Source: Nitrospirales bacterium (GTDB lineage: Bacteria; Nitrospirota; Nitrospiria; Nitrospirales; UBA8639). From it: a stretch of DNA of 64,000 bases. A program made the position numbers and the translations under genes. The DNA lies in assembly GCA_963422365.1 (NCBI GenBank), contig OY729426.1, forward strand, positions 576,001 to 640,000, written 5' to 3'. Under the pieces are notes generated by a model. It saw nothing but the letters and a program-made list of their open reading frames with translations. It did not search any database and was not told the origin of the DNA. Positions 1 to 64,000 of the stretch are shown in pieces (position 1 is the first letter of the stretch; every line of letters begins with the position of its first letter).

Positions 1-2
1 GG

Positions 3-362
3 CAACGCCCCACGGACCGTGACGTGAAGCGGGTGTTAGACCGCGTGGCAATTGGCGCCTTTGCCGACATGAAGGTTCACCACTATTCCGCTGGGATGAA
101 AAAACGGTTGGCATTGGCCAAAACCATGTTGGCGAAACCCAGACTCTTACTGCTGGACGAGCCATTTACCGCGCTCGATACGGCTGGGACTGAGATCCTG
201 CGAGAGTATGTTCGGGAACGACTCTCGGAAAATGGCACCGTGCTCCTTTCCACGCATGATCACGACAAAACGCGTCCCATTGTCAGTCGGGCCGGCATAC
301 TGCGGCAAGGGGCGTTACAGGAAATTGCCGCCGAGGCACTAAAGTCAGATGACCTCTTTTAA
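3..362 (+). CDS. ccmA: Heme ABC exporter ATP-binding subunit CcmA (5' truncated by window edge)
   Basis: ABC signature YSAGMKKR, Walker B LLLDEPF, H-loop STHD; overlaps ccmB start. Confidence 0.9.
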   Translation, partial: QRPTDRDVKRVLDRVAIGAFADMKVHHYSAGMKKRLALAKTMLAKPRLLLLDEPFTALDTAGTEILREYVRERLSENGTVLLSTHDHDKTRPIVSRAGILRQGALQEIAAEALKSDDLF

Positions 363-1026
363 TGTCATCCGCTGGATCATATGGAAGGATTTCGTCACCG
401 AGATGCGAAGCCGAGAGACGATCTCCTCTATGGTGTTTTTTGCCCTCATCGTGATCTTGATTTTCAGCTTTAGCTTTTCCATGGACCAGCAAGCCGCGCG
501 CGAAGTCATCGCGGGTATCATGTGGGTCGCCTTTGCGTTTACCGGTATGATCGGGTTAGGAAAGTCGTTTTCTACCGAGCTCCAGAATGATTGCCTGGAA
601 GCCTTGCAAATGGTGCCGGAGTCCAAGGGGGCTATCTACCTTGGAAAGGTCGCGGCGAATTTTGCCTTCATGTTCGTGGTAGAAATCATTTTATTTCCGA
701 TGTTTGTGATCCTTTTCAACTTGGAAGTCGTTGAAGAGATTCCGCTCCTTCTGTTAATATTTTTACTGGCAACTCTGGGACTGTCCGCCATAGGAACGCT
801 GTTTTCAGCTCTGACGGTGCAAATTCGGGCACGTGAAGTGATGCTCCCGATCCTACTCCTTCCCTTGGTGGTTCCCGTCATGATCGCTGCGGTCGAAGCC
901 ACAAAGGGAGCCCTCAATGGAGAGCCGCTGCCCCTGTACGGACAGTGGCTGGAACTCCTAGCCGTGTACGATGTGGTCTTTACGATCGCATCGTTTTGGA
1001 TGTTTGAATTCGTGATGGATTCATAA
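349..1026 (+). CDS. ccmB: Heme exporter membrane protein CcmB
   Basis: Multi-TM; WKDF..EMRSRE N-terminus, LLPILLLPLVVPVMIAAV-type motif; between ccmA and ccmC. Confidence 0.93.
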   Translation: MTSFNVIRWIIWKDFVTEMRSRETISSMVFFALIVILIFSFSFSMDQQAAREVIAGIMWVAFAFTGMIGLGKSFSTELQNDCLEALQMVPESKGAIYLGKVAANFAFMFVVEIILFPMFVILFNLEVVEEIPLLLLIFLLATLGLSAIGTLFSALTVQIRAREVMLPILLLPLVVPVMIAAVEATKGALNGEPLPLYGQWLELLAVYDVVFTIASFWMFEFVMDS

Positions 1027-1032
1027 GCCGCG

Positions 1033-1761
1033 ATGACCATTCATCGGGTTATCCGTACCGTACAACGGTTTCAAGGTTGGGTTGGAGGAGGAGCGGCCCT
1101 GTGTCTCGGTGTCGGGCTCTACCTCGGACTCATTGGTTCCCCGCCGGACTATTACCAAGGCGAAGTGGTGCGGATTATGTATATTCATGTCCCCCTCGCC
1201 CATACGTCCCTTCTTGGATATACCGTGTTGGCAATAGGAAGCCTGTGGTATTTGTGGAAACGAGACCCGATTGTCGACAACATGTGCCAAGCCGTGGCAG
1301 CCCTCAGTGCCACCTTTACCGCACTTGCGCTCTTGACCGGGATGATTTGGGGGAAACCCACGTGGGACACCTGGTGGACATGGGACGCTCGCCTGACCTC
1401 CTTTACGGTGTTATTATTGATTTTGTTTGGCTATCTCATGCTGCGAACCTTTGTTGATGATCCCGAGAAAGAAGCTCGCTATGGCGCCGTCCTAGCCATT
1501 ATCGGGTTCGTCGATCTCCCGATTATTCATTTTTCAGTGGAATGGTGGCGAACGCTGCACCAACCGCAATCTATTTCTATGCGTGGGGTAAGCATTTCTT
1601 CAGGCCTCTTGACGCCCTTGTTATTGATGAGCATCGGTATGTCCTTACTGTTCTCGTATATGGTCATGGTCCGCACGCAGTTACTCTATCTCGACCAATT
1701 GCTGCACGCGAAAAAAGGACGCCTCTTGAGCCAGTTTCACCTGTCGAAATCCGATTCATGA
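1033..1761 (+). CDS. ccmC: Heme exporter/cytochrome c assembly protein CcmC
   Basis: YIHVP, WWD motif WGKPTWDTWWTWDARLT, WWRTLHQ. Confidence 0.95.
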   Translation: MTIHRVIRTVQRFQGWVGGGAALCLGVGLYLGLIGSPPDYYQGEVVRIMYIHVPLAHTSLLGYTVLAIGSLWYLWKRDPIVDNMCQAVAALSATFTALALLTGMIWGKPTWDTWWTWDARLTSFTVLLLILFGYLMLRTFVDDPEKEARYGAVLAIIGFVDLPIIHFSVEWWRTLHQPQSISMRGVSISSGLLTPLLLMSIGMSLLFSYMVMVRTQLLYLDQLLHAKKGRLLSQFHLSKSDS

Positions 1762-2243
1762 CGAATTTGTATATCCGATGGGGCGGAGTGCTCATTGTCG
1801 CGATGGTGTTACTCGTTCTCACCTCTAAGCACTATCGAGACCACTTAGTCAGCATGGCCCCTCAACAGGTCAAACAGGAGGCACCCACGGGCGAAATCCG
1901 AGTATTGGGCATGGTGCAAAATGGAACGCTCACGGCGACCGGTAAAGCAGGAGAAGCCACCTTCACCCTGCTTGGCAATGGCACGTCTCTTCCGGTTCAC
2001 TATCAAGGCCCACCCCCCGATAATCTTCGGGAATTAAAAATCCTGGTCTTGATCGGGACCTGGAATGCTTCGACTCAGGTCTTCAAGGCCCGTGATATTG
2101 GAATAGTCCCGAACTATGGATTTATTGCCGGCGCCTACCTCATCGGCCTCTTGCCTTTGGCGATTTTTCTGTTTGCCATGAGTCGGCGCGTCAGCTTCTT
2201 GTATGAAGACATTAAAACCTCCAAACTGTACGAGGAAGAGTGA
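1758..2243 (+). CDS. CcmE-like OB-fold membrane protein with CcmD-like C-terminal TM segment
   Basis: ATG overlaps ccmC stop (ATGA); IRVLGMV..G, VHYQGPPPDNLRE resemble CcmE but no heme-binding His; C-terminal NYGFIAGAYLIG..RR helix. Confidence 0.7.
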   Translation: MTNLYIRWGGVLIVAMVLLVLTSKHYRDHLVSMAPQQVKQEAPTGEIRVLGMVQNGTLTATGKAGEATFTLLGNGTSLPVHYQGPPPDNLRELKILVLIGTWNASTQVFKARDIGIVPNYGFIAGAYLIGLLPLAIFLFAMSRRVSFLYEDIKTSKLYEEE

Positions 2244-2258
2244 CAAGGCACGAGAAAA

Positions 2259-2281
2259 AGGGAGAGGATTAAGGTGAGGGT
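2259..2281. repeat. REP-like element (GGGAGAGG..GGTGAGGG) upstream of DUF559
   Basis: Inverted counterpart of the CTCACCCTCTCCC-N-GGGAGAGGG hairpin at 2622-2658. Confidence 0.65.
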
Positions 2282-2282
2282 A

Positions 2283-2620
2283 ATGAATGCCCCATCAAAG
2301 GCACGAGACCTTCGGCGGCACTCAACTAATGCCGAACTGGTACTGTGGATGCATCTTCGAAACCTGCCAACTGGCAGGATGTAAGTTTCGCCGACAAGTG
2401 CCCATTGGCGAGGATATCGTTGACTTTGTTTGCTTCGAAAGAAAAGTGGTCATTGAGGTGGATGGCGGTCACCACCAAAAGCCTCAGTACGACACTGATC
2501 GGACGACCTGGCTAGAGTCTCAAGGCTTCCAGGTGGTGCGGTTTTGGAATCACGAAGTCCTGACCACTGACGTGGAAGCTATACAGGAGGAGCTTCTTGT
2601 GGCCTTGCGGAGAGATTCAT
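2283..2620 (+). pseudogene. DUF559/Vsr-like endonuclease, frameshifted
   Basis: Frame from ATG 2283 gives ARDLRRHSTNAELVLWMHLRN; after a frameshift near 2363 continues QLAGCKFRRQVPIG..IVDF..VIEVDGGHH..D..RT.WLESQGFQVVRFWN. Confidence 0.82.
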
Positions 2621-2621
2621 C

Positions 2622-2658
2622 TCTCCCTACTCACCCTCTCCCGTCAAGGGGAGAGGGT
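2622..2658. repeat. REP-like hairpin CCCTCTCCC-gtcaag-GGGAGAGGG downstream of DUF559
   Basis: Perfect stem seen directly; related copies near 5154-5192, 55141-55180, 55261-55308. Confidence 0.7.
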
Positions 2659-2676
2659 GAAAAGTGTGAAGCGAAA

Positions 2677-3132
2677 ATGATGTTAGAAAAGAAAAAGGTC
2701 GGAATGATGGTCAGCATCCTTTTGGTGGGCGGAGCCTTAGTGTACCTTGCCCTGGGGAATTTTAGTGAAAACGTGGTATACTTTTTTACCCCCTCTGAAG
2801 TGAAAGTTTTTTCCCCAGACTACTATCAGAAGAAGGTGCGCGTGGGTGGCATGGTCGTCGAAGGAAGCATGGAGACGTATCCTGATCGCCTCGGGTTGAC
2901 CTTTCAGTTGACTGATGGGGACGCCACGATTCCCGTGACCTTCGAGGGCATTCCACCGGATCTTTTCAAAGAAGGACAAGGCGCCGTGGTCGAAGGGTAT
3001 TGGACCGGCAAACATCGATTCCAATCCAACCTGATCATGGCCAAACATTCCGAAGACTACATGCCTATTGAATTAAAACGCGCGGGAGTCGAGCTGCCTC
3101 GCAAGGACTTCATGAAATCGTTGGTGGAATAA
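2677..3132 (+). CDS. ccmE: Heme chaperone CcmE
   Basis: N-terminal TM, YFFTPSE, RVGGMVVEGS, GIPPDLFKEGQGAVVEG, heme-binding AKHSEDY. Confidence 0.93.
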   Translation: MMLEKKKVGMMVSILLVGGALVYLALGNFSENVVYFFTPSEVKVFSPDYYQKKVRVGGMVVEGSMETYPDRLGLTFQLTDGDATIPVTFEGIPPDLFKEGQGAVVEGYWTGKHRFQSNLIMAKHSEDYMPIELKRAGVELPRKDFMKSLVE

Positions 3133-3166
3133 GGCCAAAACCACCACGCCCCGGTAAAAGAATCCC

Positions 3167-5116
3167 ATGATCATTGAAATCGGACAATTTTCCGTTGTCA
3201 TTGCCTTAGTCCTTTCCGTCTTCGGCATTGTCTCGTCCTGTCTGGCGCTCAAGACGCGCAATGCGGACTGGGTACGCGTGGGACGCATGGCCTTGACACT
3301 CATTTTTATTCTCCTGTCCCTGGGCATGGCCGCGTTGATCTATTCGTTCCTCGCTCGTGACTTTTCCGTCCACTACGTCGCAACCAATTCGAATTCACAA
3401 CTCCCCTTGTTTTATACCATCGCGGCGGTCTGGGGTGGCCATGAAGGCTCCCTGCTGTTGTGGGTCTTTATTCTGTCGGCGTTCAGTACGATTGCCGTCT
3501 GGCTCCATTGGCGAACCCAGCCAGCCATCATGCCGTACCTCATCGGCATGGAATGCCTGGTCATCTTGGGATTCCTTCTCTTGATTCTCTTTCTCTCGAG
3601 CCCCTTTGATCGACTGATCCCCGCCCCGCCGGATGGGAAGGATTTAAACCCGTTACTCCAAGACCCGGCCATGGTCATGCACCCTCCGATGTTGTACATG
3701 GGCTACGTCGGGTTTTCAATTCCCTTTTCCTTTGCCATGGCGGCGTTGTTCTCCGGTCGGCTGGGAGAAGAATGGATCAAAGTCACCCAACGGTGGACGA
3801 TTTTCGCATGGGTGTGCCTGACCACGGGCATTCTATTGGGTGGCTACTGGGCCTATTATGAATTGGGCTGGGGCGGCTACTGGGGATGGGACCCGGTGGA
3901 GAATGCCTCGTTTATGCCGTGGTTGGTTGGGACCGCCTTCCTGCATTCCGTGATGGTTCAGGAAAAGCGAAAGATGTTTAAAGTCTGGAATCTCTTCCTG
4001 ATTATCGTGACGTTTTCGCTTTCGTTGATTGGCACGTTCCTGGTTCGAAGCGGGGTCCTCACGTCAGTCCATACGTTTGCGACCGATCCGGAACGAGGGT
4101 TATACATCTTAATTTTTGTGACCACGATCATCGGTGTGGCCTTTGGTGCCTTAATGCTGAGAGCCCACAAGCTGAAAAGTCAGATCGAAATGGATTCCAT
4201 GGTGTCGCGGGAATTGGTGTTTCTCTTCAATAATTTATTTTTCTTGGTGGCGGCGGCTACCGTCTTTCTTGGCACCCTGTATCCGTTAATGATCGAAACC
4301 TGGAAAGGGGCGAAGGTCACCGTCGGACCTCCGTATTACAACACGGTGTTTATGCCGATCGCACTCGGGCTCTTGTTTTTGATGGGGGTCGGGCCCTACA
4401 TTCCATGGCGCAAGGCGTCCCAGGCCAGTTTAAAGAAAAATTTTCCAGTCCCCGTCGGCGTTGGAGTCGTGTCGACCATTGTGTTGTTCGCGTTAGGCAT
4501 TCACAGTGTCTTTGCGTTGGCCGGCGCGTTCGTCGTGGGCTTTTCCGGCGCCGCCATCTTTATCGACATTGGAAAAATTTCCTCGCTGTATGCTCGACGA
4601 GAGTCCGTCAACCCGCTAAAGGGTTTTCTGTCGGCTTTTACCGCCAACCAACGTCGCTACTCGGGTCTTGTGACCCATGTAGGCGTCCTGGTCTTGGTCA
4701 TCGGCATTATTTCGTCAACCGTGTATCAAACGGAAAAGGTGGTGTCGTTACGCGTAGGGGATGAGTTCGTCATCGATGACTATCGGGTGAAACTCGAGCG
4801 GATTCATACCGTAAGAGGAAAAAACTGGAGTGCGCAGGAAGGCGTGTTTGAACTGTATGAAGGCGACACGCTGCTCACCAAATTACGCCCTCAGAAGCGC
4901 GTGTACGATGCTTCGCAAACCCCGACGACCGAATCTGCCATTTACGCAAAAAACATGGGGCATATTTTTCTCACGATGCCGGATGTGTCCGCCGATGGGG
5001 TGGCGGTCGCTCGAGGCGTGATTAACCCACTGATCCTGTGGGTATGGGGCGGCGGCGGCATCATGGGACTCGGGGTCTTGCTCAATATTTTCCGACCACG
5101 AAGACGGGATGAATAA
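3167..5116 (+). CDS. ccmF: Heme lyase CcmF
   Basis: WGGHEGS, LNPLLQ, HPP, WAYYELGWGGYWGWDPVEN, SVHTF motifs; 649 aa. Confidence 0.97.
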   Translation: MIIEIGQFSVVIALVLSVFGIVSSCLALKTRNADWVRVGRMALTLIFILLSLGMAALIYSFLARDFSVHYVATNSNSQLPLFYTIAAVWGGHEGSLLLWVFILSAFSTIAVWLHWRTQPAIMPYLIGMECLVILGFLLLILFLSSPFDRLIPAPPDGKDLNPLLQDPAMVMHPPMLYMGYVGFSIPFSFAMAALFSGRLGEEWIKVTQRWTIFAWVCLTTGILLGGYWAYYELGWGGYWGWDPVENASFMPWLVGTAFLHSVMVQEKRKMFKVWNLFLIIVTFSLSLIGTFLVRSGVLTSVHTFATDPERGLYILIFVTTIIGVAFGALMLRAHKLKSQIEMDSMVSRELVFLFNNLFFLVAAATVFLGTLYPLMIETWKGAKVTVGPPYYNTVFMPIALGLLFLMGVGPYIPWRKASQASLKKNFPVPVGVGVVSTIVLFALGIHSVFALAGAFVVGFSGAAIFIDIGKISSLYARRESVNPLKGFLSAFTANQRRYSGLVTHVGVLVLVIGIISSTVYQTEKVVSLRVGDEFVIDDYRVKLERIHTVRGKNWSAQEGVFELYEGDTLLTKLRPQKRVYDASQTPTTESAIYAKNMGHIFLTMPDVSADGVAVARGVINPLILWVWGGGGIMGLGVLLNIFRPRRRDE

Positions 5117-5231
5117 TGTGCCCTTGTTCCTCTTCTCCTCACTCATGTGTCATCCCTCCCCTTTGTTAGGAGAGGCCAGGAGGAGTAGGGGATTTTTGCT
5201 TTCCAATTGCTCTTAGCCTTGTCGCTGTCTC

Positions 5232-5810
5232 ATGACTCGCACCACGCAGATCACCATTCTTGTCGTGCTCTTAGCCCTACTTTCTTTGTTTTACCAGGGG
5301 TTGTGGGGCGATCCACGGCATATCCCGCCGGTCCTGGTGGACACCCACGCTCCCGCATTCGAGGGTCCCAATGTGGAATCCGGCGAACTGTTGTCCTCCG
5401 AACGGTACAAAGGCAAAGTCATTGTCGTAAACTTTTGGGCTTCCTGGTGTCAGGAATGTAAGGTCGAGCATGAGAATCTGCTGAGACTGTACGAGGAATT
5501 TAAGGATCACCCCGAATTTGTGATGCTGGGGATCAACTACCAGGACGAGATACCCAAGGCTCGGGAGTATTTACAACGCTATGGGTCAAGTTTTCCGCAT
5601 ATTCAAGATGTCAAAGGCTCGTTAGCCATTGATTTTGGTGTCTACGGAGTGCCGGAAACGTTCGTCATCGACCAAGAAGGAATCATTCGCCATAAATGGA
5701 TCGGGCCGATCGTGGATCCTGTCTATACCGATCTTACGCAAAACGTTCTGACCCCATTATTACACGGCTCAGACAACCCCCTTCGACAGGGCTCAGGGCA
5801 GGCAACTTGA
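5232..5810 (+). CDS. ccmG: Thiol:disulfide oxidoreductase CcmG/DsbE (TlpA family)
   Basis: NFWASWCQEC, GVYGVPETF; N-terminal anchor. Confidence 0.9.
   Translation: MTRTTQITILVVLLALLSLFYQGLWGDPRHIPPVLVDTHAPAFEGPNVESGELLSSERYKGKVIVVNFWASWCQECKVEHENLLRLYEEFKDHPEFVMLGINYQDEIPKAREYLQRYGSSFPHIQDVKGSLAIDFGVYGVPETFVIDQEGIIRHKWIGPIVDPVYTDLTQNVLTPLLHGSDNPLRQGSGQAT
5779..5803 (+). repeat. REP-like element CCTTCGACAGGGCTCAGGGCAGGC inside ccmG 3' end
   Basis: Related sequences at 28606-28624 and 16828-16848. Confidence 0.65.
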
Positions 5811-6281
5811 ATGTTTCGTCTCTTCCCCATTCTGATCATTCTGTGTTTCGTCTCCCCCTTTGCAGGCATGGCCAAAGTCGTGGATGAATCAGAGATTGAT
5901 GAAAAAGTGCGCGACATTGCCAAAACGCTTCGATGCGCCGTGTGCCAGACCGAAAATATTTGGGAGTCGGGCGCACCTCTGGCCCATCAGATGCGGGAAG
6001 CCATTCGAGAACGCGTGATTCAAGGCCAATCCGCTGAGGACATTTTGGCTTATTTTCACAGCCGCTATGGCAATTACATCATGATGGAACCACCGAAACA
6101 GGGATTGAATTGGCTGATCTGGTTGGCCCCGTTTCTTTTGCTATTCGGCGGTAGCGCCTTATTATGGAGAGAAGTCAAAGGATGGGTGAGCAGAACCCCT
6201 GCGCCTCAGCCACAAACACCCCCCACGCTTGATGAAGCATCCCGACGACGAATCGAGCGAGCATTGCACCAGCATAAATGA
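5811..6281 (+). CDS. ccmH: Cytochrome c biogenesis protein CcmH
   Basis: LRCAVCQ motif, RYGNYI..PP, LIWLAP TM. Confidence 0.93.
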   Translation: MFRLFPILIILCFVSPFAGMAKVVDESEIDEKVRDIAKTLRCAVCQTENIWESGAPLAHQMREAIRERVIQGQSAEDILAYFHSRYGNYIMMEPPKQGLNWLIWLAPFLLLFGGSALLWREVKGWVSRTPAPQPQTPPTLDEASRRRIERALHQHK

Positions 6282-6333
6282 AATGACCTCTTGTTAGCCG
6301 TTCCACGCGCCAAACTGCCCTAAAAAAAGCTTC

Positions 6334-7254
6334 ATGTCGACCATCTTCCTCATTGTCTGTCTCACGATCCTCATCGTGGTAATTACAGGGATTTCTTCTC
6401 CTTTTTGGCGGAAGGACCCCACAACGTCAGGGCTGATTGGTCAGGAAGCCGAGGAAGATCAAGAACAGGCCGATCTCTCTGTCGAGCACGAGGTCCTTCT
6501 GCAATCACTCCAAGAACTCGACGTCGAATTGGCGCAAGGTCGGTTGGAACAAAAGGATTATGAGCGATTGAAAGCGACAGACGAACGGCGCTTGCTGGGA
6601 GTCTTGGATCGACTCGAAGCTCTTGCCTCAACCAGCCGCCTACCATCGTCATCCGACCAACCCAAGCAACCAGGAAGTGCCTGGGGCTCAGTGATCGCGG
6701 TCAGCCTAGTAGTGATCGTGTTGTCGATCGGGATCTATAGCTTTCTGCAATGGCGCACGATTAACCGGCTCGTGGAAATCCAAACCGAAATGGCTGACAA
6801 AATGCCGGATCCGCGAGAAATGGTCGCGCGATTGGAAGCCAGACTCAAAGAGAACCCCGATGACGTGCAAGGTCAGATGCTGGCCGGTCGCTCTTACATG
6901 GCCATGGACCGCTTCGATGAGGCGAAGAAAACCTATGAGAAAGTCTTAGAACTGGACCCTCGTAATCATGAAGCACATTACAATTTTGGCGTGATCATAA
7001 TCGAAGAACGAAAATTCGACGACCCTAAGGTCTTTGAGGCCGCGGTCAAGCATTTCGACATCGTGTTAGTCGATCGTCCCAACGAACCCGGGGTGAATTG
7101 GTATAAAGGGTTGGCCTTATGGTATTTGAAGCGGTATCGGGAAACCGAAGAATTTTGGGCCACCACCTATAACCATCTCGACCCCGGCAGCCAGGACGCC
7201 GAATTCGTCAAACAAGCCCTCGCCAAATTGCGTAACGGAGAGACGCCCTTTTAG
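6334..7254 (+). CDS. CcmI/CycH-like TPR protein
   Basis: Two TMs, L.ELD.EL..G.L...DY segment, MVARLEARLKENPDD, TPR repeats. Confidence 0.8.
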   Translation: MSTIFLIVCLTILIVVITGISSPFWRKDPTTSGLIGQEAEEDQEQADLSVEHEVLLQSLQELDVELAQGRLEQKDYERLKATDERRLLGVLDRLEALASTSRLPSSSDQPKQPGSAWGSVIAVSLVVIVLSIGIYSFLQWRTINRLVEIQTEMADKMPDPREMVARLEARLKENPDDVQGQMLAGRSYMAMDRFDEAKKTYEKVLELDPRNHEAHYNFGVIIIEERKFDDPKVFEAAVKHFDIVLVDRPNEPGVNWYKGLALWYLKRYRETEEFWATTYNHLDPGSQDAEFVKQALAKLRNGETPF

Positions 7255-7364
7255 GTTCGTCCAAATTTCAGATCCATAATCCGGCAAGCATTCCCTCCTT
7301 GAAGCAGTGCCTCCGCCAGTCGACACATGGCGAGCAAAGTCAGCTTGCCATGTGCGAGGCCAGA

Positions 7365-7835
7365 TTAAATCTTCGCCAGATACGAAGCGACGAGAAGGAC
7401 CGCGAGGGTCATCACGATGATGGTTTTTTGCAGAGTATCGGCACGGGCAGGGGCGGCTAGTGGTGAGGACGCCTGCGAGGTGTCTTGAGATGAAGGCGCA
7501 TACGGATCGATAATGAAGTCGTGAATGAGGAGAAGCCCAAAGGCTATGGCAAACAGGAACAACTTCAGCATCAACACCACACCCCAGGTGGTTTCTATGC
7601 GGGCGGATCCGCTTTCATTCAACATCTGATACGAGCCGGTCAGAATCAAGATAATGAGACTCACCCACGCGACGGTTCGAAAGCGTCGGCCAGACAGGCG
7701 TACGACTTCCCGAGATTTTGAATCGGATGGAGTATTCCGTGCCGCGGGAGTGAGCACAAATTGGGAAAACATCAATCCGCCGATGAGGGCGATGGAAGCG
7801 GCGAGATGAAGCCAGGTAATCAGGTAATCAGGCAT
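7365..7835 (-). CDS. CopD/DUF4149-like membrane protein
   Basis: WLHL...IGG, RRFR.VAW, WG..L.LKL, HDF; 4 TM. Confidence 0.7.
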   Translation of the reverse strand: MPDYLITWLHLAASIALIGGLMFSQFVLTPAARNTPSDSKSREVVRLSGRRFRTVAWVSLIILILTGSYQMLNESGSARIETTWGVVLMLKLFLFAIAFGLLLIHDFIIDPYAPSSQDTSQASSPLAAPARADTLQKTIIVMTLAVLLVASYLAKI

Positions 7836-8003
7836 AATCGCATGGAAGAAGCGTGTTCAACGGGAGGCAAGGTATTACCTACCAATGTTTTTGCCTTGGC
7901 AGCAACCCTATGACCCTGCATAACACGCATCTTCAAAAATTTTTCCGGTAGAATATGACCAGGCCCTATAAAAGGGAATCCGTGCCCTAAAGGAGATTCT
8001 CCG

Positions 8004-9348
8004 ATGAACCAACTCGCCACACTTCGCATGGCCGATCAAGCCATCATACTCCCCATCGCCACGAGAACCGAAGGTGAACAGGTGCTTGACGTCACAACAC
8101 TGCACGCCCAAACAGGACTCGCCACCTTTGACCCGTGGTACGTGAATACCGCCTCCTGTTCCAGCACCGTCACGTTTCTTGACAGAGACAAGGGATTCTT
8201 CGATATCGCGGCATTCCCATTGAGCAACTGGCCGAACATTCGAATTTTTTGGAGACCGCCTACCTTCTGATTGATGGAAGGCTACCCACCCAATACGAGT
8301 ATCAGATATTGACGAACGCCATCACCCGGCACACGCTGCTGCACGAAGACGTGAAACGTTTTTACGATGGGTTCCCTAAAGATGCGCACCCCATGTCCAT
8401 TCTGTCGGCTGTGACCGGCGCGCTTTCGATGTTTTATCAAGACAGCCACAACCCGACCGATCCTCAACAAGTCGAGTTCTCCACTCACCGTCTTCTTGTC
8501 AAAATCCCAACCATCGCCGCCTATTCCTATAAGAAGTCGATCGGGCAGCCCTTTGTCTATCCCGATAATGCGTTGGACTATTGTTCCAATTTTCTCCGCA
8601 TGATGTTTTCGGTTCCCTCCGAGCCATACACGGTGAATCCCATTGTGGCCAAAGCGTCGGACCTGTTGTTCATCCTCCATGCCGATCATGAGCAAAATTG
8701 CTCAACGTCCACGGTACGTCTCGTCGGATCGTCGCATGCGAATCTCTTTGCTTCCGTGTCTGCCGGCATCTATGCGTCGTGGGGACGACATGGCGGTGCG
8801 AATCAACAAGTGATGGAGATGCTCGAAACCATTCATGCCGACGGAGACAATGTGCGGAAAGATATCGATCTGGCCAAGGATCGGACCCATCCCTTCCGCC
8901 TTGCAGGGTTCGGCCACCGCGTCTACAAACACGATGACCCTCGGGCCAAAATGTTAAAACCGGCCTGCGAGCACATTCTGGCCACCTTCGGCATTCAGGA
9001 TCTGTTGCTCGAAATCGCCAAAATCTCGAAGAGATTGCTCTCAAGGATGACTTTTTCGTCTTAAACAAATTGTATCCGAACGTCGATTTTTACAGCGGGA
9101 TGATGTACAAAGCGATCGGGTTTCCCGTGAATATGTTCACGGTCTTGTTTGCGATTGGCCGATTACCGGGATGGACTGCCCATTGGCAGGAAATGATGCA
9201 GGAACCCTCTGTCAAAATCGGCAGGCCTCGTCAATTGTATACCGGCCCTTCCTTCACCGACTATGTGCCCATGGATCGAAGAAATGACGAAACCGCCCAT
9301 GCCGGGAAGGCTCGCATGAAAGACGAGGCACATCTCCACCCCTTGTAA
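8004..9348 (+). pseudogene. gltA: Citrate synthase, frameshifted
   Basis: Three consecutive ORF pieces with [46 protein letters not shown]; frameshifts near 8190 and 9020. Confidence 0.9.
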
Positions 9349-9499
9349 GAAGCGGTGAGGTGGGTAGAGCCGCGAGCAGAAAGCGCACATCATAGGCCAT
9401 TGAGACGGCATCCCTGTTCGGGGACTTGCCTTATGCCGCCAACAGCAGGCGCCATGAGATGGCGCAGCCACAAAAGAGACGGGGTAGAGGGCACCATCC

Positions 9500-10087
9500 C
9501 TAAAATTCCACCTTAGGCGTGGCTCTGGCTTCTTCTGATATTTCGAAATATTCGGCTTGTCCGACTCCAGCCAGACTTGCATAGAACCTCCCCAGCAATT
9601 TCCGGATAAAGGTATTCAGGATCCGAACACGATCGTTATACCTTTTTCGTTCAACTGCCAATCGATTCTCCGTCCCTTCCAGTTGGTCTTGGAGCTTTAA
9701 AAACGACTGATTGGATTTGAGTTGGGGATAGGCTTCCCGCAAGACCAACAGCCGCGACAGCGCCGACTCGAACCCGCTCGCCGCTCGGGCTTTCTCATTG
9801 ACTGATTGCGCCTGAAAATAGGCTTTGCGTGCTTCTGCGACTCCCAAATAAATCTTTTCTTCCTGGCTCGCCACACCTTTGACGGTATTGACCAAATTGG
9901 GGATTAATTCAAACCGTCGCTGCAACTGATTTTCGACCTGTGCCCATTGGCTTTTCACCGCTTCATCCATCTCAATGGCTTGGTTATATCCGGAATAGAC
10001 ACAGCCACCAAGCATCACGATCAGGATGAGCAACCCGCCGAAGACCATGAATAATATACGTCCAGCACCCATGATTTTTTCCTCCAT
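9500..10087 (-). CDS. lemA: LemA family protein
   Basis: WAQVENQLQRRFELIPNLV, EAYPQLKSNQ, LEGTENRLAVERKRYN. Confidence 0.93.
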   Translation of the reverse strand: MEEKIMGAGRILFMVFGGLLILIVMLGGCVYSGYNQAIEMDEAVKSQWAQVENQLQRRFELIPNLVNTVKGVASQEEKIYLGVAEARKAYFQAQSVNEKARAASGFESALSRLLVLREAYPQLKSNQSFLKLQDQLEGTENRLAVERKRYNDRVRILNTFIRKLLGRFYASLAGVGQAEYFEISEEARATPKVEF

Positions 10088-10174
10088 GAACTAATTTTGT
10101 ACGATGCCGAACCACGCTAGAGGAGTGACCGGCCTATCAGGAGAGAGCCGTGTTCGTTTCATGAACAAGCCTCG

Positions 10175-10999
10175 CTACCAGCCCGCACCGCCCCCGCCCC
10201 CGCCAAAGCCTCCACCCCCACCGAACGATCCGCCAAAACCGCCCCCGAATCCACCGCCAAAACCGCCGCTTGATCCGCCCCAAGCGCTTCTCCCTGTTAG
10301 GCCACCCAAGGCACTGCCGAGCAACATACCTCCGACTAATCCTCCGCCACCCCAAGTGGAACGATACCGGCGCCGGCGGCGCATGCTGGAAAACAACATG
10401 AAAAGAAAAAATAACGGGATGAGCAACGATCCCAGAACTGAGCCACCTCCACCACCTCGGCTCGGCCGATACCGATGTTGGGGAATCCCTGTGAGCTTGA
10501 CCTGTTGGGAATCCGCGACTTGATTGGCCGTCACGACCGCCAATCGGAAGAGACCCTTGGAATAGTGGGACTGTTTAAAAAATCGGGAGGCGACCGCACG
10601 GGAAGCCGAGCCTACCCATGAATCGGGCAGCACGCCCTCCAATCCATACCCCGTATGGATTCGTACCTTTCGTTCTTTGAGGGCCAACGCGATCAAGGCG
10701 CCGTTGTCTTTACCTTTTTGGCCAAGTTTCCATGCTTCGGCATGCCGCTGGACAAAACTAAAAAATGGTTCGCCTTGGGTCGACTGCACAGTCAGCACTT
10801 TCACCTGCGCCGTGGTTTTCCGTTCGAGTTCACGAAGCCAGCCCTCTAACTGCTGCTCGGCACCACGGTCAATGATTCCGGCGCCGTCCACGACATAGGT
10901 ACCGGGGTCCTGAACAGACACCTCGCCCCAACTCAAAGCGGACAAGAGCAGCAGGACAACTATGGCGAACGCGGATTTCTTACCCATGGTCGTTACCAA
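10175..10999 (-). CDS. TPM domain protein with Gly-rich tail
   Basis: WKLGQKGKDNGAL, GYGLEGVLPD, terminal GGGFGGGGGGAGW; adjacent to lemA. Confidence 0.9.
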   Translation of the reverse strand: MVTTMGKKSAFAIVVLLLLSALSWGEVSVQDPGTYVVDGAGIIDRGAEQQLEGWLRELERKTTAQVKVLTVQSTQGEPFFSFVQRHAEAWKLGQKGKDNGALIALALKERKVRIHTGYGLEGVLPDSWVGSASRAVASRFFKQSHYSKGLFRLAVVTANQVADSQQVKLTGIPQHRYRPSRGGGGGSVLGSLLIPLFFLFMLFSSMRRRRRYRSTWGGGGLVGGMLLGSALGGLTGRSAWGGSSGGFGGGFGGGFGGSFGGGGGFGGGGGGAGW

Positions 11000-11718
11000 C
11001 GATCAGCCACGGTTTTTAATCCATCGATTTCATCATAAAGCCGTGTAAAATCGTTCCAGTCATGCTGGTGGGTTTCTTGTAGCGCCCCGCGAATTCCAGG
11101 AAGGGATCGATCTGTTTCTTGTTCAATCCGGCCTACTATTTCAAACGCCGAGAGAGAGTCGTATTGTCCATGAAGCCACAGTAACCCACGAAGGGTGCGG
11201 ATCAACCGCTCGGCAATATCGCCTTCCATGGCCCCAAAGAGTTTTTCACGACCTGCGGCCGCAAGGAGTCCTTGACGCATGCCGATCAAGATGGTTTTCA
11301 ACTCACGCTCACATTGAAGCCGAATATGCTGTTCCTCAAACGCGATATCCGCAAAATAGTCGGTACCGACGAAACACAAGTGGCATTGCTGAATTTCTAA
11401 AAACTCCAAAGGGAAGGTATCCAAGGATCCCGTAATGTAGAGGGGTGTCATGATCAGAGGAGCAGCAATTTTGGCTTTTCCAAGTTTGACCCCGTCTTGA
11501 GCCAGCTTCCGGAGCATTGCCAAATCAATCGTTTCCAAAACAAGGACGCTGCGTGCGGTATGCCACGCCGGATCAAAGCCGGACGTAGCAATAGCACCCA
11601 CACCAATAAGAGCCAAACAATTTGCCCCGTCGAGCGTTTGAATTCGATCAATAAACCTCTTCATCGGCTCCTGCATTCCACTGACGACTCGTTCGAGATT
11701 CATCACGGATTGGGTCAT
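10993..11718 (-). CDS. Conserved hypothetical protein of LemA/TPM operons (nucleotidyltransferase-like)
   Basis: SLDTFPLEFLEI, LRLQCERELK-type motifs; likely start ATG 11718. Confidence 0.7.
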   Translation of the reverse strand: MTQSVMNLERVVSGMQEPMKRFIDRIQTLDGANCLALIGVGAIATSGFDPAWHTARSVLVLETIDLAMLRKLAQDGVKLGKAKIAAPLIMTPLYITGSLDTFPLEFLEIQQCHLCFVGTDYFADIAFEEQHIRLQCERELKTILIGMRQGLLAAAGREKLFGAMEGDIAERLIRTLRGLLWLHGQYDSLSAFEIVGRIEQETDRSLPGIRGALQETHQHDWNDFTRLYDEIDGLKTVADRW

Positions 11719-11982
11719 AGGAGTGACTCCTGGATCAAAGTTTCCTTTGGGGAACGGGCAAGGAAAAGAGAGCAAGTTCGAATATGTTTGTCCCACTACG
11801 TTACGTCGTATCAGGCTAACGCACAAGGCTAAACCTTGCAAGAGAGAAAACCGAGGAGGTGGGCGACGTGGTGGTCGTCACATGAGCGAGCCGCCTCATC
11901 CTACACTAGGCCACTTGTCAATGGCGCGTGGTTGTCAACGAGGTTTTGTCAGACGTGATCGTACCACGCCTTCTTCAGGAAA

Positions 11983-12005
11983 GGCCGCATAAGATGCAGC
12001 CCTAC
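11983..12005. repeat. GTAG-type REP-like palindrome (GGCCGCATAAGATGCAGCCCTAC)
   Basis: Near-identical copies at 49594-49618 and 55231-55250. Confidence 0.7.
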
Positions 12006-12127
12006 AAGATTCGTGGCTGCGCTCAGAATGTCAGAGGATGCAGCTTTCTTGCATATCTTCCAGATTTTTCGTAGAATATGGAATATCGTTTTTCAATCCC
12101 ATATCTTCCCCATTCGTGAAGAGAAAC

Positions 12128-12511
12128 ATGATGGCGACTGTCGGACAACTGATGACCAGCGATCTGAGCGTCATTACTGAGGACGCAACGGTCAAGCAAG
12201 CTGCAGGACAGATGCATGGCCAACGCATTGGGTCGTTATTGGTACAAAAAGGGGAAGATTTTTCCGGAATTATTACAGAGACCGATGTCGTCCGGGCCGT
12301 TGCCGAACAAGATGATGTGGCGGGGACATCCGTGGTTCACGTCATGTCCAGCCCCATTCTGACCGTTGAGAAAAAGCTTTCGCCTCACTATGCGAGAGAA
12401 CTCATGGCTGACAAACGTATTCGTCACTTGGCAGTGACCGAGGAGGGGAAGATCGTCGGCATCATTTCAGCGCGTGATCTCTTAGCCTATTTTAAAACCG
12501 TGTCCAAATAA
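12128..12511 (+). CDS. CBS domain pair protein
   Basis: IGSLLV, GIITETDVV, IRHLAV, GIISARDLL. Confidence 0.9.
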   Translation: MMATVGQLMTSDLSVITEDATVKQAAGQMHGQRIGSLLVQKGEDFSGIITETDVVRAVAEQDDVAGTSVVHVMSSPILTVEKKLSPHYARELMADKRIRHLAVTEEGKIVGIISARDLLAYFKTVSK

Positions 12512-12539
12512 ATTTCGTAATCCTCGACCCGTCCTGTTT

Positions 12540-13421
12540 CTACGCCACATTGAGTTTCTCCAACACCGATCTCGTGGAAACTAAATTGCGATTCAAGCCG
12601 AGCGCCTTTGGCTCCATGCCCATCGCCAACCCCAGAAACTGCGGCAAATGCAAAATCGGCAGATCGATTTTTCTGCGATCGTGTTTCGCGGCCTTGGATT
12701 GAAGACCGTCAAGATTCAAATGGCACAAGGGGCAGGGAGTCACCATCACATCGGCGCCATGCTCTTTTGCATCGGACGTATGATGGGCAATCATCTTCAG
12801 GGAGCCTGGTTCGTTAATGGTGAGAAGCGGCATCCCGCAACATCTGGTCTTGCCGGGGAAATCCACTACCTCGGCGCCCAGCAAGGCCATTACCGTCTCT
12901 AAAGATTGTACCCGTGCCGGCTGTTCGTCAAATCCCAGCGCTGCACTGGGCCGTTGGAGGTAGCATCCATAAAACGGGGCCGCTCGTAATCCCGTCAACG
13001 GCCTCTTCACGGCCTGCCGAATCTTTTGCTCCCCAATATCTTCCAAGAGAATCCACACGAAATGTTTCACCGTTGTGGTGCCGTGGTAGGTAAGCCCCTC
13101 TTCAGCCAAGACCTGGTTGATTTCGTTCAAATACCCGGGATTCGTCGTAAGCCGATGATTCGCCTGACTCATCACCCCTTGACACGTACTACAGATCGTC
13201 ACGATGGGGAGCCCTTGCTGTTCGGCAAGGGCCAAGGTATGGGCATTCAAGATATCCCCCAAGCGCAAATTTTTCTCCTGCAACACCCCCGCGCCCGTAC
13301 ACGACGCCGTGGTCATTTCCTCCAGGTCGATCCCTAATTGAGGATAGACCTGCTTCACGGATTGATAGAGTTCGGGGCAGCCGCCCTTTGAAACGCACCC
13401 GGGGAAAAAGGCGTATTTCAT
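12540..13421 (-). CDS. CCG-domain (HdrB-like) succinate dehydrogenase anchor subunit
   Basis: FFPGC, CSTC, FYGC, CCG, PCPLC motifs; coupled to sdhB. Confidence 0.87.
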   Translation of the reverse strand: MKYAFFPGCVSKGGCPELYQSVKQVYPQLGIDLEEMTTASCTGAGVLQEKNLRLGDILNAHTLALAEQQGLPIVTICSTCQGVMSQANHRLTTNPGYLNEINQVLAEEGLTYHGTTTVKHFVWILLEDIGEQKIRQAVKRPLTGLRAAPFYGCYLQRPSAALGFDEQPARVQSLETVMALLGAEVVDFPGKTRCCGMPLLTINEPGSLKMIAHHTSDAKEHGADVMVTPCPLCHLNLDGLQSKAAKHDRRKIDLPILHLPQFLGLAMGMEPKALGLNRNLVSTRSVLEKLNVA

Positions 13422-14377
13422 CGCATCTCCTTGGCTCGTTGAAACAATCGACGGATTCGATCAATACCCGGTATCGCCCGATGCAAGGGACCGGATTTGG
13501 GAAGTTTACCTCGGACCAATGCACGAAGGATCATCGGCAGAAAGGAGAACATGCGGCTGAGATTAGCGAGCCCGAACGTTCGAACGGCTAACATCGGTTC
13601 ATCCAATCGCCCTTTGTGTTCGATAAGATCCGCAAAGGCTTCGGTATGCCGCGAGCCACAGGTAGACGGCACGCCCTGTTCGATCCCTGCGGCACGAAGC
13701 GTCATAATGCGATCCATGGCCCCCACCTCTTTGGGACACACTTCAAGACATTCCATACACCGCGTACAATCCCACATGCCGTCTGGGGTATTGAGTTCCC
13801 TCAACCTTGACGCACTGGTCCCATCTCTCGGGTCCGCCACAAATCGATAGGCTTTGGCCAATGCCGCCGGGCCGACAAAATTTGCATTTACTTCCAAGGC
13901 CGCACAGTCAGACACGCAAGCCCCGCACATGATGCAGCCCATGACGCCCGTCAAATGATTCATGGCTTCCGGCGGCGCGAGATATTCGCCTTCCGGTTCA
14001 GGGCCCGTCGGCTGGAGCCAGGGCTGAATCTGGCGGATCTTCTCCCAAAACCCAGCCATGTCCGTAACTAAGTCCTTAATCACCGGCATATTGTTCATGG
14101 GTTCCACGTGGACGGTCTCCCCCGACGATGCCAGGGACGCCACTTTGGTTTTGCACGCCAAGGTGGCATGACCATTGATGCGCATCCCACAGGACCCACA
14201 GATGGCTCCTCGACACGAACAGCGCAAGGTGAGCGATTCATCCATGGTCTCCCGGATTTTGATCAACACGTCGAGGACCGTATCTGATCGCTCCGTCTCT
14301 ACTTGGTAGTCTTCGAAAGAGGGTTGGGGCGATTCCGATTCCGGATTAAACCGGCGAATGCGAAATGTGGTCAGCAT
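13418..14377 (-). CDS. sdhB: Succinate dehydrogenase/fumarate reductase Fe-S subunit
   Basis: SCRGAICGSC, CIMCGACVSDC, CTRCMECLEVCP. Confidence 0.93.
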   Translation of the reverse strand: MLTTFRIRRFNPESESPQPSFEDYQVETERSDTVLDVLIKIRETMDESLTLRCSCRGAICGSCGMRINGHATLACKTKVASLASSGETVHVEPMNNMPVIKDLVTDMAGFWEKIRQIQPWLQPTGPEPEGEYLAPPEAMNHLTGVMGCIMCGACVSDCAALEVNANFVGPAALAKAYRFVADPRDGTSASRLRELNTPDGMWDCTRCMECLEVCPKEVGAMDRIMTLRAAGIEQGVPSTCGSRHTEAFADLIEHKGRLDEPMLAVRTFGLANLSRMFSFLPMILRALVRGKLPKSGPLHRAIPGIDRIRRLFQRAKEMR

Positions 14378-14492
14378 GGAGTCAGTCAAACCCTTCTCAA
14401 GGTACAGCGCAAGATACTCACGTGCCAGGATGACATCGGCCCGTTCAAATCGGGGAGTCGACCATGCCCGGATGTGGCAAGCGCCCTCGGCA

Positions 14493-16208
14493 TCAATACA
14501 CTCGAACTTGCGGTTCCCATTGGGTTATCCGAACGGGGAGAAAGTCTCGTTGAGGCAACCCGTCGGGACGATGATAAATCAGAATATGTTTTAACCAATG
14601 TTGATCGTCACGATGAAGGCAATCCGTTCGAAAATGCGCGCCACGACTTTCTTTTCGCGTCAGAGCGCCCAGCGCAATGGTTTCGGCGCAATCCAGCATA
14701 AAGTCGAGTTCCAACGCACGAACGAGGCTCGTATTAAACACGTGTCCCTTATCATGAATGGCCACACGATTCCATCGCTCTCGAAGACCATTGACGTTCT
14801 GTTGAGCAAGGACCATCCCTTCTTGATCACGAAACACGCCAAAGCCCTCCGTCATGGCGACCCCCATCTCGTGACGGATACGGGCGACGGTATCGTCGGT
14901 CGTGGACCGAGCCAAGATTTTTTGTATGCTGTTTTCCTCATGTTTCACTACGCTGTCACCAAGACGGGGTTGAGGAAGGGTTTTCGCATACTCCCCTGCA
15001 CAACGGCCTGCCCGACGACCAAACACCACGGTATCCAACAAGGAATTCGCTCCGAGGCGATTGCCACCATGCAGACTCAGACACGCGGCTTCTCCGGCCG
15101 CAAACAGGCCTGGAACGCCTTGCCATCTGCCTTCAAGGTCCCAGCAGCGTCCCTCGACATCCGTCTTCACCCCGCCCATCATATAGTGCATGCCCGGGCA
15201 CACGGGAATCGGCTCTTCGGTTAAATCGATATTGGCAAACGACTTCGCCTCCTCAAAAATTTGGCTGAGGCGCTCATGGATGAGTCCTTTGCCTAAATGC
15301 CGACAATCAAGCAATACACAGCCATTGAGGCCGCGACCTTCATTAATCTCAATTTGCTCGGCGCGAGACACCACATCCCGTGAGGCTAACTCCATCATGT
15401 TCGGAGCATACTGCTCCATGAAACGCTTCCCCTCACGATTGAGCAAATAGGCACCTTCTCCTCGAGCAGCCTCACTCAGGAGCAATCCTTTCCCTTGTAA
15501 GGTCGTGGGATGATACTGCACCATCTCCATATCCATCAGCGGAGCTCCGCTCCGATAAGCAATCGCGATGCCATCGCCGGTACAAATCAGCGCATTGGTA
15601 CTTGGCTCAAAAACGCGCCCTAAGCCACCGGCGGCAATAATCACCGCCTTGGCCTTGAACAACGCAACGTGCCCTGTTCGCATTTCAAAGGCCACAACCC
15701 CTCCGCATTGCCCATTCGCATCCTTGACCAACGACAGCACAAACCATTCCTCAAACACCGGAAGGCGTGCCTTCATAATCTGCTCATACAAGACATGCAA
15801 CAGAGCCTGTCCTGTACAGTCAGAGACGAAAAAGGTGCGGGCGCGTTTCTGACCGCCGAAACGACGAGTGCCCAACCGCCCGGCTTCGTTCCGGTTAAAG
15901 ATCACACCCATGTGTTCCAAGGCCAGAATGTCCTGTCCGGCTTCTTGTGCCAAAATTTCCACGGCATCCTGATCGCTTAAATAATCGCTGCCTTTGACCG
16001 TCTCAAAGGCATGCTCTTCCCACTTGTCTCCACGGTCGGTCAAGGCAGCATTAATTCCGCCCTGCGCGGCATTGGAATGGCTCCGAACAGGATGGACTTT
16101 GGTGATGATCGCGACGGTACTCCCGGTCTCATGTGCGGCCAACGCTGATCGCAGACCCGCCAACCCTGCACCTATCACGAGAACATCAAATTCGTAAGAA
16201 GTCGTCAT
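14493..16208 (-). CDS. sdhA: Succinate dehydrogenase/fumarate reductase flavoprotein
   Basis: GAGLAG, RSHSNAAQGG (covalent FAD His), QYHPT, HYMMGG, HGGNRLGANSL, ESRGAH. Confidence 0.96.
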   Translation of the reverse strand: MTTSYEFDVLVIGAGLAGLRSALAAHETGSTVAIITKVHPVRSHSNAAQGGINAALTDRGDKWEEHAFETVKGSDYLSDQDAVEILAQEAGQDILALEHMGVIFNRNEAGRLGTRRFGGQKRARTFFVSDCTGQALLHVLYEQIMKARLPVFEEWFVLSLVKDANGQCGGVVAFEMRTGHVALFKAKAVIIAAGGLGRVFEPSTNALICTGDGIAIAYRSGAPLMDMEMVQYHPTTLQGKGLLLSEAARGEGAYLLNREGKRFMEQYAPNMMELASRDVVSRAEQIEINEGRGLNGCVLLDCRHLGKGLIHERLSQIFEEAKSFANIDLTEEPIPVCPGMHYMMGGVKTDVEGRCWDLEGRWQGVPGLFAAGEAACLSLHGGNRLGANSLLDTVVFGRRAGRCAGEYAKTLPQPRLGDSVVKHEENSIQKILARSTTDDTVARIRHEMGVAMTEGFGVFRDQEGMVLAQQNVNGLRERWNRVAIHDKGHVFNTSLVRALELDFMLDCAETIALGALTRKESRGAHFRTDCLHRDDQHWLKHILIYHRPDGLPQRDFLPVRITQWEPQVRVY

Positions 16209-16302
16209 GTTTCAAAGAAGTCGCTGAACAAACCCTTGCTGATCCATTCTAGCACAGGTCTCAATTCTCCCTGGAAAAAAAGAGGCTTCCCATGGTCGTT
16301 CT

Positions 16303-16800
16303 TGTATGTGTTCACGTATTCGTTGACAAGATTCGTTCATGTGTTGGGGACGTTTCGCGCGCTTGGTGCGGTCTGACCTTATTGGAGTAGAGCAACTATT
16401 GCTCCAATTCGTCCTGAAACTCTGCCAGGGTGGCAACCATGGTATCGTCGATCAGATCCTCGTGCAAGGTGTGCCAGAACCGTTCCACCTTGCCGTTGAT
16501 CTAGGGCCGGTAGGGTCTACCGATGCTTTTCATCCCCAACTCCAGTCGCATGCGTGGAAACGGATGCGTGGCTTTCGTGCACAGGGTCGCGTACTCGGCC
16601 CCCTTGTCGCTTAAGACCTCTGCAAACTGAATCTGGTATTTCCGGTGCAACAGAGTGAAGCTTTTCAAAGCACTGAACATCACGGTCAGACTCTTCAGAT
16701 CACTTACCACTTCCGCCCAGTCGAGGCGGGTCCAGGAGTCGGTCACGCACCCCAGATCATAGCGGGTGGGATCGGAGGTAATCAGAGCCCGACTCAAATG
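16303..16800 (-). mobile_element. IS481-family transposase remnant with right terminal repeat
   Basis: Minus strand reads SDKGAEY..HPF..LELGMK..RPYRP*INGKVERFWHTL..RPHQA with stops; ends in TGTATGTGTTCACGTATTCGTTGACA-type TGT terminus at 16303. Confidence 0.75.
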
Positions 16801-16871
16801 ACAGCCGGTAGTCAAGAAAAGCCGAGCTTTCGCTTCGCTCAGGATGACCACGGACCTAGGGGTCAAGCCCT

Positions 16872-17507
16872 TCAGAAGCCTGCCAAGTCTATTGAACGGG
16901 CGACAAGAGCGCCGGCTTCTTGCATGGCCTCCAGTGCTCGATCGCCATCTCCAGGTTCCATGTTGATCCCACGAACTCCATCACTCAGGACAACGACTCG
17001 AAATCCCAGTCGGCATGCATCCAAGACGGTTTGCTTCACGCAATAGTCAGTGGCAAGCCCGATCACGTACACGGTTTGTACCCCTAAGTCTTCAAGACGC
17101 TCGTCCAGCGTCGTCCCATCAAAACCGGAATAGGCTTCTTTTTTCGGGTTGGTCGCCCCGGACACGATCAACGTTCCAGGCGGCATTTTCAAATCCGGAT
17201 GGAATTGTGCCCCTAAGGACCCTTGCACACAATGCACTGGCCACGGACCTCCCTGTTCCTGAAATGAACAGTGATTAGGTGGGTGCCAATCCCGCGTGGC
17301 GACAATGCCATAGCCCTGCTCGGCAAACACGCCAATCCATTCATTGGCAACGGGAATGACGTGATGCCCTTCCGGCACCGGCAAGGCTCCCTCCGGACAA
17401 AAGTCGTTCTGCAGCTGAACCAACAGCAGCACGGTCTTTTGATCCGGTGGAGGAACGGCTGCACGATTCTTCTTCTCCATGCCGGTTTGCGATTTCGTGA
17501 GTTTCAT
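16872..17507 (-). CDS. pncA: Nicotinamidase/pyrazinamidase
   Basis: QNDFCPEGAL.V, TRDWHP..H.SF, WPVHCVQ, GLATDYCV. Confidence 0.9.
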   Translation of the reverse strand: MKLTKSQTGMEKKNRAAVPPPDQKTVLLLVQLQNDFCPEGALPVPEGHHVIPVANEWIGVFAEQGYGIVATRDWHPPNHCSFQEQGGPWPVHCVQGSLGAQFHPDLKMPPGTLIVSGATNPKKEAYSGFDGTTLDERLEDLGVQTVYVIGLATDYCVKQTVLDACRLGFRVVVLSDGVRGINMEPGDGDRALEAMQEAGALVARSIDLAGF

Positions 17508-17604
17508 AGGGTCAACGGGATGGTGCTGCGTATGGTGTCGCCTTCGCAGACATTGCGCATTCGCCTCGCTCCCTCACCCCATGGCGTTTGCTCCGTTCCG
17601 GCAT

Positions 17605-18498
17605 TCACGACACAATCTCCGTACCGATTCCTTTGTCCGTGAAAATCTCAAGTAAAATGGCATGCTCGACCCGGCCATCAATAATATGGGACTTTTGCAC
17701 GCCGGCTTCGAGCCCGAGTAAGCAGGCACGCACTTTGGGCAGCATGCCTTCACTGATCGTGCCTTTTTTTACCATTCGTTCGACATCGTTTCTGGATAAG
17801 GTGGACACGTGCCGATTGTTGGCACTACGAATGCCTCGCACATCGGTGAGCATCAACAGTTTTTCCGCTTGCAAGGCCCCGGCCACGGCCCCGGCCACGA
17901 GGTCTGCATTAATATTATGCGGTTTCCCTTTGCGATCGACGCCGATGGGAGCGATGACCGGAATCAAATTTTCTTGCTGCAATTTCGTGATAAGCTGCGG
18001 TTCGATTGTCTCGACCTCCCCCACAAGGCCATATTCCTCCTCTGTCTGATTATGGGCATCATGGCTTAACCCTTGTAACCAGCCTTTCGAGGAAAACGGT
18101 TTGCACACAATGAACTGCGCATCCTTTCCGGTTATCCCGACGGCTTTCCCTCCATGTTGATTGAGTAACGTCACGATTTCTTTATTGATCTTTCCCCCCA
18201 AGACCATTTCAACCACGTCCATGGTCGCTTGATCCGTGACCCGAACGCCTCGTTTAAAGGTCGGCTTCATGCCCAACCGAGCAAGCATTTGATCGATTTG
18301 CGGTCCGCCCCCATGAACGATCACGGGATTGAGCCCGACATATTTCATCAACACGACGTCTTCGGCAAAGCCATCTTTCAGTTCATCCTGAATCATGGCC
18401 TTCCCACCGTATTTGATGACGATGGTCTTGCCCGCAAACGTCCGAATGTAGGGCAACGCCTCGACGAGGACATCGGCTTTCTTAATCAAGTTTTCCAC
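17605..18498 (-). CDS. argB: Acetylglutamate kinase
   Basis: EALPYI, IKYGG, VHGGGPQI, NINAD, GMLPKV. Confidence 0.96.
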   Translation of the reverse strand: MENLIKKADVLVEALPYIRTFAGKTIVIKYGGKAMIQDELKDGFAEDVVLMKYVGLNPVIVHGGGPQIDQMLARLGMKPTFKRGVRVTDQATMDVVEMVLGGKINKEIVTLLNQHGGKAVGITGKDAQFIVCKPFSSKGWLQGLSHDAHNQTEEEYGLVGEVETIEPQLITKLQQENLIPVIAPIGVDRKGKPHNINADLVAGAVAGALQAEKLLMLTDVRGIRSANNRHVSTLSRNDVERMVKKGTISEGMLPKVRACLLGLEAGVQKSHIIDGRVEHAILLEIFTDKGIGTEIVS

Positions 18499-18577
18499 AG
18501 TTGGTCTCGGAGTGCATGCTTCGCCTTACGTCAGTCGTTCTCTCCCGCTCCATAGCCACCAGATGTGACCGACGTTT

Positions 18578-19972
18578 CTACAGAATGTACCGGCTCAGAT
18601 CCTGATCCTTGACGATCTCCTTTAAATGACCATTCACATAGGACGCATCGATCACCACTTTTTTTTCTTGCAACTCCTGCGCCTCAAAAGAGACTTCTTC
18701 AAGCAACCGTTCCACAATCGTAAAGAGTCGGCGTGCGCCGATATGTTCCGTTCGATCATTGACCTCAACTGCAATGGCCGCAATTTCTTCAATCCCTTCT
18801 CGAGTAAAATCAAGCGTAATGCCTTCGGTTTCCAGCAAGGCCTGATATTGTTTCACCAAGGCATTCCGGGGTTCCGTCAATATTCGCACCAGATCTTCCT
18901 TGGTCAAAGGCTCTAACTCCACACGAATGGGAAAACGACCCTGCAGTTCAGGAATCAAATCAGCCGGTTTGGCCACATGAAACGCCCCGGCGGCAATAAA
19001 CAGAATATGGTCGGTCTTCACCGGGCCGTACTTGGTATTGATGGTCGATCCTTCAACCATCGGCAGCAAATCCCGCTGCACGCCTTCTCGGGACACATCG
19101 GGGCCCACGTTCTTCTCACGACCGGCAATTTTATCAATTTCATCTAAAAAGACGATGCCGGATTGCTCAACCCGTTCGACGGCATCGCGCGTCACCTCGT
19201 CCATATCAATCAGTTTTTGCGCTTCCTCTTGCGCAAAATACTTCAGGGCGTCGGGAATTTTCATGACTCGATTTTTTTTCTTCCCGGGCATCAACCCGCC
19301 CAACATATCGCGAAGATGGTTTTCGAGGTCTTCCATGCCGCCGACATTGGAGATAATCCCAACCGGCAGCCCACGTTCCTTGATCTCCATTTCCACCGTT
19401 CGGGTATCGAGCCGGCCTTCCCGTAATTGCTTACGGAGCTTTTGCCGCGTGTTGTCTCCTGAAGCCTCGGACGGGTTCACCGACGACAGCTCCTCCTCTT
19501 GCCCTCCCGTGGTCCGAGACGGACTCGAAGGCAGTAACAAATCGAGCACTCGATCTTCGGCCAAGTCTTCAGCCTTCCGTTCAACTCGCTTCAGCGACGA
19601 ACTTTTCACCAGATTGACCGATTGTTCAGTGAGGTCGCGGATGATCGATTCCACGTCACGTCCGACATACCCCACTTCGGTAAATTTCGACGCCGCGACT
19701 GTAAGGAACGGAGCATCGGCCAGTTTCGCCAGTCGCCTGGAAATTTCCGTTTTTCCCACACCCGTCGGCCCGATCATGATGATATTTTTCGGGAAAATTT
19801 CTTCTCGCAATTCCGGACTGAGCCGTTGACGGCGCCATCGATTCCGTAACGCGATGGCCACCATCCGTTTGGCATCACGTTGCCCAATCACATATCGGTC
19901 GAGCACGGCGACAATTTCGCGAGGAGATAAGCTATCGAGTGGACCCGATTCGTCAAGGGAGGCGTGACTCAT
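18578..19972 (-). CDS. hslU: ATP-dependent protease ATPase subunit HslU
   Basis: [45 protein letters not shown]-terminus. Confidence 0.97.
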
Positions 19973-20511
19973 GACGATGCCTTCAATTCTTCGATCACGA
20001 TTTCGTGATTCGTGTAGATATCGATGCCGCCTGCAATGCGCATCGCTTTGTCGACAATTTCTCTTGACACTAAGGCGGAATTGTCTATCAGCGCTCGCGC
20101 CGCAGCCAGTGCATACGGTCCGCCCGACCCAATGGCGAGAATCCCATCTTCCGGTTCCACGACGTCCCCTGTCCCGGAAATGAGAAAGGACAGATCCGGA
20201 TCCGCGACGATCAACAGCGCTTCAAGGCGACGCAGCACGCGATCCGTCCGCCACTCTTTCGCCAACTCGACCGCGGCCCTGGTCAGATTACCTCGATATT
20301 CTTCTAGCTTGGCCTCGAATTTTTCAAAGAGGGTCAAGGCATCCGCCGTGGCTCCTGCAAAGCCTGCGATCACTTGATCGTGATAGAGACGTCGGACTTT
20401 GCGGGCGTTGGCCTTCATCACCGTCGTCCCGACCGTCACTTGGCCGTCTGATCCCATGGCCACTGTTCCGTCCCGACGAACGGAAAGAATCGTGGTCGAT
20501 CGAATGTTCAC
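19969..20511 (-). CDS. hslV: ATP-dependent protease peptidase subunit HslV
   Basis: TTI N-terminal nucleophile, DGQVT, GFAG.TADA, IGSGG. Confidence 0.96.
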
Positions 20512-21473
20512 GACGGGTTCCTCGGGGTTGCGGACTTTGCCGTCCTGACGGCTCCGGCCCGTGGGTGCGCCTGATCATAGACGTCCATCAACCGATCCGT
20601 GGCCAGATGCGTGTAGTGTTGGGTGGTGGCCAACGACGCGTGCCCGAGCAGTTCCTGAATGACCCGAAGGTCGGCCCCCTCATCCAATAAATGCGTGGCA
20701 TAGGAATGCCGAAAGGTATGCGGGGTGAGGCTCCCCACCTGCACCCGAGCGCCAGCCCGTCGGACGATTCGCTCCACACTCCGCGTCGACAACCGGCCCC
20801 CTCGATTATTCCGGAACACCGGGCCATCTGTCGGTGGCACCGTGAAGGTCACAGCCGCAGCCTGACGCGCAGGCACCGGTGTCACGGCCAGATAGTCCTG
20901 GATCGCCTCGATCGCCACGTGACCGATCGGCACGAGACGCTCTTTGTGGCCCTTGCCTCTCAACCGCACCAGGCCCTCCTCCAGACTGAGATCGCTCCCA
21001 TTCACCCCGACCAACTCGCTCACCCGCGCACCCGTGGAATAGAGGGTTTCCAACAGAGCCTGATCCCTGAGGGCATGCCCCCCCTCAGTGGCCTCAGGAG
21101 ACTCGATCACCCGTGTCGCCTCATCTTTCGTCAGCACGCGGGGCAGGCGGTGCCCACTTCGTGGGGTCCGCACGTGCGCCACGGGATTGCTCGGCACCTG
21201 CCCGCGTCGATGGAGAAACGTGAAGAGACTGCGCAGCGTCGCGAGCTTCCGCGCTTGCGTCGATTTGGTGACCTGCCGACCAGCCAACCACACCAGAAAC
21301 CGACGAATGAGTGCCACGTCAATCTGGAGTGGATCCGGCACCACGTCGCCGGTGACGGTATGGAGAAAGGCCACGAATTGTCGCAGGTCCGAGTGATACG
21401 CGCTGATCGTGTCACGCGACACGCCACGCTCCACATCAAGAGACGTCAGGAACGTGCGAATGGCTGCGTCCAT
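20508..21473 (-). CDS. xerC: Tyrosine recombinase XerC
   Basis: [49 protein letters not shown]; trmFO-xerC-hslVU context. Confidence 0.9.
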
Positions 21474-22765
21474 GTTTGAAACTCATCAAGGGCCCGTTGG
21501 TGGATCATTCGACGCTTTTGTTCTTTATCCCGCATAGTCACGGGCAGGGGCGGAAACAGTCCAAAGTTCGTATTCATGGGCTGAAAATGCCGAGCGTCGC
21601 TCGTCGTAATATAATTCACCAACGCCCCATGGGCCGTGGTGAGGGGAGGAGTCACCAACGGCAGATCGGCCAACGCCCGACCGGCATTGATTCCCGCCAA
21701 GCCGCCGGTCGCGGCAGATTCGACATAGCCTTCCACGCCGACGAGACACCCCGCCAACCACGTGGTCCCGCGCATCTTCAATTGCAATGTATTCCGCAAC
21801 AATGCAGGGGAGTTCACAAAGGTATTCCGATGCACGCTTCCATATCGTAGAAACTCTGCGCGTTCGAGACCCGGAATCATTCGAAATACTCGTTTTTGCT
21901 CCGGATAGGTCAGCTTGGTTTGAAATCCGACCATGTTATAACACGAACCATAGCGATTTTCCGCACGCAATTGGAGCACCGCATACGGTTGAATGCCGGT
22001 ATGTGGATCAACCAACCCAACGGGTTTCATCGGACCAAAGGTTAATGTCTGCTTTCCACGTTCCGCCATCACTTCAATGGGGAGGCACCCTTCAAAGTAG
22101 GGCACCTTTTCACAGTCCTTCGCTTGCACTTTGTCCGCCGCCATCAGGGCCTCGTAAAAGGCCGAATACGTTCCTTCATCCATCGGACAATTCAGGTAAT
22201 CCGCACTGCCCTTCTCATAGCGTGACGCCGGGAATACTCTGTCCATATCAATAGACTCAGTATCGATGATCGGGGAAATCGCATCAAAAAACGCCAAGTT
22301 CGTCTTCTGCGTGAGTGCGGTCAAGGCCTGCGCCAGACGCTCGGACGTCAAGGGACCCGTGGCCACAATGCAAAGGGCGTCCGGCGGAATCTCCTGAATC
22401 TCTTCTCGAATGATCCGAATATTCTGGTGGGAGTCCAGCGTGCGGGTGATTGCGCGCGCAAAGATTTCGCGATCCACCGCCAGCGCTGCCCCGGCGGGCA
22501 CACGTGCCGATTCTGCTGCCTGCATGATGAGCGAATTCAACAGCCGCATCTCTTCCTTCAAAATGCCAGACGCGCTGTTGGGATCCGCGGATCCCAACGA
22601 ATTCGAGCACACGATTTCCGCTAACTGATCGGTCTTGTGTGCCGCCGTCCCTTGCTTCGGTCGCATCTCGTAAAGCGTGACCCGCGCTCCACGCTCCGCC
22701 GCCTGCCAAGCCGCTTCCGATCCCGCAAGCCCCCCACCGATGACCACCACATCATCGCGCATCAT
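21446..22765 (-). CDS. trmFO: Methylenetetrahydrofolate-tRNA-(uracil-5)-methyltransferase TrmFO
   Basis: GGGLAGSEAAWQ, EIVCSNS, FEGCLPIE, GPMKPVGL, HRNTF, GVEGYVES. Confidence 0.95.
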   Translation of the reverse strand: MMRDDVVVIGGGLAGSEAAWQAAERGARVTLYEMRPKQGTAAHKTDQLAEIVCSNSLGSADPNSASGILKEEMRLLNSLIMQAAESARVPAGAALAVDREIFARAITRTLDSHQNIRIIREEIQEIPPDALCIVATGPLTSERLAQALTALTQKTNLAFFDAISPIIDTESIDMDRVFPASRYEKGSADYLNCPMDEGTYSAFYEALMAADKVQAKDCEKVPYFEGCLPIEVMAERGKQTLTFGPMKPVGLVDPHTGIQPYAVLQLRAENRYGSCYNMVGFQTKLTYPEQKRVFRMIPGLERAEFLRYGSVHRNTFVNSPALLRNTLQLKMRGTTWLAGCLVGVEGYVESAATGGLAGINAGRALADLPLVTPPLTTAHGALVNYITTSDARHFQPMNTNFGLFPPLPVTMRDKEQKRRMIHQRALDEFQTWTQPFARS

Positions 22766-22886
22766 TCGTTGATTCTCCTTTGAAAACCAAGAAAAAGGTA
22801 TTCTAGGGGCGGAATGAAAACCCGTCAAGAAGGGAGGGAGGAATCCTGGCTGTGCTTGAATTCTCCTTCGTTTTTCGGTGTACAAA

Positions 22887-23750
22887 TCAGGTTTCACGTG
22901 GCTTCAGCCCTAACTCGTCCACGACCGGGCGCAACGATTGAACGACCCGTTCATGACAGAACCCATTGGTCGCCAGCAGACCATGCGTGTTGGCGAGTTG
23001 CTGGAAGCCATACACCAAAGGCTGCCCCAGGATCGTGGTCAATTGTCCGCCAGCCGCTCGCAGAATCGCTTCTGGGGCACAAGCGTCCCAGAGCTTGGTA
23101 TAGGGACCGGGCTCCAAGTACACGTCAGCTTCTCCTCTCGCAATCAGGCCGATTTTCAATCCGACACTTCCCAATGGAATTTCGTTCCCCACGCCGAGAG
23201 CCTGGCCGATCTTTTTGATCAGGGGATGTCGATGTGACCGAGAGACCGTCAAGATGAGCGATCTTCCAGGATCTCTTTCCTCGATCACCAAGGGCGTCAG
23301 GATCCCCTGTTGTTCCATCCACGCCTCATGGCCCACGGCTCCGGCATACAGCACGTCTTCATCCGGTCGATAGACCACGCCCAGTTGCGCTTGTCCGTTG
23401 ACTGCGAGCCCGATCATCACAGAGAACTCTCCGTTCCTGGCGATAAAGTCTTTTGTGCCATCCAGCGGGTCCACATACCAGACACGCCTAGGGGTCGGGA
23501 TGACCTCAAGGGGGGCGCTTTCCTCGGCCACCACGGTGTCATGGGGAAAGGCTTCTTGCAGACCCTTCACAATCAAGTCGTTCCCTTGCTGATCGGCCTC
23601 GGTCACAGGATCGTTGTTGCCTTTGTACGCCACGGCAAAATTCGTGGTATACACGTCCATTGCGACTTGGCCTGCGTTGCGAGCCAATTCCATGGCCACG
23701 GCCAATTCTTTCTTCATTCTTTCCTTGCTTCCCTTCGTTGCCGTGGCCAT
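22887..23750 (-). CDS. cysQ: 3'(2'),5'-bisphosphate nucleotidase CysQ / inositol monophosphatase family
   Basis: DPVTEAD, EE, VDPLDGTKDF, SRSH, GSVGLK, WD.CAPE; start may be 23717. Confidence 0.85.
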   Translation of the reverse strand: MATATKGSKERMKKELAVAMELARNAGQVAMDVYTTNFAVAYKGNNDPVTEADQQGNDLIVKGLQEAFPHDTVVAEESAPLEVIPTPRRVWYVDPLDGTKDFIARNGEFSVMIGLAVNGQAQLGVVYRPDEDVLYAGAVGHEAWMEQQGILTPLVIEERDPGRSLILTVSRSHRHPLIKKIGQALGVGNEIPLGSVGLKIGLIARGEADVYLEPGPYTKLWDACAPEAILRAAGGQLTTILGQPLVYGFQQLANTHGLLATNGFCHERVVQSLRPVVDELGLKPRET

Positions 23751-23801
23751 GCGAGGGAGGTTCTCGTCCCCGGTCAGCCCGCAACGCATCTGACGGCAAG
23801 A

Positions 23802-26800
23802 CTACGCACAGCGAGGCATCGATCGAACCGAGACGTCGGTGAGTGTTTCTCGAAACCACCGAGCGACATGAGGATGACAGGTAAACACCAGAACTTGATG
23901 CGTGGACGAGAGTTCCCCCAAGACCTTGATCGTGGCCTTGGCTCGGTCTGGATCAAAATTCACCAAAATGTCATCTACCACCACTGGTAACGGACCGGCA
24001 TGTTTTGCATATTCCCGCACAAAGGCCAAGCGCATGGCCAAATACAACTGTTCGGCTGTTCCACGGCTCAGGAGCTCAGCGGGCCGTGACGCGCCGTTTG
24101 GGGTTTGGACCTCTAAGCGCATTTCTCCCAGCGGTACCTGCACACGCGCATAGGTGCCTCCCGTCATCACCGAGAAAAATTTTGACGCTTCTTGCAACAC
24201 GGCCGGCTGTCGCTCCCGTTCATACATTTCCCGCGTTTTCCGTAACAAGTGTTGACAGAGGGAGCGGACCACCCAACGCTGCGCCTGTTGGTTCAGTTGT
24301 GTCAGCAACGCCTCTTTTTCCAACAGAAGATTGGAGATCTGTTCATTGTGCTCCAGATCCTTGAGCCGTTGCTCGACGCGTCCTTTCTCTTGCAATTGTT
24401 GGGTCAGGACTTCGCTCAGGCGTTGCCCTTCTCGTTCGAGCTCGCCCAGTTCTCGTTCCCATTCGGCTCGTGACTTCATAGACAACGCTTGTTCCATTCG
24501 TTGGTAATGCTCGGAGGAGCCTGCATGCACGCGTAACGCCGTTTCCAATTGTTGTTGGTCGCGTTCCAATTCTACCTGACGTGCATAGACATCGGCCCGC
24601 TGACGGAACGATTCCACGTCTAACGCACCGCCGGACTCGAGCAACCCTTCCCGTTGTTCCAAGCAACGAAGTTTCTCGGTTTCTGCGGCTTCCAGGTCCG
24701 CGCGTTTTTCGGCCATCACTTCGTTTTCACGAATGAGGTCTTGTCGCCAACTTAGGTTTTGCTCGACCGCCTTCCGAAGATTCAGTAGGGCCGCCGGCGC
24801 TTCATCCGGACTCACGGGTGCCCTTCCGCATTGCTCCAGGACTCGATTCAGTTGACCCGCGGTCTCTTGAACCGCGCTTTCGACTTGCGCCAACTCTTTT
24901 GTCGCGTCTCGCCATTCCCGCAGTTGCCCCTGTGCGCGGTCAGCGCCTGCCATGACTTCAAGCACCCCGTCAGGGGTCAGCTCCGGCGGAAGGGTCAGCC
25001 CAGCTAAAAATCCAGCCCACGCAGCTTGCGCTTCTTCTTGTGCCTGCTCTGTGAGCCGACCTCGCTTTCTGGCCTCTTCGGCTTTTTCGAATACACTCGC
25101 TAACGCTTCTTCCGCATCTTGCATGCTGGCATGAACGTCTTCCCTACGTTGGAGTACCCGACGTTCGGCTTCAAAAGACCGGCGGAGGGACTCCGCCAGA
25201 TCCATCGAATCAAGGGCCTGTCCCAGCACGCCTTGAACGAGTTGCGTCATTTCCTCCTTGAGTCGGTGCGCTTGGCGTTGCCTCAAGTCGGCTTCACCCT
25301 CCAGGGCTTTCTGTCGGTTCCTCAATTCCTGATACTGCTGCTGTAGTTCTTGTACGTGAGAGCGCCGGTGTGCCTGGAAGTCATGTCGCCACCATGCCAG
25401 CAGACCAACAACGAAAATCCCTGCTGTGGTTACAATGATCGTCAGAAAAAATTCTCGCTCAAGCCCGGAAAAAAACGAGAGGGCCACAAAGAGCAGGCCG
25501 ATCCCGATCAACCCCCATATCGGGAATCCTCGTTGCTTCTTTGCAGACCTGATCTCCGTCTCACAAGCAACGCGCTGATTCGCAAGGGCGGCGGCTTGGG
25601 CTTGGAGGTCTCGGCCCTGTTGGTGCGTGAGGTCCGATCGATGCTGAAGGTCGACCCACGTCCGCAGCGCCGCTTCTCGTTCGTCGAGCGGGACATGCGA
25701 CTCCAAACCAGAGGGGACCAACTGCGCGAATTTTTCCCGAAGCCGCTCCAGCTCGTCTTGCTTGTCTTTTTTGAGGCGTTCCCCATCCTCTTGAGCACGA
25801 TGGGCTTCAAGAACCTTCTGCCGACAGGCCTCCAACCGGTCGCGGAGCCCGCGAATGTTCTCCCGCATGGGAATCGATGTTTCAAACGTCTCGAGACGCT
25901 CCTTGTTCCATGTCGGGCCCAGACGGGTGACACTCTCATCAAGGATTTTTCTGCGGACCGCGACCCTGGCACGCAAGCTACCCAGGGAGTCCCGTCGCCC
26001 TTGCGACGCACCTCGAAGCTCATCCAAGGCTTCAACGTCATGCTGATGCTTCAGGAGCAGAGGATCCAACCGACATTGCGCTGCCCGTTCCTCGGCTTTT
26101 CGAATAGCGGATTGCAGCTCAGTCATCCGCGTTTCCAGACTCGCCAAGGTTCGCTCCACCTGTTCCAACCGTTCTACTCCGCCTGCCGGAAAATTCTCAA
26201 TGGGCGGCAGTTCCTGTACTTCCTGCCGGATCATGTGCAGTTGTTCCCAGTCCGGACGAGCTTTCACGAATAATTCAACCCGGTGACGCCGTGTTCCGGC
26301 CTCGTCTACTTGTCCGCGGTGGACTTCGATGTCACGATCCAATATCTGTGCATGTTCTTGCAGACTCTGATATTCGTCGGGAAGTTTTTGCATCTCACGA
26401 AGCGTGGTCTGGAGTTGATCTAATGCTTGAAGCAGTTGATTGATCACCGGCTTGCGACCTCCGGCCTTGAACAACTGCGCTTGTTCTCCTTCTAACGAAT
26501 TTTGCACGGCGGCCAGTGAATGTAACCCGGTGCCAATTCCCACGGTATAAATGTGTTGGCTGATCTCATCGGCTTGCAGCGTGTCCAATCGCTCCAACTC
26601 ACCGATTCCAAACGCAAACACATTTTGATACATGAGTTTCGAGGTGCCATGGACCAATTGGTGGAGCACCGCCTCATCGGAACGGGTCTTTTCCGATTCC
26701 GAGACGGTCTGTTGAAACGGAAACATGGCCTCAACGTTGACTCGACTCTTTCCACCTCTAACCAGCCGTTCGATCCGAAACCGCTTGCCCTGTGCCGTTT

Positions 26801-27026
26801 CCACCACAAGGGCTCCACCATGCGCCCCCCCTCGGACCGGTTCATACCGATTGCTGCCTCCACGCCGATGTTCAAATCCGAACAAGACCGCACGAATATA
26901 CGCCATCAAGGTGGTCTTGCCGGCTTCGTTCGAGCCTTCAAACACCGTGACGGTCGAAGCCATATCGGGAATAGCGGTGTGTTGAAAAACCCCAAACCCT
27001 TCAATGCTGATCTCTTTGATGCGCAT
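23802..27026 (-). CDS. YhaN-like SMC/AAA_27 ATPase
   Basis: GSNEAGKTT Walker A, long coiled coil, LSRGTAEQLYLAMR, DDILVNFD, FTCH. Confidence 0.9.
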   Translation of the reverse strand: MRIKEISIEGFGVFQHTAIPDMASTVTVFEGSNEAGKTTLMAYIRAVLFGFEHRRGGSNRYEPVRGGAHGGALVVETAQGKRFRIERLVRGGKSRVNVEAMFPFQQTVSESEKTRSDEAVLHQLVHGTSKLMYQNVFAFGIGELERLDTLQADEISQHIYTVGIGTGLHSLAAVQNSLEGEQAQLFKAGGRKPVINQLLQALDQLQTTLREMQKLPDEYQSLQEHAQILDRDIEVHRGQVDEAGTRRHRVELFVKARPDWEQLHMIRQEVQELPPIENFPAGGVERLEQVERTLASLETRMTELQSAIRKAEERAAQCRLDPLLLKHQHDVEALDELRGASQGRRDSLGSLRARVAVRRKILDESVTRLGPTWNKERLETFETSIPMRENIRGLRDRLEACRQKVLEAHRAQEDGERLKKDKQDELERLREKFAQLVPSGLESHVPLDEREAALRTWVDLQHRSDLTHQQGRDLQAQAAALANQRVACETEIRSAKKQRGFPIWGLIGIGLLFVALSFFSGLEREFFLTIIVTTAGIFVVGLLAWWRHDFQAHRRSHVQELQQQYQELRNRQKALEGEADLRQRQAHRLKEEMTQLVQGVLGQALDSMDLAESLRRSFEAERRVLQRREDVHASMQDAEEALASVFEKAEEARKRGRLTEQAQEEAQAAWAGFLAGLTLPPELTPDGVLEVMAGADRAQGQLREWRDATKELAQVESAVQETAGQLNRVLEQCGRAPVSPDEAPAALLNLRKAVEQNLSWRQDLIRENEVMAEKRADLEAAETEKLRCLEQREGLLESGGALDVESFRQRADVYARQVELERDQQQLETALRVHAGSSEHYQRMEQALSMKSRAEWERELGELEREGQRLSEVLTQQLQEKGRVEQRLKDLEHNEQISNLLLEKEALLTQLNQQAQRWVVRSLCQHLLRKTREMYERERQPAVLQEASKFFSVMTGGTYARVQVPLGEMRLEVQTPNGASRPAELLSRGTAEQLYLAMRLAFVREYAKHAGPLPVVVDDILVNFDPDRAKATIKVLGELSSTHQVLVFTCHPHVARWFRETLTDVSVRSMPRCA

Positions 27027-27168
27027 GGCCGACCCGCCTCTCAACATCTCCCTAACACAGGTGGTCTTTCATTAGCCTATCAACGGCCACGAGCAGCGAC
27101 CCGACAAGGCGCCGGTCGAACCCTTTCAGCCACACGAGCACTCAGGTGGGGACTTCTGGAGACGCCCG

Positions 27169-28428
27169 TTACTCGTTTCCCTTGAGAAGACGATCAATGC
27201 CTAACTGTTCCGCAGCCCGAACCCAGTCTCGTAGTTGCTCGTCCGTGGGGGCATCCATGTACCGATGGATTCTCGGATCATCGAATAATTCACCCATGGC
27301 CTGACGGAACTCCTGCGACATGGCCTCATCACCAGCCTCGGCGAGTCGCAAAAAATCTCCTAGCAGATTTTCCTCCTGGAGCAACGCGGCTCTATCGATT
27401 TCCTGTTCGGTTTTGTCAATGAAGGATTCTGCCCAGACAAAACCTGGCCCCACCCCCCACCTTTCCCGAACGGTGGTGAGGAGATCATCAAGTCGTCCCT
27501 GTCGGATCAACTCGCAATGCAGGCTCCCTCGACCGTGCAATTGCCAGCGCACAATCATGCCGTGCCGCTGATTCATGTGTTGCAATGCGTGAACCCTGTC
27601 GTCAATGCGTTGTACCAGTTCCTCCATGTCCCGCATCCCTTCAATCGAGATCATTTGGTCATCCCAACGCACTACGTCCACCGGCACAAACTCATACTCC
27701 ACGTACCCCGCCGCATCCACATCCACCAGATAACAACCGCGAGGCCCCGTTTCTTTGGCATGACGACCTTGAGGATTGCCCGGGTAGATTATCACGGGGT
27801 TGCGCTCGTGCAGAACCTTATGGGTGTGCACATGACCTAAGGCCCAATAGTCGAACCCTACCTGTCTGAGATCATCGATTTGGCAGGGAGCGTAATTTCT
27901 ATGATCCGGATCTCCTCCCACATTGGTATGAAGGAGGCCAATCGCCCAAGGCGCATCTGCGTCTCTCCGAAATGTCAGCGCCAGGTTCTCCACCACCTTT
28001 TCAGTGCGATAACTGATCCCGTAAATGCGCGCAATTTCTTGCCTGTCCCGAAACACCGACTTGGCTTCCACGGAACCGGCGCCAAACACGTAGACATTCG
28101 ATGGCCAGGGGAACTTCCCCTCCCTCTCGGGTAACGGGTCATGATTGCCATGGCACATAAACACGGGAATGCGGTGGTCCGCCAATCGCTCAAACGATCG
28201 ACGCAACCGGGTGACCGCGCGTACACTGTGATCGCTGGCATCATAGACGTCTCCTGCAATCAGCAAACAATCGACTTGTCGCGTCAGGCACAGATCGATG
28301 ATGTTGTCAAAGGCCTGTAAGGTCGCGTCACGGAGCACCTTCTGGAGGGTAGGATCCACCTCTGCCAACCCTCGAAAAGGACTATCAAGGTGCAGGTCAG
28401 CGGCATGGATAAAACGAAAGGGAAGCAT
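27169..28428 (-). CDS. YhaO/SbcD(Mre11)-like metallophosphoesterase
   Basis: ADLHLDSPF, AGDVYD, GNHD, LGHVH, YPGNPQGRH. Confidence 0.92.
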   Translation of the reverse strand: MLPFRFIHAADLHLDSPFRGLAEVDPTLQKVLRDATLQAFDNIIDLCLTRQVDCLLIAGDVYDASDHSVRAVTRLRRSFERLADHRIPVFMCHGNHDPLPEREGKFPWPSNVYVFGAGSVEAKSVFRDRQEIARIYGISYRTEKVVENLALTFRRDADAPWAIGLLHTNVGGDPDHRNYAPCQIDDLRQVGFDYWALGHVHTHKVLHERNPVIIYPGNPQGRHAKETGPRGCYLVDVDAAGYVEYEFVPVDVVRWDDQMISIEGMRDMEELVQRIDDRVHALQHMNQRHGMIVRWQLHGRGSLHCELIRQGRLDDLLTTVRERWGVGPGFVWAESFIDKTEQEIDRAALLQEENLLGDFLRLAEAGDEAMSQEFRQAMGELFDDPRIHRYMDAPTDEQLRDWVRAAEQLGIDRLLKGNE

Positions 28429-28637
28429 CTTGCTTAGAGCCCCACTGACGAACGTCCGGTGTGCTGTTTTGCTGTCATGCGTGACAGCGCCTTCTTGCGG
28501 AAAGCCACGACGGCCTGTTTCGAGTCGGTTGAAGTATCGAACACGGGGTCACCTTCGTGATGCGTTCCGAGTGACGAAGCCTACGGCTCGGCGAAGGATG
28601 ACACGCGAAGGGCTCAGGGCAGGCAGGATACGGCGCG

Positions 28638-30074
28638 TCAACCACCTTTTTTAATATTGCGATGCAGGAGTTGTTGCCCCGCCGACATGAGCGCCTCTAG
28701 TTCCTGACGAGTCGACGCTTCCGCATAACAGCGTATCAGTGGCTCCGTACCGGAAGGACGGAACAGAAACCAGCTCCCGTCTTCCAATAAGAGCTTGCAT
28801 CCATCAAGGGTGTTGACCTGCCGAATCGATGTTCCTGCAAGCCTGGAAGGCGGTGACTGTTGGACTTTGAGTAAATTTTCTCGCATTGTTTCCGTGAGGG
28901 TCTGGTCCTGGCGGTACGAAAAAACCTGGCCTACCCGCTTACACAACTCTTCCGTGAGTTCTTTGAGCGTTTTCTTGGTTCGGGCAATCATTTCCGTCAC
29001 CAGCAGGCAGGCCAGAATCCCGTCCTTTTCCGGCACGTGCCCTTGGATCGACATGCCTGCACTTTCTTCTCCGCCCATCTGGATCTCTCCCTTGACTAAG
29101 AGTTCTCCGAGATATTTGAACCCCACAGGGGTTTCTCTGACGCCCAAGCCATGACTGTGTGCCACCCGATCGATGAGGTGCGTCGTGGCAACGGATCGGC
29201 CCACGTGTCCGGTCCACTGTCTGGTTGTCACCAGATAATCCACCAGCAACGCTAACACAATATTAGGGTCGATAAAGCTGCCGTCTTGGTCCACGATCCC
29301 GAATCGGTCGGCATCCCCATCGGTGGCCAACCCGACATGCGCTTTTTGTTGTTTCACCGTGTCTTGCAATTCCGCCGTCGTCTTTCGTGTGGGCTCAGGG
29401 CGGACTCCCCCAAAATAGGCATCGCGCCAATAATGCAGAACCGCCATTTTCGCGCCTGCGTTCCTGAGGAAAGCATCGAGGTAGCCGCGCGCTGTTCCAT
29501 AGAGGGGATCCATGACCACACGCAGGTCGGCCTGACTGATTGCGTCCACGTCAATATGCTTCCCCAACGCAGACAAATAATCGGGACAAGGATCGAACAG
29601 TTGCACCATCCCCGTTTTCTCCGCCTTCTCCCACGGGAGCCATTTCACATGCTCCCCGTGCAGCAAGGGAAAAATCCGTTGTTCGATGGCTCGGGTGGTT
29701 TCAGGAAGCGCAGGGCCTCCCCACTCCGGTGTAAACTTGATGCCGTTATATTCAGGAGGGTTATGGCTGGCGGAAATATTCAGACCTCCCGCCAGGTTGC
29801 GCTGGAGGATTTGGTACGAAATGGTCGGCGTGGGAGTTTCCCGATCACACAACAACACGGACATGCCATGGCCCGCAAACACTTCCGCCGCGGCCTTTGC
29901 AAATTTGTCACCAAGAAACCTGGTATCATAGCCAATGATCAGGCTTTGTTGCCCGATCTTCTCTTGTTTCAGGATGTGGGCGATGGCTTGACTGACGATT
30001 CGGACATTCTGAAATGTAAAATCTTCCCCCAGAATGGCTCGCCACCCTGAGGTCCCAAAGGTAATGTGTCTCAT
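28638..30074 (-). CDS. Phosphoglucomutase/phosphomannomutase family protein
   Basis: FGTSGWR, SASHNP, DGDADR, GEESAG, RPSGTEP. Confidence 0.93.
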   Translation of the reverse strand: MRHITFGTSGWRAILGEDFTFQNVRIVSQAIAHILKQEKIGQQSLIIGYDTRFLGDKFAKAAAEVFAGHGMSVLLCDRETPTPTISYQILQRNLAGGLNISASHNPPEYNGIKFTPEWGGPALPETTRAIEQRIFPLLHGEHVKWLPWEKAEKTGMVQLFDPCPDYLSALGKHIDVDAISQADLRVVMDPLYGTARGYLDAFLRNAGAKMAVLHYWRDAYFGGVRPEPTRKTTAELQDTVKQQKAHVGLATDGDADRFGIVDQDGSFIDPNIVLALLVDYLVTTRQWTGHVGRSVATTHLIDRVAHSHGLGVRETPVGFKYLGELLVKGEIQMGGEESAGMSIQGHVPEKDGILACLLVTEMIARTKKTLKELTEELCKRVGQVFSYRQDQTLTETMRENLLKVQQSPPSRLAGTSIRQVNTLDGCKLLLEDGSWFLFRPSGTEPLIRCYAEASTRQELEALMSAGQQLLHRNIKKGG

Positions 30075-30246
30075 GCAGCTTACGTGCTCACTCCCCTGGT
30101 CACAGGACAATAGATGGAATTTATTCCAAGGGTAGCAAGCATGGTTTTCGAAGACCACTCTTTTTCATCGTGGTGGTACGCGAAGTTTCCCAGATGAAAA
30201 ATCCCCGATAAAACATGTCGAGAGCAGGCCTGTCGAGGGCAGTGCT

Positions 30247-30284
30247 AAAAGAAAAGCCCACGGATGTGTCCATCCGTGGGCTTC
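30247..30284 (-). terminator. Rho-independent terminator of rrn operon
   Basis: GCCCACGGATG-loop-CATCCGTGGGC stem followed by a U-tract on the minus strand, right after 5S. Confidence 0.88.
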
Positions 30285-30291
30285 AGAAGAA

Positions 30292-30408
<117 letters not shown>

Positions 30409-30537
30409 ATGTGTTGGTAGCCGTCATCTCGAGAATCTATGATGGGACGAGAAAAAACCATTCTCTGGTCTGTACCCTTCATACGTCTCGCCTTCTACCT
30501 AACTCGTATTGAAGATCATGTCTATCAGAAGTAAAAT

Positions 30538-33550
<3,013 letters not shown>

Positions 33551-33639
33551 ATTTACTTCTGATACACATGACCTTTGTTTCGGTCTATTCAATTTTCAAA
33601 CAACGATCAGCGCTCACATCGCGCCGCAAAAAAGACTGT

Positions 33640-33715
33640 TGGTGGAGCTGAGCGGGATCGAACCGCCGACCCCCTGGTTGCAAACCAGGCGCTCTCCCAT
33701 CTGAGCTACAGCCCC
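33640..33715 (-). tRNA. tRNA-Ala(TGC)
   Basis: GGGGCTGTAGCTCAG...TTTGCAA...TTCGA..CCACCA. Confidence 0.96.
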
Positions 33716-33824
33716 CTCATACCATGACCGGATAAAAATCAAGATGGACCCCCTCATCCTTTCTGCTGAACCGTTCCTCCAACCAGATTCCAAGATAAAA
33801 CGATTCAACTGGCCTTCATTCAGA

Positions 33825-33901
<77 letters not shown>

Positions 33902-33996
33902 ATCTCTCTTTACGGACCGTGACAGATATCATTGAGGAGAAGCTGCGTTGAAGAGGTGACCCTTGCGACATGTTTCTTTGTTTCTTCAGAGCAAAG

Positions 33997-35538
<1,542 letters not shown>

Positions 35539-35661
35539 ATTTTACTTCTTTTCACAAGGGCCACCACTTCAACACACTTCTTCTTTGCCGTTGTTTCGGC
35601 TATGTACCTGTCAAAGAACGACTGCACAGGCAAGTTAACGACTTGCACAGGCAAGTTGGAA

Positions 35662-35690
35662 ATAATACGGGAACGCTTAAGGGATGTCAA
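35662..35690 (-). promoter_or_regulatory. Sigma70 promoter of rrn operon
   Basis: TTGACA-17 bp-TATTAT on the minus strand ~125 bp upstream of 16S. Confidence 0.85.
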
Positions 35691-35780
35691 GCGACATTTT
35701 CGCTCATGCGCTTCATGTGTTCATTTTCTCATAGTGTAGGGTGGCACTCAGCACAAACCGGCTTTCCCACACCCTTATCG

Positions 35781-36491
35781 TCAACGCCGAGCATGCGTAT
35801 GCGGAGGATTAAAAAATTTCACGTGGGGGTGTTTCAAGAACCCAATCAACAGGATTCCAGCCAGAAACCCGCCGATATGCGCAAAAAACGCCACGCCCCC
35901 TCCTTCGGTTCCGAGGCTCATGCCGCCGCTCAAGACTTGCATCACAAACCAAAATCCCAACACGATCGATGCCGGGATATAGAGCATTTGGCTGAAAAAC
36001 CCCAGCGGGATGAGCACCAACACTTGGGCTCGCGGGTATAACAACAAATAGGCACCTAAGATCCCCGAGATGGCGCCACTGGCTCCAACCATCGGAATCG
36101 TCGAAACCTGGTCAATGGCGGCATGACTCACTGCCGCAATAATCCCGCACAAAACATAAAAGATAATGAACTTTCCATGCCCCATGACGTCTTCAATATT
36201 GTTGCCGAAAATCCACAGATACAGCATATTGCCGATCAGGTGTAACCATCCACCGTGAAGAAACATGCTGGTGACTAAACTGCCATACGGTGAAACCGCA
36301 CCAAGTTCGCTCGGGAGTTCAGCATATCCAAACACGACCGCGGGGATGGCCCCATACTGATACACAAAGGCTTCCCCGCCACCCTGCCCCAGCATCACCT
36401 GGTTCAGGAAGACCACCACGCAGGCCACCAGAAACCCGATGGTCACGAAGGGTGTGATTTCCGTCGGATTATCGTCACGTAATGGAATCAT
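35781..36491 (-). CDS. Rhomboid family intramembrane serine protease
   Basis: MIPLRDDNP, MFLHGGWLHLIGNM, GASGA, AHIGGF. Confidence 0.94.
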   Translation of the reverse strand: MIPLRDDNPTEITPFVTIGFLVACVVVFLNQVMLGQGGGEAFVYQYGAIPAVVFGYAELPSELGAVSPYGSLVTSMFLHGGWLHLIGNMLYLWIFGNNIEDVMGHGKFIIFYVLCGIIAAVSHAAIDQVSTIPMVGASGAISGILGAYLLLYPRAQVLVLIPLGFFSQMLYIPASIVLGFWFVMQVLSGGMSLGTEGGGVAFFAHIGGFLAGILLIGFLKHPHVKFFNPPHTHARR

Positions 36492-36530
36492 GGAAACACA
36501 CGGTTACGCATGCACGGTAAGGGGCGACTC

Positions 36531-37394
36531 TCAGAAAGCCGCAGCGCCACGCGACCCACATATGGGATTCAAGATGTCCGCCTCCTCCGATTGAAGAGGG
36601 AAGGAAAAGCCCGCGGCATTGACATGCCCGCCGCCACCGTATCGGGTGGCAATAGCGGAGACATCAGCGGTCCCTGGTTTCGAACGCAAGCTAAAATACC
36701 GACGGCCTTCCCGTTGGTGCCAAATGATGCAAAACGGAAAGCCCTGGCACAGACGTTCTCCAATCTGACTGGTCATCACCGGACTATACACCGCCGGCAC
36801 CGTTTCCTCTTCAAAGTCAACCAAGACGGATTCCGCGACAATTTTTGTAATCAAGACCTGTTCCTGTCGAAGAATCGCCCGACCTTCGACTTCCAACATA
36901 TCCTGCGCCAGACCATCCCAGACCTGAAAATCAAACGGATACGAGGCCAACGCAGCATTAATTTCACGACTCTTGGGCATCCGCCATTCCCACAAATCTT
37001 TGTCTTGAATGTACTGAAGCAACCAGGGTGCCGGCTCCGGGTGCGCCCATTCCCAAGCCAATACCGCCCCGCTTTTTTTCATGTCGAAATACGCATACGG
37101 GAGACCGGCCAACGAAGCCTGAGCCGTGACGTGGTGATCTAAAATATGAAAACTGGCCGTGGACTCGGCCAATTGTTCGATGACCTCACGAGGATAACTA
37201 AAGTCCACCATCACCACATGCGCCTTGTCCAATCCGGAAGGGGGACATTGCCCATGTTTGACCGGGATGTAGTGCGCATCCGGATACTTTTTCCGCAAGG
37301 CCCACGCCGCACCGAATCCATCAGCACAATCGGCATGATACAGCACGACGGTAGGGTCCTGTTTTGCAAACGGTTTGGCCCTGGAATCGCTCAT
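36531..37394 (-). CDS. DHH/DHHA1 family phosphoesterase
   Basis: YHADCADG, VDFS, LDHH, D.DLW, SLRS, GGGGH.NAAG. Confidence 0.88.
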   Translation of the reverse strand: MSDSRAKPFAKQDPTVVLYHADCADGFGAAWALRKKYPDAHYIPVKHGQCPPSGLDKAHVVMVDFSYPREVIEQLAESTASFHILDHHVTAQASLAGLPYAYFDMKKSGAVLAWEWAHPEPAPWLLQYIQDKDLWEWRMPKSREINAALASYPFDFQVWDGLAQDMLEVEGRAILRQEQVLITKIVAESVLVDFEEETVPAVYSPVMTSQIGERLCQGFPFCIIWHQREGRRYFSLRSKPGTADVSAIATRYGGGGHVNAAGFSFPLQSEEADILNPICGSRGAAAF

Positions 37395-37549
37395 CGTTCA
37401 AAACCATACCATGAATCCCTACGGAGGCCAAATCTCCTTCATTTCCCGGTACTCCTCCCCCGGCATTCCTCCAATGACAATGCGGATTGAGCCCTAGACC
37501 CTTACACGGATTGGGGACCTTGAACGGCCCCCTGCGGCACCCCATTCAA

Positions 37550-37987
37550 CCAATCAGTTGCCGGAGCCGACCTGCCTCCTGTCGATGATAGTGGAACATC
37601 AACCGAGGGAGGGGTGTCAACTTCGGTTCATCGTATTCTGGCGATAATGCTTCACCTTGAACTTCTGGCTGACCCGTACATGCTCACTTTCAGACAATGT
37701 TCGTAGGGCTGAAACACCCGAAACGCATATCGCAACTCTTTGAACGCCCGATTCACGATCTTCATATCCAACAGATCAAGCGGCTGTTCAGCCATCCTGA
37801 TGACGCGGGTCACCATATCCCGGATCAGGGTCTTTCGCAGGTCATGGGCTGATCCCGAAAGAACATGCTGAATTTTGGTCATCAGTGCCTCATTCTCATC
37901 CGAGAGGCTGCGAGACGGCAGTCTCCCGCCTGACTCCGGAGCACTTGGTTGAGAGGGATTCGGGGCATGCTGGTTCAGCATATCCAT
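37550..37987 (-). pseudogene. LOG (TIGR00730-like) family protein with central deletion
   Basis: N-part ..KELRYAFRVFQPY..KVSMYGSAR joined directly to C-part LPRLMFHYHRQEAGRLRQLI; the PGGxGT core is absent. Confidence 0.75.
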
Positions 37988-38160
37988 GAACCTTGTCTCT
38001 TATGAGGCCTTTTGAACATTCAGCTAGACAATGATCCCTTACTCTCTCTATCTTGTATGGTACCGTATGTTGTCTTTAGTTATTCTTTTCGGTATCCGTG
38101 AATAGGGCCTCACCCTGTTGTAACGGATAGGAAAGACGATCTCTAACCACGTCAACGCGC

Positions 38161-39297
38161 ATGAGTTTTTGGCAGCACCTTTCACGTCCCATCATCGGGC
38201 TAGCTCCTATGGACGGCGTCACCGATATTGCGTTCCGCCACATCATCGCCACCTATGGCCGGCCGGACGTGATCTTTACCGAATTTACCAACGTCCATGA
38301 TATTTGTCAGGGGCGAGGCATGGGCTGGGATCCGTTACGGTATATCGACAATCAACGCCCGATCGTTGCCCAGCTTTACGGCAAACATCCTCATGTATTT
38401 TACCAGGCTGCCCATGTGGTGAGTGAACTCGGATTTGACGGACTGGATATTAACATGGGGTGCCCGTCCAAAAACGTGGCTTCGTCCGGGTGTGGCGCAG
38501 GGCTCATCAAAACGCCGGAACTGGCACTCGACATCATGGCGGCGACCCAACGCGGGCTTCACGATTGGGCCAATGGACAAACCCTGGCCAAAGCCGGGCT
38601 CAAACCCAGCATTGTCGAAAAGGTACGCATGGTGCGTGCCACGCAGCAACATCACGCCACACCCCGCTCCGCCCTTCCTCTTTCAGTGAAAACGCGCCTG
38701 GGGTATGACTCCGTCATTATCAAGGAATGGAGCGCCTGTCTCGCGCAAGGCCAACCGGAAGTGATTTCCATCCATGGTCGAACCTTGCAACAACTGTATC
38801 GGGGCGATGCGGATTGGGAAGCGATTACCGAGGCCGCCTCTCAGATTCACCAACAGGGCATCCTCGTGTTAGGCAACGGCGACATCGGCTCTTTGAACGA
38901 ATCCATTGCTCGCATCCACGCCAGCAGAGTGGACGGCATTCTCATCGGCCGTGCGGCCCTAGGAAACCCGTGGATCTTTCACGGTAAAGCCTTGATCCGC
39001 GAGGCCGTACTGGCGCGCGCCCGGCATCCGGTCTCCGAACCGATGGTCTCTCGACAAGACCGGTTCGACATGATGCTGCAGCACGCACATGCGTTTGAAC
39101 GGTATCATGACGCGCCCCGTTTTCCGCGCATGCGCAAACATCTGGGTTGGTATTGCAGCGGCTTTCCGCATGCCGCCTCCCTGCGTGCCCATATGGTCAA
39201 AACCAACAACGCCCAAGACGTTGAACGACTGCTCGATGAGTATGTCTCCCGACACGTTTCACCTGAAGTCGACGCGCTCACCGCTGCATCGACGTAA
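38161..39297 (+). CDS. tRNA-dihydrouridine synthase
   Basis: LAPMDGVTD, DINMGCP, SVKTRLG, IHGRT, GNGDI, IGRA. Confidence 0.93.
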   Translation: MSFWQHLSRPIIGLAPMDGVTDIAFRHIIATYGRPDVIFTEFTNVHDICQGRGMGWDPLRYIDNQRPIVAQLYGKHPHVFYQAAHVVSELGFDGLDINMGCPSKNVASSGCGAGLIKTPELALDIMAATQRGLHDWANGQTLAKAGLKPSIVEKVRMVRATQQHHATPRSALPLSVKTRLGYDSVIIKEWSACLAQGQPEVISIHGRTLQQLYRGDADWEAITEAASQIHQQGILVLGNGDIGSLNESIARIHASRVDGILIGRAALGNPWIFHGKALIREAVLARARHPVSEPMVSRQDRFDMMLQHAHAFERYHDAPRFPRMRKHLGWYCSGFPHAASLRAHMVKTNNAQDVERLLDEYVSRHVSPEVDALTAAST

Positions 39298-39320
39298 CCC
39301 GCTGCACCCCACGAGAACCC

Positions 39321-39950
39321 GTGTCCATCATCCTGGCTTCCACCTCTCCGCGCCGCCGCGAATTACTGGCCTTGCTCGGCATTGCGTTTGACATCATGCC
39401 TCCTACGGCCGAGGAAGTCCCATCCCCCGATCTTTCGCCTCCCGACCAGGCAAAACAATTTGCGCTGGATAAGGCGCTCTCCATTGCACACCACTATCCG
39501 GATGATCTGGTGTTAGGCAGCGACACGGTGATTGACATCGACGGCACACTGTTGGGTAAACCTCAAGATCTCAACCAAGCGGAAACCATGTTGCGGCAGA
39601 TCCGAGGGCGTGCACATCAGGTGCATACAGGCCTCGCGCTGATTCACCACGTGACAATGCAATTGGTGGCGTTGGTCGAAACCGCCCATGTCTGGATGAC
39701 ACCGTGTCACGACGAGGAACTCCGCGGCTACCTCAATACAGAAGAAAGTCTGGGAAAGGCCGGAGCCTATTCCATTCAAGGCGAAGGCGCGCAGCTTATT
39801 GAAAAGATCGAAGGAGATTATCCAACCATTGTCGGGCTACCCTTGTGGCAAACCGCTAAACTGCTGGAGCAACAGGGAGTCGTGCTCCCGAAGTCTGTTG
39901 AAGAGATCTACCGACTGAAGCCGTACGCGAATTGGAAAGAATTTGCGTAA
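39321..39950 (+). CDS. maf: Maf family nucleoside triphosphate pyrophosphatase
   Basis: ILASTSPRRRELL, GSDT, LGKP, KAGAY.IQG, VGLP. Confidence 0.95.
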   Translation: MSIILASTSPRRRELLALLGIAFDIMPPTAEEVPSPDLSPPDQAKQFALDKALSIAHHYPDDLVLGSDTVIDIDGTLLGKPQDLNQAETMLRQIRGRAHQVHTGLALIHHVTMQLVALVETAHVWMTPCHDEELRGYLNTEESLGKAGAYSIQGEGAQLIEKIEGDYPTIVGLPLWQTAKLLEQQGVVLPKSVEEIYRLKPYANWKEFA

Positions 39951-40097
39951 AGTATTTGTGAACATCGTGATTGATCGGAGTCTCTCTGCCCGCCGTTTAT
40001 TTGAGAAGTGGTCCCAGTCTGATTCCTTGGGCCCATTTTTAACTGTACAAACCATACAAAATATTGTTGCTTGACCAGTGAATTGAAAAGCGCGACG

Positions 40098-40113
40098 ATC
40101 TTACCAGTAAGAT
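40098..40113. promoter_or_regulatory. Palindromic operator (ATCTTAC-CA-GTAAGAT) upstream of AbrB-PIN TA
   Basis: Perfect inverted repeat ~20 bp before the antitoxin start; autoregulatory role inferred. Confidence 0.6.
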
Positions 40114-40134
40114 TTTGACGAGGAGGATACCCAC

Positions 40135-40386
40135 ATGGCAGAACTGACAACAACGAAGATGTCCTCGAAGGGACAGGTTGTCATTCCTGAAGAAATTCGA
40201 AAATGCCTGGGTCTTGAGGCCGGAACTCAATTTGTGGCGGCGGCGGATAAGGATACGGTCATCATGAAAGCCATCTCGCCACCCTCAATGGACGAATTCG
40301 ACACTCTGAAAGCAGCCGCGAGAAAGGCAGGATTGAAGCAGGCCGACATCCAGTCCATGACCTCGGAAGTACGTTCAGGGAAATGA
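40135..40386 (+). CDS. AbrB/MazE/SpoVT family antitoxin
   Basis: TTKMSSKGQVVIPEEIR..LGL..G; GGAGG RBS. Confidence 0.9.
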   Translation: MAELTTTKMSSKGQVVIPEEIRKCLGLEAGTQFVAAADKDTVIMKAISPPSMDEFDTLKAAARKAGLKQADIQSMTSEVRSGK

Positions 40387-40793
40387 AAATCGTCGTAGAT
40401 ACCAACGTTCTCATATCGGGTATCTTCTTCGACGGCCCGCCAGCACGAATCCTGAAAGCACGGTATAACGGCAAACTGCAATTTGTCGTATCACACGAGA
40501 TTCCAGAGGAATACTTTCAAGTTTGTGAACGACTTTCCTTTCGATATCCAGATATCGATATGACTCAAATTCTTATTCTGATGGTCCCAAACTGTCACCG
40601 TGTGGACACTCCGTCTTTGCCATTACCCCAGCCCTTTTCAAGCGATGCGGATGACGATACGTTCATTGCCTGCGCTTGAGCGAGCGACTCTAAAATTATC
40701 ATCAGCGGCGACAGTAATTTGCTTACAGTGTCTGGCTACGAAAATGTTCAGATCGTAACGCCTCGAGATTTCGTTGATAGATACATCGATTGA
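40383..40793 (+). pseudogene. PIN-domain (VapC-like) toxin with premature stop
   Basis: VVDTNVLISG..DADDDTFIACA*; reading continues past TGA 40677 as ASDSKIIISGDSNLL..IVTPRDF. Confidence 0.85.
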
Positions 40794-40818
40794 AACACTG
40801 CATTTAGCATCGAATGCA

Positions 40819-41573
40819 TTAGAGCTTCATCGTGAAATCCTTTAATGTGTCGAACTCCTTGAGGACCTTCCAAAAAAAATATTCATCCGATCCTTGACCA
40901 CGAACGTTTCGGTACAGTTCCTCTTCATCAAAGACATAATCTTGAGTCACTCGTGTAACCAGTCCCACACATTCAGGAATTCCTTTTCTTTCAGAATACC
41001 CAGGTACGTTTCATGCTCAATATTTACACCCTAAGCCTTAACATATTCGGTCTTTTCTTCGCCTATTTCTACATGAAGCTGATGGCCTCCATGGTTCCAC
41101 TGAATTGGAAGAGATCCATCTTCATCGCTGGAAACAAACGGGGTCTTCCAAGCCGTCCACTGTTTACGATAGAATAGAAAAAATACTCCAGGGTATTAGG
41201 GGCTTGACTCAAAATAAAAGGGCCTGCTAGCTTTTTTTGACCCTTTCCCATCCCAATTATCTTCACGCTCAGTTATTTTTTGAAGTTTTTCTTTCAATGC
41301 TTCCGCAAGGACGGGTAATTGTCTCGTTGACACCTTCTAGAAAACTGTTCCCGCTGTGAAAGCTTTCATCCTTCAGCCCTTGTTAAGTCTTCTTCATTGA
41401 GGATGACCCTCTCATGCGATCATGGAAACCCATCGTCCACGTCCTCAACGACACTGACCCCTCAGTTCTTTCCTGAGCTTGGTCCCCTAGCTTCTCTAGG
41501 ATGTCGGTGATGTTCCACTGGAAGATGTTTCGAATGTTTCTTTGGTTGAATGTTCTGCTTGTAACGATGGCAT
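40819..41573 (-). pseudogene. Degraded two-gene module (NWDG-motif protein plus coupled ELYRNV-motif protein)
   Basis: Minus strand: EDNWDGKGSK..PFVSSDEDGSLPIQWNHGGHQLHVEI..WDWLHE*, overlapping GTG start of TQDYVFDEEELYRNV; stops and frameshifts. Confidence 0.5.
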
Positions 41574-41597
41574 CTTCGACCTTTCGTATGTTTCAGT

Positions 41598-41899
41598 GGT
41601 ATAAAAAGACCAAGGACGTGCTGGTTGCCGAAGACCCGAGATCAGAAGAGCTACTGAAACCGATTTTGCGTGGACGGGACATTAAACGCTATCGGGCGGA
41701 ATGGGCGGGGCTGTGGGTGATTGATTCACACAATGGCTATGGCAATGTGCCGCCGGTCAATGTCGATGACTATATCGCCATCAAACAGCATCTGGATCAA
41801 TTCTACCCGCATTTGAAGAAGCGGCAGGATAAGGGAGTCACGCCGTACAACCTGCGTCATTGCGCTTATGACCAGGAGTTTCTACGCGATAAGCTCGTC
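41598..41899 (+). pseudogene. Internal fragment of Type IIG restriction-modification enzyme (region before TaqI_C-like specificity domain)
   Basis: EDPRSEELLKPILRGRDIKRY..W.GLW.I, KRQDKGVTPYNLR.CAY..EF. Confidence 0.85.
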
Positions 41900-41905
41900 T
41901 TATCG
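41887..41905. other. Putative tyrosine-recombinase crossover site CGATAA-GCTCGTC-TTATCG
   Basis: 6 bp inverted arms with a 7 bp asymmetric spacer at the RM/recombinase junction. Confidence 0.6.
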
Positions 41906-42019
41906 ACGATAAAGGCGGCGTTGTAGCCGGTTTTTATTCCGTAGTGGCAATATCTCGCAGTGTTCACAAGTGGCAGGGCTTACATTGCTTTCCTTTCAAT
42001 AACCTTAGGGAGAGCAGCT

Positions 42020-42993
42020 ATGACCCCATCCACAACCCCGGAATTGGCAGACAGTCCCCCCAGCGCGGCAGCGTTCACGGGCCGCTTGCAGGCCCGGCCA
42101 TGGCCGCCAACACTCGCAGGGCCTACACCGAAGGCTGGGCCATCTTCACAGACTGGTGCGGGCCCACGCCATGGCCCCCTCGCCGCCACGCCCGGCCACC
42201 TCGTTGATTTTTTCGTGGCGACCGCCTCCCGCCGCAGAGCGGGTACGGATACGCTGTTGGCGTTCGGCACCCTCGTTCTGATCCGCTGTGCCATCCGCCG
42301 TCGCTATGCAGACGCCAACCTGACCTCGCCCACACATCACCCCGACGTCACAGCCATCTTCAAGGGGCTCGCCCGCCTGCGGGGCGCCGCGTCAAGGCGA
42401 TTTGCGAGGACCAGTTGGCTGCGATGTTGGCGAAGTGCCCGGCCACGCCCATCGGCGCACGGGACGCGGCCGTGCTGGCGCTCGGCTTTGCCGCCGCCTT
42501 GTGCCGCTCGGAATTATGCGGGCTATCGATAGGGGATATTGAGCGGATTCCGACAGACGGGGGGGCCACCGGCATCATATTGCATATCCATCGCTCGAAG
42601 ACAGACCAGGCGGGGAAAGGCCAGCAGGTGGTCGTGCCCGCCGGGAAACGGATTCGCCCAGTCGCCGTCTTGGACCGCTGGGTCCGCGCCCATGGCCCTC
42701 ACGCCGGCCCCCTCTTTCAATCGTTGCGACGGGGCGGACGACTCACAGGCCACCCCCTCCACCACTCCGATATTCCGCGCTTGGTGAAACGGTATGCCGC
42801 GGCCATTGGGCTGGACCCTGCCGAGTTCTCCGCCCACTCCCTGCGGGCAGGCTTCGTCACCAGTGCGGCGGTCCATCACGCGCGGATGGACAAGATCATG
42901 GCCGTGACCCGCCACACCAACCCAGCTACAGTCATGAAATACATCCGCGATGCGGACGTGTTTACGGACCATGCAGGACAGGGGTTTTTGTGA
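42020..42993 (+). pseudogene. Cre-like tyrosine recombinase, frameshifted in N-terminal half
   Basis: NTRRAY..W..F..WC, RD.A.L.LGF..ALCRSEL, RSKTDQ.G.G, HSLRAGFVT, RH....VMKYIR; about 3 frameshifts between 42090 and 42400. Confidence 0.88.
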
Positions 42994-43039
42994 GAGTCGA
43001 TGGGCGGGGCGCTGTTCATTTTGGCACTGGACAGGATTG

Positions 43040-43138
43040 GACTACACCACCGGGCAGGAAGCCGAAATCGACCGGCTGGTGTATCAGCTATACAGGCTGA
43101 CGGAGGAAGAGATTAAACTTGTGGAGCAGATAAGATAG
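43040..43138 (+). repeat. Type IIG RM C-terminal tail, copy 1
   Basis: EAEIDRLVYQLYRLTEEEIKLVE. Confidence 0.85.
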
Positions 43139-43185
43139 GATAAGCCAAGAATATCAGCAAATTAAAGATGGAAATTATCCTTTTA

Positions 43186-43587
43186 CTACTTGTCCTCGCG
43201 GTTACCCGGGGTTTTGTATAAGTCATCAAAATGCCATAACTTTTCTATTAAATACTTAAGCAAAACCATCAAGTCACTACTAATAATACCTAGTGTAAAA
43301 CCCAGTCCGGCGCGTATCTGAAAACTTCCTGATGCTATTAGCCAAATTGCTGCTCCAATCAGGGCTATAATTCCAACGCAAAGCACAGACGATACAATTC
43401 TAGAAAACCAAAGTTGCCGAGCGAGAGACTTGAACCGGTAAGCCTCTATGGTATGGCTATGTTCCTGCTGTCGGCTTTCTCATCCTTGCTCATGCTCTTG
43501 CTTTGCAGTCCCCCTTGGAGCTTCCTGTTTCTGCTCGTCCAGTCGCAGGTCTTTCATGGGGACTCTGTGGTCCACTTCGTTGTTCAT
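43186..43587 (-). pseudogene. Two-TM membrane protein, putative Panacea-paired toxin (internal stop)
   Basis: ATG 43587 in frame with the hydrophobic ORF 43186-43386; TGA at 43480; directly downstream of Panacea gene. Confidence 0.55.
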
Positions 43588-43599
43588 GAGCTGTTTGAA

Positions 43600-44032
43600 C
43601 TGTTTCTTTCTTCCTGGCTTCATGTGTTGTTTGCATTTCGCCGGGCTGATGACCAAGGTGTGCCTGCTTCATGTGTCAAATTTGAAAGGTATAAACCGGA
43701 GTAAGGGGAATAGAGGTTCCAGCCCTGACCCAATAGCCAGTGGAAATCGGTATCTTGCTCGGGGACTACCTCATCATCTGCGGTTCCCTCTCCCAATTTT
43801 CTTTACTGATAGGCACGCTCCCAAATATTTTGTCAGCATGATCAATTTCTGGAAATACCGGACCATACTTCCACGCCTCCGGTTCCTTGTTGATTGCTGG
43901 TCTCTCAACATATGCCAAGTGCCATCCGTGAACGAGATAGACCAGCTTTTGTAACTTAAGCGGGCTAATCAGTATATTTTTCTCAAACGATAGCTGCAAG
44001 ACACTCTTGGCAACTTGCCGTGCAGGATACAT
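43600..44032 (-). pseudogene. Panacea/SocA (DUF4065) antitoxin, frameshifted
   Basis: LKLQKLVY..HGWHLA, EAWKYGPV, and in another frame LSNLTHEAGTPW. Confidence 0.85.
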
Positions 44033-44175
44033 TCTTGGTTGCCTCCCCAACCCTCGTTTGTGCTTTGGATGAAATCTTCTCTTACTTTAGTACAAACAGG
44101 TTATCTTGTCTCTCAACTCTACGATTTGACAGATGCACGTGGTGAGATAGGGTGAAACCAGGCGAGCATATACCG

Positions 44176-44308
44176 CAGTGCGGCGACTTATCATGCACGG
44201 ATGGACAAGATCATGACGGTAACCCGTCACACCAGCACCAATACGGTAATGAAATACATCCGCGATGCGGATGTTTTTACCGACCACGCAGGGCAGGGTT
44301 TTTTGTAA
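44176..44308 (+). repeat. Second copy of the tyrosine recombinase 3' end
   Basis: AATYHARMDKIMTVTRHTSTNTVMKYIRDADVFTDHAGQGFL*, homologous to 42861-42993. Confidence 0.92.
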
Positions 44309-44340
44309 CGCAGAGACCGGTCTTTCATATGTTTGTTACC

Positions 44341-44416
44341 CTGCAAACCGAAATCGACACGCCGGGTTTATCGGCTTTACGGACTGACAGACGCGGAAGT
44401 TGTAGCAGTGGAGGGA
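44341..44416 (+). repeat. Type IIG RM C-terminal tail, copy 2
   Basis: QTEID(fs)VYRLYGLTDAEVVAVEG. Confidence 0.75.
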
Positions 44417-44616
44417 TGCTGTAGTAGAAAGTGAATAAGTGCTTTTATTGAACAAAACGTTTACAGACTAAAACGATATGGCCGGGAGTTTTGACATTTT
44501 TTAGAAACGCATGATTGATGAGACTGTTGAATGATGAAGCAATGGACTGCGCTTGCATCAGTGATATATTTAGCCTGATTTTGAATGCCAAAATATCCAC
44601 ATAGAGGGGAAATGTT

Positions 44617-47085
44617 ATGGCAAATAAGAAATCCACATTTTTCGCAAAGCTATTCTATAGCTACTGCCACAAAGACGCTCAGTATAGAGATGCTATGGAA
44701 AACTCGCTTTCTTTTCTGAAGAGAGAAGGACTGCTCCAAGATTGGTCGGATAGAAGTATCCTGCCGGGACAGCAAATTTCACAAACAGTCAAGAAAGCAA
44801 TGAATGCGGCGGACATTATGGTGTTTCTGTTTAGTCCGGATTTTATTGCCTCCGATGCCTGCATGAAAGAATGGAAAGATGCAAAACGACTTGCTACTGA
44901 AGGAAAGCCGACCGTTCGTATTCCAATTATTCTCAAAGCATCTCCCTGGCAAGAACTGCTTGCCAATGATGACGTAAAAGCATTGCCGAATGACGGAAAG
45001 GCCGTCAATACGTTTCAAAGGCAAGATGAAGCATGGCAACAGGTATACGAAGGTATTAAATCTGTTATCAAACAATTAAGAAATAACTTCACCCCAAAGC
45101 AGGAGTTTCTTGATGAAATGAACAAGACCGATTTTCTATCGCAGCATTCTATTAAACTTCAAGATATTTTTATTTTCCTGCGTCTGTCTTGCTACGGGTC
45201 ACAAGAAAAAAATGGAGTGGTGCAGGAGGAAATCATCACATGCCAAGAACAACTTCTGGAAAAGAAACGTGTTCTTGTTCACGGAGAAGATATGAGTGGA
45301 AAAACAGCTCTTGGGCAGCATCTGTTTCTCTCTTTGGCTGAAGAACCCTCAACCCCGGTTTTGCATATTGACCTGAAAGACATTTCTGAAAAGCGTAAAG
45401 AGAAAGTGTTTATTGACACATATCGCCAGCAATTTAATGGCGATTATTCATTATGGAAGCGGCAAAATAATAAAACTCTCATCTTGGATAACCTGAACCG
45501 AACATCCAACATAGGATTCATCGGCTTCGCCAAAACCTTTTTTGACAGAATAATTATCATCCTGTCTTCCGATGCTTTCAGTTCATTTTTTAAAGATGAG
45601 ACACGATTGGCGGATTTTCACAAAATGAAAATTGAACCCCTGACACACGGACAACAGGAAAAGCTGATCAGAAAGCGATTGGCGTTATCGAACAGGGAAG
45701 AACCTGTTACAGATGGCTTTGTGGATCAAATTGAAAACCGCGTTAATTCCGTAATTATCTCCAACAAAATTGTGCCGAGGTATCCGTTTTTTGTGTTGTC
45801 CATTCTGCAAACTTACGAGGCATTCATGCCCGACAATCTATCCATAACTTCGTATGGACACTGCTATTATGTTTTGATTCTTGCCCATCTTATTAAGTCA
45901 GGAATCTCCCATAGTGACAGCGATATTAATACTTGTCTTAATTTCGCTGAACATCTGGCATCCGGGATTTATCATGATACTGACTTAAACTACGATGAAT
46001 TTATTAGTAAATATAAAGAAAGGTTTCATATCCAGGATTCAATCTTGAACAGGTTGAAAGACCCCGATCATGGCATTCTTACTGACTGCGGCCATTTTAA
46101 AACACCGTATATGCACTATTTTTTCCTGGGTCGATTTTTGTCCAGGAAAAGTGACACTTCGAAAAAAATAATTCGGGAGATGTGTGAAAACAGCCATGTA
46201 AACGCAAATTATCTGACGCTTTTATTCACGATTCATCACACGAATGACAATGAAATAGTGGACGATATTTTACTTAAAACCATGTGTACATTGGATAGCG
46301 TTCGACCGGCGGAACTGAATCGCGAAGAAACGAAAAGATTTGAGGAACTTATCGCTGCTCTCCGCGAAAATATATTATCCAGTAATAGTGTGGAGTCGGA
46401 AAGGGAGCAAGAAAGAGGTGCCCGAGACGTTGACGAGCAACAACTTGAAACCAGGGAGAATATGAAAGAAACAACCGATGATTACCCCGTCAACGACTGC
46501 TATCGCATTTTGAAGAACAATGCAATTATGGGACAGATTCTTCGGAATAAACACGGCAACATGGAAAAAACAAAGGTTGAAGAGATTATCGAGGTCATTG
46601 CGGCCGGCGGCCTGCGTCTTGTGAATCTTGTCCTGAAAGATGAGGAAGAGATAGCTGATTTGGCACGTTTAATTCATGAACAGCACCCTGATGACGACAT
46701 TCAGAAAATCAGAAAATTCGTTCAGTTTGTATCCTTCATTTGGACGATGACTAACATTGAAAAAATTGTCGGGTCTGTAAACGTTCCGGAAATCAGAGAA
46801 TCGGTCAATAATGTTGTATCTGGCAAGTCAACGCCTGCATATGACCTGATTGATTATTTCAGCCAGCTGGATAACTCAAATGAACTTACAAATGGAATAA
46901 AGGAGAAACTTGGTAGCTTGTTAAAGAAACATGATGACCCCTTTTTGCGAAGGGTGTTATCCATCAGAACGCAATTCTACATGAAGACACATCGCAGCAA
47001 AGCGCCTATTCAACAATCAATTTGTTCTTTGTTGGGCATTTCATATTCTCAGCAATACCGTCTTGGAAGAAATACGTCTTCGTGA
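44617..47085 (+). CDS. TIR domain + STAND/NACHT-like NTPase protein (putative antiphage NLR-like)
   Basis: N-terminal TIR_2 (FYSYCHKD, WSDR.I.PG, FIASDACMKE), Walker A GEDMSGKT, Walker B LILDN; intact 822 aa, AT-rich. Confidence 0.85.
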   Translation: MANKKSTFFAKLFYSYCHKDAQYRDAMENSLSFLKREGLLQDWSDRSILPGQQISQTVKKAMNAADIMVFLFSPDFIASDACMKEWKDAKRLATEGKPTVRIPIILKASPWQELLANDDVKALPNDGKAVNTFQRQDEAWQQVYEGIKSVIKQLRNNFTPKQEFLDEMNKTDFLSQHSIKLQDIFIFLRLSCYGSQEKNGVVQEEIITCQEQLLEKKRVLVHGEDMSGKTALGQHLFLSLAEEPSTPVLHIDLKDISEKRKEKVFIDTYRQQFNGDYSLWKRQNNKTLILDNLNRTSNIGFIGFAKTFFDRIIIILSSDAFSSFFKDETRLADFHKMKIEPLTHGQQEKLIRKRLALSNREEPVTDGFVDQIENRVNSVIISNKIVPRYPFFVLSILQTYEAFMPDNLSITSYGHCYYVLILAHLIKSGISHSDSDINTCLNFAEHLASGIYHDTDLNYDEFISKYKERFHIQDSILNRLKDPDHGILTDCGHFKTPYMHYFFLGRFLSRKSDTSKKIIREMCENSHVNANYLTLLFTIHHTNDNEIVDDILLKTMCTLDSVRPAELNREETKRFEELIAALRENILSSNSVESEREQERGARDVDEQQLETRENMKETTDDYPVNDCYRILKNNAIMGQILRNKHGNMEKTKVEEIIEVIAAGGLRLVNLVLKDEEEIADLARLIHEQHPDDDIQKIRKFVQFVSFIWTMTNIEKIVGSVNVPEIRESVNNVVSGKSTPAYDLIDYFSQLDNSNELTNGIKEKLGSLLKKHDDPFLRRVLSIRTQFYMKTHRSKAPIQQSICSLLGISYSQQYRLGRNTSS

Positions 47086-47160
47086 TTCTATCTGAGTTTG
47101 TATGCTCAATAGTCCAAAATGATTGGGATTCGTCACATCCCCTTCGATTCGGGCATGCTG

Positions 47161-47284
47161 GTTTTAGCTAAAACCGCCGACTTCCCCGCAGACACCCGCG
47201 ATCAGGAAGCTGACGATCGACCTCCTCGTCTATCAACTCTACGACCTGACTCCCGAAGGAATCTGAGCGGTGGAAGAGCGATAG
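47161..47284 (+). repeat. Type IIG RM C-terminal tail, copy 3
   Basis: AKTADFPADTRDQEA(fs)IDLLVYQLYDLTPEGI*AVEER*. Confidence 0.8.
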
Positions 47285-47373
47285 AACTGATAGAAGGGAG
47301 AATGGTTTGCTAGAGTTTTTGTTGAGAAACCTGCTATAGACTCTGTTGATGGCGTAAACGAAAGGATTCTTAG

Positions 47374-47896
47374 ATGCTGACAAATGACGAAGCGGAGCAT
47401 TTGATCACCCTGCCAAAGAAGCTGGTAGAAGGGGACAATGCCGTTGACTACAACGACTTTTCGTTGGAGCAACGGAAAGGCAAGATATACCTTGTATGCC
47501 GAACAGGAACCCGATTACTCCTTTCTCCCTGATATTCGACGGAGCAGTAAACGTGCGCTGAAAATCACGCTGCACTTTCAGGAAGACGACTCAAAAACGG
47601 GGCTGTTGCGGATCGACTACCATGAACAACACCGGAATCCCCTTGAGATAAAAAACAGCTCGCCCGATCGTTTCAAACCGTATGCCGGGAAGTGGTTTGA
47701 TTATCGCGAGCACCATCTCCATTATTACGTTGAGGGCTATACGCCCTTGGCGTGGGCCATTCCTTTGGTCAATGATGACTTTCCCCTGAAAACCATACGT
47801 GCTGTGAGTGACATTTTTTCTGTCATACAGGCATTTTCCAGGAGAATAAATCTGAAGACCGAATTCAGGGAGTATCAACATGAACTGGCTTTCTGA
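47374..47896 (+). pseudogene. DUF6978-like protein, frameshifted near N-terminus
   Basis: MLTNDEAEHLITLPK in one frame, then LLRIDY...H.NP, HLHYYVEGY..LAWAIPL in another; upstream of DUF1828/1829 gene. Confidence 0.6.
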
Positions 47897-48667
47897 ACAC
47901 GTTGATCACTATGACGATTGGCTCAAGGCCAAAACCCATATTCCGCCCTATGATGCAAGCGATTGGGGGCTCATTTCCACTCCCTTTCTAGGACGGTTTA
48001 ATGACACGCTGGAAATCTACGCGAAAAAGCACGGCGATGAGATCACACTCTCTGACGACGGCAAGACCCTCCACGACTTAGAACTCATGGGAGTTTTTTC
48101 TCTCGCTCCTCGTCTCGGAAGGAGATGCTGGAACGTATCCTCACCAATCATGTTGTGAGAGAAGAGGAAGGCGAGCTTGTGACACGAGCCAGGGAATCCG
48201 ATTTTCCCCAAGGGAAGCATAATTTGCTCCAGGCCATGTTAGAAATTAGCGAGTTTCATGTCCTTGCCAAGCATACCATTGCCAATGTTTTCAAAGAGGA
48301 CGTGAGAGCGTATCTTGACGAGCAAGAGATCGTCTATACGCCTCAATTCATTTGCAAAGGGGCCGTCGGGATTGAATTTACTTTTGACTTCCACGTGGCC
48401 TATCGGAAAAAGGAGATTGTGCTGAAGTAATTCAGCGGCATCAACAAGACTTCACTGTCAAGTTTTCTGTTTATGTGGAGGGATATTTGTGAATCCAGAA
48501 AACATTTGACAGGTAAAGAAGTATCGGGACTTGCCCTTATTAATGACGAAGACAAGAGTATTAATCCTGAGTATCTGGATGCCTTGAAGGCAGGCAGAGC
48601 GGATTACGTAAGATGGCAGGACAGATACGTGCCTGAAAATACAGCAAAATTCAAAGAAGCCGCATAA
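47880..48667 (+). pseudogene. DUF1828/DUF1829 protein, broken
   Basis: ISTPFL..FND.LEIY, LSDDG.TL, KHNLLQAM, F.EDV..YL, G..G..F.FDF, INDE; one frameshift plus TAA at 48428. Confidence 0.75.
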
Positions 48668-48870
48668 AAAACGCTTTGACGCAGCATTCTTTTTCCAGCA
48701 ATGGAGCGGCGTTCAGAAGCACCTCAACGGAAGGACCCTCGACCATCAACCCTACGATGACATGCCGGATCTTCAATTGTTATAGAAAGCCATGCGGATG
48801 GGTTGAGAGCCCTGATGATTGTTCAAATGCCCTTCGATCTGTCGAGATGGATGTCAGCCAAGGGCAGACA

Positions 48871-48931
48871 CCGGCGAGCCTATGCACTCTACAGCCTGAC
48901 GGACGAGGAAATCGCAACGGTAGAGGCGCGG
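48871..48931 (+). repeat. Type IIG RM C-terminal tail, copy 4
   Basis: RRAYALYSLTDEEIATVEAR. Confidence 0.72.
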
Positions 48932-48976
48932 GAGTGGTCACTTGGGCAAGAACGATTCACCGAATATGAGTTAGCC

Positions 48977-49255
48977 ATGATTCAATCATTTGCGGATAAG
49001 GACACGGAAGAACTTTTCGAGTTGGAACGCAACCACCGGTTTGCCGCTCTATCGCGAGTTGCGCTGCGAAAATTGATCCAGATGAATCAGGCCAGCGCCC
49101 TCAGTGACCTTGCCGTACCGCCAGTTAACCGTCTTGAAGCTCTTAGAGGTCGGCTTTCGGGCTTTCATCCCATCCGCATCAATGACCAATGGCGCCTTGT
49201 CTTCAGGTGGACGGATGCCGGACCTGAACAGGTTGCAATAGTCAATTATCATTGA
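48977..49255 (+). CDS. higB: HigB (RelE/ParE family) toxin
   Basis: MIQSFADKDTEELF, PP.NRLEALRG, IRINDQWRLVFRW. Confidence 0.9.
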   Translation: MIQSFADKDTEELFELERNHRFAALSRVALRKLIQMNQASALSDLAVPPVNRLEALRGRLSGFHPIRINDQWRLVFRWTDAGPEQVAIVNYH

Positions 49256-49280
49256 AAATGAACCCATGACGTTATAGGAT

Positions 49281-49586
49281 ATGAATATGAACGAGCCAAT
49301 CACACCCGGTGAGATTTTACTTGAGGAGTACCTCAAGCCCATGGGGATTTCGCAACATGCCGTGGCGCGCGCCATCGGAGTTGCCCTGCGAGCGATCAAC
49401 GAAATCGTGCATGGTCGGCGGTCGATTGCACCGGCCACGTGGATTCGCTTTGGCGCCTTCTTCGGTCAGTCAGACCAATTCTGGCACGGCATCCAGGTCG
49501 AGTGCGACTTTCGCAAGCTGGCCGGAGACAAGCACCGGCTTACCGACGGCATTCAACTAGCTGCGACGCTGGGGCAGGCGTCCTGA
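49281..49586 (+). CDS. higA: HigA antitoxin (XRE HTH)
   Basis: [36 protein letters not shown]. Confidence 0.9.
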
Positions 49587-49593
49587 GCATTCG

Positions 49594-49659
49594 AGGCCGC
49601 ATAAGAGGCGGCCCCTACACAGGCACTGGATTCCTGATGACACATACACAGGAATGACA
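49594..49659. repeat. Mosaic of two REP-like palindromes
   Basis: GGCCGCATAAGAGGCGGCCCCTAC followed by CTGGATTCCTG..CAGGAATGAC. Confidence 0.65.
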
Positions 49660-49867
49660 GAAGGGGAAAAGGGAGGGGAACCGGCGACACCAGAGCCCCC
49701 TGTTAGACGCAGGCACCTCTTCAACGGTACACCTTGTCTCGGCGAGCGACCCTCACCACTAGGACACGCAACACACCACCCTCGTGGTGGCAGATCATGC
49801 GGCAATTTCCAACGCGATAACGGCACAGCCCACCCAGTGGGCTGGTCAGTGCCGTGGCCCAGGTTCC

Positions 49868-49975
49868 GCGGGTCATCCAGGCCGTGCTCGATCATCTCAC
49901 GCAGGTAAAACGCCTTCGTACGCCCGGTCTGCGACGCCAGACAATCAAGCCGTTACTCGGTTTCGGGAATATCAC
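49868..49975 (-). pseudogene. RHH/RelB-like antitoxin fragment
   Basis: Minus strand RLDCLASQTGRTKAFYLREMIEHGLDD. Confidence 0.6.
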
Positions 49976-50127
49976 AAGTGCGAACTCGGCTGATACTCCC
50001 ATACGACGCCTCGACGATGCCGCCCTACAAATGCAATGGCATATGATGTGGCCGCGCCAAAAGAGAGAAGAAAGCGAGAGAAGATCCCGCAGATACAAAG
50101 ACGAATGAGACCTGTTCAACAAGAGGG

Positions 50128-50733
50128 TTACAAATACCGATGAGCGACGGCTTGACCCTGCTCATCCAACTCATACAACAACGGGGCACCCGTGGGAATA
50201 TTCAGTTCGAGCACGTCTTCTCGGGAGAGTCGGCCAAGGTGCATGACGAGGGCGCGCAAACTGTTCCCATGGGCCACCACTAACAGGGTCTCGCCTTTCT
50301 CCAGTCGCGGCCGGATCCGTTCTTGGTAATAGGGAACCACCCGTTCGGCGGTATCGTGTAAACTTTCTCCCCCAGGCGGACGCACGGCATAACTTCTCCG
50401 CCACAATTTCACCTGGTCCTCTCCATATTTTTCAATGGTTTCTGCTTTATTGAGCCCTTGTAATTCTCCATACTTGCGTTCATTCAAAGCCAGCGTTTTT
50501 TCAACCTGGAGTTGAGGTTGGCCAATGACCTCCAACACAATCTCCAGGGTTCTGATCGCCCGCGTCAATACTGAGGTAAACGCATGATCAAACCGAAAGT
50601 CCTCAACTTTCTTTCCTGCCTCTCGGGCTTCCTGCTCCCCTTTGGGGCTTAGGGGGACGTCCACCCATCCGGTAAATCGATTTTCAAGATTCCATTGTGA
50701 TTCACCATGGCGAATCAAGACAACCTGTTTCAT
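50128..50733 (-). CDS. gpmA: 2,3-bisphosphoglycerate-dependent phosphoglycerate mutase
   Basis: [37 protein letters not shown]. Confidence 0.96.
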
Positions 50734-50910
50734 GCTGCCTCCCCTGTCCGAACCCTTTTCTCACTCAAAGCCGCCTGTTTCTCTCCCCTTGCTTTGCTTG
50801 CTGACACACCGTACCATGCCAGCCACGTTCCAGAACCCTCACCTGAACCTGACCTCTCATCGTGTGGGCAGCATCAGAACCTGCATCGACACGTTTCTGA
50901 ATTGGCGCAG

Positions 50911-51741
50911 ATGGCTCAACCCGATCTCCCTCAACCCGAGGCCCAGTGGTGGATCATGCTGGCGCAACGCCTCAACATCAAAGACAAAGTCGAGCAGTTC
51001 TTTCACCATGCGACCACGCCCCACAATGTGCTGGGCCGCGTGGCGGAAGTCGATGGAGACATGCACTATATTTTGTTTGTCTTGGTCCGCCATTGGATCC
51101 CCATCGTCTTGCCCCCACCGGGACGTGAACGAATGTCCAAACATGATCCGGATTACTGGTTGGAATCGGCGAAAATTCTCGATGCCGCGGTGACGCGCTT
51201 ACGTGAACTAAAACCCCTGATCGACCTCCTGACCACGGCCAACCCCTTGGGCCCGAAGATGGCACCTTCCGCTTCCCCGATCGTCGAGGTGGAACTCGCC
51301 AACATGTTGCAAGACATTGCCAACGTCGCCGGCAGTTACGGCGGGCCTGACTATACGTCGATCATCAAAAGCTTCGACCCCATCCCCCTTCGACAAACGC
51401 AACCCTTTAAACACAACAAAAAACATAGCGCCGAGTTGTGGGTCGTGTTTCTGCTCCGCGAGCATTTTCGAACCCTCAGCATGGGAAAAGATCGATATTG
51501 GCCGCTTCTCACGGACGTGATTACCGCTGCCGGCATTCGTCAACCCAATGACCATGCGTTTACGGCGGGCGAACTCAAATCGTGGTGGACGAAGAATTGG
51601 CCTCGGACCTACACCATCATGTTGAAGGAAAAAAACGACGGCGGGCTGCCTACCGCCCATACGGCCTACCAAAGTGACTATGAATGGTTTCAATCATGGT
51701 TCACGTGGGAGATGTCACAATCGGCCACCCCTGATCGCTGA
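50911..51741 (+). CDS. Hypothetical protein
   Basis: Long ORF with host-like codon usage; start uncertain because the longer ORF overlaps gpmA. Confidence 0.65.
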   Translation: MAQPDLPQPEAQWWIMLAQRLNIKDKVEQFFHHATTPHNVLGRVAEVDGDMHYILFVLVRHWIPIVLPPPGRERMSKHDPDYWLESAKILDAAVTRLRELKPLIDLLTTANPLGPKMAPSASPIVEVELANMLQDIANVAGSYGGPDYTSIIKSFDPIPLRQTQPFKHNKKHSAELWVVFLLREHFRTLSMGKDRYWPLLTDVITAAGIRQPNDHAFTAGELKSWWTKNWPRTYTIMLKEKNDGGLPTAHTAYQSDYEWFQSWFTWEMSQSATPDR

Positions 51742-51842
51742 TTCCCTGCTCATCCACTCGCTCGCATTTCTGACGCCCAGCCCCTGCGATACGTCGCGAT
51801 CATCTGCCCTGACAAGGCTTGCGACGACCGAGAGAAATCCAG

Positions 51843-52520
51843 CTAGAATGTCCGTCGGCCCTCCATCTCTTCCTCATTAGGCAAAGGGAGATCTTCTTCG
51901 AAGGGTGGGTCACCGAGCCAGGCAAAAAAGACTACGATTTTCAGTAAAAGAGACACGGCCACCAACCAGGACACATAGGGTTGGATGCCCCCTTCATCCG
52001 CGAGCTTCAGCATGCGAGCCACGTGGTCAAGGCCGGCCCTGGTTTTCATCTTCAGCAACAGATCTTGTAAGTGCCGGTAATACACGTAATTGGCACTCAT
52101 ACTTGCGATGACCGACCACACGATGGGTACCGTGACGTCATTCGTTAAAAAGACGGAAACGATGGGTCCGATAAAATAGACAAACGCAAACAGGTACATT
52201 TTTCGATACAGAAACCAGAGAAAGGGTTCTACCAAAAATGGGGCCCAGTTCCACGTGAGAGCAAATCGAGGTCCTGGTATGGAATGAAATCGTTGAAACA
52301 TTCGTTGGTAATAGTCCCAAGCGGGTTTCCACGACCAGCCTCCCCTCAACGTAAAGTGGAGACATTTCCCCGGACCGACCAACGCCCGCCAATACGGCTC
52401 CTCATGATCCGTCTCGGGGGAAGCGGTAGTCGCCGCTTCCTGGGGAAACTCCTTCCCGCATCGCAGGCAAAACAGGGAATCATCGGGATTTTGTTGTTGG
52501 CAGGAATCGCAGGCTCTCAT
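51843..52520 (-). CDS. Zinc-ribbon + DUF2628-like membrane protein
   Basis: CDSC...FCLRCG, WNWAPF...W.LYRKMY, ANY.YY. Confidence 0.8.
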   Translation of the reverse strand: MRACDSCQQQNPDDSLFCLRCGKEFPQEAATTASPETDHEEPYWRALVGPGKCLHFTLRGGWSWKPAWDYYQRMFQRFHSIPGPRFALTWNWAPFLVEPFLWFLYRKMYLFAFVYFIGPIVSVFLTNDVTVPIVWSVIASMSANYVYYRHLQDLLLKMKTRAGLDHVARMLKLADEGGIQPYVSWLVAVSLLLKIVVFFAWLGDPPFEEDLPLPNEEEMEGRRTF

Positions 52521-52835
52521 TGCTTGGGACTATACCATGCGAACGTTCCAGAAGGCCACAGGCCCGAATTCCTCACCAGATGGAATTCGCCGGTTGCATT
52601 CAGTCCAGGCTCCAGTATGCCGTCAAGAAAAATGGGAATGGGTCATTGCATGGGCTGCAGGTGAGGCTTGCCTGGAGCAAAAAGGGCGTTTATTCTTCCT
52701 ATCATACTCGTGTGTCGCTGAAGTTCTTGGCGGAGAAAATCTGGCGGGGGGGGCAATGCCGGATGAATAAAGAGTTAGTAAGGTGTAATTGCCGTCGGTC
52801 TCCCCAGATCGATCGCCACACACCAGAGTAAAATC

Positions 52836-54026
52836 ATGCTGAATAACCAGGAACTGGAGGATATACTCAAAAGCGGTGAAAGCGACTGCGTGGAATTTAC
52901 AGAATCTACCAGAGACCTGGATAAAATCCGGACAGCCATCTGCGCTTTTGCCAACGATCTCCCCAACCATAAGAAGCCAGGGTTTGCCTTCATCGGAATC
53001 AAGGATGACGGAAGTTGTGCCGATTTGACGATTGATGATGATCGGTTACAGACACTTGGTGGATTGCGAAGCGACGGCAAGATTCTTCCTTTTCCAACCA
53101 TGGAGGTTGTCAAACGAACCCTGAATGGTTGCGAAGTTGCCGTGATACAGGTGGAGCCTTCGGATAATCCACCGGTAAACGTCAATGGCCGGTGTTGGAT
53201 TCGGGTTGGGCCGCGACGCAGCCAAGCCACCGCCGAAGATGAACGACGCCTGACGGAGAAAAGGCGCTGGGGGAATCTGCCCTATGACATGCAAAAGGTG
53301 AGCAACGCGTCTATAGAAAATGACCTGGATATGCGGAAGTTCCGGAGTGAATACCTGCCCTTCGCCGTATCACCGGAAGTGCTGGAAGAGAATGACCGCA
53401 ACCCTGGAGAACAATTGCGGGCTCTACGCCTGACGGCGCAAGACGGGACACCGACCGTGACAGCTATTCTCATGTTGGGTAAAGACCCGCGCTATTGGTT
53501 TCCCGGCGCATACATCCAGTTTGTTCGCTATGAGGGCCGCGAGGTCACGGATGCCATTCTCGACCAAGCTGAGCTATCTGGCCCGCTACCTGACCAATTG
53601 CGCGAAATGGACCGCCTGCTAAAACGAAACATCTCTACCGCCCTGGACACCCACGGGGAAAAACATATCGAAGAGCCGGACTACCCGTTTCAGGCACTGC
53701 GCGAACTCGCCCGCAACGCGGTGATTCACAGGAACTACGAAAATTCCAATACTCCCGTACGACTCACGTGGTTTGCCGATAACGTGGAGATCAGCAACCC
53801 CGGCTCGGTGTATGGTTCAGTAACGCGCGAGAATTTCGGACAACGCGACGCCACGGCCTACCGCAATCCTACCGTTGCGGAAGCCATGAAAAATATGGGG
53901 TTTATGCAGCAGTTCGGCATCGGTATCGCTACGGCAAGGAAAGCACTGGAAGAAAACGGCAATCCGCCGCCTCAATTCACCATAGAAGAAACCTTTGTTT
54001 TCGTTACAGTCAAGAAACGACAATGA
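52836..54026 (+). CDS. Schlafen/AlbA_2 domain + HATPase_c_4 (RecG-C-like) protein
   Basis: ESDCVEF.E, ICAFAND, IGIKDDG, YP..ALREL..NAVIHR.Y, ISNPG, YRNP.VA. Confidence 0.85.
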   Translation: MLNNQELEDILKSGESDCVEFTESTRDLDKIRTAICAFANDLPNHKKPGFAFIGIKDDGSCADLTIDDDRLQTLGGLRSDGKILPFPTMEVVKRTLNGCEVAVIQVEPSDNPPVNVNGRCWIRVGPRRSQATAEDERRLTEKRRWGNLPYDMQKVSNASIENDLDMRKFRSEYLPFAVSPEVLEENDRNPGEQLRALRLTAQDGTPTVTAILMLGKDPRYWFPGAYIQFVRYEGREVTDAILDQAELSGPLPDQLREMDRLLKRNISTALDTHGEKHIEEPDYPFQALRELARNAVIHRNYENSNTPVRLTWFADNVEISNPGSVYGSVTRENFGQRDATAYRNPTVAEAMKNMGFMQQFGIGIATARKALEENGNPPPQFTIEETFVFVTVKKRQ

Positions 54027-55012
54027 AAACCATCGCGTTTTTCAACAACAAAGGCGGAGTGGGAAAAACCTCGCTTGTGTATCACCTCGCCTGGATGTTC
54101 GGAGAAACCGGGTACCGTATCATTGCCGTTGATCTGGACCCTCAGGCTAACCTGAGCGGAATGTTTCTTGATGAAACCAGACTGGAAGACCTTTGGCGAG
54201 ATGGAAACCCAAAAAAAACCATTAATGGAGATATTGCACCCCTGTTTGAAGGAGTGGGAGATATTTCAACAGAGCCTCGTATTGAGAAAGTCGGAGAGCG
54301 AATCGGTCTGTTAGTAGGAGATCTTGACCTTTCCAAATGCGAAGGCGATCTGTCGGAACAATGGCCGAAATGTCTGGATCGGGACAAACGGGCATTTCGC
54401 GTCATAACGGCTTTCGCGCGACTGATTGCCAGCGCCGGTGAAAAATTCCAGGCAGATTTGGCGCTGGTGGACATCGGTCCTAATCTCGGCGCCATTAACA
54501 GAGCCGCGCTGATAGCCAGCGAACACGTGGTCATACCGCTTGCGCCTGACCTGTTTTCATTACAGGGCTTGAGGAACGTGGGGCCGACTCTAAGAGATTG
54601 GGAGAAGGCATGGAAAAAGCGTGTTAAGGATAAACCGGAAGATTTGGCTATTGACCTCCCTACCGGCGATATGAAACCGCTCGGGTATATCGTCATGCGA
54701 CACTCCGCCAGATTGGACCGTCCGGTCAGATCATTCCAGAGATGGATTGAGAAGATACCCATGGCGTACCGGCAAGCGATTTTGGAGACAAAGGACCCTG
54801 GACCGACAGTTGATACTGACGAACACCTTCTGGCGCATCTGAAAGATTATCGATCTCTTATGCCGATGGCGCAGCAGGCCAACAAGCCCATGTTCATGTT
54901 GAAACCCGCCGATGGCGTTATCGGCTCACATCAACATGCCGTCGTGAGCTGCCACAAAGATTTCCGTAATCTCTCGGAAAAAATTATTGGCAAGCTGAAC
55001 CAGGAAACCTAG
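54023..55012 (+). CDS. ParA family ATPase (orphan)
   Basis: FNNKGGVGKT, DLDPQANL, DIGPNLGAINR, PDLFSLQG; ATGA overlap with upstream gene. Confidence 0.88.
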   Translation: MKTIAFFNNKGGVGKTSLVYHLAWMFGETGYRIIAVDLDPQANLSGMFLDETRLEDLWRDGNPKKTINGDIAPLFEGVGDISTEPRIEKVGERIGLLVGDLDLSKCEGDLSEQWPKCLDRDKRAFRVITAFARLIASAGEKFQADLALVDIGPNLGAINRAALIASEHVVIPLAPDLFSLQGLRNVGPTLRDWEKAWKKRVKDKPEDLAIDLPTGDMKPLGYIVMRHSARLDRPVRSFQRWIEKIPMAYRQAILETKDPGPTVDTDEHLLAHLKDYRSLMPMAQQANKPMFMLKPADGVIGSHQHAVVSCHKDFRNLSEKIIGKLNQET

Positions 55013-55084
55013 ATGGTTTCTCCCATGCTTGATTGCTCCCAGGAGGCCGTCGTCATCCGTGTATGGATTTATTCATTCGTTGAT

Positions 55085-55310
55085 AATTCCTGCTCCCCAA
55101 TGAAAGACCTTAGGGACAGACTTTCTGTGTGTCCTCACGTCCCCCCTCACCTCAACCTTCTCCCGCGTTAGGGAGAGGAAGGCATGAGGACGGATCCTCA
55201 ATTAAAAATGTCGGGCGTGACAGGAGAGGGAAGGCCGCATGAGATGCAGCGGCGACAAATGCCTCTACCTCCCCTCGCCCCTCCTTACAAAAGATACAAA
55301 AGAGGGGAAC
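55085..55310. repeat. Cluster of degenerate REP-like palindromes
   Basis: CCCCTCACCTCAACCTTCTCCC..GGGAGAGG, GGATCC..CGTGAC, GGCCGCATGAGATGCAGC, CCCCTCCTT..GAGGGG. Confidence 0.6.
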
Positions 55311-55445
55311 CAAGGAAGGCGCGTTTGCAGGCCGCCTGCGGAGACTGCGGGTGTACGCCTTCGCAAGAGGGCGAGGACCCATTCTATTGCACCACTGAGA
55401 ACCCCTATGCTAGATTCGCCTCTCTTCACGTGAGGCTTCGCCGCA

Positions 55446-56657
55446 ATGCTGACTGAAGATCTGCAACAGCGTTCTGCCCGGACGATCATGGACACCTATG
55501 CCCGATTCCCCATTAGTCTGGTTCGGGGCAACGGGTGTAAGGTCTATGATGCCGAAGACAGGGAATATCTGGACTTTGTCGCCGGCATCGCGGTCAATGC
55601 GCTCGGGCATGGACATCCCAATCTGGTCACGGCCATCGAGCGACAAGCACGGCACCTCCTGCATACGTCGAATCTGTACTATTCCGAACCGCAAGTGCTG
55701 CTCGCCGAACGGTTGGTCGCGCATTCCTTTGCCCACAAAGTGTTCTTCTGTAACAGCGGGGCGGAGGCCAACGAAGCCGCCATCAAGCTCGCCCGCAAAT
55801 ATTCCGTTGAGCAATACGGTCCTGACCGTTACGAGATTATCACCATGAAACAGTCCTTTCATGGCCGGACACTGGCAACCTTGACCGCGACGGGCCAGGC
55901 CAAAGTTCAGCAAGGCTTTGCCCCACTTCCGCAAGGGTTCAAATATGCCGACTTTAACGACTTCTCCTCAATCGAACGCCACATGGATCAACGCACCGCG
56001 GCCGTGATGCTCGAACCGATACAAAGCGAGGGGGGCGTGGTGGTGGCCGAGACGGCGTTTTTGGAACAACTGCAGACACTCTGTCGCGATCGCGACGTCC
56101 TGTTGATTTTCGACGAGATTCAGACGGGAATGGGGAGAACCGGCACCCTCTTTGCATATGAACAGTATAATGTTCGGCCGGATATCATGACCCTGGCCAA
56201 GGGCCTAGGTGGCGGACTCCCCATCGGCGCGTGTTTAGCCATTGATGACGTGGCTCAAGCATTCGGTCCGGGGTCCCATGCTTCCACGTTTGGCGGGAAT
56301 CCCCTAGCCTGTGCCGGGGCCCTCGCCACGCTCAACACCTTGCTGGAAGACCGGCTTCTCGAACGCAGTCACGCAACGGGAGCCTATCTTCGCCAAGGGC
56401 TTCAAGCCCTGGAGAACCGATTGTCCTTGATTACGGCGGTTCGGGGCTTGGGTCTTTTACAAGGCATGGAACTCTCCATAGACGGGCAGCCGATCGTCCA
56501 AGACTGTTTAGCCCGGCGCATGTTGATCAATTGCACGATGGAGAACGTTCTCCGCTTCATGCCTCCGTTGATTGTGACCACTCGCGAGATTGATCGCTTA
56601 TTGGACGTGTTATCCGACGTGTTGAGGAAGCGACTCGAGTCGCTTCCTCGTTCATGA
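55446..56657 (+). CDS. argD: Acetylornithine aminotransferase
   Basis: AGIAVNALGH, NSGAEANE, FHGRT, DEIQTGMGRTG, LAKGLGGG, HASTFGGNP. Confidence 0.95.
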   Translation: MLTEDLQQRSARTIMDTYARFPISLVRGNGCKVYDAEDREYLDFVAGIAVNALGHGHPNLVTAIERQARHLLHTSNLYYSEPQVLLAERLVAHSFAHKVFFCNSGAEANEAAIKLARKYSVEQYGPDRYEIITMKQSFHGRTLATLTATGQAKVQQGFAPLPQGFKYADFNDFSSIERHMDQRTAAVMLEPIQSEGGVVVAETAFLEQLQTLCRDRDVLLIFDEIQTGMGRTGTLFAYEQYNVRPDIMTLAKGLGGGLPIGACLAIDDVAQAFGPGSHASTFGGNPLACAGALATLNTLLEDRLLERSHATGAYLRQGLQALENRLSLITAVRGLGLLQGMELSIDGQPIVQDCLARRMLINCTMENVLRFMPPLIVTTREIDRLLDVLSDVLRKRLESLPRS

Positions 56658-57730
56658 AGACGTGCAAGGCTGATGTTTCACGCAAATCAATTCGGATCTC
56701 ATTCATGACCATGATGACCATGTTGGGACATTCCATTCCTGACCCAGGCGTGTCGGCAGCCACCCCTGCGACGGCACCGGACGGCTCGAAAGACTTGCTG
56801 ACCGTCGCCGCCATTCCCCGGAGCCAACTCTTTCGCCTGTTTCGTATTGCCCGAGAACTCAAGGCCACCCCGCGTCCCCGCCCAGCCGCTCAATGGCTTT
56901 CGGGATTGACGCTGGGCCTGATTTTCGAGAAACCCTCGACCCGCACACGGGTTTCCTTTGAAGCGGGCATGCATCAATTGGGAGGACAAGCCTTGTTCCT
57001 TCCCTCAGAAACCATCCAACTCAGCCGAGGGGAAAGTCTCGGTGATACCGCCTTGGTGCTTTCACGCTATCTTGACGGACTCGTGATTCGAACGTTTGAA
57101 CAGTCCGCATTGGAAGAATGGGCTCGATATGCCACCATTCCGGTCATCAACGGATTGACGGACCGGTGTCATCCCTGTCAGGCCCTGGCCGACCTTTTCA
57201 CCCTTATGGAAGTCAAAGGGGCTTTCGCCAAGGGATCGTTCGAGGGACTCAAACTGGCGTACGTCGGGGACGGAAACAATATTGCAAATTCCCTCATTGA
57301 AGCCGGGGCGAAAGTGGGGATCCACATTGCGATTGGATGCCCTCCTCACTACCAACCCGATCCCGGCATTGTCGAACGAAGCCGCGAAGAAGCCGCCCAA
57401 ACGGGCGCGACCATAGACATAGTCCATGATCCCGACATCGCCGTTGAGAATGCCGATGCCCTCTATACCGATGTCTGGACGAGCATGGGACAAGAGCACG
57501 AACAAACCGAACGCGTGAAGGCCCTGGCCCCCTACCAATTAAACGAACGACTGCTCCGCCGAGCCAAACCGTCGGCGAGTGTGTTGCATTGCTTGCCGGC
57601 CCACAGGGGTGAGGAAATTACGGCAGCGGTCCTGGACGGTCCTCAATCAGTGGTCCTTCGGCAAGCGGAAAATCGTCTTCACATTCAAAAAGCGATCTTA
57701 ACGGAGTGGCTCGGGCGGCCCTGGCTTTGA
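56654..57730 (+). CDS. argF: Ornithine carbamoyltransferase (true start may be downstream)
   Basis: [40 protein letters not shown]. Confidence 0.95.
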
Positions 57731-57759
57731 GGCCCTCACGCTCGACATCCTGCACCACC

Positions 57760-59019
57760 ATGCCAGCGCGCTCACCACAAAAGATCAAGAAAGTCGTCCT
57801 CGCCTATTCCGGGGGGCTTGACACCTCGGTAATCTTGCACTGGCTCCGAACGGAACATGATGCCGACGTCATCGCCTTTTGTGCGGACCTCGGCCAAGGC
57901 GAAAATCTCCACGCCATCAAGAACAAAGCGCTGGCCGTCGGGGCTTCAAAAGTCTACGTGGAGGATCTCCGAGAAACGTTCGTCAAAGACTATGTCTTTC
58001 CCATGCTTCGGGCCAATGCCGTGTACGAGGGCTGTTATTTATTGGGCACCTCGATTGCACGTCCGTTGATTGCCCGGCGTCAGATTGAGATTGCACAAAA
58101 AGAAAACGCCCAGGCGGTGAGTCATGGAGCCACTGGAAAAGGGAACGACCAAGTCCGGTTTGAACTTACGTATATGGCCATGAATCCCGACATCGCCATC
58201 ATTGCTCCGTGGCGGGAATGGTCGTTTCAATCTCGTGGCGAGTTGATTCGGTTTGCCCGAAAACATCGGATTCCCGTGACCGCCACCAAGGCCAAACCCT
58301 ATAGCATGGATCTGAATCTGTTTCACGTGAGTTACGAAGGAGGGATTCTCGAAGATCCCTGGAGAGCCCCGCCCGAATCCATCTTTCAGATGACGGTCTC
58401 ACCGGAACGCGCACCTGACAAGCCTCAAGAAATTGAAATCTCTTTTGAGCGCGGCGATCCGGTTGCGGTGAATGGCCGACGCCTGTCCCCGGCCAACCTC
58501 CTCACCCGTCTCAATCGGCTGGGGGGGCAACACGGCATCGGACGGGTGGATCTCGTGGAAAACCGCTACGTGGGCATCAAGTCACGCGGCGTCTATGAAA
58601 CGCCTGGAGGAACGATCCTTCATGTGGCCCACCGCGGCATAGAATCATTGACCATGGACCGAGAAGTGCTCCATCTCCGTGATAGCTTGATTTCACAGTA
58701 TGCGGAACTCGTGTATTATGGATATTGGGTTGCCCCGGAACGCATGATGCTGCAAAAGGTCATGGATGAAGCCCAACGCACGGTGAACGGCACAGTGCGG
58801 CTCAAATTGTACAAGGGAAACTGCACGGTCACGGGCCGCCAATCTGATTGGTCGCTCTATCGAGAAGATCTCGCGACCTTCGAACAAGACCAAGGGTATC
58901 ACCAACAGGATGCCGAGGGGTTTATCCGGCTCAATGCCTTGCGCTTAGCGATTCTCCAATCTCAGGGAACGCCGCGTTCCCGAGGAACTTCCCGTCAAAA
59001 GGCGCCTCGATCGAAATGA
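57760..59019 (+). CDS. argG: Argininosuccinate synthase
   Basis: [38 protein letters not shown]. Confidence 0.97.
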
Positions 59020-60503
59020 AATCCAGCACACGGGCATCCCGTCGCTCTCATCCAACAGGAACAACTCGTTCCAACCGCCGAACGGCACCCCCTGCCAAAC
59101 AGGCGACGAGCGCTCCTCCAAAAGCCTGGACCGGTCGACTCGCCGAACCAACACATGAATTGGTCGAGCGGTTTACGTCCTCTCTACCCTTCGATCAACA
59201 CTTGTTCGAATATGACATTCTGGGCAGTCTCGCCCATTGCCAGAGCCTGGAAAAAGCCAAGGTCCTGACCCGTGCGGAATGTCGCTCCCTGATGCGTGGG
59301 CTCGAACAAGTTCGAGAGGAGCTTCGTGACAATCGGTTCCCCTTCGCGGTTTCGGATGAAGACATTCATATGGCGGTGGAGCGTCGGGTCACAGAACTCG
59401 CAGGCCCCGTGGGTGGGAAGCTCCATACCGGTCGGAGCCGGAACGATCAAGTCACGCTCGATCTCCGGTTGTATCTGCGAGATCACCTTCAGACGTTGCA
59501 GATGCGCCTGCAAGGACTGCAACTGGCATTCCTCGGACAAGCCCGGCAGCATCTCGACGTGATTATTCCGGGGTATACCCACCTCCAACGGGCCCAACCC
59601 GTCTCGCTTGCCCATCATTTTCTGGCATACGTGGAAATGTTGGAACGAGACCACGCACGCGCGCGAGACGCCTGCACACGCGTGAACGTGATGCCCCTCG
59701 GTTCAGGCGCACTGGCCGGCAACAATTATCCGATCGATCGGGCATTCACCGCGAAGCTGCTGGAGTTCCCCGCGCTGACCCAAAATAGTTTGGACGGGGT
59801 CTCGGACCGAGATTACGTGGCAGAAATTCTCAGTGTGCTGGCGATCATCATGATGCACCTGTCTCGGTTGAGTGAAGAACTCGTCTTGTGGGCATCATAT
59901 GAATTTTCCTTTGTCGACCTTCCTGACGGCTTTTGTACCGGAAGCAGTATGATGCCCCAGAAAAAAAACCCTGATGTACCTGAACTGATTCGTGGCAAAA
60001 CCGGGCGAGTCTATGGTCATCTGCTTTCGATCATGACGACCCTCAAAGGACTTCCGCTGAGTTATAATCGAGACCTGCAAGAAGATAAAGAACCCCTTTT
60101 TGATGCCATGGAAACTGTGATAGACTGTCTGACGGTCTATGCTGAACTGATCCGGCGTCTTCGAATCCGTCAAGACGTTCTCTCAGGAACCGTGGGATCG
60201 GGATTTCTCCTAGCCACCGAGATGGCTGACTATCTGGTCAAAAAAGGGGTCCCCTTTCGAGAAGCCCATCGTCTTGTTGGACAAGTGGTTCGGTATTGTC
60301 TTGAGCACCAGATGGAATGGCATGATCTCTCGTTAGCCGCTCTCAAAACCGTGTCTCCGCATTTTTCCAAAGACGCGCTGTTGGTTCTGACCCTCGAAGG
60401 GGCCATTGACCGGAAAGCCCAGATTGGGGGCACGTCACGAAAACAGGTGACCCGGCAAATAAACGCATGGGAATCGCGCCTCGCCAAGAAATCGAAAGCC
60501 TAG
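59016..60503 (+). CDS. argH: Argininosuccinate lyase
   Basis: [44 protein letters not shown]. Confidence 0.97.
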
Positions 60504-60505
60504 AG

Positions 60506-60775
60506 ATGTTAAGCCATTCTCCAGTCCGACGTCTCGCGTTTCGACAACCGGGGCACGCTTGGACCATCGTATTGATCGGCATGCTTTTTTCGTTTACAGC
60601 GGGCTGTGGGGTGGTGGCGGCCCCCATTGCCCCGGAAGATATCGGCATTGAAGCCAAAGTCCGGGCCCAAGAACAAGCCGAAAAACAGCGCTCGACTCCG
60701 GAGAGGACGCCGATCTCCCCGACGCAGGAGTCGGAAATCGTGCTGCCCCCTCTTCGACCCATCGGAACCCAATAG
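60506..60775 (+). CDS. Small lipoprotein
   Basis: Hydrophobic signal ending in lipobox TAGC followed by GVVAAPIAPE; located after argH. Confidence 0.65.
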   Translation: MLSHSPVRRLAFRQPGHAWTIVLIGMLFSFTAGCGVVAAPIAPEDIGIEAKVRAQEQAEKQRSTPERTPISPTQESEIVLPPLRPIGTQ

Positions 60776-60859
60776 CGAGCCTTGAGCAAGGCAACGTGAT
60801 TCGGATACGTTGTCACAACGTTTAACCTGTTGATTCGACGATATAAGGGAGATTGTTCC

Positions 60860-62737
60860 ATGGCCGCACACGCAGATCACGATCAGGCTCGGACGTTACT
60901 TCTTCTCGATCCCTACCCAAGGAACAATCCGTATCGCATGACCGCGAGCGAGCGACGCTCCATTTGGTTTCCAAAACTCAGTTTACCCGTGATTGCCGCC
61001 TACACCCCGCACACCTGGGACGTGCAGCTCGTCGATGAGGCGGTCCAAACCATCGACTTTGACCAACCCTGTGACTTGGTTGGCATCTCCGTGATGACCT
61101 GCTATGCCCCAAGAGCCTATGAACTCGCCCTGGAATTTCGCAAACGTGGCAAAACCGTCGTCCTCGGTGGGGTCCACCCCACCTATTGTCCTGAAGAAGC
61201 GCTGCAATATTGCGATACCATCGTGTGTGGGGAAGCCGAAGACCTGTGGCCACACGTCATGGCGGACTTCGAGGCCGGAGAGATGAAACGCATCTATCGG
61301 ATGGAGCAATTTCCCGCGCTGGATCACTACCGGGCTCCGCAGATCCAACTCCTCAGTCCGGATGCCTATATGACCCGGCATTGTACGTTCACAACACGCG
61401 GCTGCCATTTCGATTGTGAGTTTTGTAGCGTGTCGCCCTTTAATGGGAAAACCACCAGACGGCGTCCCGTGCCGGAAGTCATCGAAGAAATGAAGCGCGT
61501 CAAAGAATGGATACGAGCCGAGGTGGTCGAGCGCATGACGAAAGGATCATTACGGGAGGCCGTGGCCATCGCGGCAAAAATTTGGGTGGGCCTCGAAGAA
61601 GGATCGATCGTGGCATTTGTGGACGACCTGCACAACAGTCACCGGGCTTATTGCCGAGAATTGTGGCAGGCCATGAAACCCTTGAACATTAAATGGGGAT
61701 GCCAGTCCACCCTGTTTTTAGGGGATGATCAGGAGATGGTCAAATTAGCGGCCGACAGTGGATGCGTCTCGGTCTTTGTGGGAATGGAATCGATCTCCGA
61801 GCATTCCTTGGTCGAAACCAAGAAAGGCTTCAACCAAGTCAGAAAATTCGAAGACCAGATTAAAATGTTTCACGACCATGGCATCATGGTGAATCCAGGC
61901 ATGGTGTTCGGGTTTGATAATGATGATGAATCCGTCTTTGAAACCACGCTGAATTTTCTCATTCGCAATCGCGTGGAATTGGCGTATTTCAACATCTTGA
62001 CGCCTCTACCCGGAACCGCCTTGCATGAACGGTATACGCGCGAAGGTCGGATCTTCGATCGAGACTGGGCGAAATACGATGGGAAACACGTGGTGTTTCA
62101 CCCAAAACGGATGACATCGGAACAACTGCAGGAAGGATTTTTTTGGGTCAATCATCAGTTCTATTCGTTGGGATCCATTTGGAATCGACTCCGGCATACC
62201 AGCCAACGCCTGGTCCCCCGTATCGAAATGAATTACGAATTCCGAAAGCTCATCAAGCGATCCTGTCCTCAGGGAACACTTTCTCCTCTTGCAGCCGTCC
62301 TCAAGGATCTTCAGGCGAAACTCCCCACCATGGACACCAGCTTGCTCATTCCCAACGCGTTACTCACGATCAAGCAAACGATCCCCGTGAACCCGCAGGA
62401 TTTGTTTCTCAAAATCAAGGGCCGACGCCACGATGCGTCCGTGGCGTTATTTATCGACCTGGAGGGAACACTGGATCATTTGAATGCCCAGGAACTCCTG
62501 AACCGCATCAAAGATGCCGCGCAAAAAGCCAGGATGGACATTGTCGTCAACTTTGAACATCTTCGGCAGGCCACCCCCAAGGCGATTCAGATGCTCTTGG
62601 ATCAAGACGTGCTCCAGGCGGTCACTCCCTATGCGAAGCTGCGCTATCGTAAATTGAAAGATGCCTTTCATTCCGCGTTAGAAGGGTTAACACTCTTTGA
62701 CCCCGAACTGTTGGAAGAGCTGCCGCACGATGCATGA
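60860..62737 (+). CDS. B12-binding radical SAM protein with C-terminal STAS-like domain
   Basis: VLGGVHPT, GEAE, TRGCHFDCEFC, TPLPGT; C-terminal LEGTLD..IVVNFEHL. Confidence 0.85.
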   Translation: MAAHADHDQARTLLLLDPYPRNNPYRMTASERRSIWFPKLSLPVIAAYTPHTWDVQLVDEAVQTIDFDQPCDLVGISVMTCYAPRAYELALEFRKRGKTVVLGGVHPTYCPEEALQYCDTIVCGEAEDLWPHVMADFEAGEMKRIYRMEQFPALDHYRAPQIQLLSPDAYMTRHCTFTTRGCHFDCEFCSVSPFNGKTTRRRPVPEVIEEMKRVKEWIRAEVVERMTKGSLREAVAIAAKIWVGLEEGSIVAFVDDLHNSHRAYCRELWQAMKPLNIKWGCQSTLFLGDDQEMVKLAADSGCVSVFVGMESISEHSLVETKKGFNQVRKFEDQIKMFHDHGIMVNPGMVFGFDNDDESVFETTLNFLIRNRVELAYFNILTPLPGTALHERYTREGRIFDRDWAKYDGKHVVFHPKRMTSEQLQEGFFWVNHQFYSLGSIWNRLRHTSQRLVPRIEMNYEFRKLIKRSCPQGTLSPLAAVLKDLQAKLPTMDTSLLIPNALLTIKQTIPVNPQDLFLKIKGRRHDASVALFIDLEGTLDHLNAQELLNRIKDAAQKARMDIVVNFEHLRQATPKAIQMLLDQDVLQAVTPYAKLRYRKLKDAFHSALEGLTLFDPELLEELPHDA

Positions 62738-63998
62738 TTTTCACTATCACCATGATTCGCTTTTCTGTGAAGACATTCCTCTCGAACGCTTGGCCAAGGA
62801 ACAGGGCACACCCTGCTATCTCTACAGCCATGCGACGCTGACTCGGCACTTCCACGCCTTTGACCGGGCCTTCTCTTCGGTTCCCCATCTCATCGCGTTT
62901 GCCATGAAAGCCAATTCAAACCTGGCCATTCTTCGGCTCATGGCGTCGCAAGGAAGCGGGGCCGACATTGTATCGGGAGGCGAATTATTTCGCGCGTTAC
63001 AAGCCGGCATCGCCCCCAGCAAGATCGTGTTTGCCGGCGTTGGAAAAAGTTACGAAGAAATTGCCTATGCCCTCGACTCCGACATTCTGTTGTTCAACGT
63101 GGAATCGTCTGCTGAACTTCAGGTCATCAATGAAGTGGCGAGGGGGAAAAGGAAACACGCGCGAGTGGCGCTTCGGGTCAATCCGGACATCGACCCCAAT
63201 ACCCATCCGTATATCTCGACGGGACTGAAAAAAAGTAAATTCGGGATCGGTGCGGACCGGGCGGTAGAGGAATTCACAAAGGCGGTGTCACTCTCCAATA
63301 TCCAGGTCATCGGGGTGCATGCCCACATCGGCTCTCAACTGATTCAACTCAGTCCCTTTGTCGAGTCGCTGAAAAAGGTGTTGGTGCTTATTGAGACCTT
63401 GAAAGCCCAGGGCATTCCGATTCGGTATCTCAACATAGGCGGAGGGCTCGGCATTACCTATTCGAACGAAACGCCGCCGCATCCCCAGGAGTTCGCCGAA
63501 GCCATCACGCCGCTGCTGAAGGAAGCCCAATGCGAAATCATTCTGGAACCCGGCCGGGTGATTGTGGGAAACGCCGGCATTTTGTTGACCCGGGTCCTCT
63601 ATCGAAAAGAGACCGGCACGAAAACCTTTGCCATTGTGGATGCGGCGATGAACGATTTGCTGCGGCCCAGCCTGTACCAAGCCCATCACGACATCTTGCC
63701 GGTTCACCAGGTTCCGAATGCATCGGAAGAGGTATTTGACGTGGTAGGGCCTATTTGCGAATCCGGGGACTTTCTCGCCCAAAACCGAACCCTGCCCTCT
63801 GTCAAAGCCGGCGATCTCCTAGCGGTGATGTCTGCGGGAGCCTACGGTTTCACCATGGCTTCGAATTATAATTCAAGACCGCGGGTTTCAGAAATTCTGG
63901 TGAAGGGCGGAGAAAGTTTCGTGATTCGGGAACGGGAGACGTTTGAGGATCTGATTCGTGGGGAACGTATCCCTGCGTTTCTTGATGCAGAGTCGTAA
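62730..63998 (+). CDS. lysA: Diaminopimelate decarboxylase
   Basis: AMKANS, VSGGEL, HIGSQ, GGG, EPGR, GPICESGD, SNYNSRPR. Confidence 0.97.
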   Translation: MHDFHYHHDSLFCEDIPLERLAKEQGTPCYLYSHATLTRHFHAFDRAFSSVPHLIAFAMKANSNLAILRLMASQGSGADIVSGGELFRALQAGIAPSKIVFAGVGKSYEEIAYALDSDILLFNVESSAELQVINEVARGKRKHARVALRVNPDIDPNTHPYISTGLKKSKFGIGADRAVEEFTKAVSLSNIQVIGVHAHIGSQLIQLSPFVESLKKVLVLIETLKAQGIPIRYLNIGGGLGITYSNETPPHPQEFAEAITPLLKEAQCEIILEPGRVIVGNAGILLTRVLYRKETGTKTFAIVDAAMNDLLRPSLYQAHHDILPVHQVPNASEEVFDVVGPICESGDFLAQNRTLPSVKAGDLLAVMSAGAYGFTMASNYNSRPRVSEILVKGGESFVIRERETFEDLIRGERIPAFLDAES

Positions 63999-64000
63999 AC

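Follow-up and report, generated by a model that had tools for sequence, protein, structure and literature searches.

The window, a stretch of 64,000 nucleotides from a Nitrospirales bacterium, carries between maf and gpmA five short repeats interspersed with defence and toxin-antitoxin (TA) genes (Table 1). Both anchors are syntenic in relatives, and comparison of the relatives' loci showed that the cassette content of this interval is variable, as the reading in the initial annotation requires. The conserved flank to the left of the repeats is 76-83% identical to sequences in G048, G052, G001, and G042, and the identity ends at 41600-41604; the TIGR04255 family call for the flank gene truncated there was taken from the full gene of a relative. 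The ancestral maf-gpmA locus is split in the source genome: its helicase-IIG half, which is live, now lies 1.14 Mb away, the moved block (PCP_red-Mrp-helicase-IIG) being circularly permuted, and the window is left with the old distal stack without a live gene; the live IIG gene is still at the maf-gpmA locus in G023 and G048. The window is rich in deletions and pseudogenes. Short-read contigs of four public sequencing runs from two studies, one of which may be the source sample, match it in long pieces with 0 differences, and therefore the frameshifts and breaks are not assembly errors. A tRNA scan found only two tRNAs, both at 33640-33901, and no tRNA or tmRNA at the stack border, which argues against a tRNA-targeted genomic island; there were no Rfam matches within 39000-52000.

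Table 1. Features of the maf-gpmA interval and its borders (positions in the window)
Feature	Position	Strand	Basis
maf, conserved left anchor of the variable interval	39321..39950	+	NCBIfam TIGR00172 above cut-off; syntenic in relatives
Conserved flank including 3' end of TIGR04255-family gene, truncated at ~41601	40875..41603	-	
IIG specificity-region remnant (conserved block forming the invertron's inverted repeat)	41598..41903	+	tblastn to L009 IIG residues 945-1052
Stub: start of inverted spare specificity copy, broken at conserved TCGATAA element	41900..41948	-	
Cre/XerD-like tyrosine recombinase pseudogene	42020..42993	+	PF00589; 79-80% nt to intact L009 gene
Tail 1: last ~28 codons of IIG gene; chimeric junction	43042..43138	+	protein and nucleotide profile matches
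SocA/Panacea antitoxin and membrane protein, frameshifted	43186..44035	-	PF13274
Tail 2: decayed IIG end	44099..44155	+	translation; 97% to L032 copy
Second recombinase copy, last 49 codons only	44159..44308	+	residues 276-324, 78% aa
Tail 3, frameshifted	44344..44434	+	profile matches
TIR-NTPase, intact, 822 aa	44617..47085	+	TIR_2 and weak nSTAND3
Tail 4, longest, ~113 nt of IIG end, frameshifted	47166..47290	+	profile matches
DUF6978 and DUF1828/1829 (PADLOC PDC-M24A/B), broken	47374..48667	+	
DUF5131 gene 3' fragment, relic of eroded cargo unit	48651..48782	+	tblastn residues 196-234 of 238, 51%
Tail 5	48866..48940	+	profile matches
HigB-HigA toxin-antitoxin pair, intact	48976..49586	+	PF05015, HTH_3; TIGR02607 above cut-off
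gpmA, conserved right anchor	50128..50733	-	TIGR01258 above cut-off; syntenic

The repeats were examined with a protein profile built on the C-terminal 30 residues of 119 Type IIG homologues and with a nucleotide profile made from 20 live IIG gene ends. The protein profile gave window matches at 43055, 44360, 47216, and 48875, each of them on the + strand, bearing out the four same-orientation IIG C-terminal tails initially reported, to which we add a fifth, decayed one (tail 2); the latter is sub-threshold in the window and was recognized by its identity over 71 nt to a weakly scoring twin in L032. Genome-wide there were nine matches of at least 7 bits, four in the window and five at the paralogous IIG locus L009, showing that the tails are not scattered through the genome, and the reversed genome gave none. 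With the nucleotide profile, the four clear window tails had E values of 2e-16, 3e-5, 5e-16, and 4e-6; two weak matches were found elsewhere, one (E 0.031) just 3' of another Eco57I-type frame and one with E 2, and reversed loci gave no matches. These reversed-sequence controls exclude chance repeats as the source of the tails. As the earlier reading of the peptides had it, the tails correspond to the extreme C-terminus of Eco57I/TaqI_C-type IIG proteins. Their divergence in nucleotide sequence was likewise upheld, as the five cores are mutually alike at only 19-29 of 42 nt (45-69%), and each tail is closest to a different foreign IIG allele, tail 4 being ~80% identical to other alleles of the genus. 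Remnant lengths, by the nucleotide profile, range from ~45 to more than 200 nt. We concluded that the repeats are dead 3' ends of IIG genes from different alleles. The orphan tails are probably silent or decaying, and conservation of their peptides is attributed to their past as working C-termini. Local duplication of a gene's own end with later cargo insertion, or selection for small translated peptides, would also give repeats with conserved peptide motifs, and in several distant stacks (L137, L148, and L138/139) the tails are nearly identical to the live end of their own locus; however, the divergence of the window tails and their different foreign relatives, the absence of a start codon from every one of them, and the frameshifts in two make this explanation the least credible of those considered.

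The association of each tail with a different cargo (Panacea and a membrane protein, TIR-NTPase, DUF6978/DUF1828/1829, and HigBA), also proposed initially, was supported by domain matches. Only the TIR-NTPase and HigBA are intact. The NTPase part of the former resembles the NACHT part of anti-phage DS-8 (NF053861, 325 bits, below the cut-off of 790), and 47% homologues are located after hsdS in Type I loci of relatives. The tail 5 version also precedes HigBA in G045 and G044, and in G023 the corresponding maf-gpmA locus has a 70% copy of the Panacea unit, also preceded by an orphan tail. As most annotated cargo is defence or TA, unannotated cargo between tails provides candidates for testing.

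Tail 1 is chimeric. The segment 43055-44306, which includes the Panacea unit, is 93% identical in nucleotide sequence to L032 8892-10148, and the two sides of tail 1 match different L032 junctions. The left 60 nt of the tail agree at 50 of 60 positions with L032 tail 3 versus 11 of 60 with L032 tail 1; for the 30 nt after the 42-nt core, the agreement is 13 of 30 with L032 tail 3 versus 29 of 30 with L032 tail 1. The left flank is thus that of the post-recombinase junction and the right flank that of the Panacea junction, demonstrating that crossovers occur within tails. At tail 3, the similarity to L032 ends outside the tail, at the recombinase stop codon, which makes the end of the recombinase a further anchor or deletion end. 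The arrangement is polar as well. An IIG frame of at least 700 aa was present in 29 of the 71 loci examined, and 18 of these 29 had extra tails, 21 of them downstream on the same strand, none upstream, and six on the opposite strand (five invertron spares and one inverted relic); the loci were picked for having tail matches, so these frequencies are not unbiased. Finally, the units are permuted among relatives in the genus. An FRG-TPR unit with its own tail end lies directly behind the IIG gene in G044 and G042; in G043, G018, and G023 it follows an orphan tail instead, with ApeA, GNAT, or Dcm-ATPase-Vsr cargo ahead of it; GNAT and other units similarly adjoin the live gene in one genome and are displaced in another. 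DUF3644 follows a tail directly after an IIG block in a high-depth run contig, in which only the joints were considered, and follows an orphan tail in L009 and L032. Shared sequence begins 23-400 nt before the tail end, mostly in the last 130 nt, with no fixed point; about one-third of the left edges fall 85-100 nt before the end, a clustering that may indicate a true hotspot or only the sensitivity of the profile. Orphans therefore occur only downstream of live genes, crossovers take place within tails, and [tail+cargo] units are reordered across species.

We propose, with a probability of about three in four, that the five repeats are dead IIG 3' ends left behind as an incoming IIG end with its passenger genes displaced the old end. 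Incoming DNA carrying a new IIG end and passengers would recombine into the resident IIG gene, and each splice would push the old gene end and its cargo downstream. The splice would be homologous or homology-anchored (RecA-type), by circle integration or by homology-facilitated illegitimate recombination, and once two tails exist, tail-by-tail crossovers may excise, delete, or re-dock units. The source genome has ComEC and DprA genes, as do 10 and 11, respectively, of 14 control genomes. The circular permutation of the moved block, the stacks that lack this recombinase, and the orphan 3' ends of other genes (both described below) also speak for this reading; the clustered left edges, the end of the L032 similarity at tail 3, the breaks at the invertron element, the integrase-type genes near two other loci, and the lack of excised or rearranged forms among the run contigs speak against it. 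The chimeric tail, the permuted units, the polarity, and the variable maf-gpmA content all agree with the initial suggestion that the IIG 3' end was a shared anchor for serial acquisition of cargo.

We also considered that tandem IIG-plus-cargo islands accumulated at a defence hotspot and that the redundant IIG genes eroded, their last codons surviving as they carry the ribosome binding site or promoter used by the following gene; on this view, the tails would be residues rather than anchors. Long remnants of 100-214 aa in L054, L066, L088, and L148, two full IIG genes in tandem in L149, the abundance of deletions and pseudogenes in the window, and ATG frames of at least 80 aa beginning within 30 nt of the end of 32 of 89 tails (a count that has no control) are in keeping with erosion. 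By itself, however, erosion explains neither a tail with flanks from two separate junctions nor a polarity with the live gene always first. Moreover, no window cargo begins at a tail, the Panacea unit being reversed and the others starting ~35-185 nt away, and no helicase or IIG 5' relics were found between the window tails. We regard erosion as improbable, though the strongest of the alternatives to displacement.

The remaining question concerns the recombinase. The initial annotation placed the 3' end of a Cre-like recombinase before two window tails; the positions were correct, but the first is a pseudogene with at least two frameshifts, in its N-terminal part, and a catalytic Arg changed to Cys, and the second is only a terminal fragment. 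To the left of the pseudogene are remains of a specificity switch. Positions 41601-41721 are 84% identical to both repeat arms of L009, where a live IIG gene with an inverted spare 3' part and a 381-bp perfect repeat, at which the run contigs break, has an intact recombinase alongside; at L009 13504-13686, the tail-to-tail junction has left a relic in inverted orientation, which suggests that the segment once flipped. The stub at 41900..41948 scores 19.9 on the invertron inner-motif matrix (random 95th percentile, 8.2), and both breaks of the IIG remnant (41601 and 41903) coincide with the conserved element of the invertron, so the recombinase may have caused local damage. All five intact homologues (L009, L030, L031, L150, and L151) adjoin a tail-to-tail inverted spare specificity domain; the invertible switch is complete at these loci and present only as fragments in the window. 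The window recombinase is likely a former invertase of the IIG switch that would have arrived within one unit, together with the spare specificity domain, and later decayed.

An integron-like system, in which the Cre-like recombinase uses the tail as its attachment site to integrate or excise cassettes and the intact L009 copy could act in trans, is favoured by the recombinase ends that precede, besides the two window tails, one tail in L009 and one in L032. The L009 protein has all aligned catalytic motifs, and the genus's two longest stacks are both in the sole genus genome with this recombinase. Integrons have an attC-like hairpin or a conserved site at each junction. The regions of tails 1 and 4 fold better than shuffles (z -2.9 and -2.0), but on the one strand folded these two folds are unlike, the other three tails fold no better than shuffles, and no hairpin is common to the tails. 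On the two invertron-site matrices, true sites score at least 11.4 and 23.1, and the window tails 0.5-7.0 and -0.6-6.6, which is within the range of random DNA (95th percentiles, 9.1 and 8.2); the tail cores are only 45-69% alike, and the junction positions vary. Downstream of the four homologues in other genomes (51-54% aa), ~7-12 kb of sequence is free of orphan tails. The recombinase family was found in none of 37 other genus genomes, though eight of their loci have 2-3 same-strand tails, nor in another 15 multi-tail loci, which represent other families and a second phylum; 20 of 23 loci with recombinase matches in genome contigs were distant, and none of 34 metagenome loci held a close relative (full-length matches, 25-36%). 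We thus consider the integron-like system initially proposed very unlikely and the recombinase likely a passenger, a specificity switch, rather than the engine of the stack.

A 29-residue profile detects tail stacks in at least three phyla. Stacks without this recombinase occur in other Nitrospirota, Chloroflexota, and Gammaproteobacteria, with seven tails in G124, four in G251, three in G116, G133, G200, and G248, and three in gammaproteobacterial G452 (G583 was left out of the genome scoring). L077 has an arm-type integrase 1 kb past its third tail, and L153 a XerD-like gene at a distance of 1.4 kb from a single tail; Pfam scans covered chosen ORFs (104+72 of 339 and 110 of 129) and may have missed unrelated integrases close to some stacks.

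Displacement has precedents. In rhs C-terminal displacement arrays, homologous recombination with circular intermediates was proposed (Jackson et al. 2009, PMC2935791), and a live gene is followed by remnants of its conserved part that are arranged as direct repeats, lack start codons, are in part frameshifted, and each border different DNA on the downstream side; a low-GC trough, new units beside the live gene, and exchange across taxa are also common to those arrays and the stacks described here. Unlike rhs, however, the anchor is an RM gene end, the payload follows the stop codon as separate defence or TA genes instead of being a toxin tip, and the IIG remnants are usually only 15-70 codons; strict Rhs/CDI membership, with toxin tip and immunity gene, is rejected on the grounds of the anchor and the cargo families. 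Vibrio T6SS effector-immunity modules, displaced sequentially, for which homology-facilitated illegitimate recombination was proposed (Kirchberger et al. 2017, PMC5361080), also form an ordered stack, newest first, with no integrase shown in the available text and likened to integrons, but retain a functional immunity gene, whereas here a dead gene end and unrelated cargo are left. The best reading of the window is thus rhs-like C-terminal displacement on an IIG gene end. The mechanism is likely ordinary recombination as described for these arrays, and so the stack extends a known principle and calls for no new machine.

Milman et al. (2023, PMC9881135) described programmed inversions that affect homologues of the Type II RM gene Cj0031 of C. 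jejuni located next to a PLD-SNF helicase. This class fits L009, L030, L031, L150, and L151 (Eco57I-type gene, inverted spare 3' part), with the helicase upstream in L009 and L031; the window retains the wreck of such a switch (41598-42993), and the portions of that paper considered mention neither orphan tails nor cargo stacks. Exchange of variable IIG C-terminal specificity regions between conserved blocks, and an RM-linked insertion between repeats without a mobile element, are known (PMC2853133, 2010), but appear there, as far as its accessible text goes, as single swaps or insertions and not multi-tail cargo stacks. Like integrons and rAID-1 (Ross et al., bioRxiv 10.1101/471110), the window has a tyrosine recombinase gene before a low-GC protective-gene array with repeated intergenic sequences; as presented in that preprint's available portions, however, the rAID-1 recombinase is conserved and system-defining and the genes are co-oriented, whereas here the recombinase is dead, absent from other stacks, and tied to an invertible switch, and one unit is reversed. 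Huang et al. (PMC7672463), in the portions at hand, treat Type I invertons only, and a review of anchor-bounded islands (PMC12707154) does not use the word "displace" in its accessible sections. Our literature search, which covered few subscription papers and no supplements, found no description of IIG tail stacks.

The stack bears on how chromosomal defence islands that lack an integrase take up and rearrange genes, and its joints can be seen directly: the site, the order, and the donor allele of each addition can be read from a 30-codon tag, and the chimeric tail makes a crossover inside the tag visible. A bolder form of the displacement reading, in which the last ~30 IIG codons are a recombinase-free, cross-phylum docking standard, circles released by tail-by-tail crossovers enter the IIG ends of co-resident, unrelated species, and the switch module travels as a cassette, is tentative and somewhat doubtful; if it were true, tail order would record the history of defence acquisition and flag untested defence genes. 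Part of the window stack is common, at 93% nucleotide identity, to a gammaproteobacterium present in the same sequencing runs. Among the run contigs, which drop rare forms, the window locus appeared neither as an excised circle nor in rearranged form. A joint from 44293 to 42979 in two runs was rejected as a circle, since the contig has 23 differences in 269 letters and shows the L032-type order; it derives from another organism, 92-93% identical. A joint at 41601/41904, present in one run, need not reflect a flip of the window and probably belongs to an IIG allele whose repeat starts as in the window. Outside IIG genes, a filtered genome-wide scan for orphan 3' ends (the unfiltered version was swamped by repeat proteins) found in the source genome a free-standing same-strand 3'-end copy downstream, and none upstream, of hsdM, glnS, mnmA, an ABC permease gene, and one unannotated gene.

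The four repeats that the initial annotation had read as C-terminal ends of a restriction-modification gene of Type IIG are genuine ends of such genes, as a C-terminal protein profile and a nucleotide profile agreed. The tail profile was built from the 30 C-terminal residues of 119 proteins homologous to the intact IIG protein of this genome. It gave nine matches in the 2.5-Mb genome (G000), four in the window and five at L009, the paralogous IIG locus (G000:1750000-1770000), and none in the reversed genome. A fifth, decayed tail at 44099-44155 had been overlooked. Contigs of four public sequencing runs (two studies) were identical to the window over long pieces, with 0 differences; therefore, the frameshifts in the window are genuine. 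Among the cargo, the defence and toxin-antitoxin (TA) genes between the tails, only the TIR-NTPase and HigBA are intact, whereas breaks disrupt Panacea, DUF6978/1828 and also the recombinase. GC content is 38-46% over most of the cargo and up to 65% in the recombinase (genome, 53%). A MazE-PIN pair with truncated PIN (40135-40679) and ParE-type fragments (49721-49971) flank the stack without tails, and a short GC-rich repeat just after higA (49595-49667) recurs at six or more other places in the genome and occurs also in relatives. Since the anti-phage system DS-8 is reported to pair NACHT with a metallophosphatase effector (PMC13092281), the TIR-NTPase is likely a TIR-effector variant; two other genomes (G044, G004) have homologues in Type I loci, where they follow hsdS.

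Features of the tail stack and of related loci
Feature	Location	Content
IIG invertron of L009	L009 4637-9995 = G000:1754636-1759994	381-bp perfect inverted repeats, intact recombinase; frameshift in spare copy after repeat
TIR-NTPase, intact	window 44617-47085	match to the model of anti-phage DS-8 over residues 142-808, at 325 bits (cut-off not reached)
Order of L032		helicase, IIG, (ThsB-TIR, PDC-M50A, TIR), tail, (membrane protein, Panacea), tail, recombinase 3' piece, tail, (DUF3644, TcmP, DUF5131)
Orphan downstream 3' ends	G000:306342, 368711, 736432, 846194, 1413529	hsdM, glnS, mnmA, ABC permease, one unannotated gene; Fic, TraT or unknown genes between

Exchange between tails can be followed by comparison with L032, a similar stack titled Arenicellales, whose sequence type is present in the same sequencing runs as the window. 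Window positions 43055-44306 are 93% identical to the middle of L032, and other L032 pieces are common to L009 at 92-99% identity. The left flank of window tail 1 matched L032 tail 3 at 50 of 60 positions and L032 tail 1 at only 11 of 60, whereas the right flank matched L032 tail 1 at 29 of 30 and tail 3 at 13 of 30; the 42-nt core is 38-42/42 identical among five copies. As the two flanks match different L032 tails, the alignments place a crossover inside window tail 1. The remaining half of the L032 junction was found at L009:13501, joined within the tail to another partner. Over the helicase and the 5' part of IIG, this genome and a gammaproteobacterium have 92-95% identity (L032 464-6094, L009 1-6926), and the IIG 3' halves of the two loci diverge from the NPPY motif onward.

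The content of the maf-gpmA locus is variable in relatives, as had been anticipated: the interval left of gpmA differs among the six compared, with helicase-IIG and cargo in two (G023, G048) and no IIG there in two others (G042, G052). In G000 the PCP_red-Mrp-B-helicase-IIG block now lies outside the interval, at 1745735-1765475, in circularly permuted order, and because it has left, the window is the stack's old distal portion. Both breakpoints of the moved block touch IIG-derived DNA, and its arrangement would fit excision and reinsertion as a circle. In this region (G000:1745735-1766543) a gene start is also duplicated, over 61-77 nt, at 1766467. Within the genus, 25 of the other 37 genomes had tail matches. 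Units of tail end plus cargo (FRG-TPR, ApeA, GNAT, Dcm-ATPase-Vsr, MazE/PIN, HigBA, Panacea) recur there in differing order, and some genomes have them immediately after the live gene, others after an orphan tail; the sequence that such units share does not start at any fixed point. HigBA with the same tail relic, for example, follows FRG-TPR in G044 and G045 and DUF1828/DUF5131 remains in the window.

The recombinase likely belongs to a different activity. Besides a helicase, AlbA-RecG and ParA, L009 contains a IIG gene of 1183 aa and a tyrosine recombinase of 324 aa, both intact, and an inverted spare copy of the IIG 3' part bounded by inverted repeats. Four further loci, L030 (titled Dehalococcoidia), L031 (titled Gammaproteobacteria), L150 and L151, show this tail-to-tail arrangement too, with recombinases of 51-54% identity. 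The switch is of the same class as the programmed inversions that have been described for Type II genes of the Cj0031-like kind (PMC9881135). The repeats of the five loci start at one shared codon, and several synonymous positions are fixed in their 10 copies, from different phyla, but variable in eight IIG genes without recombinase; because of this fixation in recombinase-bearing loci, we place a candidate recombinase site at the start of the repeat (L009 7413-7470 and the matching repeats). In a site-motif comparison the window tails showed no resemblance to it. Window positions 41598-41948 are the wreck of such a switch, broken at the candidate site element, and the recombinase pseudogene that follows has frameshifts and Cys in place of the catalytic Arg. 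The proposal of a recombinase-linked, integron-like system was thus not supported: the recombinase is broken, no member of its family was found in 37 other genomes of the genus (0/37), and the stack did not pass as an integron or an rAID when tested. It works like rhs-type displacement, yet is no rhs locus, and a literature search with sparse coverage of subscription journals found no published description of IIG tail stacks. An AlbA_2-RecG and ParA pair is inserted before argD (window 52836-55012), and L009, L055 and L075 carry a paralogous pair ahead of their IIG gene. In L030, a long CRISPR-like repeat array (positions 1-6826, period ~61 nt) reaches the start of a 5'-truncated IIG gene.

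The comparisons establish what the tails are, their polarity, the occurrence of crossovers inside them, the permutation of units and the independence from the recombinase family. We propose that the resident gene takes up, by recombination, incoming DNA with a IIG 3' part and cargo, and that its old end is thereby displaced, an event that would be driven by selection for a new specificity or new cargo. Old cargo would be retained, through TA addiction or benefit, and later decay. The invertase module may be one such passenger, which would account for the recombinase ends that adjoin tails. Circle integration, proposed for rhs (PMC2935791), and homology-facilitated illegitimate recombination, proposed for T6SS arrays (PMC5361080), are both compatible with displacement. 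Three observations count against displacement: no excised circle was seen in the contigs of public runs, which drop rare forms; one junction coincides with the stop of the recombinase and is outside any tail; and the left edges of the tails are partly clustered.

In wider searches, 88 of the 201 genomes from the phylum matched the tail profile, as did 35/151 of the class of L030 and 17/250 of that of L032, many of these matches being natural ends of live genes. In 71 loci, chosen for having tail matches so that the counts are not frequencies, 29 had a IIG frame of at least 700 aa, with 21 extra tails downstream on the same strand, none upstream and six on the opposite strand. Twenty selected loci were retrieved for annotation; their cargo was mostly TA, HEPN/nucleotidyltransferase, Mrr, AlbA, AAA_13, DarTG-adjacent and unknown genes, and the Cre-like recombinase family matched in the two invertron loci only. 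For five other G000 genes, a free-standing copy of the 3' end lies downstream on the same strand and none lies upstream, and displacement is therefore not peculiar to IIG genes, although stacks of tails were seen for IIG only. Several loci have three same-strand tails, genome G251 four, and G124 seven across 13 kb behind the IIG body. The G124 stack (L134 3310-16551) contains two Mrr_N genes, AlbA-RecG, RNase HII-like, photolyase-like and several genes that lack annotation, and is a good source of candidate defence genes.

Follow-up and report, generated by a model that had tools for sequence, protein, structure and literature searches.

The 19-bp palindrome CGATAA-N7-TTATCG that ends a Type IIG restriction-modification (RM) fragment in the window (the whole stretch of 64,000 nucleotides analysed here) is a by-product composite: its two arms belong to different sites on opposite strands, joined one base off register, and the resulting scar has no function of its own. 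It is the dead scar of a kind of switch already published, as judged from the available part of PMC9881135. We put at about 0.7 the probability that a forward gene fragment and an inverted spare copy meet in this junction through what was likely misdirected recombination between two sites of a dead specificity-inversion switch. The features concerned are collected in Table 1.

Table 1. Features of the window and of the intact paralogous locus (L001)
Feature	Position	Strand	Remarks
Truncated, decayed genus-resident DNA, gene of unknown function	40875..41603	-	Abuts RM fragment
Second hybrid junction	41599..41615	+	GTATA of resident gene joined to site-B spacer AAAAGAC
Forward fragment of Cj0031-like Type IIG gene	41604..41898	+	From site-B spacer to site D
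Degenerate site C, GCGTC-ATTGCGCT-TATGA	41854..41871	+	TA of left arm lost
Composite palindrome CGATAA-GCTCGTC-TTATCG	41887-41905		Hybrid junction, not one native site
Left arm CGATA and 8-bp spacer AGCTCGTC of candidate site D	41887..41899	+	R-D-K-L-V codons of forward fragment
Left arm and first spacer base of site B, inverted silent cassette	41900..41912	-	F-I-V-D-K codons
Remaining silent cassette: first recognition module Y-G-I-K-T-G-Y-N-A-A and site A	41913..41960	-	
Cre-like tyrosine recombinase pseudogene	42020..42993	+	Alignment to intact paralogue; Pfam Phage_integrase
Orphan Type IIG C-terminal tail EAEIDRLVYQLYRLTEEEIKLVEQIR-stop	43058..43138	+	
L001, intact switch locus	L001 6636-11994 = G000:C1:1754636-1759994		
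L001, RM gene	6636-10187		1183 aa, Type IIG-like
L001, inverted spare cassette	10953-10189		
L001, recombinase	11020-11994		Intact, 324 aa

The palindrome lies at 41887-41905, and the RM homology ends at RDKLV, both as the sequence-only reading had described them. A further CGATAA, which that reading had seen overlapping the right arm, is indeed present at 41907-41912, but it adjoins the arm without overlap. The arms can be extended to 7 bp around 5 bp (CGATAAG/CTTATCG, as read from the sequence). The palindrome alone means little, since the window has 18 such inverted repeats, perfect over 6 bp and spaced by 7 bp. CGATAA-N4..11-TTATCG occurs a single time in the 2.50-Mb genome, where about 0.11 occurrences are expected per spacer length, and a search allowing two mismatches gave 3 matches against 1.88 expected. 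Being unique in the genome, the palindrome is without a partner: no site with a matching spacer was found in the genome or in 110 related loci, and the full palindrome was missing from all 1.33 Mb of these loci. Its TA-to-TA spacing is 9, against 8 and sometimes 7 in the sites of the recombinase family, and its 5-bp arms score 10.3 on the family matrix at spacing 9 and -8.5 at spacing 8. Closest to it comes site D of the intact paralogue L001, which has 7 of the 8 spacer bases in common. Misassembly does not account for the junction: the public run X4 has a contig that spans 41692-41944 with 0 differences, and the second junction (41601-41604) is crossed by contigs of X4 and X5, one of which may be the source sample. 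Runs X6 and X7 cover the locus in scattered pieces only.

The right arm had been assigned to the upstream region of the recombinase. It is instead the reverse complement of RM coding sequence (...Y-G-I-K-T-G-Y-N-A-A-F-I-V-D-K), and the left arm of site B at 41900..41912 is the source of both the right arm and the extra CGATAA. Positions 41900-41922 are 100% identical to L001 9447-9469 and 10896-10918, and all 27 switch loci described below conserve site B. Moreover, in an intact related contig the reverse complement of 41944-41900 runs directly into 41605-41898, and there, as in the protein P0001 (1156 aa, Eco57I and TaqI_C), the F-I-V-D-K peptide continues straight to K-T-K-x-x-L-V-A-E-D-P; the right arm and the extra CGATAA are therefore RM codons read backwards. 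With arms from opposite strands, a TA-to-TA spacing of 9 and no copy in the 110 loci, the palindrome does not qualify as one native site. Runs X1, X4 and X5 contain a 721-bp contig with an intact related cassette that was not found in the assembly of this genome (G000); it is 86% identical to 41605-41898 and identical over 41900-41944, and its depth is close to the genome depth of G000 in these three runs.

Little of the switch remains in the window. The forward fragment holds the middle recognition module only; it is 89% identical to P0001 over 94% of the 104-aa query and homologous to L001 residues 945-1052. A further cut on the 5' side, at 41604, leaves an RM remnant of only about 300 bp. 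At the position of the palindrome's left arm, both copies of L001 read CGATA-AGCTCGTT. The family consensus for site C, degenerate here, is GATA/CGTA-8-TACCA. About 60 bp of the spare copy are left, and the spacer of its site A appears about 4 bases short from the translation and a comparison with relatives by eye. Three frameshifting deletions (about 1, 2 and 10 bases long) disrupt the recombinase pseudogene, and the invariant Arg of its L-R-R-S-E motif is changed to Cys; an X4 contig matches 41916-42955 with 0 differences. With the recombinase and both cassettes broken, no switching is possible in the window. The orphan tail behind the recombinase is 98.6% identical to L001 15500-15570 and has a tail profile score of 29.9.

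On the other side, the DNA at 40875..41603 is 76-79% identical to that following maf in three genomes (G001, G027 and G032). Homology to their resident gene stops at 41600-41604, a natural look-alike of a crossover site, which reads GTATA-GCAGTCTA-TATCA in G027 and scores 8.9 there (background fraction 8.5e-5), 3.3 in G001 and 2.4 in G032. The continuation of the gene, present in all three, was not found in G000. A search of 60 relatives for the recombinase gave, outside G000, weak matches only (E 2e-12 or worse), which leaves the window without an orthologous intact locus among them, and a DNA search of 37 same-genus genomes returned no close recombinase.

Window 43058-49586 is an array of defence-type cargo in which each block stands behind an orphan Type IIG C-terminal tail (at 43058, about 44100, 44345, 47205 and 48870); it includes a Panacea antitoxin, a second recombinase fragment (44159-44308), DUF6978 with a split DUF1828, HigBA, and a TIR-STAND protein (44617-47085) similar to NCBIfam DS8_antiphage below the cut-off. 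The tails may be relics of repeated acquisition at the ends of RM genes. An AbrB/MazE-type antitoxin gene and a PIN-domain toxin gene with a stop lie at 40135-40795, with a homologue after maf in G002. The AlbA_2/HATPase and ParA-like genes at 52836-55012 form the same pair as that before the L001 RM gene; no RM gene follows them here. In 7 same-genus genomes a zinc-ribbon/Mrp block precedes a block ending in an MTELAQQ gene, and in the fetched region of 4 of the 7 both lie between maf and gpmA. In G000 the two blocks are found 1.13 Mb away around L001 in swapped order (the comparison spans window 39950-50128 and G000:C1:1745735-1765572), an arrangement consistent with circle excision and re-insertion. 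The excision point may be marked by the tails at window 43055 and L001 15500, which are almost identical; no repeat was found in G000 at the new flanks of the relocated blocks.

L001 is an intact counterpart in the same genome. Downstream of genes for a PLD-SNF2 helicase, AlbA_2 and a ParA-like protein, an expressed Type IIG-like adenine methyltransferase gene and a promoterless spare of its recognition domain lie tail-to-tail, followed by the Cre-like recombinase. The RM protein has Eco57I and TaqI_C domains and is matched by PADLOC REase_MTase_IIG (E 8e-159). The two cassettes form a perfect 381-bp inverted repeat that runs from D-I-A-I-Y to R-D-K-L-V and ends one base past the D spacer; since they are identical over these 381 bp, only the last module can differ between them (W-G-N-L against Y-P-N-M). 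We found no opposite-strand joint, and thus no sign of inversion, in short-read contigs of 4 runs at L001, a test that is uninformative because the 381-bp repeat itself breaks contigs. An exact 25-bp direct repeat (L001 177-201 and 15171-15195) bounds about 15 kb holding the intact switch, and L001 15486-15685 is an inverted copy of a tail-to-tail junction.

To place these two loci within their family, we surveyed 80 recombinase loci, namely L001 and the best 79 of at least 590 matched GTDB relatives. Some cassette DNA lies beside the recombinase in 39 of the 80, and 27 carry both copies in the L001 layout, whereas 41 are without a cassette of the L001 RM type. The set of 27 leaves out L087 (duplicated spare and recombinase), L112 (cut by the locus end) and L067 (split by an insertion sequence). 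At L087 5152-9068 the spare and recombinase occur twice in inverted orientation, 99% identical, and the fetched region contains no full-length gene. The idea that recombination here would switch Type IIG specificity agrees well with the layout of L001 and of the 27 loci with an expressed and a silent copy. By contrast, no element inserted into an RM gene at RDKLV, which had been offered as the other possibility, appeared in the loci examined: the DNA past the junction is the spare cassette, and among the 80 loci (the best 79 of at least 590, plus L001) there was no attL/attR-bounded insert at the RDKLV codon with the RM gene resuming behind it. A metagenome scan with a single recombinase yielded 34 loci, all distant (25-50% in the best segments), and was set aside.

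Alignment of the two copies in the 27 switch loci delimits three candidate crossover blocks, A (W-D-I-x-I/Y), B (I-D-N-x-T-K) and C (D-T or R-N, C-A/Y-H), of the form RTA-8-TAY with a spacer matched within each locus. The 7-nt cores are identical between the two copies in 25 (A), 23 (B) and 24 (C) of the 27 loci, while core identity between loci is 0.05, 0.06 and 0.20, respectively. At site A the identity is confined to the core: the left flank is identical in 0/27, the core in 25/27 and the right flank in 5/27. Synonymous codons are also fixed at the sites, in switch loci compared with 29 stand-alone homologues, of which about 5 of 21 rows at site C are mis-anchored (ACT 21/25 vs 2/24; ATT 25/27 vs 5/14; GAT 13/13 vs 2/9). 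These locus counts overstate independence, because 14 of the 27 loci bear Dehalococcoidia titles; the 13 others have matching cores in 13 (A), 9 (B) and 12 (C) cases. Position 1 of the spacer is variable, being identical in only 8/27 loci at A and 1/27 at C, whereas positions 2-7 match in 26/27 and 24/27. Cre-type enzymes cleave one base into an 8-bp spacer, and a free position 1 followed by matched positions 2-7 fits cleavage of this type. The best PDB matches of the recombinase family by sequence are Cre (profile E 8e-15). The spacing is 7 bp at site B, and at site A in many spares.

The same motif occurs in another setting. In 5 related loci that amount to about one independent case, RTA-ACTCTGAT-TACCA stands in non-coding DNA where the inverted repeats of paired outer-membrane genes begin, again next to a recombinase of this family. 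In these loci (L061, L063, L080, L104 and L115) two divergent, near-identical outer-membrane-like genes without a Pfam match lie upstream of the recombinase, and a central region of 220-350 bp carries the motif at its ends; they are likely invertible promoter switches under the same family. In five others (L064, L082, L084, L091 and L107) the recombinase lies by large RTX-repeat proteins, some near long inverted repeats, and these neighbours are possible surface-protein switches. Two further candidates were dropped: TTATCG-T-CGATAA at F-I-V-D as a site of its own, which has a 1-bp spacer and the matched core beside it, and the tail motif TA-7-TA in V-Y-x-L-Y. A crossover at the latter finds no support, as extra tails downstream of the recombinase were seen in just 3/37 RM-linked loci against 0/40 others and the expressed and silent tails of L001 differ at the motif.

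General conservation of the half-site CGATAA at the RDK codons of homologues is not supported. It is found there in just 5 of 54 copies and is absent from 24 of the 27 switch loci, and our first reading was that it is pure coincidence. We revised this on the matched D cores and on breaks in two other genomes. A GATA arm together with a matched D core is present, with the arm in both copies, at 3 of the 27 loci (L001, L070 and L105), and the D core matches in 5 of the 27, with or without the arm. Where the protein continues V-Y-P, a perfect CGATA-8-TATCC results, as in the L001 spare, L070 and L105. At L105 the C cores disagree and the D cores match. Of 41 stand-alone genes examined, 38 could be anchored, and a single one of these has the GATA arm at D. 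The spare of G427 breaks off where the D spacer ends and is fused there to a helicase gene, at a junction for which microhomology could not be established. G765 shows a reciprocal exchange between the expressed gene and a cyclophilin gene across a shared 10-mer that covers the D spacer; the spare cassette there has the same D spacer, and the module types present lack site C. Together with the window, breakpoints at D are known from 3 genomes. The exchange lies at L225 5888 and L227 about 6960, and a third cassette fragment of G765, in L226, starts at site B. Matched D spacers without the arm are seen in G633, as gene conversion past site C would give. The perfect sites, the L105 cores, the rarity of the arm in stand-alone genes and the breaks in G427 and G765 suggest that D probably does serve as a crossover site in a minority of lineages, so that the left half-site would have this role in a subset, with matched spacers in 3/27 loci. 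In most loci the third site is C; a minority probably have D, at RDK(I/L)V, in its place.

The recognition domain had also been proposed to begin at RDKLV. In the L001 protein TaqI_C extends over residues 963-1122, and RDKLV, at about 1048-1052, falls inside the domain, some 85 residues past its Pfam start and about seven codons after site C, where it precedes only the last of three variable modules. It is the three candidate sites that cut the recognition domain into these modules in the 27 switch loci. Types of module 1 and of module 2 are found in all four pairings among the expressed genes (9, 8, 5 and 4, with 1 untyped), and this reshuffling across species is indirect evidence on the coexistence of inversion variants. 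The recognition domain is homologous, by a weak alignment (E 2.6e-4), to that of CamA (PDB 7LNI), whose base contacts are taken from the available part of PMC8187626. In this weak alignment module 1 corresponds to Gln346/Ile349, module 2 to Arg425/Gln438/Trp439 and module 3 to Tyr455/Lys456/Ser472/Ala473, so that each module would bear counterparts of CamA base-contacting residues. Three modules would give up to eight alleles.

By its layout, the intact L001 system belongs to the programmed inversions in Type II RM genes homologous to Campylobacter jejuni Cj0031 described by Milman, Yelin and Kishony in 2023 (PMC9881135). As far as the available part of that article goes, its loci and L001 share a full-length gene, a 5'-truncated inverted copy, intragenic inverted repeats and a nearby recombinase, as well as an upstream PLD-SNF2 helicase gene, which some of its loci have (a PLD and SNF helicase gene in Bacteroides ovatus CP083813.1). 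L001 has the TaqI_C methyltransferase gene, the inverted spare and the intact recombinase of such systems, and an inverted 5'-truncated spare with intragenic repeats is found at L001 and 26 other loci. In contrast to the loci of that article, the copy in the window is destroyed, with a pseudogene where L001 has an intact adjacent recombinase. Inversion variants were seen there in long reads; in the available part, the target motifs of the recombinase are named as future work and no map of modules to DNA contacts is given. This was the only directly relevant source in a literature search for descriptions of crossover sites that had most subscription journals outside its coverage. According to the available part of PMC10250229, Cre-type sites have an 8-bp spacer, a GATA-like motif beside it and palindromic arms of 13-15 bp. 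The family described here shares with Cre/loxP the 8-bp spacer and its adjoining GATA-like motif; however, its arms have about 4-5 conserved bases and are asymmetric, some spacings are 7 bp, and several sites are nested in coding DNA (compared with the same part of PMC10250229). The palindrome, with 9 from TA to TA, is not a pair of inverted arms around an 8-bp spacer. As with the Type I hsdS invertons, e.g. pneumococcal SpnIII with PsrA (available parts of PMC7672463 and PMC7096588), inversion by a tyrosine recombinase is expected to supply an expressed RM gene with silent recognition domains, whereas here the enzyme is single-chain and Type IIG-like, the three modules lie in one domain and the recombinase is Cre-like. 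CamA of Clostridioides difficile is by description an orphan methyltransferase (available part of PMC8187626), related to L001 through the weakly aligned recognition domain (E 2.6e-4).

The two junctions are read directly from the window; the order of events and the agent are what we infer. The recombinase would invert DNA between paired short sites in coding sequence, each an arm ending in RTA, an 8-bp spacer and an arm starting in TAY. At the right junction the left arm and full spacer of D are joined to the arm and one spacer base of B in the inverted copy, and at the left junction the B spacer is joined to the look-alike in the resident gene. The catalytic part is gone, as are the last module and the tails, and both site A and the recombinase are broken as well. 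This could have come about by two deletions of an expressed-plus-spare locus, or by a flip of the B-D segment within one cassette followed by a deletion, and both routes fit the data. In a small breakpoint census of 6 genomes, 4 of them with matches, read by eye, nine cassette ends could be counted, the three of the window among them; 7 lie at B, C or D, and those of L076 and L119 lie elsewhere. The reciprocal exchange in G765 was counted once, and L067, L212 (a tandem duplication of site B), contig edges, insertion sequences and plain frameshifts were left out of the count.

The scar exceeds a clean product by one base, and its two joined spacers lack homology. Cre-type enzymes normally need homologous spacers. 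Slippage at short homologies is thus a real rival, the more so as the data do not separate the routes. It would have ordinary deletions, by slippage or inverted-repeat collapse, produce the junctions, with CGATAA at RDK a codon coincidence and the recombinase uninvolved. Long inverted repeats are prone to deletion, the left junction shares 3-4 bases, ATA(A), and the right one could have formed through GTC, or through the direct repeat TTATCG in the inverted copy; the decayed genes that fill the island, the lack of CGATAA at RDK in 24 of 27 loci and the one-base shift in register also speak for it. We nevertheless consider this unlikely, as all three cassette ends in the window fall within one base of an arm/spacer edge and independent breaks occur at D in G427 and G765, the latter reciprocal, to which the G765 module types without site C and the matched D cores of L105, beside disagreeing C cores, can be added.

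RecA-type recombination or gene conversion could also reshuffle the copies, with the motifs serving as binding sites or reflecting protein constraints and the recombinase only mobilising the island. The 381 bp of perfect identity in L001 do exceed the need of one site, half of the recombinase loci among the best 79 of at least 590 plus L001 have no RM cassette, and some programmed inversions persist without a neighbouring recombinase (available part of PMC9881135). However, the site A copies share an isolated 7-nt core, too short for homologous recombination, and the same motif marks the starts of inverted repeats outside RM genes, which makes this explanation improbable. Even less credit can be given to the view of the 19-bp palindrome as a native, usable site at a domain boundary or as the attachment site of an RM-targeting element. 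Its two 5-bp arms fit the family matrix at spacing 9 (10.3), and its left arm and 7 of 8 spacer bases are those of site D in L001, where the recombinase is intact. Against this stand its absence from 110 related loci, its uniqueness in the genome with no partner, a right arm made of inverted cassette coding sequence, the score of -8.5 at 8-bp spacing, the Pfam domain start about 85 residues earlier, and the lack of any inserted element bounded by such sites in the 80 loci (best 79 of at least 590, plus L001). Misdirected recombination between two sites of a dead switch remains our preferred explanation of the scar.

The analysis adds a testable definition of the crossover site, a point named as open by Milman et al. 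in the available part of PMC9881135, and three swappable modules mapped to known base contacts, which predict the motif positions changed by each inversion. The intact L001 locus is a complete enzyme-and-substrate set in one genome. More tentatively, there may be a Cre-type family in sponge-associated bacteria that uses very short RTA-8-TAY sites in codons to shuffle three base-reading modules of a methyltransferase, has shifted its third site to RDK(I/L)V in some lineages, in others flips a promoter between paired outer-membrane genes, and recombines off target with look-alikes, with destruction of its own switch and rearrangement of the genome as the result; within that reading, off-target recombination with chromosomal look-alikes would be due to the shortness of the sites. 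If it is true, the feature in the window is a fossil of off-target recombinase activity, the family offers a Cre-type enzyme with unusually small arms, and phase variation of defence genes would be linked to genome rearrangement in symbionts.
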